From a candidate division CPR3 bacterium GWF2_35_18 (GTDB lineage Bacteria; Patescibacteriota; CPR3; GWF2-35-18), in the NCBI GenBank assembly GCA_001771135.1, contig MESW01000006.1, forward strand, positions 4,870 to 68,869: DNA of 64,000 nucleotides, written 5' to 3'. Under the pieces are notes generated by a model. The model was not told the DNA's origin and did not search any database. It was given only the letters and a program-made list of their open reading frames with translations. The position numbers and the translations under genes were made by a program. This document shows, piece by piece, positions 1 through 64,000 of the stretch. Numbering within the stretch: position 1 is the stretch's first letter; each line of letters begins with the position of its first letter.

Positions 1-1099
1 AATGGACATGTTCTCCACTAGCAGCTCCTCCTAAACATGTAGCTTTTGCTTCGGAATCTGCTAAATTACCTACCTTCTCATTTCTCTTTATTTTATTATT
101 TGTATAATCCTGAATATTTTGCAAATGATAATAATAAACTTGCCATCCATCTCCATAGTCAATAGTAGCGCCACAACTTACACCTTGTTCATTTGTATGC
201 TTTGTTATTGTTCCAGGAAATGCGGCTACAGCCCATGAATTACTTGTACTTGTACCCCAAGATGGAAAAGTAGAACTTGTTGAAAAATCAATAGAAGATC
301 TATCGCTACCTCCTATACTATAGCTATGAACTCCATTATAATACCAGCTTTCCCCAATAGGATAAGGAAACTGCAACAAGTCTGCTGAAGGTGGCGTAAC
401 AGTATCTAGCATATTTTGTTGACTAAAAGGATCACTTTCTGGAAACAATGATATATATGTGTTATAGAAACTTTTGTTATCTAAATTACTATTGAATATT
501 TCTAATTCTTCTTTACCCATTAAATCACTAAAAGTAGCTAATAATGCATATGTTCCTGCATTAATATTTTTAGAAAGTAAAATCGTATTCCCATCATTAA
601 GGTTTAGTTTAAGATCCTCACGTTTTTCTAAGGAAGTTTTATAATATTTATTTAAAATATAATAGAAAAATCCATTAAGCTTAGTAGTAACTAGATCTAA
701 TTCTTTCTCAAAACCACTATTGTCAATTCTTAATGGATCTTTCAATCTTTCTTCTATATCAGTAGTACTCGAGATAATACTATTTCTTAGTTCTAGTAAA
801 GTAAGAATTACACGAGGGTTAATACTTGGAGAAAGTGAATAATAATATAAATTGTTGTAGTAAGGTAAAAGATGAGGGGCTTTTTCTTTTAAATATTTAT
901 ATAAATCAAAATCATTTACATTAGGACCATAAACAAATTGCCCATCTGATAACATAGTTTTCTCATTTATTGTTTCAACCTTAACATCTGTGGCTTTTAC
1001 GGAAGAAAATGATAATGAGTTAAATGGGGTAATTGTTATTTCACCTAATAAAAGACAAATAAAGATAGTTTTTCCTATTCTATATAATAATTTTTTCAT
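1..1099 (-). CDS. M23/LytM-family metallopeptidase, secreted; partial, C-terminus lies beyond the window start
   Basis: Not in the ORF track because it is partial. Reverse-strand ATG at 1099 has a GGAGG RBS 4-8 nt upstream (plus-strand cctcc 1103-1107). N-terminal signal peptide MKKLLYRIGKTIFICLLLG. Own translation of the 3' part gives ...HSYSIGGSDRSSIDF...WAVAAFPGTI...GWQVYYYHL...CLGGAASGEHVH, matching the HxxxD / HxH zinc-binding motifs of M23 peptidases. Starts 10 nt after the stop of the upstream tail-fibre-like gene, so likely one operon. Confidence 0.6.
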   Translation of the reverse strand, partial: MKKLLYRIGKTIFICLLLGEITITPFNSLSFSSVKATDVKVETINEKTMLSDGQFVYGPNVNDFDLYKYLKEKAPHLLPYYNNLYYYSLSPSINPRVILTLLELRNSIISSTTDIEERLKDPLRIDNSGFEKELDLVTTKLNGFFYYILNKYYKTSLEKREDLKLNLNDGNTILLSKNINAGTYALLATFSDLMGKEELEIFNSNLDNKSFYNTYISLFPESDPFSQQNMLDTVTPPSADLLQFPYPIGESWYYNGVHSYSIGGSDRSSIDFSTSSTFPSWGTSTSNSWAVAAFPGTITKHTNEQGVSCGATIDYGDGWQVYYYHLQNIQDYTNNKIKRNEKVGNLADSEAKATCLGGAASGEHVH

Positions 1100-1108
1100 C
1101 TTCCTCCT

Positions 1109-2407
1109 TTATTTCTGCTCAAGTAAGTCTAATCTGTTTTTCAAATCTTCGTTTTCTTTTTTCAAGTCAATAGTGTAGAGAGTCAGTTCTTCAATCTTCT
1201 GTAGTAACTTAGCATCCATACCTCCTAAACTGATTCCGTTTTCTTCGACTTCTTGCGCTGAAGGTATATCAGGAAGGTGTTTATTCTCATCAATATATTG
1301 CTCAACTTCAGTAAGTGATTTTAACTGATAATTACTATCGAAGACAAAATCTGACCAACCTGTATCGACCACTATTTCTTTTGCACGGATTTTGCCATTA
1401 ACTAGTAAATTATAATTAACATTATCCGTAGTAGTATTAATACCTACTCTCCCTGCAAAGGTATGAAAACCAGCATCAGTAGCATGAATCCATTGGGCTT
1501 TAAAATCACCATTAACTTGAAGCTTAGAAGTTGGATTAGTTGTTCCTATCCCAACATTTCCATCTTCAGGATCAGGATTGATTGCCAAATCTGACCAAGT
1601 AGATAAGGTATCATCATGACCTCCAATTGTAGCTATCCCACCACCTTCACCTAGAACTACGGCATTTATTGGTCCAGAAAAAACACCTCTTCCTTTCCAC
1701 CCATCAACTGCTGTTGTGGAATAAACATGCAGTTTACCTTCAGGAGCGGTTAATCCAACTCCCACATTTCCGGTATTTTGATTGATTATCGTGTTTGCGG
1801 AAGTACTTAAAGCTTGAATGTATAAAGGGGAAGAGGCCTCGCCATTTCGAGCGGAAAGTTCATTAGCATCCAAGACAATGTTGTAGCTAGTATGATCTCC
1901 GAGAATCAGATATCCTCCTCCGGTTAGACCAGCCGAAGATCCACTAAAGACATGTAGCGTTGCATCAGGGTCGTTGATTCCGAGACCAACATCACCATTA
2001 CTCTTAAATGCGATATTATCTGTTCCTCTATAATTAAACTTCAGCGTTGGATTATTTGCCGATTCTTTAATGTTCCAGTCGGGTGTTGCAATTGATCCGG
2101 TACCCACTATCTGAATACCTGTTTCTTTGGTACCAGAGTTTGTTGTTTTTATTTGAAGGTAAGCATGATCTGCTGCTCCAACTATAAGAAGCTGACCTTG
2201 ATTATCGGCTGTCTTTCTTACCCCATTTATTTGTAATACTCCTGTTGGACTAGTTGTTCCAATTCCCACATTCTGTGTTGAATAGTTTACATCCCAAGTA
2301 TTGCTACCACTCCCAGTCCACCAAGTATCAGCAAATACGGTATTAAGTGGAAAAAGTAATGAAAGAAAGGGTATAAAAAACGATAAGATAACAGCTTTTT
2401 TCTTCAT
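1109..2407 (-). CDS. secreted tail-fibre-like protein with Gly-rich beta repeats and a C-terminal coiled coil
   Basis: Signal peptide MKKKAVILSFFIPFLSLLFPLNTVFA. Repeated motifs GNVGIGTTSPTGVLQINGV / GNVGVGLTAPEGKLHVYS / GNVGIGTTNPTSKLQVNG are typical of phage tail-fibre and cell-surface fibre proteins. The C-terminal SDFVFDSNYQLKSLTEVEQYIDENKHLPDIPSAQEVEENGISLGGMDAKLLQKIEELTLYTIDL segment matches the conserved C-terminal module of tail-fibre-domain proteins as I remember it. Confidence 0.55.
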   Translation of the reverse strand: MKKKAVILSFFIPFLSLLFPLNTVFADTWWTGSGSNTWDVNYSTQNVGIGTTSPTGVLQINGVRKTADNQGQLLIVGAADHAYLQIKTTNSGTKETGIQIVGTGSIATPDWNIKESANNPTLKFNYRGTDNIAFKSNGDVGLGINDPDATLHVFSGSSAGLTGGGYLILGDHTSYNIVLDANELSARNGEASSPLYIQALSTSANTIINQNTGNVGVGLTAPEGKLHVYSTTAVDGWKGRGVFSGPINAVVLGEGGGIATIGGHDDTLSTWSDLAINPDPEDGNVGIGTTNPTSKLQVNGDFKAQWIHATDAGFHTFAGRVGINTTTDNVNYNLLVNGKIRAKEIVVDTGWSDFVFDSNYQLKSLTEVEQYIDENKHLPDIPSAQEVEENGISLGGMDAKLLQKIEELTLYTIDLKKENEDLKNRLDLLEQK

Positions 2408-2660
2408 AGAAATCCTCCTTAAACTTATAAAACTAAAAAAGCCAATCCTCCCAATGGATTGGCGTATACTTACTGACTATTTTCAGAATATTACTATTTC
2501 TCATAGTAATTTACTATTTAATTATTAGTCATCATATATCACAATAAAATATGATTGTCTATGTATTGCAATACAAATTTAGAGAAAATAATAGAAATGA
2601 AGTGTGAATAAAGGCTCTATAAAGGCAAAAACTCCGCGTGATAGAGGATGTTAGAACCTG

Positions 2661-3535
2661 CTACTCTCTTATCAACTGAATAGAGTCTAATAAGTTAAAT
2701 AGCTCTTGATTCTCTAGGTCAGTAAGTTTTCTGTTCTCTATACCACTATATTTTACTGATATCCAAACTCTTCCTTCATTCTCATCATAATTTTTCCTAA
2801 TTGTTCCGAATATTTCTTCATCCTTACCATTATAGCTAAAAAGATTCATTGTTATTAAATCGTTCGAATAGTAGTTCTCAACATGACATAAATTATCTTG
2901 TCCAGTATCACCACAATACGGACCCCTTCCAGCATTACTTATATCTATCGTAAAAATATTAGAAGTCAAAGTCATCCACCCAAATACATCTTCTTTGTTT
3001 TTAATTTTCCATCCAAAAAATAATGGCACTTTTATTCCTAACAGATAATTCTGTTGGAAATAAAAAAAAGATAAGTTTTTAACAAACTCATCACACACTG
3101 TTATACTATCATTTGAGTTATCTAAGCAATATATTGCAAAATTTATACCATTAATATTAATTTCCTCATTCCCACAAGAAATATTTTTAAGAGTTGAATT
3201 GCAATCATCTCCAATTCTAAAATCATCAGTATAGTAGTAGAAATCTCTTCCTATATAGTCTTCAAGATTATCGTGAAAATGTAACTTACTCAGATTCTCT
3301 TTTACTCTGAAAATATTGGGTTTTAATGTAAATGAAGTTATTTTTTGGTATTCAGGAATAATATAGTTATTTAATCCACCACTTTCTCCTAATCCCGCAG
3401 AAACTATAATAACATTATTTCCATCATCTAGTTCTACCTGACTATTATTTAATTTAGTTATTGAAAAATTATTTGATGCTTTACTTTCGAAATGAAGAAT
3501 ATTGGGAGTATTACAACTGATGAATATGACAAAAT
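2661..3535 (-). pseudogene. 5'-truncated ORF of unknown function (no start codon upstream of the annotated Met)
   Basis: The 145-aa ORF 2661..3098 continues in frame upstream for about 145 more codons (…HFVIFISCNTPNILHFESKASNNFSITKLNNSQVELDDGNNVIIVSAGLGESGGLNNYIIPEYQKITSF…NSNDSITVCDEF) up to a TAA near 3536. There is no ATG/GTG/TTG in that extension. Its 5' end runs into the recombinase fragment on the opposite strand. Looks like a gene remnant. Confidence 0.35.
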
Positions 3536-3800
3536 GTTAGATAATTTCAAGAATGAACAGGCAGATATACTAAGTAAAATAGACGATTATGATAACTATG
3601 ACAGGAAGTATTATATGACCGCTTCTCGGCTTCTGGAACTGCTTTCTAAGGCTAAACTGATATTTGAGAGTTCTGAAGTCATGGAAAAACGGCAATTATT
3701 GAACTACCTACTTCAGAACTTATCACTCGAAGGGGAAAAACTGCACTACGATTTGAAAAAACCGTATAGTATGATCGCTTCTTACATCAAACGTCAAGAC
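3492..3800 (+). pseudogene. fragment of a large serine recombinase (C-terminal region only)
   Basis: The 112-aa ORF has no resolvase catalytic domain. The segment RLLELLSKAKLIFESSEVMEKRQLLNYLLQNLSLEGEKLHYDLKKPY resembles the conserved C-terminal stretch of large serine recombinases. The last 9 codons (WLRGQDSNL) are read from the tRNA-Asn gene on the other strand, so the true coding remnant ends before about 3800. Confidence 0.5.
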
Positions 3801-3876
3801 TGGCTCCGCGGACAGGACTCGAACCTGTAACCTTATCCTTAACAGGGATCTGCTCTACCATTGAGCTACCGCGGAA
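3801..3876 (-). tRNA. tRNA-Asn (anticodon GUU)
   Basis: Reverse complement folds as a cloverleaf: acceptor UCCGCGG/CCGCGGA, D-arm GCUC..GAGC, anticodon loop CUGUUAA, T-arm ACAGG-UUCGAGU-CCUGU, discriminator G, encoded CCA. U1 and G73 are the same as in E. coli tRNA-Asn. Confidence 0.85.
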
Positions 3877-4001
3877 CGATAAGACAATAAAAAGACAAAG
3901 AGAATATACCAGTTTTACCTAAAGATTTCAACAATAGACTAGCTTTAAACATAAAAATCTCTTAAAATATAATTAAGATTAATTCTTTCAAAGGGCCGTC
4001 T

Positions 4002-4715
4002 ATGAAAAATCTTTTTAAATCCACAATCTCTTTATTCTGGTTATCAATTACCTTAATGGCAACAACCATTCTCTGGTCAATAATTGAAAACAAACTAATA
4101 AATGGAGTCATTGACTTCATTTTAATTCTTGTCATGATGGTGATTAATTGGAAGGCAAACTTTAAACTCATGCTAAAATGGCTAATGTTTGCTCTTTTCT
4201 TTGGAGTCACAATCACCATTGCTTTTTTTATTCCCAGAATCGAGATTGGAAGTAATAAGGCCAACAACTCTGAAAATAACTCTCAAACTGAAACGAATAT
4301 CGAACCAACAGGTACAGGAGAGATCGTGGTTGAAGGAGAAACCGGAGTGCTTACAAATGGCAGCACTTGGTCATATATAGGTGAATCTGCCCGTGGCGGA
4401 GAAGCTTATCTTGGAGATGACAAAGCTACAGCAACATACGAAGTCACCGCCAAAAACGCTGGAAAATATAATCTTTATGTAAAATTAAGTGATGATGCAA
4501 TGCATATGGATGGCGCTAGAAGTGTAACTATCACAGTAAATACAACTCAAACGTTAAAATATACCCACGTTTCTGAAGATACTCAAGGTTGGAAATGGTA
4601 TAAAATTGGCACCGCTACTTTAAAAGCAGGAAAAAATACGATTGCATTTGTGAAAGATGAAAGTACTGGCGCGGCTTATGTAATGGACACTTTTAAACTA
4701 ATTCCAGAGAATTAA
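4002..4715 (+). CDS. membrane-anchored protein with a C-terminal CBM6/CBM35-like carbohydrate-binding domain
   Basis: Two or three N-terminal TM helices and a Ser/Asn/Thr-rich linker. The C-terminal 130 aa (GEAYLGDDKATATYEVTAKNAGKYNLYVKLSDD…ARSVTITVN…GWKWYKIGTATLKAGKNTIAFVKDESTGAAYVMDTFKLIP) follow the beta-sandwich CBM6/35 pattern. Confidence 0.4.
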   Translation: MKNLFKSTISLFWLSITLMATTILWSIIENKLINGVIDFILILVMMVINWKANFKLMLKWLMFALFFGVTITIAFFIPRIEIGSNKANNSENNSQTETNIEPTGTGEIVVEGETGVLTNGSTWSYIGESARGGEAYLGDDKATATYEVTAKNAGKYNLYVKLSDDAMHMDGARSVTITVNTTQTLKYTHVSEDTQGWKWYKIGTATLKAGKNTIAFVKDESTGAAYVMDTFKLIPEN

Positions 4716-4724
4716 TAATTTAGT

Positions 4725-5642
4725 ATGGACATACCCACAAAGCAATATATTAGGCAGATACAATCAATATTCAAAGAAGTAATCAAGCATTATAAATCAA
4801 ACGTAAGAACTAATAAAGAAATTAATCCCGAAGAGATCAAAAAACTTGAGCAATTAACTGATTATAATTTTCCTCCAGATTTAAAATGTTTTCTAGAATG
4901 GTCAGGAGTTATGCCTATCTGGAAGGCTCCCTTTATGCCATTTATTAATAGTGGAAAAGATTTCTATCTATGGAGTAATCAGCTTAGTATTGTTAAAGTA
5001 AAATTAACATCTCCCCATTACCATAAAAAAATGGAGTTAATGTTTGGAGACTTTTTTGATCAAAATAATGAAAAGTATGCTTTTCACCTTTGTTTTGACT
5101 ATAACGGAGAAGTCACAGGGAAAAAGTATGCAATTTTTATTGAATATGGAAAAGAAAAAATTAAACATAAATGGGTAATTGAAGATAAAAGTGACATTTT
5201 CATTTTAGCCGAAAACATTAATCAATTCTTAATTAAATATTTAACTTATTTAAAATCCCTCCCTATTCCAAACCCTAAATATCCCAAGATCGACAAGCTA
5301 CTCAACAATCATAAGAAACTCTACGACTATGTGGCAAAATACAACTGGGATGATGGAATCGAGGAGATGGAATATATTGTAAAAAATAACAATTGTGATA
5401 AAGCAACGGCACTTCTTATCTATTGGCTATGTATTCCCTACTATTTCGATGATAGGACTGGAAAAGAATTAAAACTGCTTCCATACATTATTGAAGAAAA
5501 CTTCACTAATAATTATTATCAAAATTCTGAGAATAAATTTGATCCTGAGAATAATCAACTTGAAAACTTTATCAAATCTTATAAACAAAGCAAAGATTGC
5601 GTAAGGACGCTCCCAAACCACATGGTAAAAATGAAAGTTTAA
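4725..5642 (+). CDS. hypothetical protein, possibly SUKH (Smi1/Knr4)-type immunity-like
   Basis: N-terminal KKLEQLTDYNFPPDLKCFLEWSGV resembles the LP-x-D/Y-x-x-F-L motif of SUKH domains. Otherwise no recognisable motif. Confidence 0.25.
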   Translation: MDIPTKQYIRQIQSIFKEVIKHYKSNVRTNKEINPEEIKKLEQLTDYNFPPDLKCFLEWSGVMPIWKAPFMPFINSGKDFYLWSNQLSIVKVKLTSPHYHKKMELMFGDFFDQNNEKYAFHLCFDYNGEVTGKKYAIFIEYGKEKIKHKWVIEDKSDIFILAENINQFLIKYLTYLKSLPIPNPKYPKIDKLLNNHKKLYDYVAKYNWDDGIEEMEYIVKNNNCDKATALLIYWLCIPYYFDDRTGKELKLLPYIIEENFTNNYYQNSENKFDPENNQLENFIKSYKQSKDCVRTLPNHMVKMKV

Positions 5643-5655
5643 TTGAGTTTAACAC

Positions 5656-6507
5656 TCAAATATCGATATGTAGGAATTTACGGATTAAAAATCCTAGTCC
5701 GAAGCTTAGAGTTGCAACTCCTAGGCTAATTGAAACCATTTGTAAAAATCTCTTTTTAAAATCATAATCTTTGGCAACAGAAATATAAAAAGTAAAAAGA
5801 AAGATTATCGTAACCGCATTAAACAGCGAAACTCCCAAACAGACGAAAATATTTGTAAAAAGGAAAAACGGAAAGATTAAGTAAATAACTGTAAAAATGT
5901 AAGCAATTCCGGTATAGGTCGCGGATTTCTTCGCATCAATTTCTCCTTCTCCAGAAACGTTAGATAGATACTCTGAAGCCGCCATAGAAAGAGATGCCGC
6001 TAATCCTGTAATAAGCCCTGCCATCGCTACCAAGTTTCGATTTTGCAGAGCTAAAGTAAAACCGGCTAAAGCCCCAGTAAGCTCCACTAAAGCATCATTA
6101 AGACCTAACACTACCGAACCGATATACAAAAGCTTTTCCTCATCAATCATGTTTATTAGTTTTTTCTCATGTTCATCTTCATCTTCCAGAATTTTCTTGG
6201 CTTCCGGATATTTGGTAATTAGTTTGGCATAGACTTTTTGCGCTTGTCCCTCACCTTTCTCCATTAGTTTTGAACCAAAAGTCAAACCAAAAACCCGAAT
6301 AATAAAATAATAAAGGTTAAAACGGAATTTATTGATAGGAACGTCTTTTCCAGTTTGTTTTTTCCAAAACTGGTAATGTGAAAACTCTTCAGCTGCAATC
6401 TGTTCAAATACTTTTTGATTAGATCCTTTGGAAATCTGAGCTAATCTTTTATAAACTTCACCTTCGGTGATTTCGTTTTGTTGTAAACGTAAAATTAATT
6501 TATCCAT
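5656..6507 (-). CDS. membrane-bound ferritin-like / VIT1-CCC1 family protein (MbfA-like)
   Basis: N-terminal ferritin/erythrin-like helices (EGEVYKRLAQ…EQIAAEEFSHYQFW…EDEDEHEKKL). C-terminal VIT1/CCC1-type membrane domain (GSVVLGLNDALVELTGALAGFT…), followed by further TM helices. Confidence 0.65.
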   Translation of the reverse strand: MDKLILRLQQNEITEGEVYKRLAQISKGSNQKVFEQIAAEEFSHYQFWKKQTGKDVPINKFRFNLYYFIIRVFGLTFGSKLMEKGEGQAQKVYAKLITKYPEAKKILEDEDEHEKKLINMIDEEKLLYIGSVVLGLNDALVELTGALAGFTLALQNRNLVAMAGLITGLAASLSMAASEYLSNVSGEGEIDAKKSATYTGIAYIFTVIYLIFPFFLFTNIFVCLGVSLFNAVTIIFLFTFYISVAKDYDFKKRFLQMVSISLGVATLSFGLGFLIRKFLHIDI

Positions 6508-6516
6508 AACGACTCT

Positions 6517-7590
6517 TTATGAAAGATAATCGCGTAGTTTTTTGTTTTTGGAAGGGTGTTTCAGCTTTTTTAAGGCTTTAGCTTCTATCTGTCTAATACG
6601 TTCACGGGTAACCCCAAACTCTTTTCCCACTTCTTCCAGCGTCCGCTGTCGGTCATCTTCAAGACCAAAACGAAGCTCAAGAACCTTTCGCTCGCGTGGG
6701 GTTAATGAGTCTAAAATATCGCGAACATGACCTTTAAGAAGCTCTTGGCTTGCTGTTTCATCAGGAGCCATAATTAAATCATCGGCAATAAATTCTCCAA
6801 GACGTGAATCTTCCTCTTCACCCACTGAAGCTTCAAGAGAGGTTGGTTCCTGAGAAACTTTGATAATCTCACGGGCTTTAGCCACATCAATTCCTATTTC
6901 TTTGGCCACTTCCGCGGGTTTTGGCTCACGGCCTAAAGTTTGAGAAAGTCGGCGGGAAGCACGAATAAAGCGGTTAATGACCTCAACCATATGGACTGGA
7001 ATACGAATAGTACGCGCCTGATCCGCTATAGCACGAGTGATCGCCTGGCGAATCCACCAAGTCGCATAGGTCGAGAATTTGAAACCTCTTTTCCATTCAA
7101 ACTTCTCTACCGCCTTCATCAACCCCATGTTTCCTTCTTGAATAAGATCGAGTAAAGAAAGTCCTCGACCTACGTATTTCTTGGCGATCGAAACGACCAA
7201 ACGAAGGTTCGCGGCAATGAGTTTAGCTTTGGCCTTTCCATCACCTTTTTCAATTCGTTTGGCAAGTGAAACTTCTTCTTCAAAGGTAAGAAGTTTGATC
7301 TTACCAATCTCACTTAAATACATGCGAACTGGATCAGTCGACTTTTTATCTTTTGTCGCCTGCATCAACCTTTTCAACATATCCTCATCAGATTCCTGTT
7401 TTTCTTCCGGCATTTCAAAAACATCAATACCTTCGTTTAAAAGGGTAGCGTAAAGATCATCGAGCTCATCAAGATTTTCTTCAACCTCAGGATAGAATTC
7501 CAAGATATCATCTTGAGTAATAAATCCTTGTTCTCGACCTCTTTTGATGATTTTTTTTGTAGCGATACTTTTGGCGTTAGAATCTTTCAT
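6517..7590 (-). CDS. rpoD: RNA polymerase sigma factor RpoD (sigma-70)
   Basis: Region 1.2 [16 protein letters not shown]. Region 2 [29 protein letters not shown]. Region 4 [29 protein letters not shown]. Classic dnaG-rpoD arrangement. Confidence 0.95.
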
Positions 7591-7607
7591 AATGGATTAT
7601 TTAAATA

Positions 7608-9407
7608 TTATATAATGAAGTGGCGAGGATCACGACTTTGATCAAGTTCATGTAACTTTTGGGAAATATCCCGAAACTCCTCACTCATTTTTTTTAATTG
7701 TGATTCCAGACCTCCTTCTTCCGCTTTGACAATCTCCTCCTGTAAGCTCTTTTGCTTTCTTCTTAGGAATAACTCTTTTATCTTTTTAATACAATCTTCT
7801 TCCTCACGTTCTTTCTCAATCTCAGTCAGATAACTTAGATCAAGCAGGAAAAATTCATCGGCAAATTTTACTTCTTCGGGCTCTAGTGTAGCATAAAATT
7901 CAGAAATTAAGAACTGCTTATTATTTTTTAAGTAATCCACTAACTTAGTCCACAATAAAATGACTTTTTCCCCTTCTAGATACTTAATGTCTATACTCTT
8001 TACGTCAACCAAAGTCAAATCTTCCTTTTGAAGATTTAAGGTCAGTAAATACTCTGATAATCTTTCGAGCAAATCTTTCTCTGATGATTTGCTCAAAACC
8101 TGCATTGAGAATTTTGGCGTTATTATCCTGTTTTGGTATTTATCCGCTTCTTTAAAAATAGTCTCCTCTTCAATTTCTAGAGTTGTCGCTAGCTTTTGCA
8201 GGTAATGAGCTCTAATAATCGGATTAATAATTTTGGCAAAAAGAGGCAATAGCTCTTGGGCGATCTTTTTTTTGGCAAAAGGATCAGCTGCAGAATATCT
8301 ATTTAAAGCTGATTTTAAATAGAAATCGTAAATGGAAATGGCTTTTGAAACTGCATTATTCAAGGCATCTTTATTAATTTGTAAAGCTTCATCGAGATCT
8401 TTTCCTTTTTCAAATTCCAACACTTTGATATTTAAACCTTCGTTTTCTAGTATTTCTATACCGCGACGGGAAGCTTTGTCTCCGGCAATATCAATATCAA
8501 AAGAGAGTAACACATTTTCAACATAGCGTTTAATGAGACGCGCCTGATCAGGTGTTAAAGCTGTTCCCAAAGGCGCTACAATATTGGGAAATCCGGCTTG
8601 ATGACTGGAAATTATATCGATATTTCCTTCGGTTAAGATGATTTCGTTTTTTTGCCGGAGAGATTCTTTGGCTTGAAAAAGACCAAAGAGTAGTCTCCCT
8701 TTGTTATAAATCGGCGTTTCTGGAGTGTTTAGATATTTGGGTGCGTCTTTAATTTTGGAATTTAAAATTCGGCCGGAAAATCCCACCATATTACCCTGCA
8801 GATCAAAAATCGGGAACATTAATCTCTGCCGAAAACGATCATAATAACCACGACCACTGGTTTTCTGGACGATTAAACCGCATTTTTCAATTTGTGGTAA
8901 TGTATAACCTTTTTTCTGCAAAAAGCGGCCCAAAAGGTCCCAAGAATCAGCTGCATAACCAAGGTTAAATTCTTTTACTGAAGTTTCTTTGATATTCCGC
9001 TCTTTCAAATAATCTCGTGCTTTCTGTCCAATTTTATCCTTCGCAAGAAGGTAGTGGAAAAATTCGGCAGCGAGGAAGTTAATTTTATAGTAAAGATCTT
9101 TATCAGAAGTGGCTTGCTTTTTATATTCTTGTTTAAGCTTCACGCCCGCTTTTTCAGCTAAGAATTTTAGAGCTTCTCCAAATTCTAAATGCTCATATTT
9201 CATGATAAAACCAAAGATGTCGCCGCCTTCACCACAGCCAAAACATTTGAATATCTGACGTTCCGGAGAAACCATAAAAGAGGGTGTTTCTTCAGAATGG
9301 AAAGGACAACGCGCTTTGAAATTTCGGCCCGCTTTTTTGAGGGTAATTCGTTCCCCTATTATTGTGACAATATCCAGTTTGCTTTTTATTTCTTCAAGCT
9401 GATCCAT
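7608..9407 (-). CDS. dnaG: DNA primase DnaG
   Basis: CHC2 zinc finger CPFHSEETPSFMVSPERQIFKCFGCGEGGD. TOPRIM region (ILTEGNIDIIS…). Lies immediately upstream of rpoD. Confidence 0.95.
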   Translation of the reverse strand: MDQLEEIKSKLDIVTIIGERITLKKAGRNFKARCPFHSEETPSFMVSPERQIFKCFGCGEGGDIFGFIMKYEHLEFGEALKFLAEKAGVKLKQEYKKQATSDKDLYYKINFLAAEFFHYLLAKDKIGQKARDYLKERNIKETSVKEFNLGYAADSWDLLGRFLQKKGYTLPQIEKCGLIVQKTSGRGYYDRFRQRLMFPIFDLQGNMVGFSGRILNSKIKDAPKYLNTPETPIYNKGRLLFGLFQAKESLRQKNEIILTEGNIDIISSHQAGFPNIVAPLGTALTPDQARLIKRYVENVLLSFDIDIAGDKASRRGIEILENEGLNIKVLEFEKGKDLDEALQINKDALNNAVSKAISIYDFYLKSALNRYSAADPFAKKKIAQELLPLFAKIINPIIRAHYLQKLATTLEIEEETIFKEADKYQNRIITPKFSMQVLSKSSEKDLLERLSEYLLTLNLQKEDLTLVDVKSIDIKYLEGEKVILLWTKLVDYLKNNKQFLISEFYATLEPEEVKFADEFFLLDLSYLTEIEKEREEEDCIKKIKELFLRRKQKSLQEEIVKAEEGGLESQLKKMSEEFRDISQKLHELDQSRDPRHFII

Positions 9408-9480
9408 GGTTAATTCGGTAAACTACTAATTTACCTGTAGTATATCATTTTGGAAAATAATCCGTGAAAAAATATACAGA

Positions 9481-9987
9481 TTATAATTTATAGGATTTTT
9501 TGATGATCTCAACACTATTTATCGTATTGTAATACCTTATATCTTCAACTTTTTCGAGATCAATCCACTCTGCGAGAGAAAGAACCCCAATTTCGTTTTC
9601 GACAAAGTTTTTGGTGGTTAATTTTCCACCCGTAACTTCGGCAGTATAATAAAAAAGAATAGAATGCACGAATTTCTCAGAATCCGGAAGTTTGAAAAAA
9701 GAGGTGTGACAAGAGATAAATTTACCGACTTTAACATTGTATCCTGTCTCTTCAAAAACCTCGCGAATTAAGGCTGCTTCGATTGTTTCTCCAAGCTCAA
9801 TAGCGCCGCCGGGAAAGTCATAACCATCCCACTGCTTTGAGAGTAAAACTTGCCCGTTTTTGATAATTACGGCATAAACTGAAGGCCGGAATGTTAACTT
9901 ATTTACCTCAATTTCATATTTCTTCCCTTGTAGATCAACACAGATCACTTTATTATTCATGAATTTATCCTCCCGATAAATAAACAA
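9481..9987 (-). CDS. NUDIX hydrolase
   Basis: Nudix box GGAIELGETIEAALIREVFEETG. The start may be the internal MNNKV (9 codons downstream). Confidence 0.85.
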   Translation of the reverse strand: MFIYREDKFMNNKVICVDLQGKKYEIEVNKLTFRPSVYAVIIKNGQVLLSKQWDGYDFPGGAIELGETIEAALIREVFEETGYNVKVGKFISCHTSFFKLPDSEKFVHSILFYYTAEVTGGKLTTKNFVENEIGVLSLAEWIDLEKVEDIRYYNTINSVEIIKKSYKL

Positions 9988-10017
9988 CCACCTTATTATC
10001 TATTCTTAATATCAAAG

Positions 10018-11811
10018 TTAACGAAACAGATCGAAACTTTTTAACAACTTTTTATTCCCTTCGATTTGATATTTCAAAAGCTCTGAATAAACTCCTTCTT
10101 TCTTGGCGAGGATAGAAGGATCTCCAGAGTCAACCAATCTTCCCTCATCAATCACTAATATGCGATTCACATTCTGAATCGTAGAGAAACGATGTGCAAT
10201 AATAATTACCAGTTTATCTTTCATGAGATAATTCAAAGCATCCTGAATCTCCTTTTCGCTTTTACTGTCCAGACTGCTGGTGGCTTCGTCAAGAATCAAA
10301 ATCGGCGCGTCATGCAGAATTGCTCGAGCAATCTGAATTCGTTGCTTCTGTCCTCCGGAAAGTCTGACGCCACGCTCCCCAACTTCGGACTCTAATCCGT
10401 GTGGAAGAGCCATGACAAATTCATAAGCATTAGCTTTTTTTAAAGCCTCAATTATTTCCGGCTCCGTTGAATGCCTACCATAAGAAACGTTTTCCCTAAT
10501 CGAAAGCGAAAAAAGCTCACTTTCCTGCATTACAAAAGCGATATTCCGACGAATCTGAGCATGAGAATATTTCGCATATGATTTTTTACCCAGCAAAATC
10601 TCTCCGGAATTTGGTCGATATAGTTTCATCATCAGACTCACGATCGTTGATTTCCCGGCTCCAGAATGACCCACTAAAGCTACCTTCTCTTTATTTTTTA
10701 TTTCGAAGCTGACATCCTCAAGCACTTTTTGTTTATTATCCGAATAAGCAAAACTCACGTTTTTAAAAACAATCGCCGGGGTTTTGACAATATCTTTGCT
10801 TGTCACTTTTACTTCATAATTTTCCTCTGATTTCTGGTCTAGAATTTCAAAGAATTCCTTCGATCCGCTTTCCGCCTGTTGAATGGAAGTCATAATAAAG
10901 CTCATCGCAAAAAGCGGTCGATGCACCATTCCAATAAGCTGAATAATAAGAACCATCTCTCCAATTGAAAGAGTCCCTTTAAAAGCGCTGTAAAAAATAA
11001 TGACAGATACAAGGGTCAAAATAATCTGTAGGGATAAATTACGCAAGAAATCAATAGCGTGAAAGGTGTTGCTTTGTTTCGCATAAAGACCGTCATATTT
11101 ATGTAACCGAGAAGAAACATACTCATACTCATGAGTTTCCGAAAGGAAACTTTTTACAACCTTCATATTGGCAACGACTTCTTGAGCCCGACCGCGAATT
11201 TGATCTTCCAGTTTGTTTTTTTCAGTCTCATATTTTCCCCATTTTTTAGTCGAAAGGCTGGTTAGATAAAGATAAATAGGAAAAAGTAATGCCATAAAAA
11301 TGGCCGTATATATATTGTAATAAGCGAGAATCCCAATGGTAATAATCGTTTGAATAATGGCTGGCAGGATAAAGTTGGATGAAGTATTTAAAAACTGACG
11401 AATCGTGAAAATTCCGCGTCCGAGTTTGCTCAAAACCTGACCGGAAAGTTCATTATCAAAATAGGTTAAAGGTAAACGTAAAATTTTGTCGTAAAATTTA
11501 TTGGTAAGATACAGATACATCTTCCCAGAAACATGATCTCCCATCCGATCGCTGACAGAAGTAAGCAGAGTGGCTAAAAAACTGATCCCAAAAGTCAAAG
11601 CAATTAGAATGACTAGTTTATTCATGTTTCCGCTCTGACTCTGAACCTGCAGCATAATTTCATCAACAATAAATTTTGATAATACCGGAGCTACCTGTTG
11701 CAAAGTTGAAGAAACTAATATTAGAAAAACTAATATTAAAAACACCTTGTGTAACGGTTTGGCAATTTTAATGATTCTTGTAATATTTTTCATATAATAT
11801 GCTATTAACAA
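10018..11811 (-). CDS. ABC transporter, fused permease/ATPase (MsbA-like exporter)
   Basis: Six N-terminal TM helices. Walker A GHSGAGKST. ABC signature LSGGQKQRIQIARAIL. Walker B LILDEATSSLD. Confidence 0.9.
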   Translation of the reverse strand: MLIAYYMKNITRIIKIAKPLHKVFLILVFLILVSSTLQQVAPVLSKFIVDEIMLQVQSQSGNMNKLVILIALTFGISFLATLLTSVSDRMGDHVSGKMYLYLTNKFYDKILRLPLTYFDNELSGQVLSKLGRGIFTIRQFLNTSSNFILPAIIQTIITIGILAYYNIYTAIFMALLFPIYLYLTSLSTKKWGKYETEKNKLEDQIRGRAQEVVANMKVVKSFLSETHEYEYVSSRLHKYDGLYAKQSNTFHAIDFLRNLSLQIILTLVSVIIFYSAFKGTLSIGEMVLIIQLIGMVHRPLFAMSFIMTSIQQAESGSKEFFEILDQKSEENYEVKVTSKDIVKTPAIVFKNVSFAYSDNKQKVLEDVSFEIKNKEKVALVGHSGAGKSTIVSLMMKLYRPNSGEILLGKKSYAKYSHAQIRRNIAFVMQESELFSLSIRENVSYGRHSTEPEIIEALKKANAYEFVMALPHGLESEVGERGVRLSGGQKQRIQIARAILHDAPILILDEATSSLDSKSEKEIQDALNYLMKDKLVIIIAHRFSTIQNVNRILVIDEGRLVDSGDPSILAKKEGVYSELLKYQIEGNKKLLKSFDLFR

Positions 11812-11933
11812 ATACCTATACAGTATAAGTATCTTAACAAAAAAATGTAAGAAATAAAAGGATTATGACATCATCAAGATATGTCTAAATAAAATAGATG
11901 ATATTCCAATTCCAGGAAATTTCTTCTCAAAGG

Positions 11934-12254
11934 TTATTTTTTAGGGCTATCTAGTTTATCTAGTTTAAGTTTTTTCACCCCAAAATATACAACTAAAGCC
12001 ACCACGATAAAATCAATAATCACGTTAATAAAACTTCCATACATTATTTTTGATTTACCCAAGGCAATATAAGCGCTAGAAAGATCCCCTGCCGCCCCTA
12101 AGGCTAAACCCAAAATAGGATTAATAATATCATTAACAAATGAGGAGACGACCTTTGAAACTGCTCCTCCAAGGATAAACGCAATGGCGAAACCAAAAAC
12201 TCCTTGTTCACGGATAAAAGTTAAAAAGTTTTTCAATTTTTTCACCCCCTTCAA
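11934..12254 (-). CDS. mscL: large-conductance mechanosensitive channel MscL
   Basis: FKNFLTFIREQGVFGFAIAFILGGAVSKVVSSFVNDIINPILGL matches the MscL N-terminal/TM1 consensus. About 100 aa, two TM helices. Confidence 0.85.
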   Translation of the reverse strand: MKGVKKLKNFLTFIREQGVFGFAIAFILGGAVSKVVSSFVNDIINPILGLALGAAGDLSSAYIALGKSKIMYGSFINVIIDFIVVALVVYFGVKKLKLDKLDSPKK

Positions 12255-12255
12255 A

Positions 12256-12945
12256 TTATTTTTGCAATCTATTTTGAATCGTTTTACTATCTAACTCTCG
12301 AATTGTATCTGATGCCACCCACTTAGCAGCTTTGGAATCGATCTTTTGAATCTCTTTGGCCAGGTTGATCGCTTCTTTATTTAGATTAATATTTCTTTTC
12401 CCGATATTTCGCAACGCCCAATTTACCGCTTTTTTCACAAAATTCCGCTCATCAGTCGCTCCAGATTTTATGATTGGAAAGAGTTTGATAAAAAATTCGT
12501 CAGAAGCATTTTTATCATGCCAAGCAAGACAAGCAATTAACGCATAAGACATTCTTTTGGTAAATTCGATATCTGACTTGCTCCACTCTACTATTTTCTT
12601 TGATACAAAGGGTAGCTTCTCAAAAAGATTCATCGCTGTCTGATCACAGAGATCCCAAAAGGCAATGTCTTTCACCCAAGCATCTGCCTGTTTTTCTGTA
12701 ACTTCAAGAGGAACTCCAATCATTGAAGCAACAATCATTGCTTCGGGAATTCCGGTTTTCCAAAGCTCTAAAGAAAGTTTCTGGTCTTTTCCAATTTCTT
12801 TGGCTAATCTGCGCATGTCGGGCACGGCAACTCCTAATCTTTTGTCTCCACCGATGGCAAATTTTGCCATTCCAATCAAGTTTTCGGGCTTCGCTTTGGA
12901 TTTTAACTTTTTTAGAATTTCATCTAAATTATATTGTTTATTCAC
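12256..12945 (-). CDS. DNA alkylation repair protein (AlkD/AlkC-like HEAT-repeat glycosylase family)
   Basis: ENLIGMAKFAIGGDKRLGVAVPDMRRLAKEIGKDQKLSLELWKTGIPEAMIVASMIG is typical of the 'DNA alkylation repair enzyme' family. All alpha-helical, about 230 aa. Confidence 0.65.
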   Translation of the reverse strand: MNKQYNLDEILKKLKSKAKPENLIGMAKFAIGGDKRLGVAVPDMRRLAKEIGKDQKLSLELWKTGIPEAMIVASMIGVPLEVTEKQADAWVKDIAFWDLCDQTAMNLFEKLPFVSKKIVEWSKSDIEFTKRMSYALIACLAWHDKNASDEFFIKLFPIIKSGATDERNFVKKAVNWALRNIGKRNINLNKEAINLAKEIQKIDSKAAKWVASDTIRELDSKTIQNRLQK

Positions 12946-13010
12946 CTTACCTCCTTTAGTTCAGTTAAATTATACGTTAACTAAAATTAAAAACATATAT
13001 TCATAGATAA

Positions 13011-14021
13011 ATGTATAATATAGTCATGAATAACCGGATCTTCTTGGGAACTTCATTTTCTCCTGAACAAGCTGAAAGTATTGGATGTAATAAACCCATT
13101 CAGCTACTTAAAATTATTCTCAAAGATCTTGGAATAAAAGAAATCCGGCTTGGGCTAAGATGGAATCAGATTGATCATGGAGATAAAAAGATATCGATTG
13201 TTTACTACAAACCCTATCTTAATTATTTAATCCAAAATGACTGCCCAATTTGTTTAAATATCGGACCGATAAAAACATTCCGTTGGCCGGAAGAACATCT
13301 TCCAGAATATCTACAAAAATATGCATCTAAAAAAATAGATGTAAAATCTGAATTGTCTCAAAGAGCTTACGACTATCTGCATCAACTTTTAGATCAATTA
13401 AGTAAAGAGTATCCTTATAAACTTCAAAATATTACCTTCCAACTTGATAACGAAGCTTTTAATAAATTCGGACAGTTTAAAATGGAAATTTCTGAAAATC
13501 ATGTGCTCAAAACAATTGAAATACTACACAATCATTTTCCTCAAGCAAAATTAATGTTAAATAGCGCCGGAAGAATGGACCTAAATCAGATTGTCAAAAT
13601 CTTTCAACAATTAATCAAAATACAATTATATAAACCACAATATCTTACGGCTGGATTCAATTATTATTTTAAAATTCCCCAGACTCTTCCCTTTTTTAAG
13701 ATCCTTAATCCTCTTAAAATTTCTTATCCGTTTAACATGACTATTTCATCTTTTCAAAAGAACCAACAAAAGATTGGTTTTGAGCTGGAAGTTTCTGAAG
13801 GACAATTTGAACCCTGGGGAATACAAACTTCTCCTGGAAATTCGTTTCCCGATTTCGAATATATGATTCAAAAAAGTACTGAAATCTTTCCAATAAATTA
13901 TCCGCATAAATTAATTCGCCTTTGGGGAACAGAGCTATTTGCATGGAAGTTTTTAAATAAAACAGATACTGAAGAACATCAAAAAATATTGGAAGAGATC
14001 AGAAAGATAAATCGTAATTAA
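13011..14021 (+). CDS. hypothetical TIM-barrel glycoside-hydrolase-like protein
   Basis: Alternating beta/alpha pattern. FQLDNEAFNKFG resembles the strand-4 NE(P) acid/base motif of clan GH-A hydrolases. No signal peptide. Weak assignment. Confidence 0.3.
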   Translation: MYNIVMNNRIFLGTSFSPEQAESIGCNKPIQLLKIILKDLGIKEIRLGLRWNQIDHGDKKISIVYYKPYLNYLIQNDCPICLNIGPIKTFRWPEEHLPEYLQKYASKKIDVKSELSQRAYDYLHQLLDQLSKEYPYKLQNITFQLDNEAFNKFGQFKMEISENHVLKTIEILHNHFPQAKLMLNSAGRMDLNQIVKIFQQLIKIQLYKPQYLTAGFNYYFKIPQTLPFFKILNPLKISYPFNMTISSFQKNQQKIGFELEVSEGQFEPWGIQTSPGNSFPDFEYMIQKSTEIFPINYPHKLIRLWGTELFAWKFLNKTDTEEHQKILEEIRKINRN

Positions 14022-14478
14022 TACTTCATCATAAGCTCTATTAAATGTTGATACTGCCACTCTCGTTCTTTAACTACAGCATCATCGGAATTTGTGGCTC
14101 GACAAATTGCCTGTTGAGCATAAATTGCAGCACCAAGAGCAGTGTCTTCACATGAGCGGTTGCCACCGCTTGACCAGCAGATCGAGCTGATGATCTCGCT
14201 GGATTATCTTCTCCGACATCACGAGCCGCTGCGTGAGAATCAAGTGAGGCTTTACGAATCACCGCCATTTTAAATACCCCTATATCAATCCATGCTTAAA
14301 GGGTCTTAATAGCTTGTCGAGGACGATGATCTTTGAGAAATTTTTTCTCAAAGTAAGGCAAAACCCGATCTACACAATCTCTTACCCAAACGGCTAAAGT
14401 TTTATGATCAGTTTTAGAAACAAGTTCTACTATTCTCTCTCCTTTGTAGTATGTAAGTGAAAATTCGGATTTTTTCAT
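14022..14478 (-). pseudogene. disrupted gene of a conserved Ala-rich small-protein family (predicted immunity-protein-like; in-frame TAA plus a frameshift)
   Basis: ORF 14296..14478 (…LAVWVRDCVDRVLPYFEKKFLKDHRPRQAIKTL*) and ORF 14074..14268 (MAVIRKASLDSHAAARDVGEDNPARSSARSAGQAVATAHV…) are in the same frame, separated by a single TAA. A further frame then continues as …EDTALGAAIYAQQAICRATNSDDAVVKEREWQYQHLIELMMKY*. Joined, the pattern (ADCAERVLP.FE…PRPR.AIE…AAHAAAR…AAR.AGQA…AH…ALGAA.YA…W..EHL) matches from memory a widespread actinobacterial/firmicute family that is often mis-annotated 'exonuclease SbcC' and predicted to be immunity proteins. The local GC spike follows from the Ala/Arg/Gly codon content. 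Confidence 0.55.
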
Positions 14479-14482
14479 ATTC

Positions 14483-14571
14483 TGGCGGAGAGGGCGGGAT
14501 TCGAACCCGCGAAGGTGTGACCCTTACGCGCTTTCCAAGCGCGCGCACTAGACCAACTATGCGACCTCTCC
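14483..14571 (-). tRNA. tRNA-Ser (anticodon GGA), type II with long variable arm
   Basis: Revcomp GGAGAGG-UC-GCAUAGUUGGUCUAGUGCG-CGCGC-UUGGAAA-GCGCG-long variable arm-CGGGUUCGAAUCCCG-CCCUCUCC-G-CCA. Anticodon loop UUGGAAA. 89 nt. Confidence 0.85.
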
Positions 14572-14634
14572 AGAAACTGTCATATTTTAACACATCTTCG
14601 ATTTTGTTCCCAGATATTCTTTTTTGGGAAAACT

Positions 14635-14706
14635 TGCCCTTGGCGGGAATCGAACCCACATCACCGGCTTCGGAGGCCAGCACTCTATCCTTTAAGCTAC
14701 AAGGGC
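14635..14706 (-). tRNA. tRNA-Arg (anticodon CCG)
   Basis: Revcomp GCCCUUG…CUGGC-CUCCGAA-GCCGG…GUGGG-UUCGAUU-CCCGC-CAAGGGC-A. Anticodon loop CUCCGAA. CCA not encoded. Confidence 0.8.
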
Positions 14707-14722
14707 TTATAATTTTATAATC

Positions 14723-17700
14723 TTAAAGCAATAAATTGTTTGAAGGCATAAATCCTCTGAAACCACTTCCACCAACACCTCCCGACGATATATTTCGAAT
14801 CATCTTTGACCGATGAATGATTAATCTTATAACATCCTCAATTAATTTATCAGCGTATGCTTCCTCTTTCTGCTTCCTTTCTAGATTTTCTTCTCCCTTC
14901 ATTACTGAGTCATGAATGGCGTCCCATAAACGGTCTTCATTTGTTTTTAATCCCTGTTCAATACTATCCCCCAAATCAATTCCGTATTCTGCAGCAGAAG
15001 CTCGAAGATCTTCTTCTAGCCTCTGAATCTCCTCATCTTCAATCTGATAATCATATTGAATCGAGCGTAGCTTTTCACTAAAATTCATAACCGAAAAAGC
15101 ATCTTGCAACTTCTCGGAATCTCTTTGCAATTCAGTAAGTTGCATCTGATTTTCTTCTGAAGGACTTCCCTCATAACGATGCTGCATATCTGCAACTTTG
15201 ATTTCTAAATTACTTTTATGAGTATTTTTGATTGTATCTAATTTTGTATTAACTTCAATCCAATAACGCCGTAAGTTGTCAAAATCTTCAGGTAAATCAA
15301 CGTTATTAACAAGATCTTGTTCTTTTAACAAACTAAAAGCCTCCAATATCCCTTTCATCCCTAACCCAGATAAGGCTTTTCCCGAATAAGGAAGAATTGA
15401 TTCAAATTTTTTCATCTCTAGCTCCCTCTGCCCGTCCGGAAGCTGTTGAATTCTATCCCACGCAGTAACGACACTCGTCAATCTAGAAACCTCCTTTTGG
15501 TTTTCTAGCTGAGCATCCGCAATCTGATTTATTAATCTTGCTAAAACAGCTGCATGGAAATTAGGATCATAATTTTCATGTCCTACAATTAATCTTTCCT
15601 GATCTCCTACACTAAAGTGTTTTTCAGCAAGTAGTCGATCTAGAACTTCTTGGGCAACGGTTGTATCTGAAATTCCAAAATCAATTCTTAGAAGCTGGGG
15701 TTCATAATCAACGCCACTATTTTCCATCATAATCCTGCCACAAGAGCTCCTCAAATCTGCAATTGCCTGTTCAAAAACTTCCTTTGCACTCATTTTTGTC
15801 CCATCATAGGCTGTGATCTCTCCTTCTTCAAACATAATGACAAATTCATCTCCTCCGTAACGATAAGCTTTTGCTTTCAATCCGAACTCGTTATTCAACA
15901 TTTCGGCAACATACTCAAAAATAACAGCAGCTTCGCTGATAGCTTTATCTCCCAATGCTCTTCCCCCAACTCGGTTGAAATATTTCAAAAATCCCAGATC
16001 AACAAAGGCTAGGTTTAAATTCTGTCCTTTTTCCAAAGATTCACGAATCCAAGCTCGATCATCTTTTAAATACTCTTCTCTAGTGGGAAGCCCCGTCAAA
16101 TCATCAAAACGATAATCAAAAAGCTCCATTTTACAACGAATAACTTCCGAAAGTGACGCCAGAACTCTCAACTCTACATCACTAATGCTACCGCTTTTTA
16201 CCTTCTCTAACACTGCCAAAATTTGATCATGGTATTCTGGATTATCAAATAATTTACATTCATTTCTAAAACCTTGTTCTAATAAAGTCGCATGATCCCG
16301 AACTTGATAAACACCGTTTCTAAAGATTGTGACTGGTTTTTCAAAATGAACTTCCGCAGATTTATGAGGGTAATCAAAGTCGAGAAGATTTTCAATTGTT
16401 TCTATTGCCTGAGGATCGGTAATGGATCTACTTTCAAGTATTTCACTAAGAACGGCTTGAGCAATTCCGACTTTTTCCTTTAAAGAACTCAAATACTCTT
16501 TCCTTTGGGTTTGAGTATCAGACTCTGTTAAAGATGATCCTTCTGTCCAACCTTTAAAAATCGGAACTCTCTCTGATTGATAAATATTTCTTAAATAATC
16601 TGCAAAAGGTCCGTTGGTAGTCCTGCTATATTCTTCGTTCCCAAACTTCAGAGCTCCTTGATACACAATCATAGCCGTAACAATCTGATCTTCCACACAC
16701 TCTAATTCCACTGAGTCAAAAAATCTTTTAGCAACAGCTTTAAAGGCATGTTCTTTTAGAATTTCTGGATCAAAAGTTCCGTCTGCGATTAATGAATTGA
16801 ACGAATCGAAATCTTTAAAAGGCGAATCTTCTAACCCTCCGAATTCGTTTTTGACATAATTTTCATAATATTGACGTGCGGCTTCTGTTTCTTTGATAAG
16901 AGACATTCTTGCAGCCATTTTAGTCGCAATATTATTAAGTTTGTCTACTTCTTTTACAAAATCAACCGTTCCCAGCATTAATCTCTTTACCACAATTTCT
17001 GACTCCTGTTCACTAATAGTAGAAATTCCCTGAACTAATTCTCCAATCTCTCCTTGCAATTCAGGATCATTTTTCATTTGGGAAAGCTTCTCCTGAAGTT
17101 CATTAAACATCCTTATTCCATCTTGAAGGGTCACTTCCGCCCTACTTAGCGATGTAGCTGAAGACATATTTCCCGGAAGTCCTTCGCCGGCAATTTTTAG
17201 TCCGTCAATATCTGTGAGCACATCTTCAATGTCACCGATAAATAGCTCTTTATGTGTCGTATCAACTGCAATCATAAAATCAGCCCCTCTAATATGGTAT
17301 ACCCCAAAAGGCAGATTTTCTGGATCACGAGGAACGTCTTCAGCTAGAATAGATTCGACGAAAGAATTTAAGGAAGTTACGGTTTGCGTCATCACCGCAT
17401 CACCAATTGTATGACCACCTTCCTTATTAACAATCTGTAAATCATCAATGGTGACAGCGATAAAATGAAGATTCCGATCTTGAGAATGAATTGTTAGTTT
17501 TCCCTCAGCATCCATTAGGGGTAAACTACTTTCATTTGACAAATTGGTTCTTCTTACATCAAGAGTTTTCTTTAAATAACGGTATAAAACACCTTTTTTT
17601 AAAGCTCCGGTGTCATCATTTTTATCCCTTCTTAACTCATAAAGAACTCCTCCCACATCAGAATCTCCTAGATATGCTTCTAAAAATTCTGCAGTTTGAG

Positions 17701-17743
17701 TAGGATCGTAATGGCTAATTTCCGAAGAAGTCCTTCTTTGCAT
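14723..17743 (-). CDS. large protein with two GGDEF-type domains (N-terminal degenerate 'RGADF', central canonical 'GGDEF' diguanylate cyclase)
   Basis: Residues about 85-170: IAVTIDDLQIVNKEGGHTIGDAVMTQT…FGVYHIRGADFMIAV (degenerate GGDEF). Residues about 555-650: LAFVDLGFLKYFNRVGGRALGDKAISEAAVIFEYV…AYRYGGDEFVIMFEEGE (canonical). A helical linker of about 400 aa separates them and a long acidic, coiled-coil-rich C-terminal region follows. Confidence 0.7.
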   Translation of the reverse strand: MQRRTSSEISHYDPTQTAEFLEAYLGDSDVGGVLYELRRDKNDDTGALKKGVLYRYLKKTLDVRRTNLSNESSLPLMDAEGKLTIHSQDRNLHFIAVTIDDLQIVNKEGGHTIGDAVMTQTVTSLNSFVESILAEDVPRDPENLPFGVYHIRGADFMIAVDTTHKELFIGDIEDVLTDIDGLKIAGEGLPGNMSSATSLSRAEVTLQDGIRMFNELQEKLSQMKNDPELQGEIGELVQGISTISEQESEIVVKRLMLGTVDFVKEVDKLNNIATKMAARMSLIKETEAARQYYENYVKNEFGGLEDSPFKDFDSFNSLIADGTFDPEILKEHAFKAVAKRFFDSVELECVEDQIVTAMIVYQGALKFGNEEYSRTTNGPFADYLRNIYQSERVPIFKGWTEGSSLTESDTQTQRKEYLSSLKEKVGIAQAVLSEILESRSITDPQAIETIENLLDFDYPHKSAEVHFEKPVTIFRNGVYQVRDHATLLEQGFRNECKLFDNPEYHDQILAVLEKVKSGSISDVELRVLASLSEVIRCKMELFDYRFDDLTGLPTREEYLKDDRAWIRESLEKGQNLNLAFVDLGFLKYFNRVGGRALGDKAISEAAVIFEYVAEMLNNEFGLKAKAYRYGGDEFVIMFEEGEITAYDGTKMSAKEVFEQAIADLRSSCGRIMMENSGVDYEPQLLRIDFGISDTTVAQEVLDRLLAEKHFSVGDQERLIVGHENYDPNFHAAVLARLINQIADAQLENQKEVSRLTSVVTAWDRIQQLPDGQRELEMKKFESILPYSGKALSGLGMKGILEAFSLLKEQDLVNNVDLPEDFDNLRRYWIEVNTKLDTIKNTHKSNLEIKVADMQHRYEGSPSEENQMQLTELQRDSEKLQDAFSVMNFSEKLRSIQYDYQIEDEEIQRLEEDLRASAAEYGIDLGDSIEQGLKTNEDRLWDAIHDSVMKGEENLERKQKEEAYADKLIEDVIRLIIHRSKMIRNISSGGVGGSGFRGFMPSNNLLL

Positions 17744-17984
17744 AAGCTAATATTAACACAAAAAAACTAGGATAGTAATTTCTAACGAGAGTGTAGGATT
17801 TCCTTATTGTACTGAGGATAAACGAACAAAATCCTTCGAATGATTCTCATCCACAACATATCAATTAGAAAAATGACAACAAGAATGCTGTCATTCTTTC
17901 TACGGAGGGGGTGGGAACCATTACAAAATTTCCTCAAAGAAAATTTTCCGAACCCTTAACCAATTTCTTATCAGTCACCATCTA

Positions 17985-18022
17985 CAGAGATTTGTTCTGT
18001 AAAAATTCAGAACAAATCTCTG
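17985..18022. repeat. perfect 15-bp inverted repeat (hairpin) abutting the 3' end of tRNA-Ser(CGA)
   Basis: cagagatttgttctg-taaaaatt-cagaacaaatctctg. The right arm overlaps the encoded CCA of the tRNA. Confidence 0.8.
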
Positions 18023-18112
18023 GCGGAGGGGGTGGGATTCGAACCCACGATAGCCCAAAGGACCATATCGCTTTTCGAGAGCGACGCCTTCAACCAACTC
18101 AGCCACCCCTCC
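18021..18112 (-). tRNA. tRNA-Ser (anticodon CGA), type II
   Basis: Revcomp GGAGGGG-UG-GCU…UCGCU-CUCGAAA-AGCGA-long variable arm-GUGGGUUCGAAUCCCAC-CCCCUCC-G-CCA. 92 nt. Confidence 0.85.
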
Positions 18113-18178
18113 AGAAATATTAAGAGTTACAATTTGTTATTCTAACACGTTTAACAGGAAATTTGGATATTAAGGATA

Positions 18179-18255
18179 TGGTGCGCCCGGCAGGATTTGA
18201 ACCTGCAACCCCCAGCTCCGCAAGCTAGTGCTCTATCCAGTTGAGCTACGAGCGC
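18179..18255 (-). tRNA. tRNA-Arg (anticodon GCG as read)
   Basis: Revcomp GCGCUCG-UA-GCUC-AACUGGAUA-GAGC-A-CUAGC-UUGCGGA-GCUGG-GGGUU-GCAGG-UUCAAAU-CCUGC-CGGGCGC-A-CCA. U33 and G37 are present. Anticodon is GCG rather than the usual ACG. Confidence 0.75.
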
Positions 18256-18353
18256 ATAAAAAAACCTCAGTTTCGGATTGATATGTTCGGCAAGCTATTA
18301 TACCTGAATTAATTTACTTTGCAAAAAATGAGTTAAAAGAATAATCAGAAACA

Positions 18354-18962
18354 TTACTTCTTATGTGGTTTTAAGGCGTTAACCTTCTTGGAAAAGTCTT
18401 TCAAATTAGGTTCAACTGTCAAAGTCTGCTCCGGTTTTTTTACGAATTTCTTAGTCAATTTATGGGGTATTTTTTCGGAAAACTTATTCACAAATCCATC
18501 TAAAACTGCCAGATAATCCGTCCTTTTATTTTCAATATAAGGTAGTCTTTCTAAAAGAAAATCAGTAATATCCTGCTCTTTACCGTTTTCTAAATATATT
18601 GATAACTCATTGGGAAATGAAAGATTAGTTTTTAAAAATAAAACATTTTCCTCTGGATCAATAAAAAAAGAGTTTAAATCATCCCAAAGATAGATTTTGC
18701 TTCCAAACTGAACACCATTGGTATGAATAGAATAATTAGCCAGTGGTGGTTTGACTGCAGAAATTATAAAAAATAAAAAAGCGAGGGAAACAACAAGTAG
18801 TCCAAAAAGTAACTCATTAACTAATACAAGCAGTAGAAAAACAATAGCCGTAATTACAAATAGTCCAAAAAACCATAATTTACTCTTTGGCTGAAATCTT
18901 CTTGTGGGAGCAGTCCAGGATATTAAGATTTGGGGAATTTCAAATCGAGTATGGGCAGGCAT
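18354..18962 (-). CDS. hypothetical membrane protein (2 TM)
   Basis: Two adjacent hydrophobic helices (FFGLFVITAIVFLLLVLVNELLFGLLVVSLAFLFFII) followed by a soluble domain. No recognisable motif. Confidence 0.4.
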   Translation of the reverse strand: MPAHTRFEIPQILISWTAPTRRFQPKSKLWFFGLFVITAIVFLLLVLVNELLFGLLVVSLAFLFFIISAVKPPLANYSIHTNGVQFGSKIYLWDDLNSFFIDPEENVLFLKTNLSFPNELSIYLENGKEQDITDFLLERLPYIENKRTDYLAVLDGFVNKFSEKIPHKLTKKFVKKPEQTLTVEPNLKDFSKKVNALKPHKK

Positions 18963-19206
18963 AAAAGGCTCCTTTGTTTTACGTAGCTAACAATATATCT
19001 TTCTTTTTTCATTCTATCACAACTAACATCTGAATATGCAAATCTGGCGGAGAGGCGTCCTTAATTAAAACTTCGGTATGCTAAAGCAGGGATTTACTTC
19101 GTTAACAAAAATTATTTTGTAACACTCAGTATCTTGATTTTGTATCTGTTCATTAAATTCACAGACAAAATCTAAGTCGAACCGTCGGTTCTTATCGATT
19201 CCTTAG

Positions 19207-19245
19207 CCAGAGACAAAAACATCCAAAGGATGTTCTTGTCTCTGG
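19207..19245. repeat. near-perfect 18-bp inverted repeat (hairpin) abutting the 3' end of tRNA-Ser(GCU)
   Basis: ccagagacaaaaacatcc-aaa-ggatgttcttgtctctgg. The right arm overlaps the tRNA CCA end. Confidence 0.8.
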
Positions 19246-19336
19246 CGGAGAGGCAGGGATTCGAACCCTGGATACCAGTTTTAACCAGTATAACGGTTTA
19301 GCAAACCGCCGCTTTCGGCCACTCAGCCACCTCTCC
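19243..19336 (-). tRNA. tRNA-Ser (anticodon GCU), type II
   Basis: Revcomp GGAGAGG-UG-GCU-GAGUGGCCGAA-AGC…GCGGU-UUGCUAA-ACCGU-long variable arm-CAGGGUUCGAAUCCCUG-CCUCUCC-G-CCA. 94 nt. Confidence 0.85.
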
Positions 19337-19385
19337 AGAACAACGTCGAGTATATCAGAACAAGGCTAAACCGGCAATTAGTAGA

Positions 19386-20069
19386 CTATTTTCCATGCGC
19401 CAGCGTAAATCCCCAGACTTTTTGCACTCCGGCCTTTTTCAAAATCTTGGCACATTCATTCAAAGTTGCTCCAGAGGTAAATATATCGTCAACGAGTAAC
19501 GCTTTCATATTCTTAAATTTAACTTTTGAATTAACGGTAAAAGCATCTTTGATGTTTTCTTCCCGTGCTTTTTTATTCAACTTTACCTGACTCGAAGTAT
19601 CTTTGACTCTTTTTAAAATATCCGTTCTTAATTGAATATTTAGCTTACCGGATAAAACTTTTCCAATTATCTCTGCTTGGTTAAAACCTCGAGACTTTAG
19701 CCGTTTCTCATGTAGTGGCACCGGAATAATCATAAAGTCTTTGAACTGCTCAAGATCCAATTTACTAATTCCCCTGGCAACAAGTTCGTCGACATAGGAA
19801 AATAGATTCCGATACTTAATCTTTTTAATCGCTTCTTTGATTTTATCGTCGTAATAAAAACAGAAAGTTAATCCATCCAAGTTGTAACGTTTTTGGCAGA
19901 AATCATGCGTTTTCCCGATTAAGGAAGGATTGTAACAAATCGGACAAATTTGGGTTTTGGGAAAAGGAAGTTGGGAGACGCAATTTTGGCAGACTACAGA
20001 ACCAACTTGACCACAATACAAACATTTTTGGGGGAAGAGAAAATCGAGGATTGAATCAAGTATTTTCAT
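19386..20069 (-). CDS. comFC: ComF family protein (competence; phosphoribosyltransferase domain)
   Basis: N-terminal 4-Cys zinc finger (CLYCGQ…CQNC…CPIC…C). C-terminal PRTase motif ALLVDDIFTSGATLNE. Confidence 0.8.
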   Translation of the reverse strand: MKILDSILDFLFPQKCLYCGQVGSVVCQNCVSQLPFPKTQICPICYNPSLIGKTHDFCQKRYNLDGLTFCFYYDDKIKEAIKKIKYRNLFSYVDELVARGISKLDLEQFKDFMIIPVPLHEKRLKSRGFNQAEIIGKVLSGKLNIQLRTDILKRVKDTSSQVKLNKKAREENIKDAFTVNSKVKFKNMKALLVDDIFTSGATLNECAKILKKAGVQKVWGFTLAHGK

Positions 20070-20178
20070 ACGCTTTTCTTGTCATCCTGAGTCCGCCAGA
20101 TGGCGGATCGAAGGATCTAGACACAAAGTGTCGCCAAAAACACTTTGTTAGATTCTTCACTACGTTCAGAATGACAGT

Positions 20179-20421
20179 TTACTTCTTTTCTATTAATGTT
20201 AACTTTTTCTCCCTGGACATCTGTTTAATTTCAAATTCCCGCTTACACGCTTCTTCCTTCGTCTTATATTTTTCCTGGTAAACAATCTTTATGGGCAAGT
20301 GACTGCGCACGTATTTCGACCCTTTTCCCTCTCGATGTACGGTTAGACGTTTTTCAATGTCATTGGTAATTCCAGTATAGAGAGAATCATCGCCGCATTT
20401 AAGAATATATAAATAATACAT
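20179..20421 (-). CDS. GIY-YIG nuclease family protein (UPF0213/YhbQ-like)
   Basis: MYYLYILKCGDDSLYTGITNDIEKRLTVHREGKG… is the canonical GIY-YIG domain. 80 aa. Confidence 0.85.
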   Translation of the reverse strand: MYYLYILKCGDDSLYTGITNDIEKRLTVHREGKGSKYVRSHLPIKIVYQEKYKTKEEACKREFEIKQMSREKKLTLIEKK

Positions 20422-20445
20422 GGATAAAAATTTGTCTAACGGGAT

Positions 20446-20838
20446 TTAAAGACGATTACCTTTAATCAAAAACGCTTTAACCTTTTTAGACAAATCCGGA
20501 AGATTAGTATCAGACTTTATAATATAACCAACAGCTCCATAGCCGATTGCTTGTTTGATAATTGGTTCATTTGATAGTTGGGAAAGCATCACGATCGGAC
20601 CGTTACGAGATTTATCAGTATCGGTCAGTGCCTGAAGGACTTGGAGTCCATCGGTCATTGGCATCATGATGTCGAGAAGGATAAGATCAAATTCACCGTT
20701 TTTGATCTCCGTAATACCCTGGTCTCCATTTTTGGCAATAGTAATGGAATAACCTTCTTCGCAAAGATACTCCTCATACATCTCAGATAAATATTCTTCA
20801 TCTTCTACTAAGAGAATCTTTTTCTTTTCGTCTGGCAT
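20446..20838 (-). CDS. single-domain response regulator (CheY-like receiver)
   Basis: KILLVEDEE…DLILLDIMMPMTDGLQVLQAL…PIVMLS…: acidic pocket, phospho-acceptor Asp, and the T/S and K signature positions. No output domain. Confidence 0.85.
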   Translation of the reverse strand: MPDEKKKILLVEDEEYLSEMYEEYLCEEGYSITIAKNGDQGITEIKNGEFDLILLDIMMPMTDGLQVLQALTDTDKSRNGPIVMLSQLSNEPIIKQAIGYGAVGYIIKSDTNLPDLSKKVKAFLIKGNRL

Positions 20839-20924
20839 CTGACCTCCTTATTTTAGAGATTAAGATAATTATAGCAAATAGTTATAGCTTGAAGTAAATA
20901 GAATATAAAGATAATACATAAAAA

Positions 20925-21614
20925 CTAGTTATTAGATATACTAACTTCTATATGTTCAGAAATATCTAAATTATCAATAAGAGATTTTTCGTTAAAAGAT
21001 ATGTTAGATTTAATATACTTTTTCTCATGTATTTCCCTACTTAATTGATCTAGAATGTCGTCCCAATTATAAAGTTTAATATTATTATGCTTATAAAAAT
21101 ATTCACTTCTTATAGCTTTGTATATATTATAGTTTCCCTTCACATCTTGCATGTTGTGCTTATTAGATACTAATTTATCTCTCCTCCCAATTATTATTCC
21201 CCCAAATTTCACGTTGTAACGACTTGTTTTTAATCTGTCCCTAAATGTTTCATCATTAATAATATTGCTATAATAATTAATAAGTTGATTTTCAGCTTCA
21301 TACAAATGATTAGTAGGACGTATCCTGTGTTTCGTTTCCGTCTGAAAAATAGGTAACTGAGGAGATTTTATTTCCCAAAGATAGGCAATTTTTTCAGGTT
21401 GTTCATGATCGTCTTTTCCGTCTACCTTTATCAATAAATCAGAATTTCCACAATAAGATGGAGTTTCTGTTTCAAAGGAAATATTATCAAAGATTTTTAA
21501 ATCTACAAGAATATCTGGAACATTCTTAAGACAATCTCTACACTTTAATTCATTAAAAGTGCTTTCATTCATTAATTTCTTTAATTCTTTAAAAATAATT
21601 TTTCGATCATTCAT
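20925..21614 (-). CDS. hypothetical protein with a PD-(D/E)xK nuclease-like motif; AT-rich islet gene 2
   Basis: Very AT-rich. Motif …SDLLIKVDGKDDHEQPEKIAYLWEIKSPQ (a hydrophobic strand ending in D, then about 14 aa, then E-I-K) fits the restriction-endonuclease-like fold. The start is set at the internal MNDRK (21614), because the track's longer ORF would overlap the upstream gene by 137 nt. Confidence 0.35.
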   Translation of the reverse strand: MNDRKIIFKELKKLMNESTFNELKCRDCLKNVPDILVDLKIFDNISFETETPSYCGNSDLLIKVDGKDDHEQPEKIAYLWEIKSPQLPIFQTETKHRIRPTNHLYEAENQLINYYSNIINDETFRDRLKTSRYNVKFGGIIIGRRDKLVSNKHNMQDVKGNYNIYKAIRSEYFYKHNNIKLYNWDDILDQLSREIHEKKYIKSNISFNEKSLIDNLDISEHIEVSISNN

Positions 21615-22131
21615 TAAAATTACTCCAATGTTCGATCGAATAAACAACCAAATCATCAAAATAATTGTAAACATTTTTTTGATTAATCTCATCTCCAAAA
21701 GACAGTACATAAGCGAGATCAACTGTGTACTCATAATATCCATACTTTTTAGTATCTAAAATTTGTTTATGATTATTAAGTATTGCTGTTGAATCTTTTC
21801 CTAAGGAAAGAGAAAACATATTCTTAATAGTGCAACTGGTTATCAAAGTATTTTTATTTTCCAACCTAAAAGCAGTTTTTGAAACATTATCTTTAACTAT
21901 TAAACCTGGAAAAGACGATAGCTCTTTCCTGATTTTATCCTTTTTTCTTCTTTTTTCTTCTTCAGAATTTAGAAAAACTATTAGGATATATTTATTATTT
22001 TGTATTATTTTTACAGAAATTTTATTTTGTGAAAGAATATTGGGAAAAGATTGTTTAACTTCAGACGGCACTTTAAGTAATCGCTTCTTTATGATCTCTT
22101 TTATACGATTTTTATCTATTAATCTTGTCAT
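21607..22131 (-). CDS. hypothetical protein; AT-rich islet gene 1
   Basis: 174 aa, Lys/Asn-rich, no recognisable motif. Co-directional with the next gene and overlaps it by 8 nt. Confidence 0.35.
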   Translation of the reverse strand: MTRLIDKNRIKEIIKKRLLKVPSEVKQSFPNILSQNKISVKIIQNNKYILIVFLNSEEEKRRKKDKIRKELSSFPGLIVKDNVSKTAFRLENKNTLITSCTIKNMFSLSLGKDSTAILNNHKQILDTKKYGYYEYTVDLAYVLSFGDEINQKNVYNYFDDLVVYSIEHWSNFNE

Positions 22132-22164
22132 AATAATAAAGAAAAATTATAAGCGTAGTTTTTT

Positions 22165-22589
22165 GGTGGAGATGGGGGGATTTGCACCCCCGTCCAAAAG
22201 ATTTTCCCTAAAAAGTTCTACAGACATAGTCAGATGTTTTTACCTCCTATTCGCTTGCGCGGAGTTACTACTGGTAGATCATCTGACTTATCTATGATTC
22301 CAGTAGTAGTGTTGGGGTTTTAAAGTTCTTCATAATGCTTCCAACGGCAGCAAAACAAAGATTCTAGCTGTTTTATACTTCCAAGAATCCACTAGAAGAG
22401 ATTGCCTTGGAAATAGCTTATTTAGGCAAATGCAAAAGCATAAGAAGGAGCAGCAAAGCCGTCCTCGTTTCCTAAATCTGCATCGTTATAGTTTTTGGCA
22501 TTTAAAGCCTTATCTAGAAATTACGTGTTTACTAGAAAACCACGGTCTGCCTTTTTAAAGAGCTTCTTCTGTCAAAGCTAAACATCCCC
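22165..22589 (-). ncRNA. ssrA: tmRNA (ssrA)
   Basis: Reverse strand. 5' GGGGAUGUUUAGCUUUGACAG… 3' end …GGACGGGGGUGCAAAUCCCCCCAUCUCCACCA is a tRNA-Ala-like T-arm/acceptor (GGGGAUG pairs with CAUCUCC). Internal tag ORF GCC AAA AAC TAT AAC GAT GCA GAT TTA GGA AAC GAG GAC GGC TTT GCT GCT CCT TCT TAT GCT TTT GCA TTT GCC TAA gives (A)KNYNDADLGNEDGFAAPSYAFAFA*. smpB is adjacent. Confidence 0.8.
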
Positions 22590-22607
22590 ATAGACAAAAG
22601 TAACCGA

Positions 22608-22642
22608 ATTATACCCGAAATCACCTAATTTGTCACCTCAAA
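22608..22642 (-). promoter_or_regulatory. putative sigma-70 promoter for ssrA
   Basis: On the reverse strand, GTGACA (-35-like), a 16-17 nt spacer, then TATAAT (plus coordinates 22608-22613), about 19 nt upstream of the mature tmRNA 5' end. Confidence 0.35.
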
Positions 22643-22650
22643 TAATACAC

Positions 22651-22827
22651 TCACCATGTGAAAGAGTCTAGAAATTCACAATGAACGAAACGTATAAAAA
22701 ATGCTCCTGTTTAAGTTCGCCAAAGGCGACGAGTTAGCTTTTTAGTGGAGTGAGTTAATGAATTTCTTGACGATGAAACCTGGTGTCGTTTTTTGACTCC
22801 ATCTTTTGACGAAATAAAAGATGGAAA
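22651..22827. repeat. 175-bp direct repeat, copy A (between smpB and ssrA)
   Basis: About 90% identical to 23317..23491. Shared sub-elements: TGTGAA-N12-TTCACA palindrome, GTTCGCCAAAGGCGAC hairpin, CCATCTTTT-N8-AAAAGATGG hairpin. Confidence 0.85.
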
Positions 22828-22832
22828 CTATC

Positions 22833-23282
22833 TTACTCTCGATTTCTTTCTTTGAGCGCCACTGCAATGTCATGTTCAATGGCTTTTTTCTTCAATACTT
22901 CCCGTTTATCGTACTTCTTCCGACCTTGAGCTAGGCCAATTTCGAGCTTTATTAATCCCTTTTTTGCAAATATTTTTAGGGGGACAATCGTGAGTCCCGC
23001 CTGCAGTTTCTTCTGTAAATAATCAATCTCTCTTTTTTGTAGTAATAATTTCCTCGTTCGGGTCGTTTCTTCCTCAGCCATCGGCTTTTGATAGGAAGAG
23101 ATATGAACATTCAGCAAGATCGCCTCACCATTACGAATTCGCACAAACCCTTCTTTGAGACTCACATTTCCCTTTTTGACGCTTTTGACTTCCCAACCCA
23201 AAAGAGCGATTCCCGCGGTAAAAGTTTCGAGAATCGCATAATCAAAAGAAGCACGTTTGTTGACTTTAAATATCTGTGACAT
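22833..23282 (-). CDS. smpB: SsrA-binding protein SmpB
   Basis: NKRASFDYAILETFTAGIALLGWEVKSVKKGNVSLKEGFVRIRNGEAILLNVHISSYQ… matches the SmpB consensus. 149 aa, next to ssrA. Confidence 0.9.
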   Translation of the reverse strand: MSQIFKVNKRASFDYAILETFTAGIALLGWEVKSVKKGNVSLKEGFVRIRNGEAILLNVHISSYQKPMAEEETTRTRKLLLQKREIDYLQKKLQAGLTIVPLKIFAKKGLIKLEIGLAQGRKKYDKREVLKKKAIEHDIAVALKERNRE

Positions 23283-23316
23283 ATGGATATTTTAACATAT
23301 ATTGGATTTTTTATTC

Positions 23317-23491
23317 ACCATGTGGAAGAGTCTAGAAATTCACAATGAACGGAACGTCAAAAAAATGCTCTTGTTTGAGTTCGCCAAAGGCGACGAGTTA
23401 GCTTTTTAGTGGAGTGAATTGCTGAATTTCTTGACGATGTAACCTGGTGATGCTTTTTGACTCCATCTTTTGGCATTGCAAAAGATGGAAA
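23317..23491. repeat. 175-bp direct repeat, copy B (immediately upstream of smpB)
   Basis: See copy A. Fills the whole intergenic space between the 780-aa gene and smpB. Confidence 0.85.
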
Positions 23492-23497
23492 AAGTGT

Positions 23498-25840
23498 TTA
23501 AAGAGTGATACCTAAAATTTCTGTACCATTAATGACATAGAGATTCTTTTCGGTCGAATCAACATAAAAGGCTTTTAGATTGTTCCAAGAATCACTAAGG
23601 TATTGTTTCTGATACTTGCCGTTTTTATCAAAAACCACCACTCTCTTATTCGTTGCGTCTAAAATATAGATATTTTTAAAGTCTTCGTAGCTCTGAATCT
23701 GACTCGGATTATTAAGAGCGACATCAAGACCGGTTAGCTGAAACTCTTTTTTGGTTTGGGTCACATATTTCAGAACTTGGCCATCAGAAAGTAACACATA
23801 GATTGCACCATCAATGGAAATAGAGGTCGCTTTTTCAATATCCGCCTCCGAAGATTGCGGTAAATAAGCGTTACGATTACTGAAATTCGTAGTTCCGGCT
23901 ACATATTTCCAGATCTGTTTGGCGCCTTTATCCAGTAGGTAAAGATTGCCGTAATATTCACCCATATCCACGACATTCTGCCAAGTTTCATCCTTAGCAA
24001 TCACCTCTTCCCAGGTATTACCGCTCACATTATACTGACTAACACCGTTTCCGGAATAAGCATAAAGTTCACCTTCGCTCACCTGCAGTGATTTGATCGT
24101 GTTTTCGATCAGCGAATCTTTCACTTCTACCGCACCGGTATTTATATCCACCACAAAAAGATTATGATTATCAGAATCCAAAACAAATAAGTTTGTATCG
24201 ATAATCGTAAGATCAGTGGCTTGAACACCTTCCTTTTTCAGGTTTAGATCGGTGACAATTTTGGGATTAGAAACGCGCACGATTTTGTAAATAACTTCTT
24301 TGAGCTCTTGGAGCTTGTTTTCCAGATTTTGAATTTTATCGGAATCAAATTTCTTGTCTTTTAGTTCATTCCTAATCCCGACGCTATCATTATAAATATC
24401 CTGCCGCTGTGTATCCGAAAAGCTGACTCTTTTTGATTCTTCGATTTTGGCGATCGTCTGATCATACAAAGCGTTGTTTTGGGACTTCTGCTCATTTTCT
24501 TTTCGCAAATTACTGGTTAGAAAAATACTCACAACCAGTAAAATAACTAAAAGAATAATAAATAATAAACCTTTTTTGAGAAATAATTTGGAAAAGGCAT
24601 TCTCCTTGAGATATTGGTTGGGATCATCTTTCTTCTTTTCTCCACCTCTTCTTGATCTTGCCATTACAATCTGATCTTTAATCAGTAACCACTTTTTCTT
24701 CACTTTTAACACGAATTTCTTTATGAATTCAGGCATTTTTGAAGGTTTCTCTGGTTTATGAAAAGCTTCGCTGGCGTGCATTCTTTCCTTTTCTCTCATC
24801 GCTTCTGCTTCTGATAACTCCGAAAGATTCATCAGCGGATTATCGGCAACGATTTCCTCTTCTTCAGGATTTGTAGATTTGGATTTTTCCTCAGGAATAA
24901 AGACGGTTTCCAAACCTTCGTCCTGAATACTTTGGACGGTCGCAATATCGACTTTTTGTTTCCCTTCATTCATTGCTTTTTCCATCTTGGCATGCAGATC
25001 CTTCTCATGTTCAATCTCAATCGCTAAAGGCTTTTTCTTAAACAAAAAATGCATCTTTTGTTTGAAATTCACGGCCGTATTCGATAATCGATCAACCAGT
25101 TTGCTTTTTTCCTCCGTGGCCGGAATGGTTATCCTAATAATCTCTTCTTCCGAGGGAAAAATTCCCACGGACGACCGAATTACTAAAGCTTGTCCTAAGG
25201 TTAATTTTTTCTCTTTAAAAGATTCGTCGAGTTTTTTTATCGCTTCTTCAAAGTGGTGATTGGAAAGCCAGAGATTAACTTTTTTAAGATCAACATTTTT
25301 CCAGAAATCAGGAAGTCCTAAAATTAAGACATCATCTTTTTTGATTAAACCGCTGGCTATATGGATGGTGTTACTAAAAAGCTCTTCTTTAAGATTACTC
25401 TCCATATCCGAACCGATAAATTCGGATTCACCTTTACGAAGGAGTAAAGCTTTGGCCTTTCCGGTCTGAGCAATATATAAAACATTTCCCCAAAGTACAA
25501 AAACGACAACGTTAAATAAGGTGTCGCTATTATCTTCAGCAGAAAATTGATGGATGAGTCTGTGATGACCATACTTCACGGCTTGTTCAAGATTTTTTAG
25601 GACACTGTTTTCGGGATTTTGATAGTAAAAAGCGTTCACGTCATTCAAAAAATCTTTTAAAAATCCCCTTCCCTTTAGATTCCAACGACCTTTAAGGCAA
25701 GCTACGGCATAGATATTTCCCTTTTGTTGACGGACTTCCTGATCTTCCGGTTCAACATTCAGAAATTCTACCCATTCACCTTTACCTGCGTCTTTGACAC
25801 TGCCTATTTTTTTGAAGGTAACTTGAAGCTTTTTCTGCAT
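23498..25840 (-). CDS. membrane protein with an N-terminal PP2C-like (degenerate) phosphatase fold, one TM helix, a coiled coil and C-terminal NHL/YVTN-like beta-propeller repeats
   Basis: N-terminus …GNIYAVACLKGR…FNVVVFVLWGNVLYIAQTGKAKALLLRKG… follows the PP2C/SpoIIE strand pattern. TM helix LLFIILLVILLVVSIFL. The C-terminus repeats units of the type NLFVLDSDNHNLFVVD, GNLYLLDKGAKQIWKY, AIYVLLSDGQVLKY and KNIYILDATNKRVVVFD. Confidence 0.4.
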   Translation of the reverse strand: MQKKLQVTFKKIGSVKDAGKGEWVEFLNVEPEDQEVRQQKGNIYAVACLKGRWNLKGRGFLKDFLNDVNAFYYQNPENSVLKNLEQAVKYGHHRLIHQFSAEDNSDTLFNVVVFVLWGNVLYIAQTGKAKALLLRKGESEFIGSDMESNLKEELFSNTIHIASGLIKKDDVLILGLPDFWKNVDLKKVNLWLSNHHFEEAIKKLDESFKEKKLTLGQALVIRSSVGIFPSEEEIIRITIPATEEKSKLVDRLSNTAVNFKQKMHFLFKKKPLAIEIEHEKDLHAKMEKAMNEGKQKVDIATVQSIQDEGLETVFIPEEKSKSTNPEEEEIVADNPLMNLSELSEAEAMREKERMHASEAFHKPEKPSKMPEFIKKFVLKVKKKWLLIKDQIVMARSRRGGEKKKDDPNQYLKENAFSKLFLKKGLLFIILLVILLVVSIFLTSNLRKENEQKSQNNALYDQTIAKIEESKRVSFSDTQRQDIYNDSVGIRNELKDKKFDSDKIQNLENKLQELKEVIYKIVRVSNPKIVTDLNLKKEGVQATDLTIIDTNLFVLDSDNHNLFVVDINTGAVEVKDSLIENTIKSLQVSEGELYAYSGNGVSQYNVSGNTWEEVIAKDETWQNVVDMGEYYGNLYLLDKGAKQIWKYVAGTTNFSNRNAYLPQSSEADIEKATSISIDGAIYVLLSDGQVLKYVTQTKKEFQLTGLDVALNNPSQIQSYEDFKNIYILDATNKRVVVFDKNGKYQKQYLSDSWNNLKAFYVDSTEKNLYVINGTEILGITL

Positions 25841-25855
25841 GATAGTAATTGATAA

Positions 25856-26122
25856 TTAGGCTCTGATAGAAATCACTAAAAATAATAAACAAAGGGTATA
25901 AAGAAAATATATCCAAGCGACAATTTTAGTCCATGGAGATAGATTAGTATTTAAAAATTGGTTCATAATCTGCACCTGTCTCACAGTCAAAAAGGCGAAA
26001 AAGAGATAAAACAAAAGAAACACAATCGTTACAATTTTCATAATTCCGATAAAGGAAAAATCTCCTTGAGTAAAAAGGTGAGCGATATTGGTCCAAAATG
26101 TATCTAAAAAATCAATTTTCAT
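25856..26122 (-). CDS. small membrane protein (2 TM)
   Basis: 88 aa, two hydrophobic helices. Overlaps the upstream gene by 4 nt (ATGA). Confidence 0.3.
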   Translation of the reverse strand: MKIDFLDTFWTNIAHLFTQGDFSFIGIMKIVTIVFLLFYLFFAFLTVRQVQIMNQFLNTNLSPWTKIVAWIYFLYTLCLLFLVISIRA

Positions 26123-26718
26123 CTATTCTCCCTAATATCTTCTAATAACTTTCCGATAATCTTGTGCACTTCAGCCGGATCCGGGACCGCTTCAAATTCA
26201 AGATCAGAAAACTCCGCCGCCGTCTGCACCCGGATTAAACCAAAATTAAAAAGGAGAGCAAGTGTTCCCACGGTCTGGTGAGTAATATCCTGCACTTTGG
26301 TCAATTCCGCCTCGGAAACATTCTTGTATAAAATGCTGTGAAAATCTACATCCAAAAGCCTCTTGGTAGTAATCATATTGACGCTATAATACCAGGAAAT
26401 AAAATTGCTAAAGATATATCCGAAAATGAGTAAATACCAAACCGAATAAAGTAAGAAACTGACTGTGGGAGTAATTGAGTTTGTAATATCTTCCGGAAAA
26501 GCTAAACCTTTTAGAGAAGCTAGAATAAAGGGCACAAAAAAAAGGAAGATACTAATTATGACCCATCCCAAATTGGTAACCCAATGTCTTCGCAAAAGAA
26601 GCACCACCTTCTCTTCACTGTCTTGAGTAGCAAAATGGACTTTGGGAGGAAACCAGGCAAAAGAAGTTAGAGGATTAATTGTTGGTTTAAACTTTTCAAG
26701 TGTTTCAAGATTTGACAT
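26119..26718 (-). CDS. membrane protein, possibly bacterial PH-domain (bPH_2/YdbT-like)
   Basis: Two TM helices, then a soluble domain. The WFPPKVHFATQDSEEKVVLLLRRHW segment fits membrane-anchored bPH proteins only loosely. Confidence 0.3.
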   Translation of the reverse strand: MSNLETLEKFKPTINPLTSFAWFPPKVHFATQDSEEKVVLLLRRHWVTNLGWVIISIFLFFVPFILASLKGLAFPEDITNSITPTVSFLLYSVWYLLIFGYIFSNFISWYYSVNMITTKRLLDVDFHSILYKNVSEAELTKVQDITHQTVGTLALLFNFGLIRVQTAAEFSDLEFEAVPDPAEVHKIIGKLLEDIRENR

Positions 26719-26773
26719 ATTAAATCTTATTGTAACTCAAAAATAAAAAAGAAAAAAGGACAACTTCTTATCT

Positions 26774-28576
26774 CTAATTGCTTTGAATATCAAATCTAGA
26801 GCTCCAGATCGCATCGGTCCCCGGAGAACGAAGATTGAAAACAAAAAGAAATCTTCCGGGATCAAGATTGACGTAGGTATCGTCGTAATAAATACGCATG
26901 CTTTCAGTCTGTTTTGCTCCAACTACAACCTCAATCGATTTTATATTGGCAACAACGGTAAGATCAAGTTCGGTTAGTTTTGCTCTCACCTCTTCCGGAG
27001 TAAAACCTCCATTTGCTGAAGAGGGTAAATTATCATTATATTCCTCTGGTAAAAGTGCGGCATTTGCCATATCTGCCACCTCTTCTTTGGAAAGCCAGGG
27101 ATCGTCACCCCAAGATTTGTGATACCAGGGAGAATCTCCATAGCCCGGACCATCAAATGGTTTTCCAGTACTATCAACGTCAATAAGGCTCAAAGCATAC
27201 GGACGATATCCACCCCAAACCTCTTCAGAAGAAAGGGTTGATCCGCCGGCAGTCGAAGCATAATAAGCGGTAATCGGAACTCCGCTTGAGAGCAAGACCA
27301 TTCCTTTTGTCTCAGTCACCGCTTGTGCCCATCTCTCATCTTTGACATGTCCGATAAAGACCTGACAGGCTTGAGTAGTACAAATTGATTTGGCGTTGGG
27401 ATCATTTTTATATTCGGTATAATTTTGATAGTTGGCATAACTAATATAAGCAAGAGCATAACTTCGCGCGGCAATAGCTTGCGCTTTTAAGGCTTCCATT
27501 GACCAAGACGAAGGCATCTCCCCGATTCCTTTTAAATAGAGATCTTCAAAGGAAATCCATCCATAACCGTCAACTTTGATTTTTTCGGGAACCGGATAAG
27601 CGCTAGTTCCTGCGTCCAAACCCGTAATTGTCGTGTTGGCATAATAAGAATGCAAAATCGTTCTCACTGTCTGACCCGCCAAAGCTCTTCCATAAGCACC
27701 ATACTGATTCATTCCTACCCGATGCGGAAAACCATAACTCCAAAAGCTATAAAAATCACCACTTGTTTTCGAGGGAGTTCCTTCCGAGATTACTCCACCA
27801 TTTTGTTCTTTGGAACCAACACTGGTGGAAGCGGCTGCGGCCGCCGCTTTTGCCGCCAAAATCTGTTGTTCTTTGGCTGATAAATTGGCGATATCTTTTG
27901 TAATTCCGGTAAGCTGTGAAGCTAATTGATTTTGCGTATTTCGCGCTGAAGCAATTTGCGAATTCAAATATACTTCTTGTGCTTCCAAGTGAACTTTTTG
28001 ATTTTCCAAGTCGATTTTATCTTCAGCCATTTGGGTCTTATCTCTCTCTAGAGCCGCCCGTTCCCGATTCAAAACGTCAATTTTATCCTTAAGATCAGTA
28101 ATATTCTTTTTATCTTCGTTGATCACGTTCATGCGGTAAACATATTCTGTATTTACCTTGTTGAAATCATCGGAAAGAAATAAATAGCTTAAGGGTGGGT
28201 ATTGAGAGTTTTTATAAAGATCGCGGATTCGCGCGGAGATTAAAGAAGTTTGATAATTCACTTCTTCCTCTCGAGTTTTGATATTGGTCTCATTTTCACT
28301 AATTTCCTGCTGTTTGGCGTTCAGTTTGGCGACGGCATTCGCGTACTCACTTCGCGCTAAATAAAGATCATTGGTCATCTGCGAAAGCTGAGAGGCTAAC
28401 GTACCTTCATATTGCTTCGCTTGAAAAAGTTGACTCTCTGTTTGTTGTTTTTCCTGTTCCTTAGCTTCTTTTTCTTTGACCGTATCATCAAGCTCATCCG
28501 CAAAGGTATACGGAATAACCAGGTTTAAAAGCAAAGAGATCGCGACAAAAATGGTAAGCAGTTTTCTAGTTTTCAT
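26774..28576 (-). CDS. secreted coiled-coil protein with a C-terminal SpoIID/LytB domain (cell-wall remodelling)
   Basis: Signal peptide. About 230 aa of coiled coil, as in PcsB-type hydrolase regulators. SpoIID/LytB signature …HRVGMNQYGAYGRALAGQTVRTILHSYYANTTI…. Confidence 0.7.
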   Translation of the reverse strand: MKTRKLLTIFVAISLLLNLVIPYTFADELDDTVKEKEAKEQEKQQTESQLFQAKQYEGTLASQLSQMTNDLYLARSEYANAVAKLNAKQQEISENETNIKTREEEVNYQTSLISARIRDLYKNSQYPPLSYLFLSDDFNKVNTEYVYRMNVINEDKKNITDLKDKIDVLNRERAALERDKTQMAEDKIDLENQKVHLEAQEVYLNSQIASARNTQNQLASQLTGITKDIANLSAKEQQILAAKAAAAAASTSVGSKEQNGGVISEGTPSKTSGDFYSFWSYGFPHRVGMNQYGAYGRALAGQTVRTILHSYYANTTITGLDAGTSAYPVPEKIKVDGYGWISFEDLYLKGIGEMPSSWSMEALKAQAIAARSYALAYISYANYQNYTEYKNDPNAKSICTTQACQVFIGHVKDERWAQAVTETKGMVLLSSGVPITAYYASTAGGSTLSSEEVWGGYRPYALSLIDVDSTGKPFDGPGYGDSPWYHKSWGDDPWLSKEEVADMANAALLPEEYNDNLPSSANGGFTPEEVRAKLTELDLTVVANIKSIEVVVGAKQTESMRIYYDDTYVNLDPGRFLFVFNLRSPGTDAIWSSRFDIQSN

Positions 28577-28625
28577 AAAAAATTAATCAAACACTTAATA
28601 TCAGTTTACCAAAAATTCCACCAAG

Positions 28626-30551
28626 TTAAAAATCTTTAAATTTAAAGACAAAGATACAACCCTCTTCATTATAATTATCCAAACAGTAATCGTGAGTTAC
28701 ATAGCTTAATTCTAAAGCCTCATTTTGTTGTAATTCGGCAATTGAAAATGTATGTTCTCGCATCGGTTGCAATTTGGAATCCCAGACAAAATACTGCAGA
28801 TGGTTTTCTTTCACAATCTGCTGCAAACTGGAATCCTCTTTCAATTTATCCAGATTACTAAGGACTGTATAGCGATTTTGAAACTGATCTTCGGAAATAC
28901 TTTGCAATCCTTTATAGGGAAAGGTCAAAGGAATTTCGGTGAGAATCCCGATCCAATCGACAAAATCACTGGATCGATAATCAATTCCCCCAGAATAGAG
29001 ATAATGAATAAAAATGTCATTTAGAATCATCGTTTCAGGAAGAATCTCTTGAGATTGAAAGTAATCATAAACCGCAAAGATCTCTCTCTCCGGTGTTCGA
29101 ATAAACATCGTCGTGCGAAAAACTACCGCTTCTACAATTAGAGTTACAATCGAAAAAGTAAGAATCAGATAACTTGTCAGTGACTTCAAAAAAACACTCG
29201 GTGTTTTTTTAAACCACTCCCAGATAAAGTTCAAACCAAAAGCAGCCATCACACAGCTTGAGAAAATCATAAATTCGGTAATTCTCTGGATATCAAATAA
29301 AGGAAAGAAAAGGTTATATATTGACCCAAAAAGGTTAACAAAGACAACATCAATATAAATAAAAAGCACCAAAAGAAAACTAAAGATAACAAAAATAATT
29401 GGCTTTTTAGATGACTCCGATTGGCGATAATTTTTTTTAATCTGTGTTAACCCAGTCATAATAAAGACCGGAAAAACAATATTCACTAAAATAAAAAAAT
29501 AATTTAACCAATAAGAAAAAAAATTATTTATCTTCTCTCCGAAACCCAAGCTGGTATTGATCTGTATCTGAACTAAAGTACTTAGAACAAAATCAACTCC
29601 TCGGAACTGAATCAATCTTTGAATTACAAAAATTAAAAGTACTTGAAGTAAAAGTAAGCTTATATTTTGCCATTTGATTAACTTTTTCCCCTGGGTAAGG
29701 AAATAAATTCCCACGAAAATCAGAGTCATAAAGAATTCAGGAGAATGAATAAAAAATAAACCCAAACCTAAAAATAAAGTTAAGACTGTTAACTTTAAAC
29801 TTTTTGTATGAAGGGTTTTTATAAAAACAGCTAGATACTGCCACATAAAAGTAATCCCCCACAAAAAAGATAAACCTCCCCAAACACTTGGTCGAACTGG
29901 AAACAAAGAAAATAAGGGAGAAACAAAAGCGGTTAATAAAGAAATTCTACGATTTTTAAATACCGTGTTTGTAAGCAGATACAAAGAAATCGGCATCATA
30001 GAAACAATCAAAATGGTGGAAATATTGAGATTTTTTTCGATTGGATAATTGGTAACTTGATGAATTAAAGCTACAAAAGCATGCAATCCAAAAGGATAAA
30101 ATCTCTCAAAACCGAAACCGGTTTCAGTGATCTTTTTTACCAAACTGTAGTGAAAAGTAGTGTCATCCGCCGGAAGCGGAAAAGGATTCCCATAATATGT
30201 ATAGATCTGGACTAGCAGTAGTATTAACGTGGGAATAATTACAAAAATCCAGTCTTTGGAAAAATGAAATGAGCTGTTTTTAAGTGATTGCAACACAAAG
30301 CCTAATTGTCGATATTTAAAAAGGAGGTAAAAAACTAAAACAACGCAAAAGGAAATTAGAACTGTCTGCAATCTAAACGGGATTGCCATTTTTGAATAAA
30401 CGAAAAACAAAATTGCGTAAAAGGAAAGCGAGAGAAAAGGCACTAATGAAATTAGCAACTTATCAAATTTTTGCTTGTCTACCAAAAACCCCAATAGCAA
30501 TAGTCCTGGAAAAGTTAATAATAAAATAATAATTAAGATAGAAATAGTCAT
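28626..30551 (-). CDS. polytopic membrane protein, GT-C-fold glycosyltransferase-like (paralog 1)
   Basis: 12 or more TM helices. First extracytoplasmic loop carries PLPADDTTFHYSLVKKITETGFGFERFYPFGLHAFVALIHQ (a DD motif as in GT-C enzymes). Soluble C-terminal domain of about 150 aa. Paralogous to 30557..32191. Confidence 0.4.
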   Translation of the reverse strand: MTISILIIILLLTFPGLLLLGFLVDKQKFDKLLISLVPFLSLSFYAILFFVYSKMAIPFRLQTVLISFCVVLVFYLLFKYRQLGFVLQSLKNSSFHFSKDWIFVIIPTLILLLVQIYTYYGNPFPLPADDTTFHYSLVKKITETGFGFERFYPFGLHAFVALIHQVTNYPIEKNLNISTILIVSMMPISLYLLTNTVFKNRRISLLTAFVSPLFSLFPVRPSVWGGLSFLWGITFMWQYLAVFIKTLHTKSLKLTVLTLFLGLGLFFIHSPEFFMTLIFVGIYFLTQGKKLIKWQNISLLLLQVLLIFVIQRLIQFRGVDFVLSTLVQIQINTSLGFGEKINNFFSYWLNYFFILVNIVFPVFIMTGLTQIKKNYRQSESSKKPIIFVIFSFLLVLFIYIDVVFVNLFGSIYNLFFPLFDIQRITEFMIFSSCVMAAFGLNFIWEWFKKTPSVFLKSLTSYLILTFSIVTLIVEAVVFRTTMFIRTPEREIFAVYDYFQSQEILPETMILNDIFIHYLYSGGIDYRSSDFVDWIGILTEIPLTFPYKGLQSISEDQFQNRYTVLSNLDKLKEDSSLQQIVKENHLQYFVWDSKLQPMREHTFSIAELQQNEALELSYVTHDYCLDNYNEEGCIFVFKFKDF

Positions 30552-30556
30552 GGTAT

Positions 30557-32191
30557 TTAAAAATCACTATTTATCTGAAATATGTAAACGCAGTTTTCAA
30601 AAACTTCTTCATTACATTGAGCTGAAGAAGAGTATATTTGACTAAAGATGTCCTTTTGCTTTAAAAAATTCATGTTTAGATATTCATGATGATGATTCTG
30701 CCTTACATTTTCAGACCAATAAACATATTGAAGATTCTCTTCCTGAATATATTGTTGCACCAGCTTATCCTGCTTTATTGATTGAATATTTTCAAGAACA
30801 TAAAGTCTTTTTTGCATCTTTTCATTACTCGCAGTCTCAATATAGGGAAACGTAACTTTTGATTTTGTCAGAACATTTATCCAACTGGCTGAATCAACAG
30901 CTCTATATACTTTTTGTCCAGCACTATAACCCCAACAAATATCATTTAAAATAAGTCCCTCCTCCAAATTATTATCAATCCATTTTATCGATTCTACAAC
31001 CTCTTTGGTTGGAGAATTTTTAATGACGTTAGTTTTCAACACAATTGAAAATAAAATAATCGGAACTAAAACAAAAACAATAGTTAGATATAACCACATT
31101 GATTTTTGGAGATGGCGATCTGAATTGCGATACCAGGTAATAAAACTTTGTAGCCCGAAGCTCGCAAAATAAGCAATCGGAAAGGTAAAAAATTCAAAAA
31201 AACGAAACTGATCTGCCCAAGGAAAGGTAAATTTATACAGGAAATGGAACAAATGCAAAGTGCTTATATCTAAATATATTAATAATAGTAAAACTAAAAA
31301 AGTAAAAGTTATTTTATCGGAAGACTCCAAATTTTTTCTATGTAACCTCGTTAAGATTCCCCAAATGCAAAAAACTAGCAGTGTTAGATTCACTGAGGAA
31401 ACGAGGTAACCTGGACCCATAAGGATAAAATCCTGTAACCATTTGAAAAAAGAGGTCGGAAGATAGGACAATCCCCAAAACCCAACCGTAACTGGAAAAA
31501 TAGTATGAATCAGATAGTAAATCAAAGTAAAAACGCTCAGGTTTAAAATTATCCATAAGTATAGATTAATGTCTTTGATAGATTTTTTCCAATTAACGAT
31601 AAAGTAAATAGTTAAGAATAAAGCGGAAGTAACAAGTTCTGGACTGTGAATTAAAAATAATCCTACCGCCAAGATAACACTAATCAGAATTTTAATGATT
31701 TTTTTACTCTCCAGGGAAGAAATTGTAAATCCGAGATAAAACCATAAAAACGTAAGTCCCCACAGAAAAGGATAGCCTCCCCATCTATAAGGACTAAGTC
31801 CAAAAACACAAGCAAGGGGTGTTATTATTGCAATCAGTAAGGAAACTTTCTCGTTTTTGGTCAAAACTTTAGCTAAATAATAAAAAGAAAACGGTAAAAG
31901 AGAAACTACAAATACTGTTGTTCCAAACAAAAGATACTCTATGGGAATATTCGTAATCTGATATAAAAACGCCACAATAATATGCATCAGAAAAGGGTAA
32001 AAACCCTGCATATCAATTCTTCCTAAAGCAACGATCTCCTTTATATATTCATAATGGATAATCGTGTCATCTCCGGTTAAAGGAAAAGAGGTTACCGAAA
32101 AAGAATATAGCTGTATCGATGCTAAAAATAAAGCAATTACGGTTAAAATCAGAATATTTTTTCTTTGGTTTAAAAAAGTTATTAGATTCAT
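30557..32191 (-). CDS. polytopic membrane protein, GT-C-fold glycosyltransferase-like (paralog 2)
   Basis: Same architecture. First-loop motif FPLTGDDTIIHYEYIKEIVALGRIDMQGFYPFLMHIIVAFLYQ aligns with that of paralog 1. Confidence 0.4.
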   Translation of the reverse strand: MNLITFLNQRKNILILTVIALFLASIQLYSFSVTSFPLTGDDTIIHYEYIKEIVALGRIDMQGFYPFLMHIIVAFLYQITNIPIEYLLFGTTVFVVSLLPFSFYYLAKVLTKNEKVSLLIAIITPLACVFGLSPYRWGGYPFLWGLTFLWFYLGFTISSLESKKIIKILISVILAVGLFLIHSPELVTSALFLTIYFIVNWKKSIKDINLYLWIILNLSVFTLIYYLIHTIFPVTVGFWGLSYLPTSFFKWLQDFILMGPGYLVSSVNLTLLVFCIWGILTRLHRKNLESSDKITFTFLVLLLLIYLDISTLHLFHFLYKFTFPWADQFRFFEFFTFPIAYFASFGLQSFITWYRNSDRHLQKSMWLYLTIVFVLVPIILFSIVLKTNVIKNSPTKEVVESIKWIDNNLEEGLILNDICWGYSAGQKVYRAVDSASWINVLTKSKVTFPYIETASNEKMQKRLYVLENIQSIKQDKLVQQYIQEENLQYVYWSENVRQNHHHEYLNMNFLKQKDIFSQIYSSSAQCNEEVFENCVYIFQINSDF

Positions 32192-33063
32192 AAATCATTC
32201 TTCGTAAACACAATCTCGATACTTTCTTTATTAAAAAATATTAAGGGAATAAATAAGGGTGAGGTTAGAATAAAAGCTAATTCTCGAGCTCCAATCAGCT
32301 TTACCTTTTGATAAATATATCTTTGCATCAAATAAAGAAGATATAAATAGTCAGAAATTGGAAAGTGTTTATTGGCTGTTACTTTGAAACCCGATTTTTC
32401 AAGTAATAAAATCAGACCTCGATGGGAAAAATGGTTAAGGTGTCTCGGAATATCAGCGTTCGATGGCCATTCTGCTTTAAAAGTTCGAGACCAAAAACCA
32501 TCAAATCTCGGTAATTCTAGATACAATATCCCATCATCTTTCAAGATTCTCTTCAGCTCTTTTAATATTTGTTCAGGAATTTCTAAATGTTCTAATACAT
32601 GATTCAAAGTAATCACATCAAAAAACTGATCCGCATATTTCAACTTTTCACTCTTATAGCAATCAACTTTTAAATCTCTTTTTTTACTTAATTTATAAGC
32701 AGAAAGACTTGCATCAATACCATAACGATCCCATCGCTTTACTGAAAATGTTTCCAAAAAACTGCCGTCTCCACACCCAAAATCAAGAATTTTCCCCTGT
32801 TTTTTATACTTTGATATTTTCTTTTGTCTGGGAGTATATATAAAAAGTTTTTTGATTCTAAATAAAGTTTTTTGAATAACACCCTCCCCTTGATAGTATT
32901 GCTCTGGATAGAATTCATTATCTGGAGACTGACGGGGAAAAGTAAATCCAGAGCGACATATCGGACAGATTTGAATGCGATAAATTCCTATCGAAGCGTA
33001 CTCGCTTAAGGAATTATTACAGCATAAACATTGTCGACCTTTTTTACCATTATGTTTAACCAA
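32188..33063 (-). CDS. class I SAM-dependent methyltransferase with an N-terminal zinc ribbon
   Basis: Zn ribbon CLCCNN…CPICRSG. Motif I ILDFGCGDGSFLE. Post-I acidic residue and motif II present. Confidence 0.8.
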   Translation of the reverse strand: MVKHNGKKGRQCLCCNNSLSEYASIGIYRIQICPICRSGFTFPRQSPDNEFYPEQYYQGEGVIQKTLFRIKKLFIYTPRQKKISKYKKQGKILDFGCGDGSFLETFSVKRWDRYGIDASLSAYKLSKKRDLKVDCYKSEKLKYADQFFDVITLNHVLEHLEIPEQILKELKRILKDDGILYLELPRFDGFWSRTFKAEWPSNADIPRHLNHFSHRGLILLLEKSGFKVTANKHFPISDYLYLLYLMQRYIYQKVKLIGARELAFILTSPLFIPLIFFNKESIEIVFTKNDL

Positions 33064-33898
33064 TAGTAGTTCCTTTATAAGTGAAAAAGTTAAATAATTT
33101 AATAATAATTTTATTAGGAAGTAACAATAGTAGCATTTCTAAAAGATATCGCCAAACACCTCTAAAGCTGATAAATGGTTTTTTAAAAATCCACTTTTTC
33201 TTAATTTTTAAGGTTAAAATTAGCATTCTCTTTACTCTATTTAACTTGTAACTTTGTTCTGATATCCGGTATTGAATTAGAAAGTCAGGTAAATTTACAA
33301 GTTGATACTTATGAAAAGCAAATTGAAACCAAAGGTCGTATTCTTCCGCTCCGGGAAAGTTGGAATCATATTTTCCGCCCAAAGTTTTCATATCTGATAC
33401 TCTAATCATCGTCGCTGGATGACAAAGTGGAGATCTAACTGGTAATTCAGATATGATTTCTTTTGAACTGACTTTGTAATTTCTGACTGTAAGTAATTCT
33501 CCTGTTTCGTTAATAATCTGAACCTGTCCCCCAACAGCCGCATAATCTGGGTTAGATTCTAAAAAAGCCACCTGTTTTTCAATTCGTTGTTTTATACAAA
33601 TATCATCCTGATCTATAACCATATAATATTTACCCCGAAGATGAGACAAGCCTACATTGCGGTTTTTGGCAATTCCGAGGTTAACGGGGTTTTGATAAGA
33701 CTTAATTCTTTTATCTCCACCTGCATATTTTTGAATAATTTGGAGACTGGAATCAGTAGAGCAATCATCGATAACAATAAATTCAAAGTTAGAATAGGAT
33801 TGAGACAAAATACTCTCAATCGTAAATTGAAGATATTTTTCGCCGTTATATACCGGCATGACAATTGAAACTAAAGGTTTATTGAAATCATTTTTCAT
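33056..33898 (-). CDS. glycosyltransferase family 2
   Basis: VSIVMPVYNGEKYLQFTIESILSQSYSNFEFIVIDDCSTDSS and a DxD-type motif downstream. Confidence 0.85.
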   Translation of the reverse strand: MKNDFNKPLVSIVMPVYNGEKYLQFTIESILSQSYSNFEFIVIDDCSTDSSLQIIQKYAGGDKRIKSYQNPVNLGIAKNRNVGLSHLRGKYYMVIDQDDICIKQRIEKQVAFLESNPDYAAVGGQVQIINETGELLTVRNYKVSSKEIISELPVRSPLCHPATMIRVSDMKTLGGKYDSNFPGAEEYDLWFQFAFHKYQLVNLPDFLIQYRISEQSYKLNRVKRMLILTLKIKKKWIFKKPFISFRGVWRYLLEMLLLLLPNKIIIKLFNFFTYKGTTIG

Positions 33899-34208
33899 GC
33901 AAAGCCTTCTTCCTAACGACCGTTTCTATTCTTTTTTCAATCTTCTCCAATTTCAAAATTATTCGGAAAACCAAATAGAATAAAACTACGATTGATAAAT
34001 AAACAACCGAATCAATTCCTCGTTGAATGTTTATCAAGTTAGCAATCAATACCGTTACGTCTGCGAACCAAACTACCAAAACAACGGCACTCCAAATACA
34101 TGACCAAAATATGAATGACAGAATTGAAAGCTGATGTTTTTTATAATTCACCCAAATTTCGAGTAGCACGGCGGCTACAAAAATGGAAACAACAATTTGT
34201 AGAAACAT
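33888..34208 (-). CDS. small 3-TM membrane protein (DUF2304-like partner of polyprenyl-phosphate GT2 enzymes)
   Basis: 106 aa, three TM helices. Sits between two GT2 genes, an arrangement commonly seen downstream of DPM1-like synthases. Confidence 0.35.
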   Translation of the reverse strand: MFLQIVVSIFVAAVLLEIWVNYKKHQLSILSFIFWSCIWSAVVLVVWFADVTVLIANLINIQRGIDSVVYLSIVVLFYLVFRIILKLEKIEKRIETVVRKKALHEK

Positions 34209-34209
34209 T

Positions 34210-34893
34210 TTATAACTCCTTAATTAAAAGTTTATATATAGTTTCAAAGCCTTTGATAAGTCCTTGTCCTTTAGACATTGAATATTTCGTATATACAGGA
34301 ACGATTATGACTTCTTGATATTTCAGCTTGTTTTTCTTCATCTCTTTCAAAATCTCCAAACTGATTTCCATATCGCGGGAAAGTAGCTTCATTTTTGATA
34401 AAGCCTCTTTTTTGTAACCGCGTAATCCGCATTGAGAATCACGAGTCGTGACTCCAGACAAAAAAGTATTTAAGATGTTTGCGACAGTCACAAATTTTTT
34501 CCGTAAAAAAGGAGTCTTATGTTTATTTGTATCTACTCGAATTCCAAGTACGACTTCACATTTTTCTTGATGAAGCCTTTGATTAACTTTTATAATATCA
34601 CTAGTGAGATGCTGACTATCAGCATCACAAGTAATCACATGTTTATAGTTGTGATCTAAAGCATATTGAAATCCAGTCCTCAAGGCCGCTCCATATCCAA
34701 GATTAACTAGGTGTCTCACATATTGAATTTTATAATTTTTGAGAACATTATTTGTCCGATCAGTACTACCATCATCAACGACAAGAATACTTCTAAAACC
34801 ACCATTTTGGAGATCTTTCACGACATCGCCAATAGTTTTCTCCTCATTAAAAGCGGGAATAATAATTAAAGTATCTTGATTCATTGTTTGCAT
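34210..34893 (-). CDS. GT2 polyprenyl-phosphate sugar synthase (DPM1/GtrB-like, e.g. dolichyl/undecaprenyl-phosphate mannose or glucose synthase)
   Basis: LIIIPAFNEEKTIGDVVKDL…ILVVDDGSTDRT…YGAALRTGF…CDADSQH. About 227 aa, typical of DPM1-like enzymes. Confidence 0.85.
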   Translation of the reverse strand: MQTMNQDTLIIIPAFNEEKTIGDVVKDLQNGGFRSILVVDDGSTDRTNNVLKNYKIQYVRHLVNLGYGAALRTGFQYALDHNYKHVITCDADSQHLTSDIIKVNQRLHQEKCEVVLGIRVDTNKHKTPFLRKKFVTVANILNTFLSGVTTRDSQCGLRGYKKEALSKMKLLSRDMEISLEILKEMKKNKLKYQEVIIVPVYTKYSMSKGQGLIKGFETIYKLLIKEL

Positions 34894-35071
34894 TTTACAT
34901 GAAAAAGTATCTTTTTGGAAAATTTAAAGCTTTAGATATGAAATCACTATTATATTTGATCGTTTCGGCTCCATCCCAAAATTCTTGACAAAATTATAAC
35001 AATACTTTAACCTATCTATAGAGTTTATCTTTAATTCAGCTATAAAATAACTAATTCAGAGGGGGGTGAGA

Positions 35072-35473
35072 ATGAACTCTATGAAAAACTTAAGTAAAAA
35101 GGCTGGTCTCATTCTTGCTCAGGTAGTTACTGTTTTTTCAATTGCAGCCACTCAAATTTATGCCGCTACTATCTCTCAACCTATTTCTTCAGCAACACTT
35201 ACCGTCGGTGGTGTTGTTAACTTAATTGTAAAAATAGTTTTTGGAGTCGGTATTTTAATTTGTGTCATCTTCCTCGTTTTCTATGGTATTAAATATATTA
35301 CCGCCGGTGATGATGTAAAAGCCATTGAAGGGGCTAGAAAAGGAATCACAGGAGCAATTATTGGTTTAATTGTTATCCTATTAACCTTTGCAATTATTAA
35401 GTTAGTTGCAACTTTCTTGGGTGTTAATGGAGGAGATATCTTTAGTATTCTTCCTGACAGCTATAGCTTCTAA
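35072..35473 (+). CDS. small secreted 'pilin-like' protein, paralog 1 (signal peptide plus two-helix hairpin with the conserved YITAGDD…K…AIIGLIV motif)
   Basis: GGGGGG RBS 5 nt upstream of the ATG. Signal peptide …AATQIYA. Mature part: hydrophobic helix (NLIVKIVFGVGILICVIFLVFYGIKYITAGDDVKAIEGARKGITGAIIGLIVILLTFAIIKLV). The topology is as in TrbC/VirB2-type pilins. Paralogous to 37292..37930 and 37940..38479. Confidence 0.5.
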   Translation: MNSMKNLSKKAGLILAQVVTVFSIAATQIYAATISQPISSATLTVGGVVNLIVKIVFGVGILICVIFLVFYGIKYITAGDDVKAIEGARKGITGAIIGLIVILLTFAIIKLVATFLGVNGGDIFSILPDSYSF

Positions 35474-35496
35474 CAAATTTTGTACTTGTCGAAAAA

Positions 35497-35527
35497 CCCC
35501 GGTCAAACCCGGGGTTTTTCTTTTTAG
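35497..35527 (+). terminator. rho-independent terminator
   Basis: AAAACCCCGGgtcaaaCCCGGGGTTTTTCTTTTT directly after the paralog-1 stop. Confidence 0.7.
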
Positions 35528-35750
35528 ACCACATTTTATACCTATACAACTCCAATTTGCAATTCAATTTGTTGTTATATGGGTTAATACTCAACTACTT
35601 TTGTTACAAATTAGAGTTAGTTGAGTATATAATAATCTTAACCTCTTTTTCTTGACGGAACTACTCTTCCCTGCTAAAACTTATTTACAGACATCACACT
35701 TCAAATCAAACCATAAAAGTTGCTAGTGATATCTTAATAGACAAACATTT

Positions 35751-37187
35751 ATGCTGAAGAAATATTTACCCTACTTTTTATTGACAATTATTGTCCTTAC
35801 TTTTTCTTTGACACTTCTGTTGAACCTACAGTATCCACGCGAAATCTGTAATGATGAGTTTTATTATGTACCAGCCGGTCAAACGATCTGGCAAACCCCA
35901 AACGAACCGAACCTTGAACATCATCCTCCTCTCGCAAAATATCTAATCGGTTTTGGAATTATGACTGTAGGAAATTATTCAATTGGTTGGAGACTGATTC
36001 CGGCTTTATTTGGAATTATCGGTTTAATCCTAGTCTTTTTTCTTACTAAAGAAGTTTTATCTCTATCAGCAAATGGAGATCGAAAGGTAACGATTTTTTT
36101 CTCCCTCTTTGCTCCATTTTTACTTGCTTTTGATTTTCTCTATTTCACGATGTCTCGACAGGCGATGCTGGATATCTTTGTTACAACATTTTTAATCGCA
36201 ACCTCTTTATTCATTTGGAAATATATTCAGACGCAACGTAAAATCTTTATTATCTTACTGGCAATATTTTTTGGTTTAGCTCTCGCTTCCAAGTGGACGA
36301 CTATTCTTTTTGCGCCTTTATTTCTATTTTTAACTCTTAAATATACTAAAACCAGAAAAATTCAAAAGAAAAGCTTTAAGATAGTGATGTTTGAATATCT
36401 GCTGATTGGATTAATTGGTGCGACTGTTTATCTTTGTACTTATATCCCCTATCTCCTAAAAAATAATGCTGGTGAATTTATGATTCTGCAAAAAGATATT
36501 TTGGTAAGAATGTTATATACAAAAGAGACAAACGGAGGAGGAACTTCACCATTTAATACAATCTTCTGGCCTTTCTTTCCTAGCAACACCCTCTCCTGCT
36601 ATTTTGACTATGAAGATAATGTTAATCCTCACAGCTTATCGATTATCAGTAATCCTCTAATAATCTGGTTCTTTTGGCCAGTTTTGATCTACAGTTTCTA
36701 TCAAGCTTTCAAGAAAAAAGAGATAAAGCGCTTTTTTATCCCGATAATTATTATTTGTCTCTATCTTCCCTGGCTTGCGGTTGAACGAGAAAAATATTTT
36801 TATTACATGACCCCTGTTATCCCTTTTTTATGTATTTTGATTGCTCAAATGGTCTTTGATTTTATTACAACAAAAGGAAAAAGTGGTTTGAACAACATAA
36901 AACCTCAAAACCCTATTTTTCTCCCAAATAAAGACCTCTTAGATAAAATCATCATCTTTCTTTATAAATTACAGGAAAAAACCCATAAAGGTAAACTCTT
37001 CCAAAAACTTTCGAAAAAAGCAGATACTCTGATTGCAAATAAATTACTAATATATATATTAGTAATTTGTTATCTACTATTAGTTATTTTATTATTCATC
37101 CTCTATTATCCTCTTTTAAATGGTTTACCCGTTTCCGAAAGCTATCGAAATACAGTTACTTTTTTTTGGCCGTTTTTATTTAAATAA
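35751..37187 (+). CDS. GT-C glycosyltransferase of the PMT/ArnT type (GT39/GT83; dolichyl/undecaprenyl-phosphate-sugar : protein or lipid transferase)
   Basis: First-loop motif DEFYYVPAGQTIWQT…LEHHPPLAKYLIGFGI (DE…HPPL.K is diagnostic of the PMT_2/ArnT families). 11 or more TM helices. Confidence 0.75.
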   Translation: MLKKYLPYFLLTIIVLTFSLTLLLNLQYPREICNDEFYYVPAGQTIWQTPNEPNLEHHPPLAKYLIGFGIMTVGNYSIGWRLIPALFGIIGLILVFFLTKEVLSLSANGDRKVTIFFSLFAPFLLAFDFLYFTMSRQAMLDIFVTTFLIATSLFIWKYIQTQRKIFIILLAIFFGLALASKWTTILFAPLFLFLTLKYTKTRKIQKKSFKIVMFEYLLIGLIGATVYLCTYIPYLLKNNAGEFMILQKDILVRMLYTKETNGGGTSPFNTIFWPFFPSNTLSCYFDYEDNVNPHSLSIISNPLIIWFFWPVLIYSFYQAFKKKEIKRFFIPIIIICLYLPWLAVEREKYFYYMTPVIPFLCILIAQMVFDFITTKGKSGLNNIKPQNPIFLPNKDLLDKIIIFLYKLQEKTHKGKLFQKLSKKADTLIANKLLIYILVICYLLLVILLFILYYPLLNGLPVSESYRNTVTFFWPFLFK

Positions 37188-37291
37188 CTTTTTAAAGAAA
37201 GATCGCATTTCCACTTGCCCCCTAATGTTTCCTATGCTAATATTCTTTTGTAAGGGAATTCCATACTTTTGAACTCAAACAAATTGAGCAT

Positions 37292-37930
37292 ATGAATAAT
37301 AAACTACCACTGAAACTCGCTGTAAATATTGTTATTACAATTGTTTCTTTATTATTCTTTTTTACCTTTATCCCTATCAACAACACTGCTTCCGCTGATG
37401 GCCCCTGTTTATGCGTTTCCGGAAAATGTGCTGGTTGTTCTGCGGCGGTAAATGATCTTGCGTGTGGACTAAATACAGATATCTGTGACAATGCGCAGAA
37501 AAGATACTCCTGTGAACATACTTTATTATACCAATCTCCTAGCAACCCAACCTTTGCCGCTCCAGGAAGATATCTTTGCAGTATCAGCTCTGATCCTGCT
37601 GATCGATATCCAACCACTTTAAATATGGCTTTAAAGGGTTCCTGGTCAGAGGTTTTCAAAACCTGCTTCTGCTCCGCCGGTCAAATGATTCAAAAGGTTA
37701 TTGATATCGCGATCTATTCGATCTCCGGTATTGCCCTAATAGTTTTAGCTTTGGGTGCGATTAAATATATTACCGCTCAAAACAATCCCGATAAAATCAT
37801 CGAGGCTAAAGACACAATTTTGGCTGGAATTGTAGGCCTTATTTTAGTTCTTTTCAGCCTAGCAATTATCAATCTTTTTCAGGGACAGCTTCCAGGTAGC
37901 TGGGGAATAAACTTTTTAAATATACCTTAA
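37292..37930 (+). CDS. small secreted 'pilin-like' protein, paralog 2, with a Cys-rich N-terminal domain
   Basis: Signal/TM MNNKLPLKLAVNIVITIVSLLFFFTFIPI. Cys-rich module DGPCLCVSGKCAGCSAAVNDLACGLNTDICDNAQKRYSCEH. C-terminal conserved IKYITAQNNPDKIIEAKDTILAGIVGLILVLFSLAII. Confidence 0.5.
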   Translation: MNNKLPLKLAVNIVITIVSLLFFFTFIPINNTASADGPCLCVSGKCAGCSAAVNDLACGLNTDICDNAQKRYSCEHTLLYQSPSNPTFAAPGRYLCSISSDPADRYPTTLNMALKGSWSEVFKTCFCSAGQMIQKVIDIAIYSISGIALIVLALGAIKYITAQNNPDKIIEAKDTILAGIVGLILVLFSLAIINLFQGQLPGSWGINFLNIP

Positions 37931-37939
37931 GCATAAAAT

Positions 37940-38479
37940 ATGAAACGTTTTACCATTAAAATCACTAAAATAATCTTAATGCTTTCATTACTCATTATTC
38001 CTCTGAGTAGCATTCTACAAAATCCGACACTGGCTGCCTGTACCTGTATAAATGATTTATGTGTTGCTGGAGCAGCCGGAGATTGTATCGCTTCTCGTGC
38101 TGGTGCTCCTTGTAAATATGACAATGACTGTTCAGTTCTTTCTGATGTTAACTGTACTGCTTGCAGTATTATTACCTTTGTTTTTAAAGTTATTCTTCCT
38201 TGGACTTTTGGTATTGGAATTTTAGCCGCGGTTGTTTTTCTAGTCATTGGCGGTATCCGTTACATAACAGCCGGTGATGATCCCAAAAAAATATCTGATG
38301 CTAAAGGGACTGTTACCTGGGCGGTAATCGGACTTGTCATTCTCATTATAGCCGGATCGATTGTTCGTCTTATATGGTTATTCTTTGGATTTGAAGAAGG
38401 AAAAATATTCTTAATCCCCACGACAACTGCTGACATACCAGGTCAGGAACCTGTCTTAGATTGTATCTTGTGTGAATAA
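37940..38479 (+). CDS. small secreted 'pilin-like' protein, paralog 3, with a Cys-rich N-terminal domain
   Basis: Signal peptide …NPTLA. Cys-rich module ACTCINDLCVAGAAGDCIASRAGAPCKYDNDCSVLSDVNCTAC. C-terminal conserved IRYITAGDDPKKISDAKGTVTWAVIGLVILIIAGSIV. Ends in a CILCE tail. Confidence 0.5.
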   Translation: MKRFTIKITKIILMLSLLIIPLSSILQNPTLAACTCINDLCVAGAAGDCIASRAGAPCKYDNDCSVLSDVNCTACSIITFVFKVILPWTFGIGILAAVVFLVIGGIRYITAGDDPKKISDAKGTVTWAVIGLVILIIAGSIVRLIWLFFGFEEGKIFLIPTTTADIPGQEPVLDCILCE

Positions 38480-38584
38480 AGAATTTTAGAAAAATTGACA
38501 ATTAAAAACTGAAAATCTTAAAATATATATCAACCGGTTTAAAAATCTGCTTATTTTTAGATTTTTAAAGAAAAGGCCTTAATA

Positions 38585-41500
38585 ATGAAGAAAAAACTGC
38601 TTAAATTATTTCCATTCTTAGTCATTATTGCGACATTCCTTTCCCTATCGCAACCACTTTTTTCACCGGCTTTAATTGAGGCCAATCCTCCTGCAGATGT
38701 TTTTACCGGTCAAATTATCCCCGCTTTTATAGGTAACGAATATGATCCCTCTGTTGCTTTTCAGGAATTAGCCGGCTCGACAGTCTATGTTTTTGCGTAT
38801 GACAACTGGGAAGCAGCCTCTGATAGAATTGTTGTGGGAAATAAAGCAATTAAAACTCAGATAAGGGCTGATGGTTCTTTCCAGGTGATGGGACTTCCAC
38901 ATGCTTCTTATTATGGAGTATATTTTCCTTACGACCAATATGGTCCTTATGAACCACGAAATGGTAGTGGTACAGAATATTCTTATAGCTGTTCCTTTCC
39001 TTCCCCTCCACTGGGATCATGTGACGCCATTTGGGGAGGAAATGCCCCTGTTTATCCTATCCCTGGATTGGATGATTACTGCTGTGTTCCTCCGACTCGA
39101 GTAGCAAATACGATCAAAAATACTCCTTTCCGTGCTCCAGAACCAGATGATAATATTATCGATGTCTTTTCTTATGCTCAAGCTATATATAATGGAACCT
39201 CTCTTATTCCTACCCAAATAGCCGATGAATTTATCAAACCTGAAGGCAAGGCAATCTTCGTTACTTCAAATAATAAACTCGATATTGAAAACCATATCAA
39301 TGTTTTTCCCGTAGTTCCAACCTCAGTTTTAAAAATAAAAATTGATACTGAACAGTATGGAAATAGTATCGAAAATAGTGATAGAAGTCAGCTAAAACTT
39401 GGTTATGCAATCGCACACCGTCCGGTTTCAGTGACTGCAACTAGGATAGGATATTACCGTATTGAAATGTGTACTAATATCTTTGGGATACCCTGGGATT
39501 GTGGAATCGATTATGGTACAAAATATCTACCAATTGGTGGCCCAGCAATTACGGGAAGAACTGATGAAAATGGAAACTTTAAAGCCTATGCTCCTTCAGG
39601 ATATTATCATATTAAATATGTCTTTGAAGATGGAACTGAGAATATGGCTTTTCGAGAGATTGATGCCTTGGGAGAAAATCCTGAACCAGCCGACTCTAAT
39701 TTTGGAGTAACTACGGCTCTTTTAAAATCATTGTCTCAATGGAAAACTGATCCTACTGATACCTATATAGAAGACAAGCCTCAAAACGTAATAGACCCTC
39801 CTCTATACAAAGTTTATCGTAAAGGAGTAAGTATTTGGGGTTCAGTTACTAGACCATTTGTAGTTAAAGATAATAACCGCAGTCAATTCAATATACCAGT
39901 CTCTACGTTTTATACGGGAAATGATGGCTCTGATACAGGAGGACAAAGCAATACAATGCCAGATTTAGCGGTCTATACAGAAACGAACTATTCCGCGATT
40001 GATTTGGGAGTAGAGGTAAAACAAGATTTTGAAGCTGTAAATATGTTTAATAACTCCGGAGTTATTTCAGCAGACCATGATGATAACTATTGTGTAACGA
40101 ATAAAAATGCTTGTAACTTTTCCACTGTCAATAAATATGGGATTTTTTATATGCGTACCTCAGAAGCATATTCTTTTATTAATGGTAAAATAAGATTAGC
40201 CGGTTATAACTCAGCAACGAATGAAGTCTTTTTAGACAGTCTACCCCTCTATCCTGATGTTGGCAGTACTGATTATATTGAACCCCAACCACAAGCCCTA
40301 CAAGGATTAATAAGTGGACCAAATAGTTCATATAGTTATAACTTTTCCACAAAAAAACATGATAATAGAGGTATTTACGCAACTGTAAGAGATAATAGAG
40401 GACTGGCTGTACCTGGAGCTCAAGTTACTATTGCTCCTAATGAACCCGATCTAAAAAGCAGTAGTGTCGCTCAAACACAAGGAATTAGTTTATTAACTGA
40501 TGCTGATGGATCAGTGTATCTTTCTCCTCACGTCTTCTCTGAAAACGCAGAATTAATGACAGATTCGGCAACCTGTAACGGTTCTGATGATAGTGTTGCT
40601 GAAAATGGATATACCTTAATAGCTTCTCAAGGAGATACCTTTAAAGCTTCTCTTGATCTTACCAAAGATCAGATTTGTGATTCTATTGACGCGCAACAAT
40701 CTGTTGAAATTGCCAGTATTAAGGGAAAAAATGTCTACACTAACGAACCAGGAATGATTCAATTAGCCAAAGCATTACAGACAGATAATATTTTTACGGT
40801 AAGCGCCGCGGAAACCGAATCTGCTTGCCAAATATATAAACAAGATAGTAGGACGGTCGCTCCCTATGTCCCAAATGATCCAGTGGCAAACGAACAAGAA
40901 TGTGTGAATCTTTATGGATATTTTCTTTGTACACCAGACCCATTTGTTACGATACAAGGAGAATTTTTTGGCGGTGTTTCCGAAAATGTGATAGTTTTGG
41001 CTGCAGGTGATGCTTCTGGAAGCTATCGATCGACAGAAATTATTAAAGAAGAAGTTATTCCTAATCCGGAAACAACTCTTCATTCATCATCTGGATTTGG
41101 TGGTTTCTATGATACTACTAATAAAAAATTATATATTCACATTCCCTGCGCCTGGAAATCAGCTCAACTGAAAATAGAGGCTGGTGAGGAAAAAACAGAT
41201 AACTCTCAAGGAGATGTTGAACTTACAGTTATCGAACAGATCCGAGTTTATCTCATTCAATTCGGTGCAAATTTAGCCAAAGGTTTTGCTGGCGCAAGAG
41301 ATGCAGTTGACATTGGTGGGAGCTTTGATTACGACGAAGCTGTTGAAGAGATTGATGAAGTAGCAGAATCAGGTATCGACTCAATCATAAATAAAGGCCT
41401 TTCTGAGCGTCATTTTATAAAAGGTGATGCCCGAAAAGATGAAATGCAAGTCGCTATCTCAGAAACAAACGTTAGTGGTACACCCCCCAGCTATACCATA

Positions 41501-43654
41501 AATCCTCCTGCGGCCACATTCTTTTTGAAACCAGCTTGTCATGTTTTTGATTTGTTAAATTATCAAACTTGGGGTAATTTTGCTTGCAATCTCATTGAAG
41601 GTATGGGGAAATTTTTACAAGGCAGCATGGAATTTTTAGAAGATACTATTCTTCATACAAAGCCGATTTCAGAGCTATCCACAATTACTACATTATGGAA
41701 TCTTTCTCGTAATATTAGTAATGGAATAATTATTATTTTGGTTTTAATCTTTGCGGTTATGTATATGTTCCGAATGGATTCCAAAGATCTTCCTCTAAAA
41801 GAGCTTCCAATGAAAATTGTGAAGGCAGTGATCTTAATTAATCTCTCTCTCCTCTTCTGTCAGCTATTTATTGATATTTCTAATGTAGCTACAAGATCAA
41901 TATTCCTGATGGTTCAGAATGCTTTTTCACCTACTGGACAGACAGCTGTAATTAACTTTGCTTCTTTTGCAGCGATTATCACGACAATAGCTCTTTCGGC
42001 TGGAGCCTCAGGAGTGACAGCAGGCGTCGGTATAGCAACTGCAGTGGTTGCTTCTGGTGGAACAGCTTTAGTCGCTATAGGTATTGGAGTCATTGTTGCT
42101 GTCCTTGCCTTCTTTATGGCAATTATTACCTTAGCTGTAATTATTTTAATTCAATTTGTTGTTCGTTTAATGGTCATCTATCTTTGTGTTATTCTCGCTC
42201 CGCTTCGATTCCTTATGGGAATACTCCCTCAAGGCGAAAGTTTTGTAAAAATTTGGGATACAACCTTTTATAGTTTTGTTTTTATGCAGGTATTAGCGGC
42301 ATTATTTCTCAATGTCGGAATTGCTCTCATGTCTAATATCCCTAGTGGAGCTGGTTTAGAAATTGTTATTTCTCAATTGGCCGTAGGAGTAGCAATCTTT
42401 ATGGTGGCCTTGAAGTCTCCAAGCTTAATCCTACAACTTCTTGGTGGTGGTGGAATGGCTGGAAAATTAGCTGGTGGAGCTGGTGAGACTCTTACTGAAT
42501 GGAGACAGGGACAACAAGAAAAAATGGGTGCTGAAGCAGTTGCAGGTCGCGCAGGAGAATTCAAAGCTGAATCTCAAATGCATGGCGGTGGAGTAAGAGG
42601 CTTTGGAAAAGCGACCCTTTCCAGAGTGCCTATAATTTCAACTTACACAAAAGCAAAAAATGCGAACACTCAAGCTCAAGCAAATAGACTGTTCACAATG
42701 AAAAGAAACCAAGATATTCAGAAAGAAGGACAAGGATCAGTTCTAGCTCAAGGAACAAAAGGTCAAAGTGGAGATCTAACTCATATAGAACAAACCGAAG
42801 GCGGTAATGGTGTTTTACGATCGGTCAATGCTTGGGGTAGCGGTAGAAATGATCTATCTGCAGAAATTGATACCAACAGAAGTCCTACTGCTAATCAGTA
42901 TGTTCAAGATCATAATAGAGATATTGAGAATGATCAAGAGGTCAAAGATATTGACCAACAAGCAAATACTGAACAAACACAACAAATTGAAGCTATCATT
43001 AGACCTGATGTTGAAACTCAGGTAAATAATGAAATTAATGCTTCAAGCCCGACTTTAAGTCTTGATGATGCTTCTGTGACTCAAGCAGCCCAAAGTAGAA
43101 TTAACATGGGTGGAGCGGCTGGAAAGACGATTGATCAAGTGAAAGAAGACGTTAGAAGAGAAAGAACTGCAGCTAGAGCCCCAATGATGGCAGCCAAGAT
43201 GAAAGAACAACCTCGAATTGATCAAGCAATGGCAAGTCATCAAGCTGAAATCCAAAAGATTAAAGATGAAGCAAATAAAAAGAAAATGGAAGCACGCAAG
43301 AAAAAAGGTTATATCGTTACTGATCCTAATACTGGGACTGCTAAAGTCAATGGACAACAATTACTAGAGATTGCGGAACAAGAACTTAAAAATGATCCAA
43401 AACTGAAAAAAGAAGTTGAAAGACAGATAAAAGCGGCTGGACTAGCAAAGACTGTTAACGCAAAAGCTCTACACGCTGCAAAACTTGCTGAAGGAACTGA
43501 AGGTGGAGTAGAGGTTGGAACTCGACAACAAAGAAATATACAAAATCGCCGAAGACAAGCTGGAGCTGGACAAAGAGTCAATTATGCCGCCGCTGGAATG
43601 AATTATCGAACAGGAGATCTCTCTGGGCTTAATGAACCGGAAGAAAATATCTAA
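38585..43654 (+). CDS. giant (1689 aa) envelope protein: secreted N-terminal domain of about 1080 aa plus a C-terminal polytopic Gly/Ala-rich TM region (VirB6/TrbL-like) and a charged, Q-rich cytoplasmic tail
   Basis: Signal peptide MKKKLLKLFPFLVIIATFLSLSQPLFSPALIEA. About 7 TM helices between residues 1075 and 1360 (e.g. IIIILVLIFAVMYMF; ALSAGASGVTAGVGIATAVVASGGTALVAIGIGVIVAVLAFFMAIITLAVIILIQFVV; FYSFVFMQVLAALFLNVGIALMS). Then LLGGGGMAGKLAGGAGE and about 330 aa of K/E/Q-rich tail. No nucleotide-binding motif. Confidence 0.5.
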   Translation: MKKKLLKLFPFLVIIATFLSLSQPLFSPALIEANPPADVFTGQIIPAFIGNEYDPSVAFQELAGSTVYVFAYDNWEAASDRIVVGNKAIKTQIRADGSFQVMGLPHASYYGVYFPYDQYGPYEPRNGSGTEYSYSCSFPSPPLGSCDAIWGGNAPVYPIPGLDDYCCVPPTRVANTIKNTPFRAPEPDDNIIDVFSYAQAIYNGTSLIPTQIADEFIKPEGKAIFVTSNNKLDIENHINVFPVVPTSVLKIKIDTEQYGNSIENSDRSQLKLGYAIAHRPVSVTATRIGYYRIEMCTNIFGIPWDCGIDYGTKYLPIGGPAITGRTDENGNFKAYAPSGYYHIKYVFEDGTENMAFREIDALGENPEPADSNFGVTTALLKSLSQWKTDPTDTYIEDKPQNVIDPPLYKVYRKGVSIWGSVTRPFVVKDNNRSQFNIPVSTFYTGNDGSDTGGQSNTMPDLAVYTETNYSAIDLGVEVKQDFEAVNMFNNSGVISADHDDNYCVTNKNACNFSTVNKYGIFYMRTSEAYSFINGKIRLAGYNSATNEVFLDSLPLYPDVGSTDYIEPQPQALQGLISGPNSSYSYNFSTKKHDNRGIYATVRDNRGLAVPGAQVTIAPNEPDLKSSSVAQTQGISLLTDADGSVYLSPHVFSENAELMTDSATCNGSDDSVAENGYTLIASQGDTFKASLDLTKDQICDSIDAQQSVEIASIKGKNVYTNEPGMIQLAKALQTDNIFTVSAAETESACQIYKQDSRTVAPYVPNDPVANEQECVNLYGYFLCTPDPFVTIQGEFFGGVSENVIVLAAGDASGSYRSTEIIKEEVIPNPETTLHSSSGFGGFYDTTNKKLYIHIPCAWKSAQLKIEAGEEKTDNSQGDVELTVIEQIRVYLIQFGANLAKGFAGARDAVDIGGSFDYDEAVEEIDEVAESGIDSIINKGLSERHFIKGDARKDEMQVAISETNVSGTPPSYTINPPAATFFLKPACHVFDLLNYQTWGNFACNLIEGMGKFLQGSMEFLEDTILHTKPISELSTITTLWNLSRNISNGIIIILVLIFAVMYMFRMDSKDLPLKELPMKIVKAVILINLSLLFCQLFIDISNVATRSIFLMVQNAFSPTGQTAVINFASFAAIITTIALSAGASGVTAGVGIATAVVASGGTALVAIGIGVIVAVLAFFMAIITLAVIILIQFVVRLMVIYLCVILAPLRFLMGILPQGESFVKIWDTTFYSFVFMQVLAALFLNVGIALMSNIPSGAGLEIVISQLAVGVAIFMVALKSPSLILQLLGGGGMAGKLAGGAGETLTEWRQGQQEKMGAEAVAGRAGEFKAESQMHGGGVRGFGKATLSRVPIISTYTKAKNANTQAQANRLFTMKRNQDIQKEGQGSVLAQGTKGQSGDLTHIEQTEGGNGVLRSVNAWGSGRNDLSAEIDTNRSPTANQYVQDHNRDIENDQEVKDIDQQANTEQTQQIEAIIRPDVETQVNNEINASSPTLSLDDASVTQAAQSRINMGGAAGKTIDQVKEDVRRERTAARAPMMAAKMKEQPRIDQAMASHQAEIQKIKDEANKKKMEARKKKGYIVTDPNTGTAKVNGQQLLEIAEQELKNDPKLKKEVERQIKAAGLAKTVNAKALHAAKLAEGTEGGVEVGTRQQRNIQNRRRQAGAGQRVNYAAAGMNYRTGDLSGLNEPEENI

Positions 43655-43675
43655 ACGTTTTTAAAAGATTGTTTC

Positions 43676-43722
43676 TGAGCCGGCTTAAAATTATAAATTT
43701 TAAGCCGGCTCTTCTTTTTCCA
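43676..43722 (+). terminator. rho-independent terminator
   Basis: GAGCCGGCTTAAAATTataaATTTTAAGCCGGCTC followed by TTCTTTTT. Confidence 0.6.
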
Positions 43723-43837
43723 AACTCGAATAATTCCCTTCCAACATTTTGTTGATTTTGCTATTTAAAGGCTATTTATTGTATAATTTAAAGAGTTTTT
43801 AGATACATTAAGCTATAAACTATATGAAAGGAACAAC

Positions 43838-45406
43838 ATGAGCGGACCAGTGGAAGATATGGCACAACGTGCCGGCCAATATAAAGCCGAACAGGAAATA
43901 GCTCGTTTCAATCAGATGCGTGATGAATTAGACACAATTGAATCAGATCCGAATGCATCTGAAGGTAAGAAAGTCCAAGCAAGGAGGGGTTTTTTTGAAA
44001 GACTTCTGCATGCAAAGCGTGAAATCTATGATACGGGAACACTTGGTTATTTAATGGCCACACTTGGTTTTAATTGGCTACGCCAAACAATGCATCATGC
44101 TAAACATGCTTTTGTCAAAGGACAAATGGAAGTCCTAAAAACTGAAGCAGATGCAATCAAAGTAGAACACATGCAAACCGAACTTTTCAACATGCATGTA
44201 GAAGAAGGTCACACCATGCAAGTTCAGGATGCGTTTTTTGGATATACTGGAGGTGCGGTTAAGGAGCTTTCTAAACTTGCCGCGCACGCTTTCTGGGTTC
44301 GAGATGTTGATATTTATTGTCCTCTTGATCGTAAAGAGGTCGTTTCCGGACTAATCCATGGTCATGAAAATGCCTTTACCTTTCGCGAACTAGCTCGAGC
44401 CTATAACGCCCATTACGATCTTTATTATCCTATGTTGCTAGAAAAATTCGAAAAAGGCGAAATCAATGAAAAGGAGTTTCAAAAATATGGTTTTCACCGT
44501 CGCCAATCAGAAAGAATTAAAGGAATTGGAGCAATCAGAGAAGATGATGATCCCCGTAAAACTGACATGACCTTACCTGAGCTTTATTCTCTGGGAGTTT
44601 GGTTGTTTGGAGAAAAATCTAACCCCGATGAAGACAGAGTACTTGTAAAGAAAGAATCTGGGGTACTAAGAGATGAGCAACATTTAGAAATACCTGACAA
44701 TAAAAAATATATTGAAGAGTGGCAAAAAGCGACCGGATTTACCGAAGATGTGATGTATGGAGATCGAGATTATTGGACGAAGTGGATTATGTTTCAACTC
44801 AAAGCCCCAACCATGTTTAACGTTGCTTTAAGAAAAATGGGGTATAAAGTTGATTTTCATGGAGAAATTAATGATGAAAAAGCAAGAAAGAATGCCAAAT
44901 ATGGAGATGTGATTGGTAAATACTACGGACATAACAATGACTATTACCACCGATCACTCTCTATGGGTGTCGGAGGACAGATTGGACGAGCCCAAATGCG
45001 TAATCGACAAGAGGCCGAAGATCGACTAAGTGAAGTTGCGGAGCTCGTTGAATTACTTAAGAAAGAACATCCAACCACAGATGAACAAACTCGCATTGCC
45101 GAACTTGTAGATAGAGAAGATGCCCGAATGGATGCTGAAAGTATTGATCAGGGAATCTTGAATACCGTTGCAGATACTATTGTTAGGAGAAAAGCCCAAG
45201 AAGAACACTGGGAACTGGATCCACACAAACAAACAAAAGAAGAGAGAACAAAAGTTGAAAATTATCGGAAGTGGGTTCAAAAAAGACTCCAACAAAGATG
45301 GGCGGAATCTCAAGGTAAAAGAGCAACAAATGTTGGAGAAGTTCGTGACTTTGCCGATAAACAAGCTTGGGATATCTGGGATGACGCTAGTTCTGAAGAA
45401 CAATAA
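43838..45406 (+). CDS. hypothetical soluble protein (522 aa) embedded in the pilin-like/giant-protein locus
   Basis: No signal peptide, TM helix or Walker motif. His/Trp/Tyr-rich with many acidic residues. Unrecognised family. Confidence 0.4.
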   Translation: MSGPVEDMAQRAGQYKAEQEIARFNQMRDELDTIESDPNASEGKKVQARRGFFERLLHAKREIYDTGTLGYLMATLGFNWLRQTMHHAKHAFVKGQMEVLKTEADAIKVEHMQTELFNMHVEEGHTMQVQDAFFGYTGGAVKELSKLAAHAFWVRDVDIYCPLDRKEVVSGLIHGHENAFTFRELARAYNAHYDLYYPMLLEKFEKGEINEKEFQKYGFHRRQSERIKGIGAIREDDDPRKTDMTLPELYSLGVWLFGEKSNPDEDRVLVKKESGVLRDEQHLEIPDNKKYIEEWQKATGFTEDVMYGDRDYWTKWIMFQLKAPTMFNVALRKMGYKVDFHGEINDEKARKNAKYGDVIGKYYGHNNDYYHRSLSMGVGGQIGRAQMRNRQEAEDRLSEVAELVELLKKEHPTTDEQTRIAELVDREDARMDAESIDQGILNTVADTIVRRKAQEEHWELDPHKQTKEERTKVENYRKWVQKRLQQRWAESQGKRATNVGEVRDFADKQAWDIWDDASSEEQ

Positions 45407-45543
45407 AGCAAACAAGTTTCATATTTGAAAACAGTTTTCTTAATCCTGTCTATTCTGTGTTTTGCTATTTCTCTTTTATTTCTTTCTAATTTCTTGTAGA
45501 ATAATTACTGGAAGTTAGTTAATCTTCTTATTAATCCAAAATT

Positions 45544-48500
45544 ATGAAAGTGCCTTCAAAAAGGTTAAAAAAACTCATTTCACTAGGTTTGAATATCTTA
45601 CTTACTCTTTCTTTAATATTACAATCAAGCCCAGCTTTCACCACTCCAGTAAATGCTTATGACCCATTTTCATTAACTCCGGAAAAGCTAGGAATTTTTA
45701 AAGGTTTACCCGATAAATTCAAAGGGTTTTTTGATTCCGCTTCCCAAAAATTAAATGGTTTATTCAAAACGCCATCTGGAACTACAGGTGGAGCATCTGA
45801 AGGCTCACCCGCTCAACCACTTCCAGACGAAGAACACCCTATTATCCCAATCTCAGCTGATTTAATTCAAGTAGATGCTACATGGAGTGCTAGCTGTGTT
45901 CCCGATATGCCTCCTGATGAATATTTAGCATCTGGTGGTGGAGGTGGAACCTGTTATATGACTCCATATGAACCTCCGGTACCACAAAAACCAATTGAAG
46001 ATAATGGAAGTTGTGCTGAAATAAACATAATTTCTGATCGTAGTTGTGTCATTGCTCCGGGACGAAGTGTGAATTTTGTAGTTGAAATTGTCAACAATTG
46101 TGACACCACTTTTACAATTTTGAGTATTTTTGATGACCATAAAGGTCTTGTGAATATTAAAGAAACAAAAACTGTGGGTCCTGGAGAAAAAATCACCACT
46201 CTTCCCTACGATATTGTGGTTAAAGAACCACTTATAAATACCGTAACTTTAACAGCTCAATTTAGCGATTATAATCCTTTTATTATCGAAAAAATAGGGA
46301 CACTGATTACTATTGACCCTTTGGGTTGCCAGATTCATCCCGTTTGTTTAGCCCTTTCATATGAAGCTGAACCAACCTGTGTAGAAAATTCTGGCGATCC
46401 TTCTAATTTCATCGCTAGAATTAACAATAATTGCACAAATCAAATAACCAGCACCCAACTGATAACCTCTTTTAACACTCAGAATCTTGGAACTTTAGTT
46501 GCTGGGGAAACTGTTATTGAACTCGGAGAAAAAAATATCACTTCAAATATAACAGAAACGGCTAATTTAACAGCCATCATGGATACTTATTTTATTAATG
46601 TAACAGACACAGCAACTGTTTCCTTATCTCCTTTCCCTGTAGGATGTGTGACAAATCCACCTAGTACTTGTATTTCTTTTCACGAAGTTGCTATTCCTTC
46701 TTGTGTTGAAAACTCTGGAGAACAATCAACTTTTACCATTTCAGTAACAAATAACTGTACTGAGAATTTCACAATTAGCAGTATTACGGATACTTTGGCT
46801 CCTGGAGGAACAATAGATATCACAGGACACGAATCTGTCCCGGTTTCAGGAAGTCAGTCATTTAGTTACAATTTAACAATTAACAATCCTGTTTCTGGAA
46901 CTGCTAACCTGACCGGAGTTTTGGCTTCTGGAACAACAATAACAGCAACAACAACTTCTGGTGTCTCCGTTGGAAACTGTATATCCTTAAATGAATTAAA
47001 TCTTCCTCTTGGACTTCATAGTTTAAATAAAAATACAAACATTTCTAATCTAATATCTAAAATAAAAGATTTTATCCCAAATGCTGTAAATCATATTAAA
47101 GAAATCTTCACTCCAGACAATGTTACTGCAGCTACCCCAATTTGTGATACCTGTCAAACAGAGAATTACGGTTGGGATGAAAATCCTCCTGCCGGTTTTG
47201 ATGACGAATATAATGATTATTATCAAATTGAACCTGGCATTTGTATGGTCGAATGCAACCCCATGTCTGATCCTTTTGAAAGTGACTCCTGTCCGGATCC
47301 ATATCAATGTCCTGAAAGAGTAGCCTCCTATACCAATTATGGCAATTGTGATGAAGAGGTTAAGACTTGTACTGTACCAATACTGGGAACGCAATTTGAT
47401 GCTTGTTGGGGATTGTATCCTCCTGCTGCTCATACCCCTTATGATTATACTGATCCCGATGCCTCATGTACGCTAGACGACTTACCCACAACAACGCCAA
47501 CTGGTGAAACTGTTGGTGGAGACCCACAAATATATGAAGTTTTCTCGCAAAATATCACTCAATATAACTACGAAGAGTGTAATAGACATGACAGCATAAG
47601 TAAATATAATCGAGCCTGTGCCCCACAATATTCATATACCAAAGCAGATATGCCCACCTGCTATCCAACAGATCTGGGAACAAGCTATGGAGCAACTGCT
47701 CGCAAATTAAATGGTTGTAATGAACTCATTGAACCTACTGAACTTGATGATGGAACACTTGTTGGTGTTTCTCCACCCCAAAGTCCTAACAAAGCGGACG
47801 CATACGATTGTAGTGAAAAAACATGTAACGCTACAGACGGACCACGTTGTGTGCAGGGAACTGAAGCAGTCTGTCGAAAAGCAATTGAAATTAAAACCTG
47901 TGAACAGCTTATCACTACAACTTCTGAACCTCCTGCTGATAATTGGGGGGAAAACTGCGTTGTCCAAGCACTTCCAGCACAAGAGATAACTTGTGGAAAT
48001 GCAGAAGGTTGTCCTGCTGATGGCGGATCAGAATACGGATGTAGTGTTGAAAATATCTGTACTCAAGACGTAAGTTATTGGGATGGAAATTCAGAAGATC
48101 ATGATTGTGATGATGACGGAAGTGCTGATTGTTGTTCAGAATGTGAGTTTGAAGGAGGAGTTGAAGTTTGTAATGATAATCCAGGAAATAATGATTGTGG
48201 TGGAAGCTGTTGTAATTGTGATGATGGGTACGAGGGTTGTTTAAATTTTGATACCAGTAGTAATCCTGAATCAATCCCTCCTACTCCAGACGCATGCAGT
48301 GGTGGAAATTGTTCCTGCGAAGAAGGTTCTAGTGCGGGAGAATGTGCTAACGCTGATAACACTCTTTGCGCTGATAATGGAGAAACTGGCTGTGCTGATT
48401 TGGAAGATTGTTGTAAGCTCAAAGAACATTGGGAGTGGCCAATAACTTCTGATGCACTTGACTGTGCTATCTATCAATATACTGAAAGACATATGATGTA

Positions 48501-50610
48501 TCGCGTTCTTTATTATAGCAATATGATTACAATTCCCATTCGCGTCAGAAATGTAAGTGATCATGTAATTAAAGAACCCGTAACAATGACAGTAGACCTT
48601 CCTGATTTTCTTGATCTGTATGATGTTAATCCCTATCCTGAAGATTATGTGGGAACTCCTGAAGAGGATCCTGAAAATAATTGGGTGGCGGTGGAAGCTG
48701 AACTCCCAGGAATTCCTGATTTAATTAATTATATGGCTACACTACATATGAACTGGACAGATGGAACATCCGGAATTGCGAATGGTCCTCATGGAGGAAC
48801 AATCACTTGGACTTTTTGGAATGAAGATGTAGAAGTTGGTTTACCTATCGGGGCTGATTATACTTTTACTCTAAGAGTGGTTCCTGCCGACAAAAACAGT
48901 GCTGGTCTATCCTTTTATGGAAATCACCGTATTTCATATAACGGAACGCAAGACTCTGAACTCAACCACTACATAAATAATTTATATTCTGATAACCGCT
49001 TGATAAATCTAGAGTACAAAACACAGTGGTCTGATTCTGAAGTTGTAGAGCTTCAATCTTTTAGAATTGGAAGCGATGTTGTCTCTAAAGCTTCTCCTGG
49101 ATGTGGAGGTTACGATGAAGATGGTAATCCTCTTACAGACGGTTGTTCTGTAGATCCAAACTCTCGACCTTTTGGCTGGCCAGTCACTGGAACTATTGCT
49201 CAAGATTGGGGTGGTATTGAAGACTATAACACTGATTCTGATATCACCTGGAGTAATCCTTTAGCTGAAGAATGGGGTCCCAGATACGGAGAAGGTGAAA
49301 AATATCAGATTTGTGAGAATGAAAGTAATGAATACTGGTCACACCAAGGAATAGATCTTGTTCCGATTGAAGGAGAAGCCTCTGAAACTGAGATTTATTC
49401 TACTCATGCTGGAAATGTAGTAGCAGCTGAATGTTTTGAAGATGAGAGAGGTTGCAGTGTCACGGTAAGCTCAAATGTTGATGATGATTGTTGGCCGGAA
49501 TTTGTGACTACATATAATAATTTAATTCCTGAACTACTAAGAGTTTTACCCAATGAATATGTTCCCCGACATAAATTGTTGGGTCTCATGGGAGCAACGG
49601 GTAAAGGAGCTGGTGGAACTGATTATACTGGATTTACCCATACTAACTATCAAATCCGTTATCCAGTCACTGAAAAGCTAGACCTCAATAATGATAATTG
49701 TCCGGCTTATCCCCCACCTTTAGACGCAGATAATCCTGATGGGTATAATACACCAGCAACTTATTTTCCAATTGAACAGGACAACTGTCATGGATACGAG
49801 GATAATCCGGAAGATCCGGAATATGTTGACCCTATTACAAATGACTTTTACAACCTCAGAAAACCAGAAGAAGATTCTGCAGATCTAAGCAAAGACGAAG
49901 AATACGAATGTAACCTCGACCCATACATATGTGAAACCCCATTTCCTAATCGCGCCTATTCTACCTGTCAATGTGTCACTGAAGATTGTGATGTAGAAAT
50001 GATCGATTATCCTCCATACTTCTTTTGCGAAAATAAACGTCAGGATCAAGATGTTAGTAGCTGTTACTATGATAATCCTACTGGATTCCAAAAAGACTTT
50101 GGCGGTAATAGTATCCCTATGAGTTGTCCTATTCAAGAACCAGAACCATTCTGTCTTGGAATATGGAGTAGTGTAAATGTTCCGTTCAGCCATGCTGGTT
50201 TTGACTGGATAACCCATGCAGGACCGACAGTTGGAACTGAAGTTTTTTCTGTAGTTGATGGTGAAGTAATTATTAGTGGCTGTAATGACGGTTACGGAAA
50301 TATGGTTCTTATCACTGATGGTACTTATGATTATTATTACGGACATTTAGCTCCTGGTACCAATGTCGCGATGGGACCAATATCCTCGGGAACGCTAGTG
50401 GGAGCAATAGGAATGACACCTACATGCGCTGGAGAACATTCCACAGGGCCTCATCTCCACTTTGAAGTGAGAACTGCAGGAGCACACTGTGGTTATGCCA
50501 ATCCAGCCTGTACCATCGATCCCATCTCAATTGGTATTTGCGGCCCCTCGCTTGGTGCTGGTGAATATTCTGGAGTCGCTGAACATTGCGATAACTGTAG
50601 TTGTGAATAA
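45544..50610 (+). CDS. giant (1688 aa) secreted protein: three tandem Cys-bounded Ig-like repeats, a Cys-rich central region and two C-terminal M23/LytM peptidase domains
   Basis: Signal peptide …SSPAFTTPVNA. Three repeats of about 95 aa (C.E.N..S.R/D…I.V.NNC…F.I.SI.D…GC) at residues about 157-480. The central region (about 800-960) carries over 40 Cys (…CDDDGSADCCSECEFEGGVEVCNDNPGNNDCGGSCCNCDDGYEGC…). First M23-like module HQGIDLV…THAGNVV…LGLMGATGKG…THTNYQIRY (about 1290-1390). Second, with full motifs: HAGFDW…GTEVFSVVDGEVI…GYGNMVLITDG…YYYGHL…GPHLHFEV (about 1550-1640). Confidence 0.7.
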   Translation: MKVPSKRLKKLISLGLNILLTLSLILQSSPAFTTPVNAYDPFSLTPEKLGIFKGLPDKFKGFFDSASQKLNGLFKTPSGTTGGASEGSPAQPLPDEEHPIIPISADLIQVDATWSASCVPDMPPDEYLASGGGGGTCYMTPYEPPVPQKPIEDNGSCAEINIISDRSCVIAPGRSVNFVVEIVNNCDTTFTILSIFDDHKGLVNIKETKTVGPGEKITTLPYDIVVKEPLINTVTLTAQFSDYNPFIIEKIGTLITIDPLGCQIHPVCLALSYEAEPTCVENSGDPSNFIARINNNCTNQITSTQLITSFNTQNLGTLVAGETVIELGEKNITSNITETANLTAIMDTYFINVTDTATVSLSPFPVGCVTNPPSTCISFHEVAIPSCVENSGEQSTFTISVTNNCTENFTISSITDTLAPGGTIDITGHESVPVSGSQSFSYNLTINNPVSGTANLTGVLASGTTITATTTSGVSVGNCISLNELNLPLGLHSLNKNTNISNLISKIKDFIPNAVNHIKEIFTPDNVTAATPICDTCQTENYGWDENPPAGFDDEYNDYYQIEPGICMVECNPMSDPFESDSCPDPYQCPERVASYTNYGNCDEEVKTCTVPILGTQFDACWGLYPPAAHTPYDYTDPDASCTLDDLPTTTPTGETVGGDPQIYEVFSQNITQYNYEECNRHDSISKYNRACAPQYSYTKADMPTCYPTDLGTSYGATARKLNGCNELIEPTELDDGTLVGVSPPQSPNKADAYDCSEKTCNATDGPRCVQGTEAVCRKAIEIKTCEQLITTTSEPPADNWGENCVVQALPAQEITCGNAEGCPADGGSEYGCSVENICTQDVSYWDGNSEDHDCDDDGSADCCSECEFEGGVEVCNDNPGNNDCGGSCCNCDDGYEGCLNFDTSSNPESIPPTPDACSGGNCSCEEGSSAGECANADNTLCADNGETGCADLEDCCKLKEHWEWPITSDALDCAIYQYTERHMMYRVLYYSNMITIPIRVRNVSDHVIKEPVTMTVDLPDFLDLYDVNPYPEDYVGTPEEDPENNWVAVEAELPGIPDLINYMATLHMNWTDGTSGIANGPHGGTITWTFWNEDVEVGLPIGADYTFTLRVVPADKNSAGLSFYGNHRISYNGTQDSELNHYINNLYSDNRLINLEYKTQWSDSEVVELQSFRIGSDVVSKASPGCGGYDEDGNPLTDGCSVDPNSRPFGWPVTGTIAQDWGGIEDYNTDSDITWSNPLAEEWGPRYGEGEKYQICENESNEYWSHQGIDLVPIEGEASETEIYSTHAGNVVAAECFEDERGCSVTVSSNVDDDCWPEFVTTYNNLIPELLRVLPNEYVPRHKLLGLMGATGKGAGGTDYTGFTHTNYQIRYPVTEKLDLNNDNCPAYPPPLDADNPDGYNTPATYFPIEQDNCHGYEDNPEDPEYVDPITNDFYNLRKPEEDSADLSKDEEYECNLDPYICETPFPNRAYSTCQCVTEDCDVEMIDYPPYFFCENKRQDQDVSSCYYDNPTGFQKDFGGNSIPMSCPIQEPEPFCLGIWSSVNVPFSHAGFDWITHAGPTVGTEVFSVVDGEVIISGCNDGYGNMVLITDGTYDYYYGHLAPGTNVAMGPISSGTLVGAIGMTPTCAGEHSTGPHLHFEVRTAGAHCGYANPACTIDPISIGICGPSLGAGEYSGVAEHCDNCSCE

Positions 50611-50619
50611 ATCTAAAAT

Positions 50620-51744
50620 ATGAAAAGCATTTTAAATAAAATTAAATTAAATATCTCCAAATTAAAAGATAAACTCCAAGAATCTAAGCTGTTACACAAA
50701 TGGGAAGAAAACCTTTCCGATAAGGGAAAACAAATATGTAAGTATATAAAAACCCATCCAAAACAATCTTTAGTGGTGGCTTCGGTAATAGTTATAATAA
50801 TAACAATTGGAGTATATCTGGTTTCCATACTCATAAAACCAAAACCGATTACTACAACCCCCCACCCTTTTACCGAAGTTACGACCTATAAATTAAATTC
50901 CGTTCCGACCAAAATAGAATATGGTAAATTTAATTCGGAATTAAGAGAGTTTCCTTCTAATATCTCTATCTATCAAACAAAAGAAAAGCCTTTATCAGGA
51001 TTACAAGAAATCGGTAATTTACAAAGGATTCTTCAAACCTTAGGATTTACTTCTGATGCCCGAAATTATTCTAACAAAAAAGCGATTGCCTATTATGAAA
51101 AAGGTAAATCTCTAACAGTAACGTTGATCGGCGATAAAATATCTTTCAGTACAGGATTGAATGTCGAACCAGAGCTTCTACAACAAACAAACGACATTCG
51201 TTCGCTATCTGATTTACTCCAAACTGGAAAATATTTTTTTAGTGAAAATGGGTTAAATTTCGAGATACAATTTTCTGATCCAAAAACCGTATACAGTAGA
51301 ATGGGAGAGCTTGGTCTTTATGAAATTAACAATGTTGAACAGGCGGATGTTGTAACCTATATTTTACAGCCGCAAATTGAATCTTTAAATATTGCTAATA
51401 ACCAATTTCTGCCTTATATAAGCTTGACAAAAAATGGCAAAATTGTCGCCTTTTCTATTTTTAACAAAAAAATCGTTGCGGCTACTAAAAATCCGGTGAT
51501 AAGTATAAGTAAGCTGAAAAAATCGATCCAAAATAATGAAGCTGTCTCTTTAAGTAAAATTGAAACCAAATATCTAGAGCCTCAAAGTATTGTGATAAAA
51601 AGTACTCAAGTTCTTTACTATTATAATGAGGCACAGGAAGTTTTAACGCCTGTTGTTACTCTGCAAGTAACCCTTAAAAAAGATGGTGAAGAAAAAGAAG
51701 CTACGCTATATCTACCCGCTTTTGAAAACAAATATTACTATTAA
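50620..51744 (+). CDS. hypothetical single-pass membrane protein (374 aa)
   Basis: N-terminal cytoplasmic region of about 45 aa, one TM helix (LVVASVIVIIITIGVYLVSILI), then an extracytoplasmic beta-rich domain. No recognisable motif. Confidence 0.4.
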   Translation: MKSILNKIKLNISKLKDKLQESKLLHKWEENLSDKGKQICKYIKTHPKQSLVVASVIVIIITIGVYLVSILIKPKPITTTPHPFTEVTTYKLNSVPTKIEYGKFNSELREFPSNISIYQTKEKPLSGLQEIGNLQRILQTLGFTSDARNYSNKKAIAYYEKGKSLTVTLIGDKISFSTGLNVEPELLQQTNDIRSLSDLLQTGKYFFSENGLNFEIQFSDPKTVYSRMGELGLYEINNVEQADVVTYILQPQIESLNIANNQFLPYISLTKNGKIVAFSIFNKKIVAATKNPVISISKLKKSIQNNEAVSLSKIETKYLEPQSIVIKSTQVLYYYNEAQEVLTPVVTLQVTLKKDGEEKEATLYLPAFENKYYY

Positions 51745-51747
51745 ATT

Positions 51748-52641
51748 ATGAAGATAAAATTATTTAGCTTAAAATTAATCCTTATTGCTACTCTACCATT
51801 GATATTTTCGTATTCTACCCCAACGATTGCCGATGAGGAAAAAATTCTTTACTGTGAATTTATTCATTCTCCTTCTCAAGATGGTTTTATCAGAAGTGGC
51901 GGGCCTATTAATACTGATAGTGGTGCCCGTTATAGACCTTTAGCTATTCGTGACCCTGATTGTACAGATATTGTTAGAGATATCTCCTTCTATCCCGGAG
52001 AGTATAATCTTCCCCATTCTGAACCTGGAGGATTTATTCCTGGTGGACCAGGAGGAAGTTGGAATGATTGTACTGCATGTAATCCTGATCCTGCTTCTGT
52101 AGTTGCCGAACCATGGGTTGAGGCAAAATTTATCGATCTTGCAACACGTTGGTTTGGAGGAGTAGGAACTCCCAGAATAGATATGTATGATGAAGTTGTT
52201 GCTGCCGCAGAAGCGGCGGGAATGGATCCTATTTTTGCCATATCTATTTGGCTTCATGAATCTGGAGCAAGCAATTATGAGGGAATTTGTAGAGTATTAG
52301 GTCATGAAGATCCTAATTCTGGATATTGTACGCGTATTCAAGACTTTGGGGTAAATCTAGAATCAATCACAACTAAAATTGAAGCTCCGGGAGTATATCC
52401 TGACAATGTTACCGAAGATCATTTTGAAGAACAGCTCTCTCACTATGTAGATTTACCAGCATGGTATCTTACTATGTGTGACGTAAACGCAGTTTCTTGT
52501 CCTATGGAAGTATTTGGCTCGATGTTTAGATGGGGAGGTTGTCCACCTGAGACTGTAGACACATATAGCGTTGGAATCCAAGAAATATATGAAGGATTCT
52601 TTCAAGCAGGAGCATTCCCTTGCTATCCTATTAATCTTTAA
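51748..52641 (+). CDS. secreted protein with a lysozyme-like / Rpf-type transglycosylase-like segment
   Basis: Signal peptide. AISIWLHESGASNYEGICRVLGHEDPNSGYC…QDFG resembles the catalytic E-S-G…N…G region of Rpf/SLT-type transglycosylases. Several conserved Cys. Weak assignment. Confidence 0.3.
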   Translation: MKIKLFSLKLILIATLPLIFSYSTPTIADEEKILYCEFIHSPSQDGFIRSGGPINTDSGARYRPLAIRDPDCTDIVRDISFYPGEYNLPHSEPGGFIPGGPGGSWNDCTACNPDPASVVAEPWVEAKFIDLATRWFGGVGTPRIDMYDEVVAAAEAAGMDPIFAISIWLHESGASNYEGICRVLGHEDPNSGYCTRIQDFGVNLESITTKIEAPGVYPDNVTEDHFEEQLSHYVDLPAWYLTMCDVNAVSCPMEVFGSMFRWGGCPPETVDTYSVGIQEIYEGFFQAGAFPCYPINL

Positions 52642-52703
52642 GAATTAATTTCCTTAACTAAAAAAATACTGATCAAATATGTATAGTTTGATTATAAAGA
52701 AGT

Positions 52704-53345
52704 TTAACGTCGTTCTTCTAGTTCACTTCTTATCTTAGCGGCAACAGTATCTACAGCTTCGAGAGACATCTTGTTCCAAGGAATTACAATATCGGCATAT
52801 TTCATTTGCGGAACCACATATCGATAATGCATAGGATAAGCGGAGGTTAAATATTGATCTATTGATTCTTCTAATGTCGCTTCTCTATGTTCTTTAACAT
52901 CCCGAATAATACGTCGAGCTAAACGTAAATCTGGATCAACTTCTATATAAATTTTAAGATCAAAAAAGTCTCGCAAATACTTTGTAGAAAGACTCAGAAT
53001 TCCCTCAACAATAACAACACTTTTACTTTGAACCCAAACTCCTTGATGTTTACGTGTATGAGAAACAAAATCATAATCAGGAAGCTCAATAGGTTTACCC
53101 TTTTTAAGAGTCAGAAGGTCTCTAAAAAGCATCTGATTATCCAAAGCCTCGGGAACATCCATGTTTGCCTTTTTCCTCACATCTAGAGGAACATTACTTT
53201 GATCTTTATAGTACATATCGTGCGAAATTGTTAATACCTGATTGGGAAAATATTTAGTAATCATCTTCGCAAAAAGACTTTTTCCACTACCAGTACCTCC
53301 AGCAATTCCAATAAAAAATGGTGGGTTAAATTTGGATTTTTCCAT
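52704..53345 (-). CDS. udk: uridine kinase
   Basis: P-loop IGIAGGTGSGKS. PRK/uridine-kinase family layout. About 210 aa. Confidence 0.85.
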   Translation of the reverse strand: MEKSKFNPPFFIGIAGGTGSGKSLFAKMITKYFPNQVLTISHDMYYKDQSNVPLDVRKKANMDVPEALDNQMLFRDLLTLKKGKPIELPDYDFVSHTRKHQGVWVQSKSVVIVEGILSLSTKYLRDFFDLKIYIEVDPDLRLARRIIRDVKEHREATLEESIDQYLTSAYPMHYRYVVPQMKYADIVIPWNKMSLEAVDTVAAKIRSELEERR

Positions 53346-53439
53346 ATATTTATATTTCTAAAAAATTAAACTAATCTCCCCTACTTTAATATATTTAAGT
53401 TTAGCATCATCATGGAAAAAACTATTCTGAGAATAAAAA

Positions 53440-56400
53440 CTATTTCCCAAAATTTATTACTAACTTCCTGTCTGTTTTTAGCGAGTCACTGTAAGAAAAT
53501 GAGGAGTCAGTCTGTTGTCCTTGTAGTAAAGTGTCTTTTATTTTTAGGTACGCGGGATAAGCAAAATTCAAATTAAATGGATCGGCAATACTTCCTGATT
53601 GTTTTTGTACATACAAAGAATACTGTAAATTTTTATCCGTGATACTTAAAGAAACAGGGAGATCGTAGAAAATTTTTATTTCTTGTTCTGAATCTATAAC
53701 TACATTTACTAATCCACCAAAAACTGTCTTTTCAAGATCAGAAGTCGTAGTAACTTCAGAACTAAAACCTTCAGTGTCAATAATTTTTGACCCTTCGGGA
53801 ACATAAACTCTTAAATAGTTTTTATAATTTCCTCCTGGCCAAGTATCTGTCAGTCCTCGATGTTTATACGAAATAGTTAAATCTGCTCTTAAATTCCCCT
53901 CTTTATTTACATTAACACTATAATTGATATCTCGATCAATAAAATAGTTAGCCTTATTTCCCCCCACATTACTATCAATCACCCATAGAAAATCACCTTT
54001 ATCACTTACAATTTTTCCATCCAAATTTTGATTTTTTAAAATATCATTAATAACTGGTTCCTTGAATGAAAATAGGATATGTTTTTCGGTTAAGTTCCTA
54101 AAAGATGATGAAAGTAATTTCCCCAAATCATGAACAGACATCTCTTGTAATTTCTGAATAATTTCATCTGCGCAAGCACCTAAAAAATCTTTTTTTCCTG
54201 TAGAACCTGGAGTAAAACCAACTTCAGAATAATATTCAGCTTTTTCAAAAAAGTTTGAGGCTGAGATCTGTTCGTTATATCCAATTGGGTTAATTGGCCC
54301 AATCTCGGCAATAAGGTTTTCAATAGTATAAAGGTCGATAGCAATGACTCCAGAAACATCATCATTGGTAGCCTTTTCATATAATCTTTCAATGTCAGAA
54401 GCGGAAACTGAAAAATCTGGAGACCAATTTGCATCACGCATCCCCCAACTTACAACCCCAAGATACTCTTTAAGCGGGGCTGGTGGAATTTGTGTTTCCT
54501 TATCGTCTAATAAACCATCTGGGTTATAAACATCATCAACTTTAATTTCTTTAATTCTTCCCTCTGAGACAAGAACGCGTGCGTAACTTCCAATAAACCC
54601 TCCGGTGGCTCTAATCTCTGAATTATTTTGAAAAATAATTAGATACACCTGATCTTCTTCATTTCCCATTAAAGATGGCAAAATATCAACGAGATTTTCC
54701 ACTTTACTCAAAATTTCTTTTCCATCGTAAAGCTGATCTTTAAGCTCCTCTACTCTATCCCAAAAAGAGCTGGGAAAATACTTGTCTTCTAAAAAATTCA
54801 GCTTTGATTGTGCTTCTGAAAAATTTTCGCGTGCCTGAACAACGTCTGTTTTGACTATGGGAATAATTTTATCAATATTATTATCACTTTGAGTATGATC
54901 TAGAAAAATATCAAAAGAAGAAATAATTGGATCCACACTAGAAGTTAAACATTCAACACCATTGGCAATATTTTCTCCAGAATCAAGAAGGTAAACGTAT
55001 TGTTGAAATCTTTGTCGTTCATGAATTAGAGAAAAAATCCAAAGTAAATTATTTAAGCTACTTGAAGCGGCGCGAAAAGATTTTTCTGCAATCGCCGCTT
55101 GTTTATTTGCTTCGTTCAATGAAAATTCGGTAATAGCCTGTTTTGATTTCTCAATAGCAGTTATTCCTTTGAAAGTAAAAAATGCACTAAGTAAGAAAGG
55201 TGAGAAAAATCCAAAGATGATAAATATTAAACAAACAATCACAAATGAAATCTTTAATTTATTAAAATGATGGTGCACCTTAATGTCAGTATCTCCAGCC
55301 ACTAAAACTTTTTTTTGCCTTAAAGAGTTTGATTCTTTTTCTTTACGGAAAGGTTTTAGAATTGATTGGAAAAAGCCTGATTGCGATTTGTTCTCGAAAA
55401 ATACTTCTCCTTTCACAACTTCTTCTTTATTAAGGTCTTTTTCTGGGGTAAGATCTGTAGTTGATACTTGAGAAATATTTTTGTTTTCTTCTTTAGAAAC
55501 TATTTCCGTCGCTTCGTAGCTAAAATCTTTTTTGGTAAATTCTTTAGTTTCTTTAATCTCTTTAAGCCCTTTTTCGTTTTTAAGCCGCGTGTCTTTGAGA
55601 AACCAGGCGACTGTTTTTTCAAAACCCTCTTCAATAGAAATATTTGGATACCAACGTAAATCTTTTTTACTTAAACTAATATCAATTTGAGGTAAAGGTA
55701 AAGTAATTTTGTCTGAAGGAATAAAATTGATAGACCCACCTTCTTTATAAAAAGTAAGGAGTGTCTCGGAAATAGTTCTTAGAGTAAATTTTTGTGGAGA
55801 AACTAAATAATAAACTTTTCCTTCTGTGTCTTTCGAAAACATTGCCTTGATAAGACCATAAACAACATCAGAAACATAGGTGGGAAAAACCTCTTCAAGA
55901 CCATCACCAAAAAGAGAAATTTTTTGACTTTCAATAAAAGAGTTAAAAAGACAGTTAATCGGAAAAATACTATTTAAAGGCATCCGTGGTCCATAAAGAT
56001 CACGAACTCTGACTATTTTTGCTTTAACCTCATGTTCTTTTCTAAACTCTTCTACAAGCGCTTCTCCAAATCTTTTTGCTTCATATAAGGCTAAAATATC
56101 TTCTTCATGATTGTCTTTTCCAAAATAGTTTTCCAAAGATAAACGCGAAGCTACCCCACTATAAATATCCACCAAAGAAATAAACAAAAATTCTGCTTTG
56201 TCTAATAAAGCTTTTTGTAATAATATTTTGGTTCCTTGAGAATTAATAAGAAGTGAATTTAGGCTTCCTTCCTTATTTTTAGAAACAATATCTAGTCCGG
56301 AGGCGTGAAAAATATAATCAACCTTTTCTATTTCAGCGACCATTTCCGCTTTTTCTAGGGAAAATTTTACAATTTCAAAATTCTTGTTTTTTTTACAGTT

Positions 56401-56547
56401 ATTGAGATTCTTATCAGAAGTCAGTGAAAAATCATCAAGACAAATAACCTTAAAACCGTTTATCAATAAAGCTTCACAAAGATGTGAACCTAAAAAATGA
56501 GCTCCACCAGATACAAGAACTGTTTTAATTTTTTTTGGACTATTCAT
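53440..56547 (-). CDS. fusion protein: N-terminal NAD-dependent sugar epimerase/dehydratase (extended SDR) plus one TM helix plus a large C-terminal extracytoplasmic domain of unknown function
   Basis: Rossmann motif VLVSGGAHFLGSHLCEALLINGFKVICLDDF. Catalytic YEAKRFGE (YxxxK). TM helix ISFVIVCLIFIIFGFFSPFLLSAFF near residue 440. The C-terminal domain of about 570 aa has no motif I recognise (possibly DUF4012-like). Confidence 0.65.
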   Translation of the reverse strand: MNSPKKIKTVLVSGGAHFLGSHLCEALLINGFKVICLDDFSLTSDKNLNNCKKNKNFEIVKFSLEKAEMVAEIEKVDYIFHASGLDIVSKNKEGSLNSLLINSQGTKILLQKALLDKAEFLFISLVDIYSGVASRLSLENYFGKDNHEEDILALYEAKRFGEALVEEFRKEHEVKAKIVRVRDLYGPRMPLNSIFPINCLFNSFIESQKISLFGDGLEEVFPTYVSDVVYGLIKAMFSKDTEGKVYYLVSPQKFTLRTISETLLTFYKEGGSINFIPSDKITLPLPQIDISLSKKDLRWYPNISIEEGFEKTVAWFLKDTRLKNEKGLKEIKETKEFTKKDFSYEATEIVSKEENKNISQVSTTDLTPEKDLNKEEVVKGEVFFENKSQSGFFQSILKPFRKEKESNSLRQKKVLVAGDTDIKVHHHFNKLKISFVIVCLIFIIFGFFSPFLLSAFFTFKGITAIEKSKQAITEFSLNEANKQAAIAEKSFRAASSSLNNLLWIFSLIHERQRFQQYVYLLDSGENIANGVECLTSSVDPIISSFDIFLDHTQSDNNIDKIIPIVKTDVVQARENFSEAQSKLNFLEDKYFPSSFWDRVEELKDQLYDGKEILSKVENLVDILPSLMGNEEDQVYLIIFQNNSEIRATGGFIGSYARVLVSEGRIKEIKVDDVYNPDGLLDDKETQIPPAPLKEYLGVVSWGMRDANWSPDFSVSASDIERLYEKATNDDVSGVIAIDLYTIENLIAEIGPINPIGYNEQISASNFFEKAEYYSEVGFTPGSTGKKDFLGACADEIIQKLQEMSVHDLGKLLSSSFRNLTEKHILFSFKEPVINDILKNQNLDGKIVSDKGDFLWVIDSNVGGNKANYFIDRDINYSVNVNKEGNLRADLTISYKHRGLTDTWPGGNYKNYLRVYVPEGSKIIDTEGFSSEVTTTSDLEKTVFGGLVNVVIDSEQEIKIFYDLPVSLSITDKNLQYSLYVQKQSGSIADPFNLNFAYPAYLKIKDTLLQGQQTDSSFSYSDSLKTDRKLVINFGK

Positions 56548-56562
56548 GGGCAGTAAAAAATC

Positions 56563-57180
56563 TTATGCTTTTTTAAATACTTCTAAAAATAAACTTAAAA
56601 TTATCCCAAAGATAAAACCAAATAACAATCCTCCACCAACAAAAATGAATAAAGAAATGTTCTTTGTTAAAACTAAAGGTTCCGAGTCAACAACGTCTAG
56701 AGAAAGGTTGGGATCTCCAGTTTGATTTAAAAGAAGAATTCTTTCAATCCCCGCTTGTCCAACGGCTTTTATGATGGCGCTCGATTCTTCTTTGTCTTTT
56801 GTCGTAACCGAAGCTTTAATTAATTGAGGAGCTTCTTTGGTAACAATAAGCCTGGACGATAACGATTCCAAGGCGACAACATCACGAGGAATATAATTAG
56901 TAATCTCCCCTGCTCTTTTTAAAACCTCCAAGCTTTGGAAAAAGCCTATCACAGTATCCGAATATTCTTTAGAAACCTGGCTAGCATAATAACCATCATA
57001 ACTATAATATTTTTCTGAAACTGGCTCTATTTTTCTTTTCACATAAAAAAGCAGTGAAGCCTCATAACTGTCTCCCTGTTGAAAATAATAAAACATTCCT
57101 AAAAGAAGAAATATTAAAGTTGTTATTAAAATTAAGAACTTCCTTTTTTTCATTAAAGAAAACAGGTAAATAATTTCCAT
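56563..57180 (-). CDS. polysaccharide co-polymerase (Wzz/YveK-like chain-length determinant) candidate
   Basis: TM helix at each end (LILITTLIFLLLGMFYYF…; FIFVGGGLLFGFIFGIILSLFL) flanking a soluble domain of about 130 aa. This is the PCP family topology. Confidence 0.4.
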   Translation of the reverse strand: MEIIYLFSLMKKRKFLILITTLIFLLLGMFYYFQQGDSYEASLLFYVKRKIEPVSEKYYSYDGYYASQVSKEYSDTVIGFFQSLEVLKRAGEITNYIPRDVVALESLSSRLIVTKEAPQLIKASVTTKDKEESSAIIKAVGQAGIERILLLNQTGDPNLSLDVVDSEPLVLTKNISLFIFVGGGLLFGFIFGIILSLFLEVFKKA

Positions 57181-57193
57181 ATTTTTTAATCCT

Positions 57194-57796
57194 TCATTTA
57201 TTCTTGAAAACTTTTTTATCTTTTTGAAATTTATTTATATTAATAATTTTAGGGAAAAGCATTGGGGTTTTTTCTTTATATTTTTCATAGTCTTTTCCAA
57301 ACCAAAGGGAAAGTCTTCTTTCTTCTCGATTTTGAATATATTCATAAAAAACAACACTTAATATGGGTATAATCCATAAAACAGTCATTAAAGATCCATT
57401 GTAAAAACCAAAGGCTACTAAAATAAAGAGATAACCTAAAGTCATTGGATGCCTAACAATAGAATATGGTCCATAAGTTGAAAGTTTTTTTGGATTAAAC
57501 CCGGGAAGAGGAAAAAAAGAAAAGGGAAAACAATCAGAATAAAAATAAAGGGTATAAAAAGACCATAAAACTAAACCTCCCCCAAAAGAAGCAAAAACAA
57601 TAGAAATTATAATAGACCAATTAGTATAAAAGATTACAGAAGAGATATCTAATAAGTATCCAAAAACTAAAACGTCTAAATTTTTTCCAATGAGTAAAAC
57701 TAAATAAGGAACTATAACTAGATAAATAGCAATATACCACATATAGGATATTACATAAATGAAAAAGTTTTTGATAAAGATAATTATTTTTTTCAT
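57194..57796 (-). CDS. membrane methyltransferase of the ICMT/PEMT (isoprenylcysteine carboxyl methyltransferase) family
   Basis: Multi-pass. C-terminal motif YGPYSIVRHPMTLGYLFILVAFG is typical of the ICMT/PEMT family. Confidence 0.6.
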   Translation of the reverse strand: MKKIIIFIKNFFIYVISYMWYIAIYLVIVPYLVLLIGKNLDVLVFGYLLDISSVIFYTNWSIIISIVFASFGGGLVLWSFYTLYFYSDCFPFSFFPLPGFNPKKLSTYGPYSIVRHPMTLGYLFILVAFGFYNGSLMTVLWIIPILSVVFYEYIQNREERRLSLWFGKDYEKYKEKTPMLFPKIININKFQKDKKVFKNK

Positions 57797-57930
57797 GTAT
57801 ATAAAGATTTAAAAAAATACTCTTAAAATTATACCCGAATCTTTCTATATTTTAAACACTTTTTTTAAAAACGAGAATTATCTATTTATATGTTCAACTA
57901 TTAGTAAGGAAAGGGGAGAATTAAAAACGA

Positions 57931-59283
57931 TTATTCTCGATAAAGTAAGGATAGAGAAATAAAAACAGAAAATATTAAATTCCCTTGAAACAAAGAGTAA
58001 AAGTAATGATCCCAAAATGAAGCAATTATAAAAAGAATACAAAAAATTATTAAAAATAGTCGGAAAAAGTTTTTTTCTTTATCAATAAATAAATCTATTT
58101 GAAGAAATAAACCAAACAATAAAATAAAAAGAAATAATATAAAAACAATAATTCCATTTTCAGAAAGAAATAAAAGATAAAAATTATGAACAGGTTGAAC
58201 AAAAGAATAAAGATTTGAAAAATCATCTGAATTAAACTGAAAAAGAAAGCGATTTAAACCAACACCTTTAATTATATTTTTCTCAATTGAACGAATTGCA
58301 ATTTCATTTAAAAAATATCTTCTTTCTAAACTAGAATAGTCAGATAAAAGCAATGAGTTTGTTCTAATGATAAATAAAGGGGATATCATTAAAATAATTA
58401 TAATTATAAATACAGCGAAAAGCTTGTTCTTACTTTTTAAACGAGTTTCAAGTTTATCCCTATGGATGAAAGAAAGATAAATAGAGGAGATTATAATATT
58501 TATAAAAAATAATAGGTAGCCGATTTTACTAAAAAGCAAGGCAATAGCAAGGGTGTTAATTAAAAAAATAAAGAGGTATCTTTTTTGTCTTTTTATAAAT
58601 AATAAATATATATTTAAAGAACTAATTAAAGATACATAGAAGGCTATAATGTTTGGGTGGGGAAAAGTTGCCCCTGGCCTTATAATATTAAAACCGTTTA
58701 AATAGAATGTGGCTAGTCCAGAAGTATTAGAATTAAAATCCCATTCTCCTAAAAATTTAAAACCTAATGATTGTTGTAATATAAATTCTCCAATTACAAT
58801 TAAAGAAATAAGTAAAGAAGATAGACTAAAAATAATCGTGATTTTTTTAACATCTAAAAAATTTTTCTTTTGAATTAAAATCGAAACAATTAAAAATATA
58901 TATTCTATGACTCGTAAATATTTAATAATAAAGATTTTATCTTTTAAATACTGATGGTTAAAAAATAAAAGAAGGGGAATAAATAATAAAAACATAAGCG
59001 ATATTATTTTTTGATATTTAGAGATAACTTTAGAGTTTCTTTTTTTTAGAAAAGATATTAAGCTAAATAGGATGAATATTATAATTAAAAAGTCTTGGAT
59101 ATAAATTGTTGGTAAAAAATAATCAATAATTTTTCCGTTTAGAATTGATTCTGAAATAAAAAAATGCTTACTGGTTTTAAATGGAATTAAAAATAATAAA
59201 ATATAGAATGTTAAAGTTTTAATTTTTTCCACATTAAAAATTTTCTTAATCCATTTTTTTAAATATAAATAATTAGTAATCAT
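57931..59283 (-). CDS. polytopic membrane protein, O-antigen ligase/polymerase (Wzy/WaaL)-like
   Basis: About 12 TM helices, extremely AT-rich. A large loop near the C-terminal third. Assignment by topology and context only. Confidence 0.35.
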   Translation of the reverse strand: MITNYLYLKKWIKKIFNVEKIKTLTFYILLFLIPFKTSKHFFISESILNGKIIDYFLPTIYIQDFLIIIFILFSLISFLKKRNSKVISKYQKIISLMFLLFIPLLLFFNHQYLKDKIFIIKYLRVIEYIFLIVSILIQKKNFLDVKKITIIFSLSSLLISLIVIGEFILQQSLGFKFLGEWDFNSNTSGLATFYLNGFNIIRPGATFPHPNIIAFYVSLISSLNIYLLFIKRQKRYLFIFLINTLAIALLFSKIGYLLFFINIIISSIYLSFIHRDKLETRLKSKNKLFAVFIIIIILMISPLFIIRTNSLLLSDYSSLERRYFLNEIAIRSIEKNIIKGVGLNRFLFQFNSDDFSNLYSFVQPVHNFYLLFLSENGIIVFILFLFILLFGLFLQIDLFIDKEKNFFRLFLIIFCILFIIASFWDHYFYSLFQGNLIFSVFISLSLLYRE

Positions 59284-59511
59284 AATTATAATGACTAGGG
59301 ATATGTGTAGTACTTAGTAAAAAGTTGATTGTAATAACCATTATTCCGTATTATTTAATGTTGATAACTTTTAAGTTTATGTAATCAAATTTGTAGTCAA
59401 AAATATTGATATAAAGCCATAATTATCTGTGCATAAATTCAGTAAAATGTGAATAAAATTGTGGATAATTTCTGGATAACATTTTATACAAATAAACTAC
59501 AAAAACCCTCT
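59284..59511. promoter_or_regulatory. DnaA-box cluster downstream of dnaA (possible second half of a bipartite oriC)
   Basis: Perfect DnaA box TGTGGATAA at 59460..59468. A near-consensus CTGGATAAC follows 3 nt later. AT-rich surroundings. Confidence 0.45.
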
Positions 59512-60855
59512 TTAATTAAAAAGGATTTTCTTTAAAGATATAATTTCATGATACTTATTTGAATTTATGTCTTTAACCTCATTTTCTGTTTTTTCAATTG
59601 AGTACATTATTGTGGTATGATCCCGATGTCCTAAATATTCTCCGATTTGAGTAAGGGGCATATTAACCTCTTTTCTTAGTAAATACGCAAGGGTTTGTCT
59701 AGGAACAACAAAATTTGCTTTTCGACTTTTCCCTTTAAGATCTTTAATTGTAATTCCATAAAATTCTGAGACAGTGGTTGTAATTACTTCAGGGGTTATT
59801 CTTTTTTGGTTTTTTTCCACTCTTTTTCCTAGTAATTTTTGAGCATCTTCAATCGTAACCTCTTTTCTTTGAAAAAGAGCGATTGTTGTAAGTTGACTCA
59901 AAACACCCTCAAGCTTGCGAACATTTTCAGTAACATTTTCAGCAATATATTGGACAACAACCTGATTGAGATGAATATTTTTCTCTTCACATTTAGCGTT
60001 TAAAATTGCCATTCGAGTTTCATAGTCTGGGGGTTGAACATCAACAGTTAGTCCTCCTTCAAAACGGGAAACAAGTCTCTCTTCCAGTTTATTTATTTCG
60101 CGAGGGGGTTTATCTGAAGTTAAAATGATCTGCTTATTTTCACTATAAAGAGTGTTAAAGGTGTGAAAAAACTCTTCCTGTGAAGCCTCTTTTCCTGCAA
60201 AAAACTGAATATCATCAATTATTAAAACATCTGCCTGTCGGTATTTTTCTCTAAAGACACTGGTTTGATTTTTTTGGATCGCAATAATAAGTTCGTTAGT
60301 AAATTTTTCTGAGGATAAATAGAATATTTTTTTCTGGGGATCATTTTTTAAAATCTCATTTCCAATTGAGCATATTAGATGGGTTTTTCCAAGTCCAACC
60401 CCACCATAAATAAAAAATGGATTATAAACACGACCTGGATTTTCGGTAATTGCTTTTGCTGCAGCTACTGCTAAATTGTTTGAAGGGCCAATAACAAAAG
60501 TAGAGAAAAAGTATTTTTGGTTTATCAGAGGTTTTTCTTTATAGAGAAAATTAGAAGGTTCATAGGTATTGTTGAAAAAAGGTGTTTTTACCTGAGTTTG
60601 TTTTATTTCCTCTTTGACTTCAAGTAAAACATGAAGATCTTTTTCAAATGAGGTAATACAAACATCCTCTAAGATTTCGAGGTAATTATTTTTTTCCAAA
60701 ACTTCTTTAGTGTAGTGATTTGGACAGTAAATGTAAACATTTGAATTTACAATCTCTTTTAAACGTAAATCTTTAAACCAGGTTTTATAAATAGCTGGAG
60801 AGATGCTTATCTTGAGATCAGAAAGTATCTTTTGCCAGATCTTTTGTGTGTTCAT
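59512..60855 (-). CDS. dnaA: chromosomal replication initiator DnaA
   Basis: Walker A GGVGLGKTHL. Walker B LIIDDIQF. Sensor/box VII. C-terminal DnaA-box-binding helix-turn-helix (…VVPRQTLAYLLRKEVNMPLTQIGEYLGHRDHTTIMYSIEK). Confidence 0.95.
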   Translation of the reverse strand: MNTQKIWQKILSDLKISISPAIYKTWFKDLRLKEIVNSNVYIYCPNHYTKEVLEKNNYLEILEDVCITSFEKDLHVLLEVKEEIKQTQVKTPFFNNTYEPSNFLYKEKPLINQKYFFSTFVIGPSNNLAVAAAKAITENPGRVYNPFFIYGGVGLGKTHLICSIGNEILKNDPQKKIFYLSSEKFTNELIIAIQKNQTSVFREKYRQADVLIIDDIQFFAGKEASQEEFFHTFNTLYSENKQIILTSDKPPREINKLEERLVSRFEGGLTVDVQPPDYETRMAILNAKCEEKNIHLNQVVVQYIAENVTENVRKLEGVLSQLTTIALFQRKEVTIEDAQKLLGKRVEKNQKRITPEVITTTVSEFYGITIKDLKGKSRKANFVVPRQTLAYLLRKEVNMPLTQIGEYLGHRDHTTIMYSIEKTENEVKDINSNKYHEIISLKKILFN

Positions 60856-61224
60856 GTTTACAAAAAATATTAATGAAGGATAAATTTAGTATATATTGGT
60901 AAAGATATTTGTAGAGGCAGTAATTAGAAATTTTTATTGTGTGGAAAAATATATCACACCTGTGGATAACTAACAAGATATAAAAACAGTAATCAGATAA
61001 AATATTAAGATATCAACCATAATAAGGGTCTTGAATAAAAAAATTGTTATCAGTAATTTCATTAATTGTATTTCTGGAAATAGGTTCTTTTGACAATCAA
61101 GATGAAGGTTTGGTATATTAGAGCAGCAAAAAACTTATTTATTCAACTAATTTAAGAATAAAAATAGAGCTCATATAAAGAAAAAGAACCAAATTTTTAC
61201 ACATATAAGATTTTAAGGAAAATT
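60856..61224. promoter_or_regulatory. oriC-like region / dnaA-rpmH divergent promoter region
   Basis: Perfect DnaA box TGTGGATAA at 60961..60969. Degenerate TGTGGAAAA about 20 nt upstream of it. Long AT tracts at 61120-61220. Confidence 0.55.
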
Positions 61225-61362
61225 ATGACGAAAAGAACTTACCAACCAAAAAAGAAAAAAAGACAGACTACACACGGTTTCCGTTCTCGAATGGCTTCTT
61301 CTACAGGTAAAAATGTTTTAAAAAGAAGAAGATTAAAAAAAAGAAAATCACTAACCGTTTAA
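61225..61362 (+). CDS. rpmH: 50S ribosomal protein L34
   Basis: [45 protein letters not shown]. Too short for the ORF track. Canonical position upstream of rnpA. Confidence 0.9.
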
Positions 61363-61570
61363 TATACCCGAATTCACCTAAATTGCAATTTAAAATGGCG
61401 GTAATTCAGGTCTACTTAACTACATTTTTGCAAAACTATGGAAGTTGAGTATATTAAGATTTTGTTTGTTATTTAGGGAAGCTTATTTCTGATAGTAATC
61501 TAACTTCCTCTTTAATCTTAATTTTTGGTATAGCGAGGCTGTTCTTTAGTTATTAATAAAACTTTAGTAT

Positions 61571-61924
61571 ATGTATCCTTATCAAAATAGGGTAGTTAGT
61601 GAAAAAGATTTTTATTTTGTTAGAAACAAAGGTAAGCGTTTTCACTGTTCATTTTTTTCAATTTTTTTAATAGAAAATCCTTCTTTTAAAATAAATAAAA
61701 TTGGTTTCATTGTTTCTAATAAAGAAGGAAAGGCCGTTTTTAGAAACCGGATTAAACGCAAACTGCGAGATTTATTTTACTCATGGCTGAATATTGAAAA
61801 TAGATTTATGATGGTAGTTATTGGAAGAGAAAAATGTTTAAAAGCTTCCACTCAGGATTTGTTGATGTTTAAAGATAAAGCCGAAAAATATTTTGAGTTC
61901 AAAAAAATAAAAGAGACAGCGTGA
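61571..61924 (+). CDS. rnpA: ribonuclease P protein component
   Basis: [16 protein letters not shown] is the RNR motif. 117 aa. rpmH-rnpA-yidD-yidC synteny. Confidence 0.9.
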
Positions 61925-62169
61925 AAAAAATCATTATTAAATTAATTAAACTTTATCAGGAATATTTATCTCTAGATCAAGGATTTTTACGGAATTTAGT
62001 TCTTGGGAAGAATTCTCAGATTGTCATTTGTCGGTATCAACCTACCTGTTCCGATTATACCTATCAGGCGGTTGAAAAGTATGGTGTTATTAAAGGTTTA
62101 TTTTTAGGTTCTAAAAGGGTGCTTAGATGTCATCCGCTTGCCAAAGGAGGCTATGATCCACTTCCATGA
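61921..62169 (+). CDS. yidD: membrane protein insertion efficiency factor YidD
   Basis: [46 protein letters not shown] is the YidD signature. Confidence 0.9.
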
Positions 62170-62882
62170 GTAATTTTTTTCATACTATATTTTATGTTCC
62201 AATAGAAACGTCGTTAATGTTTTTTTACCACTTAACTGGCGATAATTTAGGATATGCCGTTATTTTACTGACAATCACCATTCGTTTAATTTTAATTCCA
62301 CTTACAATACCATCACTTCGTTCTGCTCAAAAAATGCAGGTGATTAAACCGGAACTTGATGAACTTAAAAGAAGACATGGAAAAGATCCCCAAAGAATGC
62401 AAAAAGAGCAGCTGGATCTTTACAAAAAACACGGAATTAATCCCGCAACCGGTTGCTTACCGATTTTACTACAACTGCCAATTTTAATTTTTCTTTATAA
62501 TGTTTTAACCAACGTTTTAAAAAGCGACGTTGTAAATCCGATGTTTTTTATTTTTAATCTTAGAGAACCAGATCAGTATTTTATTCTTCCTGTTCTGGCT
62601 GCTGTGTCTCAATTTATTCTTTCTTTTATGATGTCTCCAGTTCCTGGAAAAAAAGATGTTCAAAAAGAGAAAAAGGAAGCGGATTTTGCCGATTCTCTTA
62701 CTGGAGCGTTGCAAACCCAGAATTTATATGTGATGCCCTTGCTTTGGTTTTTTATGCTTTTAAAGCTTCCTTCCGGAATTGGTATTTATTGGGTGTTTTC
62801 AACAATTTTCAGTTTTGTACAACAATGGATTTTTATTGGTCCAGGAAGACTGACCACAATTTTTAACCGAAAAAAATCTTAA
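62166..62882 (+). CDS. yidC: YidC/Oxa1 family membrane protein insertase (short, monoderm type)
   Basis: …[28 protein letters not shown]… is conserved YidC TM2/TM3 sequence. 238 aa. Confidence 0.9.
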
Positions 62883-62897
62883 TTAAAGGAGTTTTTT

Positions 62898-63401
62898 ATG
62901 GATAATACTGAAGCTTTTCTACAGGAATTAACCGAAAAGGTTGTTTCCCTTTTTGGTTTTACCAAAGAGAGTTTTTCAATTTCAAAAGGTGAGGAAGATA
63001 ATTTTAACATTACAATTCAAGAAAGCGAAGACTCTGGGTTCTTGATTGGTTATCATGGTAAAACGTTAGAAGCGATTCAATTTATTCTAACCTTAATACT
63101 GTTTTATAAAAATGATAAATGGCAAAGAGTTTCTTTAGAAGTGGGGGATTATAAAAAGAAAAAGATTGTATATCTTGAAAGTTTGGCGGAAAAAGCCATT
63201 GAAAAAGCTAAATTTTTAAAAGAAACAGTTTCTCTGTCTCCAATGACTCCTGCTGAAAGAAGAATTGTACATCTTTATCTTAAAAGTCGAAATGATATTT
63301 CTTCCTCTTCCGAAGGGGAAGGTTTTGATCGACATATAGTCATCTCTCCCAAAAAAGAGAATGAAGAACTTTTATCAGAAGAAACAATAGCATCAAACTA
63401 A
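62898..63401 (+). CDS. jag: Jag/KhpB-type RNA-binding protein (KH plus R3H domains)
   Basis: KH-like GYHGKTLEAIQFIL. R3H SPMTPAERRIVHLYLK. Follows yidC, as SpoIIIJ-associated Jag does. Confidence 0.85.
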   Translation: MDNTEAFLQELTEKVVSLFGFTKESFSISKGEEDNFNITIQESEDSGFLIGYHGKTLEAIQFILTLILFYKNDKWQRVSLEVGDYKKKKIVYLESLAEKAIEKAKFLKETVSLSPMTPAERRIVHLYLKSRNDISSSSEGEGFDRHIVISPKKENEELLSEETIASN

Positions 63402-63413
63402 AAAGGGAGGATT

Positions 63414-64000
63414 ATGAAAGTCCAAGTATTACAAGATTCTCTAAGTAAAGCTTTATCCCTAGCTTCTCACGTGGTTTCAAGCAAACCAAACTTGCCAATT
63501 TTGGGAAATATTTATTTAGAAGCCGAAAAAGACAAACTGATTATTTCAGGAACAGACCTAGATGTTGGAATAAAGCTATCGATTAAAGCTGAAGTTTCGG
63601 AATCGGGTTCAATTGCAGTTCCATCTAGACTGTTTGTGGATTTTATCTCCTCAATTACCTCAGGGAAAATTAGTCTTGAAACTGAAGGTTTGGTTTTAAA
63701 GGTTCAAAGTGGAATATATAGTTCGAGCTTCAACTGTCTAGATGGAGATGAATTTCCTGCTTTTCCGGAAAAGGGTAAAGAAATAGAAGTGGATTTTGAG
63801 TCAAAGACTTTTAAAGAGGCTTTAGGCAAGATTCTTTTTTCCGCTTCAACCGATCTTTCCCGGCAAGTTTTGACTGGAGTTTTATTTGAATTTCAAAAGA
63901 AGCAGGTTACGCTAGTCACCACTGACGGATTTCGATTATCTTCATACCTATTAGTCGGAGATTATGATAAAATCGACAATTTTATTATTCCAGCCCGGGG
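63414..64000 (+). CDS. dnaN: DNA polymerase III beta sliding clamp, 5' portion (continues beyond window end)
   Basis: MKVQVLQDSLSKALSLASHVVSSKPNLPILGNIYLEAEKDKLIISGTDLDVGIKLSIKAEVSESGSIAVPSRLF… matches DnaN domain I. RBS GGGAGG 6 nt upstream. Absent from the ORF track because no stop falls inside the window. Confidence 0.9.
   Translation, partial: MKVQVLQDSLSKALSLASHVVSSKPNLPILGNIYLEAEKDKLIISGTDLDVGIKLSIKAEVSESGSIAVPSRLFVDFISSITSGKISLETEGLVLKVQSGIYSSSFNCLDGDEFPAFPEKGKEIEVDFESKTFKEALGKILFSASTDLSRQVLTGVLFEFQKKQVTLVTTDGFRLSSYLLVGDYDKIDNFIIPAR

Follow-up and report, generated by a model that had tools for sequence, protein, structure and literature searches.

Gene content of the locus

In the window, i.e., the whole analyzed stretch of 64,000 nucleotides, positions 38585..43654 of the forward strand are occupied by a single ATG-start open reading frame encoding a protein of 1689 amino acids, according to the ORF listing of the window. 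The surrounding DNA has about 38% GC by base composition, and a 5-kb ORF at this GC content cannot be due to chance, hence the ORF is real; one protein of this length had been called with the same coordinates in an earlier reading of the DNA letters (hereafter, the sequence-only reading). The protein has 22 homologues in the databases, the closest one, with 99% identity, coming from a CPR3 MAG.

The hydropathy profile shows a hydrophobic segment at residues 3–31, no further hydrophobic segment before residue 1040, a hydrophobic block at approximately 1040–1290, and a hydrophilic tail after the block. The boundaries proposed earlier should be shifted accordingly: the membrane region had been placed at residues 1075–1360, and the ectodomain preceding it, estimated at about 1080 amino acids, measures about 1010. 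Residues 1–31 (MKKKLLKLFPFLVIIATFLSLSQPLFSPALI; 38585..38677, +) are predicted to form a signal peptide or an N-terminal anchor, since the hydrophobic segment 3–31 follows a KKK n-region, making the N-terminus signal-peptide-like. Then come, on the same (+) strand, a conserved N-terminal beta-rich module (residues 36–420; 38690..39844), delineated by conservation and AlphaFold (AF2); a variable beta-rich ectodomain region (residues 421–1005; 39845..41599), with column identity of 10–21%; a VirB6/TrbL-like polytopic membrane domain (residues 1006–1290; 41600..42454), identified by fold, TrbL matches in relatives, hhalign, and topology; and a Gly-rich linker with a charged, Cys-free tail (residues 1291–1689 and the stop codon; 42455..43654), distinguished by composition and low conservation.

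Upstream of this giant gene lie genes encoding VirB2-like T4SS pilins. The product of the first one (35066..35473, +; 135 aa; PF18895 T4SS_pilin, E 9.3e-8, 32.5 bits vs the 26.6 cut-off) consists of a signal segment and two hydrophobic helices. The second one (37292..37930, +; 212 aa; PF18895, E 3.2e-6, 27.5 bits; NCBIfam Mbov_0395 pilin-like, E 1.5e-5) encodes 10 Cys and has a Cys-rich N-terminal extension, and the third one (37940..38479, +; 179 aa; PF18895, E 1.7e-11; TrbC/VirB2 PF04956, E 0.003) is located directly upstream of the giant gene, the position held by a pilin gene in 14 out of 15 related loci. Among the pilin genes lies a gene for a polytopic glycosyltransferase of the PMT_2/PMT type (35751..37187, +; 478 aa; PF13231, E 6.8e-12; PF02366, E 1.4e-8), possibly responsible for glycosylation of the pilins or the ectodomain; PMT genes adjoin pilin genes in loci L002 and L003 as well. 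Besides PMT, GT2 and SpoIID genes are found near the operon.

The giant gene itself is framed by two sites recognized as consensus matches only: a promoter-like site TTGACA-18-TAAAAT (38495..38524, +; 11/12), 60 bp upstream of the start codon, which is the best one in the 18.6 kb scanned, and a terminator-like hairpin with a 16-bp stem followed by a T-run (43677..43711, +), 23 bp past the stop codon, the strongest in the same 18.6 kb.

The next gene downstream (43838..45406, +) encodes a soluble, highly charged, lineage-specific protein of 522 aa with no hydrophobic segment and no Pfam or NCBIfam match, whose sole homologue is found in the syntenic locus L002. It is followed by a gene for a secreted Cys-rich protein of 1688 aa (45544..50610, +; signal segment 8–29, 82 Cys) with a C-terminal M23 peptidase domain (PF01551, E 2.9e-19). 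Residues 1194–1373 of the latter match the 749-aa operon protein of a related locus (L3_749, E 1.8e-17), and residues 1550–1645 match the M23 protein of the same locus (L3); the gene product is a probable wall hydrolase (VirB1 role) fused to the homologue of the relatives' 749-aa operon protein. Further downstream are genes for a bitopic membrane protein of 374 aa (50620..51744, +; one TM segment, 47–77), a conserved operon member that is 61% identical in L002 and has weak homology (E 1e-4) to the 338- and 321-aa operon proteins of L003 and L004, and, last in the module, for a secreted protein of 297 aa (51748..52641, +; signal segment 1–28, 10 Cys). By its match to residues 549–677 of L3_M23_778 (E 2.6e-10), the latter is a homologue of the C-terminal portion of the M23 protein in related loci. 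Family scans found no ABC ATPase gene in the giant-gene operon.

The second half of the secretion system

The origin-region marker dnaA (59512..60855, −; Bac_DnaA, E 3.5e-70) separates two halves of the secretion system. Contigs L016 and L017 of the same genome are 100% identical to positions 54595–64000 of the window over 9406 bp, and just past the window they carry genes for a PrgI–CarboxypepD_reg fusion, a TraC-like protein, and VirB4 (P-loop_TraG, 100.9 bits); in L016, the sequence runs on through dnaN to VirB4, TraC-like, and PrgI immediately beyond position 64000. Thus, the PrgI/VirB3, TraC-like, and VirB4 genes lie about 12 kb from the pilin/giant module, across dnaA.

In related loci these genes may be contiguous. 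The order in L003 and L004 is pilin, giant protein, 749-aa protein, 338-aa protein, M23, PrgI, CarboxypepD_reg protein, TraC-like, and VirB4, and a distant superfamily member is located inside another PrgI, TraC-like, VirB4 operon (L018), so that homologues of the giant protein are contiguous with VirB4 in L003, L004, and L018. The secretion operons of L003, L004, and the window contain no second polytopic membrane protein. In the WWE3 locus L001, only the pilin–giant pair is seen, and no other T4SS gene, including VirB3 and VirB4, is found within 10 kb; the giant protein may therefore have a partly VirB4-independent role.

Patescibacterial T4SS have been described as having pilins, lying near dnaA, and mostly lacking a relaxase (PMC12102498). 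The present system has the same features and agrees with the monoderm-type patescibacterial T4SS of Wang (2023) and Quinonero-Coronel (2025): VirB2-like pilins (three genes), PrgI/VirB3, VirB4, dnaA between the modules, and no relaxase in the scanned DNA. The giant gene is encoded in a cluster of this kind, flanked by the pilin and M23 genes, with the VirB4 ATPase on the 100%-identical extension. Relaxase and coupling-protein families were found neither among the window ORFs of at least 110–120 aa nor among the called genes of L016 covering 12.5 kb beyond it, and therefore the system probably does not conjugate DNA.

The membrane domain and the VirB6/TrbL family

The sequence-only reading had proposed a VirB6/TrbL-like membrane region, and several lines of evidence agree with this. 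When the model of the membrane domain was compared with 350,542 PDB chains using Foldseek, all top five ranks were taken by R388 TrwI/VirB6 (8rtd_L, 8rt9_F, 7o3v_F/G/J), with probability 0.92–1.00, E 0.014–0.12, and TM-score 0.29–0.42, for a model with a mean pLDDT of only 66; the best matches outside T4SS have probability at most 0.11. Among the relatives, no family other than PF04610 TrbL recurs; it is found at E at most 0.01 in three out of 18 close and 12 out of 47 distant ones, and one homologue, P0007, is the sole relative above the gathering score (26.9 bits vs the 25.9 cut-off). The 156-sequence alignment of the membrane domain, compared by hhalign, matches TrbL of plasmid pZL1 (probability 94.5%, E 7.6e-8) and, to a lesser extent, R388 TrwI (probability 27.9%, E 6.3e-4). 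This comparison is informative only with the 156-sequence alignment, the shallow 18-sequence profile giving weak values (0.3% vs TrwI and 14.8% vs TrbL). A weak BLAST match of a family member had led to the pZL1 protein, which falls slightly short of the TrbL_4 cut-off (25.7 vs 27 bits). A tblastn search of 72,556 plasmids with a family member's membrane domain yielded three marginal matches (E 0.07–0.4), one of them inside an annotated TrbL gene.

The query itself has no TrbL/VirB6 match in Pfam or NCBIfam, its membrane region taken alone has none up to E 10, and the membrane profile of 18 close homologues retrieves no VirB6 chain from the PDB sequences, only chance matches (E >0.6). At the sequence level, the query is thus linked to the TrbL/VirB6 family transitively, through its relatives, and not directly. 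Taking together the fold, the TrbL matches in relatives, the 94.5% hhalign match, and the slot in a T4SS operon, the membrane domain is very likely a member of the TrbL/VirB6 superfamily.

A confident match to a transporter family had been named in advance as the finding that would speak against this assignment. Scans of the protein, its membrane region, and 65 relatives against Pfam and NCBIfam detected no permeases, whether of the MFS, ABC, or any other family, and the VirB6/TrbL reading holds.

The hydrophobic block 1040–1287 comprises six to eight helix-length segments and is therefore polytopic in the sense used for the superfamily (at least five helices). Positive-inside analysis of 18 homologues yields seven TM helices with N-out, C-in orientation, the Lys/Arg-rich loops 1061–1073 and 1216–1227 alternating with the Lys/Arg-poor loops 1098–1124 and 1252–1260, whereas the AF2 model has six long helices. 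The number of helices is six to eight, most likely seven; the seven helices counted initially are thus supported by the charge bias but not by the model. Invariant residues of the domain in the alignment of homologues include R1042, N1046, N1086, S1088, Q1093, D1097, R1194, P1206, and P1215.

The composition of the region is less telling. Residues 1076–1365 contain 13.8% Ala and 11.0% Gly, and runs such as ALSAGASGVTAGVGIATAVVASGGTALVAIGIGVIVAVLAFF (residues 1136–1177) had been quoted as characteristic of TrbL/VirB6 proteins. This richness in small residues is not diagnostic. Within the membrane domain, both conservation and model confidence are lowest in the Gly/Ala-rich stretch (model residues 112–164, pLDDT <50).

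The N-terminal ectodomain and the C-terminal tail

The ectodomain contains 16 out of 18 Cys residues of the protein, and the tail contains none. The pair C985/C1001 is invariant in the aligned homologues, and conservation of C136 and C167 is at least 90%. Cys pairs and beta-rich segments had been noticed in the sequence-only reading as well. Conservation in the protein is highest at residues 36–420, with 42 invariant columns in 18–20 homologues; column identity to the query reaches 58% at residues 51–100, and the AF2 pLDDT is about 80 for residues 37–127. The invariant residues of this module are mostly Phe, Tyr, Trp, Gly, and Pro, with no invariant His, Cys, Ser, Glu, or Lys. It corresponds to no Pfam family, and a profile search of the PDB returned nothing. 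A search of a set of 5.8 billion proteins with the module alignment, limited by saturation of the word prefilter, returned only two partial proteins, and so the ectodomain alignment stayed shallow. The conserved N-terminal module, about 320 aa long, defines a narrow subfamily of the WWE3/CPR3 type.

In the variable part, residues 597–664 have a weak, sub-threshold similarity to CarboxypepD_reg/Big_1-like beta-sandwiches (PF13620, E 0.003–0.008). The structure prediction suggested by the sequence-only reading gave a poor model of the ectodomain (pLDDT 52), for which Foldseek yields antibody and generic Ig-like matches only; these model-based matches are to be read as “contains beta-sandwiches,” and nothing beyond that.

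The tail (residues 1291–1689) is about 400 aa long and not 330 aa, as first estimated. Its richness in Q, K, and E is real (Q 9.3%, E 8.3%, K 7.8%, R 6.5%, with Ala also frequent, and D, E, K, and R together making up 27%), but the poly-Q and poly-K tracts ascribed to it are absent, the longest runs being two Q and three K. It is poorly conserved (column identity 7–16%) and, judging by the C-in placement of the positive-inside analysis, probably cytoplasmic.

Large N-terminal regions are also seen outside the narrow subfamily. The superfamily of the protein comprises about 24,000 clusters, and 126 of the best-scoring 157 relatives have at least 200 aa ahead of the membrane domain (median 457 aa). 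The hydrophilic domains that define extended VirB6 proteins are central or C-proximal ones (PMC12857230); hence the N-terminal extension, which had been called exceptional, is so relative to the described VirB6 proteins, but is the norm among the protein's own relatives. For ten distant superfamily relatives that were looked up, the sole organism name is “Patescibacteria group bacterium.”

Discussion

The 1689-aa protein is very likely a VirB6-type polytopic membrane subunit of a chromosomal, origin-proximal T4SS of a CPR3 (Patescibacteria) bacterium. Patescibacterial T4SS are already known; a VirB6 of this build is not described in the literature searched.

The closest structural counterpart, TrwI/VirB6 of R388 (PDB: 7O3V, 8RT9, 8RTD), likewise spans the inner membrane several times and has its gene in a T4SS locus together with those for VirB2-like pilins, VirB3, and VirB4; the alignment of the two takes in the C-terminal helices and the Pro-Ser...Gly-Gly end. 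However, TrwI has 342 aa and is almost wholly a TrbL domain, while the giant protein is five times longer, adds an ectodomain of about 1000 aa at the N-terminus and a tail of about 400 aa, and is below Pfam detection. Components of the R388 system that are not seen in the DNA scanned here are VirB5, an outer-membrane core complex, a relaxase, and a coupling protein.

Extended VirB6 proteins, such as TraG of the F plasmid and the RvhB6 paralogues of Rickettsiales, are another relevant group. The giant protein shares with them a VirB6-like helical core and large hydrophilic domains, and its tail of about 400 aa agrees with a “C-proximal hydrophilic domain,” but its largest addition is N-terminal, beta-rich, and placed behind a signal peptide, and thus lies outside the definition (PMC12857230).

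In Saccharibacteria, SEML1_0013 of Southlakia epibionticum ML1 (3267 bp, 1088 aa) is essential, TrbL/VirB6-like by structure, and adjoins the pilin gene SEML1_0014 (Wang et al., 2023; PMC10633639 supplement). Both it and the giant protein are large patescibacterial VirB6-like proteins whose genes adjoin a PF18895 pilin gene, and no relaxase has been recognized in either T4SS; unlike in the giant protein, as far as the descriptions can be compared, the helical domains of SEML1_0013 start from approximately residue 156 and its extra mass is mostly C-terminal (Table S2 ranges). PrgH, ConG, and TcpH (MPF-FATA/FA) are VirB6-like proteins of monoderm T4SS that are broadly of the same class, but serve pilus-less conjugation systems; the NCBIfam scan of the query gave no match. 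In a 2025 survey, patescibacterial VirB4 clusters with MPF-FATA, and most patescibacterial VirB6 homologues match the MPF-T VirB6 profile, PrgH accounting for only 12 out of 480 (PMC12102498).

The size of the ectodomain, 60% of the protein, and the better conservation of its N-terminal module compared to the membrane domain could also mean that the protein is mainly a surface adhesin or an envelope fiber, whose polytopic C-terminal region is only an anchor and which works with pilins, independently of the VirB4-driven machine. The promoter-like and terminator-like consensus matches of the gene's own, the lone pilin–giant pair of L001, and the location of the ATPase module across dnaA, at a distance of 12 kb in this genome, point in the same direction. 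Still, we consider this unlikely, as a plain anchor needs no conserved polytopic domain of about 285 aa with invariant N1046, N1086, S1088, Q1093, D1097, and R1194, this domain is TrbL/VirB6-like by both fold and profile, and the homologues in L003, L004, and L018 are contiguous with PrgI, TraC-like, and VirB4. Improbable to a greater degree is an enzymatic ectodomain, e.g., modifying wall or glycans, brought beside the secretion channel instead of serving as a structural stalk or adhesin. Wall-active genes do abound here (the M23 peptidase downstream; PMT, GT2, and SpoIID nearby), and the N-terminal module is strongly conserved while having no known family, but its invariant aromatic, Gly, and Pro residues fit a beta-sandwich core, and the sole domain hints (CarboxypepD_reg, Big_1, MG4, Ig-like) are binding or structural beta-sandwiches. 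We reject the enzyme reading on these hints and on the lack of invariant His, Cys, Ser, Glu, and Lys in residues 36–420.

A transporter reading, with a permease-type membrane region (ABC-2, MFS, or similar) and a substrate-capturing ectodomain, would suit the dependence of Patescibacteria on imported nutrients; moreover, SEML1_0013 carries a weak KEGG-style label “ABC transporter permease,” K01992 (PMC10633639 supplement). This possibility has very little credibility and is rejected: none of the Pfam and NCBIfam scans of the query, its membrane region, and 65 relatives detected a permease family, the best transporter fold match is MATE 6gwh with E 2.7 and probability 0.10, vs 0.92–1.00 for VirB6, and the operon is devoid of an ABC ATPase gene.

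Returning to the VirB6-type subunit, a mechanism may be outlined by analogy. In the R388 structure, the VirB6 pentamer is the base where VirB2 pilins load beneath VirB5. Likewise, the membrane domain of the giant protein might oligomerize into a platform or translocon, at which the products of the adjacent pilin genes would be extracted from the membrane and polymerized, a possibility to which the pilin-gene adjacency in 14 out of 15 loci is relevant. The ectodomain of about 1000 aa, presumably exported by Sec, would stay tethered to transmembrane helix 1 and could cross the wall to protrude as a stalk or adhesin, supplying, again by analogy, the extracellular part provided elsewhere by VirB5 or surface adhesins. 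The first 320 aa or so, highly conserved, could contact a conserved partner, that is, the pilin or parts of the machine, the variable middle would face the environment or the host cell, and the charged tail of about 400 aa, if cytoplasmic, could contact VirB4.

Tentatively, and with more doubt than confidence, we suggest a specific form of this scheme for these ultrasmall monoderm bacteria with a cell wall: a VirB6 platform with its own envelope-spanning stalk and tip, in which the ectodomain, probably oligomeric, would replace VirB5 and surface adhesins, nucleate the VirB2-like pilus, and be the first part to touch the host cell. The module of about 320 aa would then be a new domain for docking to the pilin or the host, while host specificity would be set by the variable middle.

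A large part of bacterial diversity belongs to Patescibacteria, which live attached to their hosts. T4SS and pilins are essential in Saccharibacteria, so far the sole patescibacterial group with a genetic test (PMC10633639); by analogy with this genetic evidence, the present system more likely serves the host-dependent lifestyle. The 2025 survey considered 20 coding sequences on each side of virB4 and might possibly miss a pilin/membrane module located 12 kb away across dnaA. That Pfam is blind to the query may also help explain the scarcity of VirB6 in some classes of that survey. How Gram-positive-type T4SS could build pili without VirB5 has been listed among open questions in a 2025 review (PMC12857230), and a VirB6 with a giant ectodomain, encoded right after pilin genes in 14 out of 15 loci, offers a specific candidate for the extracellular base or tip that is missing.

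The giant protein and its regions

One ATG-initiated ORF spans 38585–43654 on the forward strand and encodes 1689 amino acids, exactly as the sequence-only reading had placed it. A chance ORF is ruled out by the GC content of the local DNA (~38%) and by 22 homologues in the database, the closest of which, a hypothetical protein with 99% identity, comes from candidate division CPR3 bacterium GW2011_GWE2_35_7. According to the hydropathy profile, a signal-peptide-like segment (residues 3–31, after an MKKK n-region) precedes an ectodomain of ~1000 residues lacking any hydrophobic segment, a hydrophobic block (residues 1040–1287), and a hydrophilic C-terminal tail. The membrane block exists, with the Gly/Ala-rich run quoted earlier at residues 1136–1177, but it starts ~35 and ends ~70 residues before the proposed limits; the ectodomain comprises about 1010 rather than 1080 residues, and the tail, about 400 rather than 330. 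The poly-Q and poly-K tracts ascribed to the tail are absent, the longest runs being two Gln and three Lys. The ectodomain contains 16 of the 18 cysteines, with C985 and C1001 invariant across the family.

The start annotated for the GenBank orthologue P0001 (1671 aa, 99% identical) lies 18 codons later than 38585 and would deprive the signal peptide of its n-region and most of its hydrophobic core; a purine-rich GAAAAGG stands ~8 nt 5′ of the ATG at 38585. Since the best promoter-like site (38495–38524) and the strongest terminator-like hairpin (43677–43711) of the 18.6-kb region around the gene, both consensus matches only, flank it on the 5′ and 3′ sides, respectively, the gene may be transcribed on its own.

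In 18 homologues, loops 1061–1073 and 1216–1227 are Lys/Arg-rich (1.8 and 1.9 per sequence, respectively), and loops 1098–1124 and 1252–1260 are not. Given the exported N-terminus, this bias predicts seven transmembrane helices, as had been claimed, in the N-out, C-in orientation, whereas the AlphaFold model has six long helices and a low-confidence Gly/Ala-rich stretch. The charge-derived orientation equals that of Agrobacterium VirB6, which is N-out, C-in. The tail, being charged, Cys-free, and 400 aa long, is more likely cytoplasmic.

Identity of the membrane domain

No Pfam or NCBIfam family matched the membrane region of the query. Among its relatives, TrbL is the sole recurring Pfam family (three out of 18 close and 12 out of 47 distant ones, plus one TrbL_4 match), and homologue P0007 exceeds the gathering score of PF04610 TrbL/VirB6 (26.9 vs. 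25.9 bits). When the AlphaFold model of residues 1005–1300 (pLDDT 66, pTM 0.58) was compared with 350,542 PDB chains, ranks 1–5 were taken by TrwI/VirB6 chains of the R388 type IV secretion system (T4SS) (probability 0.92–1.00, E 0.014–0.12), and the remaining matches, except additional VirB6 chains, had probabilities of at most 0.11. As the TM-scores of the TrwI/VirB6 matches are low (0.29–0.42), the fold evidence is supportive rather than conclusive.

The 18-sequence profile did not find VirB6 among PDB sequences and produced weak alignments with individual TrwI or TrbL sequences. Used in an exhaustive HMM search, it yielded 24,477 cluster representatives at E ≤0.001, and 14,018 at E ≤1e-10. 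A deep alignment of 156 of the 24,477 representatives (query first, Neff 5.8) matched the annotated TrbL of pZL1, a conjugative Streptomyces plasmid, with probability 94.5% (E 7.6e-8, 149 columns), and R388 TrwI with probability 27.9% (E 6.3e-4). A transporter such as an MFS protein or ABC permease would be the alternative; scans of the query and its relatives revealed no transporter family, and the top transporter fold match had probability 0.10. The VirB6/TrbL identification made from the sequence is well supported.

A complete T4SS split into two modules

Three PF18895 T4SS-pilin genes (35066–35473, 37292–37930, and 37940–38479, forward strand) stand 5′ of the giant gene, and in 14 out of 15 related loci a pilin gene is directly 5′ of it. 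The genes on the 3′ side encode, in order, a soluble, very charged 522-aa protein (43838–45406, forward) between the VirB6-like and M23 genes, with no family match and a homologue solely in the closest syntenic relative, L002; a secreted 1688-aa protein that has 82 Cys and carries an M23 peptidase at its C-terminus (45544–50610, forward); a bitopic 374-aa membrane protein; and a secreted 297-aa protein. The last three correspond to genes of a contiguous operon in related loci L003 and L004, which begins with pilins, the giant homologue, 749-aa, 338-aa, and M23 proteins and continues with PrgI (VirB3), a CarboxypepD_reg protein, a TraC-like protein, and VirB4. The 374-aa protein corresponds to the 338-aa type, the 297-aa protein, to the C-terminal part of the relatives' M23 protein, and the 1688-aa protein resembles the 749-aa and M23 proteins joined into one. 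P0067 ("Patescibacteria group bacterium"), a remote relative within the membrane-domain superfamily, is encoded in another operon with PrgI, TraC-like, and VirB4. The L003, L004, and P0067 operons contain no second polytopic protein able to be VirB6.

Pfam scans and tblastn found no PrgI, TraC-like, or VirB4 within the window; VirB4 is present in CPR3 genomes. Two VirB4 contigs of the same bacterium, L016 and L017, are 100% identical to window positions 54595–64000 (9406 bp) and reach past its right end (L016 1–12455). There, dnaN comes after jag/khpB, starting at about window position 63414, and past it VirB4 (619 aa), a TraC-like protein (224 aa), and a PrgI+CarboxypepD_reg fusion (572 aa, with a ~490-aa extracellular extension on PrgI) are encoded on the opposite strand, at most ~5 kb beyond position 64000. 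Because these genes sit on contigs extending the window, the T4SS is complete and split into two modules, one of them the pilin/VirB6/hydrolase module (35066–52641, forward), converging on the dnaA/rnpA/yidC/jag/dnaN origin region, in agreement with the origin-proximal location reported for patescibacterial T4SS genes (PMC12102498). The giant protein is the VirB6-slot subunit of a complete, pilin-bearing T4SS; the window and L016 showed neither a relaxase nor a coupling protein.

By analogy with R388 VirB6, the giant protein would form the membrane platform for assembly of the adjacent pilins, its ectodomain may serve as an envelope-spanning stalk or adhesin replacing VirB5, and the tail would reach the cytoplasmic ATPase. 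The protein would gain in interest should the ectodomain turn out to form the missing base or tip of the pilus.

The ectodomain

In an alignment of 20 full-length homologues (1268–1741 aa), conservation is highest not in the membrane domain, but in the first ~320 residues of the ectodomain, with 42 invariant columns and column identity to the query of up to 58% at residues 51–100. The membrane block is second (31–38%), with invariant polar residues R1042, N1046, N1086, S1088, Q1093, D1097, and R1194, and also P1206 and P1215; the middle of the ectodomain (residues 350–1000) and the tail are conserved poorly (7–21%). Aromatic residues, Gly, and Pro make up most of the invariant positions in the N-terminal module, and no His, Cys, Ser, Glu, or Lys is invariant there in the family alignment, which speaks for a domain with a structural or binding role rather than an enzyme.

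For the ectodomain, no Pfam family scored above threshold, and the AlphaFold model of residues 28–1012 is beta-rich, albeit poor overall (pLDDT 52), with residues 37–127 modeled confidently (pLDDT ~80). Foldseek with this model (pLDDT 52) gave Ig-like matches only, and the sole Pfam hints, all sub-threshold, are to beta-sandwich families (CarboxypepD_reg, Big_1, MG4) near residues 597–664. The pattern T/R-x-D-x-G-x-F ... P-x-G-x-Y, presumably that of prealbumin-like (CarboxypepD_reg or CnaB-type) sandwiches, recurs in three stretches, at residues ~91–113, 324–343, and 636–650.

Comparison with other VirB6 proteins

In a recent review, extended VirB6 proteins are defined through central or C-proximal hydrophilic domains (PMC12857230), and the ~1000-aa N-terminal ectodomain falls outside this definition; TrwI has only 342 aa, compared to 1689 aa here. 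Hence, the N-terminal extension is exceptional, as had been supposed, relative to described VirB6 proteins, but not among its own relatives: of the 157 best-scoring proteins, 126 carry 200 aa or more ahead of the membrane domain (median 457 aa). In the same set, a hydrophilic extension at the C-terminus is the rule as well (median 351 aa), and all 41 proteins in which 750 aa or more precede the membrane domain share the conserved N-terminal module. This module was found in only 11 out of 185,579 species genomes, which are labeled WWE3, CPR3, and, through automated labeling, Saccharibacteria.

SEML1_0013 of the cultivated Saccharibacterium S. epibionticum, an essential 1088-aa protein that is TrbL/VirB6-like by structure, likewise adjoins a pilin gene, whereas its additional mass appears mostly C-terminal and the largest extension of our protein is N-terminal (PMC10633639 and its supplement). 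The 2025 survey lists 480 patescibacterial VirB6 homologues, attributes the scarcity of VirB6 in some classes to sequence divergence, and does not discuss large N-terminal ectodomains (PMC12102498). The protein is a known component in a new architecture, the T4SS itself being known and currently much studied.

Other observations

The pilins beside the giant gene (37292–37930 and 37940–38479; 212 and 179 aa) are long for VirB2-like pilins, each with 10 Cys in an N-terminal extension before the two-helix core. In the WWE3 locus L001 (GCA_013335095), a pilin gene and a giant VirB6-like gene occur together (9620–14224), with other T4SS genes absent from the 10 kb flanking the pair on each side; 5 kb downstream, a sortase gene neighbors a second pilin-like/CarboxypepD_reg gene. 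A PMT/PMT_2-type (GT-C) glycosyltransferase gene stands between the pilin genes (35751–37187, forward), and such genes occur among or beside pilin genes in three lineages (the window, L002 6921–8396, and L003 2690–6241), pointing to possible glycosylation of the pilins or the ectodomain.

An envelope-glycan cluster (26774–34893, reverse), syntenic in L002, is located upstream of the T4SS module and encodes a SpoIID-domain protein, two DUF6541 paralogues, a methyltransferase, and two GT2 glycosyltransferases. At 4002–5642 (forward), a SUKH-1 (SMI1/KNR4) + DUF4274 protein comes after a Golvesin_C/CBM35-like one of 237 aa; SUKH proteins frequently serve as the immunity partners in polymorphic toxin systems. 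A 1006-aa protein with a GGDEF domain (14723–17743, reverse) suggests cyclic-di-GMP signaling in a reduced genome. Six tRNA genes (Asn, three Ser, two Arg) lie within 3801–22589 (reverse), and a tmRNA gene (22164–22589, reverse) encodes the tag peptide AKNYNDADLGNEDGFAAPSYAFAFA.

Follow-up and report, generated by a model that had tools for sequence, protein, structure and literature searches.

The gene and its neighbours in the CPR3 window

The window analysed here, by which we mean the whole 64,000-nucleotide stretch of the CPR3 contig, includes a complete ORF (45544..50610, +) which runs from ATG to stop and encodes a 1688-amino acid (aa) protein; the bacterium is a CPR3 member from groundwater and is uncultured. 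The same protein was found with 100% identity on 11 contigs from independent assemblies and is carried unchanged by two GenBank records (KKP69555.1 is the deposited record, 'Peptidase M23' of candidate division CPR3 bacterium GW2011_GWF2_35_18), and because of this the ORF is considered neither a fragment nor a mis-assembly, which removes the concern of an earlier sequence-only reading that it might be part of a larger mis-assembled gene. Cysteine makes up 4.86% of the protein compared with 0.84% in the other ORFs of the window, and 82/82 of the cysteines are kept by the homolog P0001, which is 69% identical. A TM scan found only one hydrophobic segment (aa 8–26), and this lies within a predicted signal peptide (aa 1–38; 45544..45657, +) with a basic n-region and a putative VNA-Y site (...PVNA/YDP), in agreement with the suggestion that the protein is secreted. 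Approximately 1650 aa would be extracellular, and the domain predicted to be active lies at the opposite end of this part from the conserved N-terminal head.

Three VirB2-like type IV secretion system (T4SS) pilins are encoded upstream (Pfam PF18895 T4SS_pilin), one at 35066..35473 and two at 37292..37930 and 37940..38479 (+), and the window pilins have a Cys content of 4.7–5.6%. They are followed by the gene for a 1689-aa polytopic protein (38585..43654, +) which has a signal peptide, an extensive external region, six or more TM segments at aa 1040–1279 (TM scan) and a long charged tail. We regard it as a candidate VirB6-like channel subunit; in the related locus L016 a homologous 1455-aa protein (E 1e-36 and 7e-26) is encoded after the pilins and before the family member, and the window pilins are homologs of the L016 pilins. 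Paralogy of the neighbouring giant ORFs (1688 and 1689 aa) was considered and rejected, as they show no mutual similarity. The likely transcription unit begins with the gene for a 522-aa soluble protein (43838..45406, +) which has no TM segment or family match and is 27% identical to its counterpart in L001. Upstream of this gene are a terminator-like hairpin with a 16-bp stem (43677–43711) and a promoter-like site (43758–43787); across the window, such predictions were near background (73 promoter-like sites against 60 expected, and 13 terminator-like sites against 11.6) and only the 16-bp-stem hairpin was used.

The next gene downstream (50620..51744, +) starts 9 nt past the stop of the 1688-aa gene and encodes a 374-aa bitopic membrane protein with a TM segment at aa 47–77, which we refer to as the partner. 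Beyond this is a 297-aa secreted Cys-rich protein, 'domain X' (51748..52641, +), for which no matches were found in Pfam, NCBIfam or the PDB; it is 36% identical (E 2e-10) to the post-M23 region of a 779-aa second hydrolase in L016, and contains the motif IWLHESGASN, which at a guess could be lysozyme-like. The window further contains the gene for a wall enzyme of the SpoIID type.

Domains of the 1688-aa protein

The sequence-only reading had proposed that Ig-like repeats are followed by a Cys-rich core, a degenerate M23 module and a complete M23 module, and this order was borne out by our analysis. The repeats are preceded by an N-terminal head (aa 39–150; 45658..45993, +) which is conserved in 13 members of the family described below and has the sequence GIF.GLP..FKGFF....Q.LNGLF....GGA, a Pro-rich stretch, and then ADLIQVDATWSA..C.PD.PPDE. 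The head also stands alone as a small protein in L015 (44% identity to aa 24–128), and may serve to dock the protein onto the partner or the secretion machine.

The three Cys-bounded repeats are found at aa 154–263 (46003..46332, +), aa 264–369 (46333..46650, +) and aa 370–481 (46651..46986, +), and at 106–112 aa are longer than the 95 aa or so first estimated for them. They can be aligned with one another, and four Cys and an NNC motif are invariant in all six copies from this protein and P0001, though the copies share only 24–31% mutual identity. They were missed by self-BLAST of the protein and by Tandem Repeats Finder, which found no tandem repeats in the DNA beneath them, and because of this and their low identity we consider them to be ancient duplications. 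The AlphaFold2 model of repeat 3 (mean pLDDT 90.5) is an all-beta sandwich with six long strands, for which Foldseek returned TM scores of 0.5–0.66 to TRAP subunits, ApaG, the VesB Ig domain, CARDB and complement MG domains, and with the fold modelled for this one repeat we predict an Ig-like/E-set beta-sandwich for all three. Pfam produced sub-threshold matches only (NPCBM_assoc and DUF11), and word-indexed searches using the N-terminal 874 aa and the repeat alignment recovered no database relatives of the repeats beyond, at most, P0001 and near-identical fragments. The protein had been called an adhesin, and we do not retain the term as the fold is a generic Ig-like/E-set one and the repeats match no adhesin family.

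The Cys-rich core (aa 531–974; 47134..48465, +) contains 43 Cys, consistent with the count of more than 40 given earlier for the central segment (the peptide quoted as an example is at aa 855–899), and all are kept in P0001. It includes the block RKLNGCN...C.ATDGPRCV....VCRKAI, of which RKLNGCN and VCRKAI are common to P0003–P0007. No Pfam family matched the core even at E ≤ 10, the sole match in a PDB search was non-significant (a centipede toxin, E 0.34), and no EGF profile was matched, and the description of this region as EGF-like is not supported. The core also contains CC doublets, which do not fit the six-Cys spacing of EGF domains. It is followed by a central family region (aa 975–1194; 48466..49125, +) marked by Y.YTER..Y.V.Y.SN.I.I...RN.S.H, LPDFLD and HYINNL.SDNRL.NLEY, which is 76.8% identical to P0001 and is covered in full by P0004, while the best stretches of P0003 and P0005–P0007 in this region begin at aa 1083–1106. 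From its sequence we suspect that the region may fold as a beta-sandwich.

Module 2, the second M23 module with the Cys-rich C-terminal end of the protein (aa 1513–1688 plus stop; 50080..50610, +), is complete as had been claimed. It scores 69.5 bits with Pfam PF01551 at aa 1561–1647 (gathering score 28.7), has the M23/LytM beta fold, and aligns with the LytM catalytic residues at 5/5 positions (H1550, D1554, H1601, H1637 and H1639, or HDHHH), with which an alignment with NMB0315 agrees. The LytM catalytic and zinc residues are H210, D214, H260, H291 and H293, corresponding to HxxxD, the His of YxHL, and HxH (LytM and lysostaphin were the reference sequences in the catalytic-column alignment). 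P0001 has the same five residues as the window protein even though the two domains are only 64.8% identical, and module 2 is predicted from sequence and model to cleave peptidoglycan peptide cross-links.

Module 1 (aa 1195–1380; 49126..49683, +) reads HDNHN in the same columns (H1267, D1271, N1326, H1366 and N1368), with N1326 replacing the catalytic His and N1368 replacing a zinc-ligand His, as is also the case in P0001. With only three of these five residues present, we have filed it as a degenerate LytM domain, in keeping with the earlier suspicion. When scanned alone it reaches 21.7 bits with the Pfam M23 profile, under the gathering score, while the counterpart modules of P0003 and P0004 pass with 30.3 and 31.6 bits, which indicates that module 1 is homologous to M23 but divergent. 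No other part of the protein is as well conserved (module 1 is 81.7% identical in P0001), with the Ig repeats and module 2 evolving faster. A PDB search with the single module 1 sequence found nothing relevant, and a search with the family profile gave only weak M23 matches (E about 0.01). The AlphaFold2 model of the two modules has two confident beta cores (pLDDT 72–86 for the core of module 1), and its best structural matches include Csd1, Csd2, EnvC and DipM, although these M23/LytM fold matches belong to the two-module model and cannot be ascribed to module 1 alone. The modules are separated by an acidic, Cys-containing linker and the family tail (aa 1381–1512; 49684..50079, +), which is modelled with low pLDDT and ends in ...YPPYFFCENKRQDQDVSSCYYDNP.

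The earlier suggestion that module 1 has a binding or regulatory rather than a catalytic role fits its high conservation and, by analogy, the degenerate LytM domain of PrgK (PMC11323569). The same might be proposed for both modules, making the protein a non-enzymatic scaffold or adhesin forming a fibre at the cell surface or pilus base, for which SpoIIQ of Bacillus subtilis provides a parallel as a degenerate LytM domain protein of the SpoIIIA–SpoIIQ trans-envelope channel. However, SpoIIQ is small, membrane-anchored, paired with SpoIIIAH and has no active M23 domain, and its relation to the window protein is at the level of the fold only. The survival of all five catalytic and zinc residues of module 2 at 65% identity is what would be expected of an active enzyme, and we give a purely binding role hardly any credence.

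A rare Patescibacteria family and its T4SS loci

The degenerate module, the head and the Y-x-N-P tail together define a rare Patescibacteria family for which we found 20 matches among 1.84 billion representative proteins; the family is known from metagenomes only, and eight loci were inspected. Word-indexed searches with the whole protein returned only P0001 and near-identical fragments, or nothing, and there were no relatives among the genome and metagenome contigs scanned with a protein alignment. In at least 15 homologs the tail is the extreme C-terminus, where Y-x-N-P is followed by the stop, and in the window protein it is internal and continues into the M23 domain, marking the joint of a fusion. 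The canonical M23 domain is carried by a distinct operon protein in other lineages whereas here it is fused on, and the M23 of the window protein matches the stand-alone M23 proteins of L010, L013 and L016. The two modules, first described as a tandem pair, are not equivalent, as module 1 forms the old core of the family and module 2 has been added in a particular lineage. Family members carry varied lytic or glycan-binding modules (GHL15, Amidase_2, CBM60 and GH5-like). The window protein is an enzyme of a known kind whose parts are arranged in a new way.

The pairing with a membrane protein is a further feature of the family. In 7/7 of the other loci in which the contig reaches past the family gene, the gene is followed by one encoding a bitopic membrane protein (about 330 aa), and homologs of the partner (E 1e-147 in L001, 7e-16 in L015, 5e-13 in L010, 3e-12 in L011, 4e-4 in L016 and 1e-3 in L009) are located directly after the family gene or after one small PF05635 gene. 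The partner family has no relatives in Pfam, NCBIfam or the PDB.

M23 domains also work in cell division and predation, so that the enzymology alone is no pointer to a T4SS, and the link is provided by the gene neighbourhoods instead. In L016 the order is pilin, pilin, 1455-aa protein, family member, partner, M23 protein, PrgI, CarboxypepD_reg protein, TraC-like protein and VirB4, in a contiguous and co-directional cluster which repeats the window order of pilins, giant polytopic protein, family member and partner. In L010, L011, L012 and L013 the family member is followed by the second hydrolase and then PrgI (the partner gene was called in L010–L012), with TraC-like and VirB4 genes contiguous with the family gene in L016, L010, L011 and L013, and the L012 contig stopping after PrgI. 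T4SS genes (PrgI, TraC-like, VirB4) are found within 10 kb downstream of the family gene in five loci, while the contigs of L008, L009 and L015 end before any T4SS gene could show. Homologs are thus encoded within T4SS clusters, and the window gene adjoins the pilin and VirB6-like genes. The co-occurrence of homologs with pilin-like genes, suggested earlier as a check, was found in L016 in the same order and on into VirB4, and this gene order with the four further T4SS-linked loci supports the earlier idea of an enzyme working for the apparatus whose genes lie upstream.

Other observations count against a T4SS role. The window gene is not contiguous with VirB4, as the VirB4, TraC-like and PrgI genes of this genome lie just past the window end beside dnaN, approximately 14 kb from the 1688-aa gene, with nucleotide-kinase, capsule/O-antigen-type, dnaA, rnpA, yidC and dnaN genes in the gap and oriC standing between the gene and VirB4. 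The strong terminator-like hairpin separates the 1688-aa gene from the pilin and 1689-aa protein unit, no VirB1/SLT, CHAP or muramidase homology was found in the 1688-aa protein using Pfam and NCBIfam, and similarity of the partner to VirB8 or PrgL is undetectable. In favour of the role, Patescibacteria T4SS clusters are reported to be origin-proximal, near dnaA and dnaN, with arrays of VirB2-like pilins (PMC12102498).

The protein could also be a housekeeping autolysin or division factor for which proximity to the T4SS is a coincidence of the origin-proximal region. M23/LytM proteins are often division factors (EnvC, NlpD and DipM, in line with the structural matches of the two-module model), housekeeping genes separate the window gene from VirB4, and the SpoIID-type wall enzyme is encoded in the same window. 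However, adjacency to PrgI, TraC-like and VirB4 genes recurs in five loci from different 50%-identity clusters, the fully contiguous L016 cluster reproduces the window gene order, and ftsEX and ftsZ are never beside the family gene in the inspected loci, all of which makes a housekeeping role improbable.

Probable peptidoglycan opening and the choice of wall

As the 1688-aa protein is part of a T4SS gene set, it most likely opens peptidoglycan for the T4SS, and we put the probability that it is the peptidoglycan-opening enzyme of the CPR3 bacterium's T4SS, functionally like PrgK, at roughly 70%. The T4SS itself belongs to the type found in Patescibacteria, to which the conjugation machines of monoderms are related. 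Judging from the signal peptide, the protein would be exported by Sec, and the conserved gene pairing suggests that the head tethers the protein to the machine, probably by way of the 374-aa partner, which is co-transcribed. The three Ig-like domains and the disulfide-braced 43-Cys core may then form a rigid extracellular stalk which would place the two M23/LytM domains at its far end, where the C-terminal M23, with all zinc and catalytic residues present, is predicted to cut peptidoglycan peptide cross-links. The degenerate module probably binds peptidoglycan stems or gates neighbouring hydrolases, by analogy with PrgK, EnvC, DipM and Csd2. In related lineages these proposed functions are divided over two proteins, a LytM-only family protein and a multi-hydrolase protein with M23 and domain X, and in the window lineage the active M23 has been fused to the family protein with domain X remaining as the 297-aa ORF. 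The wall opened could be the bacterium's own, for channel or pilus assembly, or that of a host at the contact site.

The likeness to PrgK and the VirB1 family is one of function and not of sequence-family membership. PrgK belongs to the T4SS of the Enterococcus faecalis plasmid pCF10 (MPF-FATA class), and TraG of pIP501 and CwlT of ICEBs1 are related enzymes. A metal-free degenerate LytM domain down-regulates the muramidase of PrgK, and PrgK docks on PrgL (PMC11323569). PrgK has an N-terminal cytoplasmic part, a TM anchor, and an active muramidase with a CHAP domain, whereas the active domain of the window protein is an M23 peptidase with no SLT/muramidase or CHAP domain, and the window protein has an additional N-terminal head, three Ig-like repeats and the 43-Cys core. 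[quoted passage not shown] VirB1-type lytic transglycosylases of diderm T4SSs are comparable in the proposed local opening of peptidoglycan, but these are lysozyme-like glycosidases rather than zinc peptidases and the window protein has no VirB1/SLT domain, and this is a functional analogy only. Csd1–Csd2 of Helicobacter pylori, EnvC, NlpD and DipM likewise bring an inactive LytM domain together with an active wall hydrolase, though as separate small periplasmic proteins involved in cell shape or division, in contrast to the one giant T4SS-linked polypeptide here.

Patescibacteria (CPR) account for much of bacterial diversity, and most seem to be attached to other cells. The protein could be a host-directed weapon or feeding tool, set free from the epibiont surface or reaching out from it, whose distal M23 cuts host peptidoglycan where the cells touch, for attachment, nutrient uptake or killing, with the T4SS neighbourhood reflecting co-regulation or delivery, which differs from our preferred reading only in the target wall. 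This would be in keeping with an extracellular part of this length with its active domain opposite the head, with the absence of a membrane anchor apart from the signal peptide, with the varied modules across the family, as expected of enzymes tracking varied targets, and with the faster evolution of the Ig repeats and module 2. Patescibacteria are reported to be epibionts (PMC12102498). Candidatus Southlakia epibionticum (Saccharibacteria), a member of a different Patescibacteria class which we compare by description only, likewise has a T4SS locus with wall-hydrolase genes near the replication origin, and the peptidase and lysozyme genes adjoining virB4 are reported to be essential for its epibiotic growth (PMC12102498); that paper makes no mention of an architecture of head, Ig-like repeats, Cys core, and degenerate plus active M23. 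On the other hand, CPR3 has no known host and the sequence carries no sign of specificity for a foreign wall, those T4SS hydrolases which have been characterised in monoderms cut the donor's own wall (PMC11323569), and a toxin–immunity pair is not evident as the partner is a family-conserved membrane protein and no obvious inhibitor. We therefore think a host-directed weapon unlikely and continue to favour a T4SS-coupled enzyme.

A more speculative extension, which we also hold to be doubtful, is that the head, degenerate LytM and Y-x-N-P tail represent an undescribed T4SS structural subunit of CPR3, WWE3 and CPR1. With the partner, this would form an extracellular disulfide-braced arm carrying interchangeable lytic heads (M23, amidase or glycosidases) past the bacterium's own envelope and breaching the host wall, and if true, it is by this arm that an epibiont would have made a conjugation-type machine into a device for piercing its host.

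The origin-proximal T4SS of Patescibacteria is essential in the single lineage tested, and its extracellular parts and passage through the wall are largely unknown (PMC12102498). Our analysis ties a rare, unannotated family and its membrane partner to this T4SS, and shows the wall-degrading heads of the family to be exchangeable. The window protein is a natural fusion of a degenerate LytM module with an M23 enzyme predicted to be active, and would join PrgK as a second T4SS hydrolase which contains a degenerate LytM domain. It and its relatives provide testable candidates for the wall-opening step, including whether the self or host wall is opened, which bond is cut, and which partner acts as the tether.

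Architecture of the 1688-aa protein

The ORF at 45544–50610 (+) runs for 1688 codons without interruption and an identical 1688-aa protein is encoded by eleven contigs from independent Rifle aquifer groundwater metagenome assemblies, so that it is neither an assembly artefact nor a fragment of a mis-assembled gene, an outcome that the sequence-only reading had named as refuting it. The protein has already been deposited under the name 'Peptidase M23' (KKP69555.1 / OGB63027.1 / UniProt A0A0G0E2V0; the source given for KKP69555.1 is candidate division CPR3 bacterium GW2011_GWF2_35_18), and a full-length homolog, P0001 (1673 aa, 69% identical), occurs in matching gene order on a contig from a different sample. 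The sole hydrophobic segment lies at aa 8–26, with five basic residues before it and ...PVNA/YDP after it, and by inspection this region is a predicted Sec-type signal peptide. There are 82 Cys (4.86%, compared with 0.84% in the remaining window ORFs) and P0001 keeps all 82, which argues for structural disulfides.

The N-terminal head (aa 39–150) consists of GIF.GLP..FKGFF...Q.LNGLF...GGA, a Pro-rich stretch and then ADLIQVDATWSA. It is followed by three repeats (aa 154–263, 264–369 and 370–481) that are 24–31% identical to one another and have an NNC motif and four Cys that never vary. Modelled with AlphaFold2 from the six repeat copies of the window protein and P0001, repeat 3 is a confident all-beta sandwich (pLDDT 90.5), and its Foldseek matches (TM 0.5–0.66) are generic Ig-like/E-set domains (TRAP subunits, ApaG, the VesB Ig domain, CARDB and complement MG domains). 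The sequence-only reading had described an adhesin with three Ig-like repeats and an EGF-like core of more than 40 Cys; the Ig-like label holds at the level of the fold, and the repeats match no adhesin family. The Cys-rich core (aa 531–974) does contain 43 Cys and the peptide quoted from it (aa 855–899), but it matches none of the Pfam families with a cut-off as loose as E ≤ 10, and the term EGF-like is without support. A central region (aa 975–1194), matched in full by the homolog P0004 and partly by P0003 and P0005–P0007, leads into a degenerate M23/LytM module (module 1, aa 1195–1380), an acidic linker and tail (aa 1381–1512) and a canonical M23 domain (module 2, aa 1513–1688).

Module 2 scores 69.5 bits with Pfam Peptidase_M23 (gathering score 28.7) and aligns with solved M23 enzymes, whereas module 1 scanned alone falls under the gathering score with 21.7 bits; the homologous modules of P0003 and P0004 exceed it (30.3 and 31.6 bits). 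Both modules were set against the reference sequences of LytM and lysostaphin and compared at five functional columns (LytM H210, D214, H260, H291 and H293). Module 2 aligns with the LytM catalytic residues at all five (H1550, D1554, H1601, H1637 and H1639), so that the mismatch which the sequence-only reading had set as a refutation does not occur there, and module 1, with H1267, D1271, N1326, H1366 and N1368, was correctly called degenerate. The same pattern is found in both modules of P0001, and with the catalytic set of module 2 intact in the two proteins a purely structural role is hardly credible. Identity between the pair is highest in module 1 (81.7%, compared with 64.8% in module 2 and 61.1% in the Ig repeats), so that the degenerate module is under strong constraint.

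A rare family with module 1 as its hallmark

With aa 975–1545 as the query, HMMER was run exhaustively against 1.84 billion representative proteins and matched just 20 of them at E ≤ 1e-3. The protein belongs to a rare family, and it is module 1, not module 2, that defines this family. The named members are from CPR3, WWE3, CPR1 or 'Patescibacteria group' bacteria, with one partial member labelled Chloroflexota. All share module 1 and the C-terminal tail except for two fragments (P0017 and P0019) and a short match (P0020), and the N-terminal head is common to the full-length members P0003–P0016, P0007 excepted; distant members also carry it at their N-terminus. We note that the P0007 locus (L015) encodes a small protein of at least 239 aa (2–721 (+), where the contig end is reached) having only the family head (44% identical to window aa 24–128) and then a Cys/Gly-rich part, and this free-standing head beside a headless family member suggests a separable module.

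In at least 15 members Y-x-N-P is the exact C-terminus, directly before the stop codon. The window protein has this motif internally (YYDNP, aa 1508–1512, with YDNP at aa 1509–1512, window 50068–50079) and the canonical M23 domain comes after it, and P0014 and P0020 have other extra domains appended directly after NP, as at this fusion point. The functional columns of module 1 vary widely in the family (HDHHH in P0010, HDNHH in P0003, HDHNH in P0009, HTNRL in P0007 and HDHKR in P0008), and further lytic or glycan-binding domains are present, including GHL15 (P0003), Amidase_2 with CBM60 (P0018 and P0021) and a GH5-like domain (P0020). In the distant members P0018 and P0021 (locus L013, 244–2727), Amidase_2 is at the N-terminus and a CBM60-containing insertion of ~300 aa interrupts the M23-like module, after the Y.RL motif and ahead of the C-terminal strand.

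Gene neighbourhood and linkage to type IV secretion genes

The gene is preceded by three VirB2-like pilin genes (PF18895), a PMT-type glycosyltransferase and genes for a 1689-aa and a 522-aa protein, and is followed after 9 nt by a gene for a 374-aa bitopic membrane protein (the partner) and after a further 3-nt gap by one for a 297-aa secreted, Cys-rich protein (51748–52641 (+); 3.4% Cys). The 1689-aa protein (38585–43654 (+)) begins with a signal peptide and ~1000 external residues; after at least six TM segments (aa 1040–1279) it ends in a C-terminal tail of ~400 aa that is charged and of low complexity. Pfam gives only a weak CarboxypepD_reg match, and the protein is a candidate for the highly divergent VirB6-like subunit. 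The 522-aa protein (43838–45406 (+)) is soluble and highly charged, had no family match, and shares only 27% identity with the counterpart next to P0001, a homolog itself 69% identical to the 1688-aa protein. It heads a likely operon, as a terminator-like hairpin with a 16-bp stem (43677–43711) and a promoter-like site (43758–43787) suggest a 522–1688–374–297 transcription unit. The 297-aa protein had zero relatives in Pfam, NCBIfam and PDB, and it is a guess that its IWLHESGASN motif is a lysozyme-like catalytic Glu-Ser motif. All secreted products of the locus are unusually rich in Cys (4.7% and 5.6% for pilins at 37292–38479, 4.9% for the 1688-aa protein and 3.4% for the 297-aa protein, compared with a mean of 0.84% elsewhere in the window), a hint of an extracellular apparatus stabilised by disulfides. 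A further envelope-remodelling set lies upstream of the pilins, where a 600-aa protein with a SpoIID domain (26774–28576 (-)), a wall enzyme of the lytic-transglycosylase type, is encoded near two DUF6541 membrane proteins and glycosyltransferases. The window is otherwise an ordinary chromosome region, with one tmRNA and six tRNA genes (22164–22589 (-), 3804–3875, 14486–14706, 18024–18255 and 19246–19336 (-)) as well as dnaG, rpoD, dnaA, rnpA and yidC.

VirB4 is absent from the 64-kb window. The contig runs on past its end into dnaN, directly behind which the minus strand encodes VirB4 (619 aa), TraC-like (224 aa) and a fused PrgI/CarboxypepD_reg protein (572 aa). These three genes (L014 11698–15999, equivalent to ~64.6–68.9 kb) are ~14 kb from the 1688-aa gene, on the far side of dnaA–dnaN, so that the T4SS genes of this genome lie in two blocks flanking the origin region. 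The loci of other family members are decisive for the T4SS context. In the P0013 locus (L016) a contiguous, single-direction run comprises, in this order, two pilins, a 1455-aa homolog of the 1689-aa protein (E 1e-36), the family member, a 347-aa partner, a 779-aa M23 protein, a 187-aa protein, PrgI, a CarboxypepD_reg protein, TraC-like and VirB4; a counterpart of the 522-aa protein is absent from the corresponding position. L010–L013 each have the family member, a second hydrolase and PrgI, with TraC-like and VirB4 next where the contig is long enough, and the contigs of L008, L009 and L015 stop before T4SS genes could show. This recurring adjacency makes a housekeeping or division autolysin very improbable.

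A partner gene is called in L010–L012 of that group. Homologs of the 374-aa partner lie directly after the family member or behind one small PF05635 gene, with E-values of 1e-147 (L001), 7e-16, 5e-13, 3e-12, 4e-4 and down to 1e-3 (L009). The PF05635 genes (23S_rRNA_IVP, four-helix-bundle; L010 13963–14328, L015 5225–5593 and L012 7500–7892) lie between family member and partner in two of these three loci, and the window has none. In L008, L010 and L011 a conserved divergent block lies upstream of this family gene on the minus strand, encoding a GT4 glycosyltransferase, an RNaseH-like protein, YkuD L,D-transpeptidase(s), a sortase and a ~1200-aa surface protein with CarboxypepD_reg-type repeats; here wall-building and wall-anchoring genes adjoin the putative wall-cutting family gene.

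Several features reported for Patescibacteria T4SSs match this locus. These are of the MPF-FATA (monoderm conjugation) type, often beside dnaA/dnaN, with arrays of VirB2-like pilins and usually no recognisable VirB1, and in Ca. S. epibionticum virB4 has essential peptidase and lysozyme genes next to it (PMC12102498).

Domain fusion and proposed role

In other loci the second hydrolase is a protein of its own that joins a canonical M23 to further modules, in L010 including a Cys-bounded Ig-like repeat that resembles those of the window protein. The M23 domains of these hydrolases are the closest to module 2 (E 1e-12 for L010, and 3e-9 for both L013 and L016); module 2 and the L010 domain share the unusual ending CTI(D/N)P..I(G/V).CGP. 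The 297-aa protein is likewise homologous to the segment after M23 in the 779-aa L016 protein (domain X; 36% identity, E 2e-10, motif IWL(H/E)ESGASN). Thus L016 has the family protein, the partner and an M23 plus domain X protein, and the window a family protein–M23 fusion, the partner and domain X alone. The fusion provides independent evidence, of the Rosetta-stone type, for cooperation between the LytM-like family protein and a predicted active M23 enzyme.

Neither wall hydrolases linked to a T4SS nor degenerate LytM domains are new kinds, and the occurrence of M23 domains close to T4SS genes of Patescibacteria has been mentioned in passing (PMC12102498). The literature searched holds no description of the family itself (head, LytM-like module and Y-x-N-P tail), of the membrane partner conserved with it, of the lytic heads that it carries as modules or of the family protein–M23 fusion. 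Among characterised proteins the closest analogue is PrgK of pCF10, in which a metal-free, inactive LytM domain down-regulates the muramidase domain together with a CHAP domain, and which the bitopic protein PrgL targets to the machine (PMC11323569). The 1688-aa protein lacks SLT/muramidase and CHAP domains in Pfam and NCBIfam and so lies outside the PrgK and VirB1 sequence families, resembling them in its way of working but not in family membership.

A long extracellular arm, a distal active head and lytic heads that are swapped between members of the family would also suit host-directed lysis at epibiont–host contact, which we consider unlikely and which overlaps our preferred explanation, differing only in the wall cut. 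That explanation, a T4SS-coupled peptidoglycan hydrolase (probability roughly 0.7), rests on the complete active-site set and M23 fold of module 2, the conserved degenerate module 1, the Ig-like repeat fold, the invariant Cys, the conserved pairing with the partner and the linkage of the family to T4SS genes. As such a hydrolase, the protein would be exported by Sec, tethered by its N-terminal head and the partner, and form a disulfide-braced stalk on which module 2 may cut peptide cross-links and module 1 may bind or gate.
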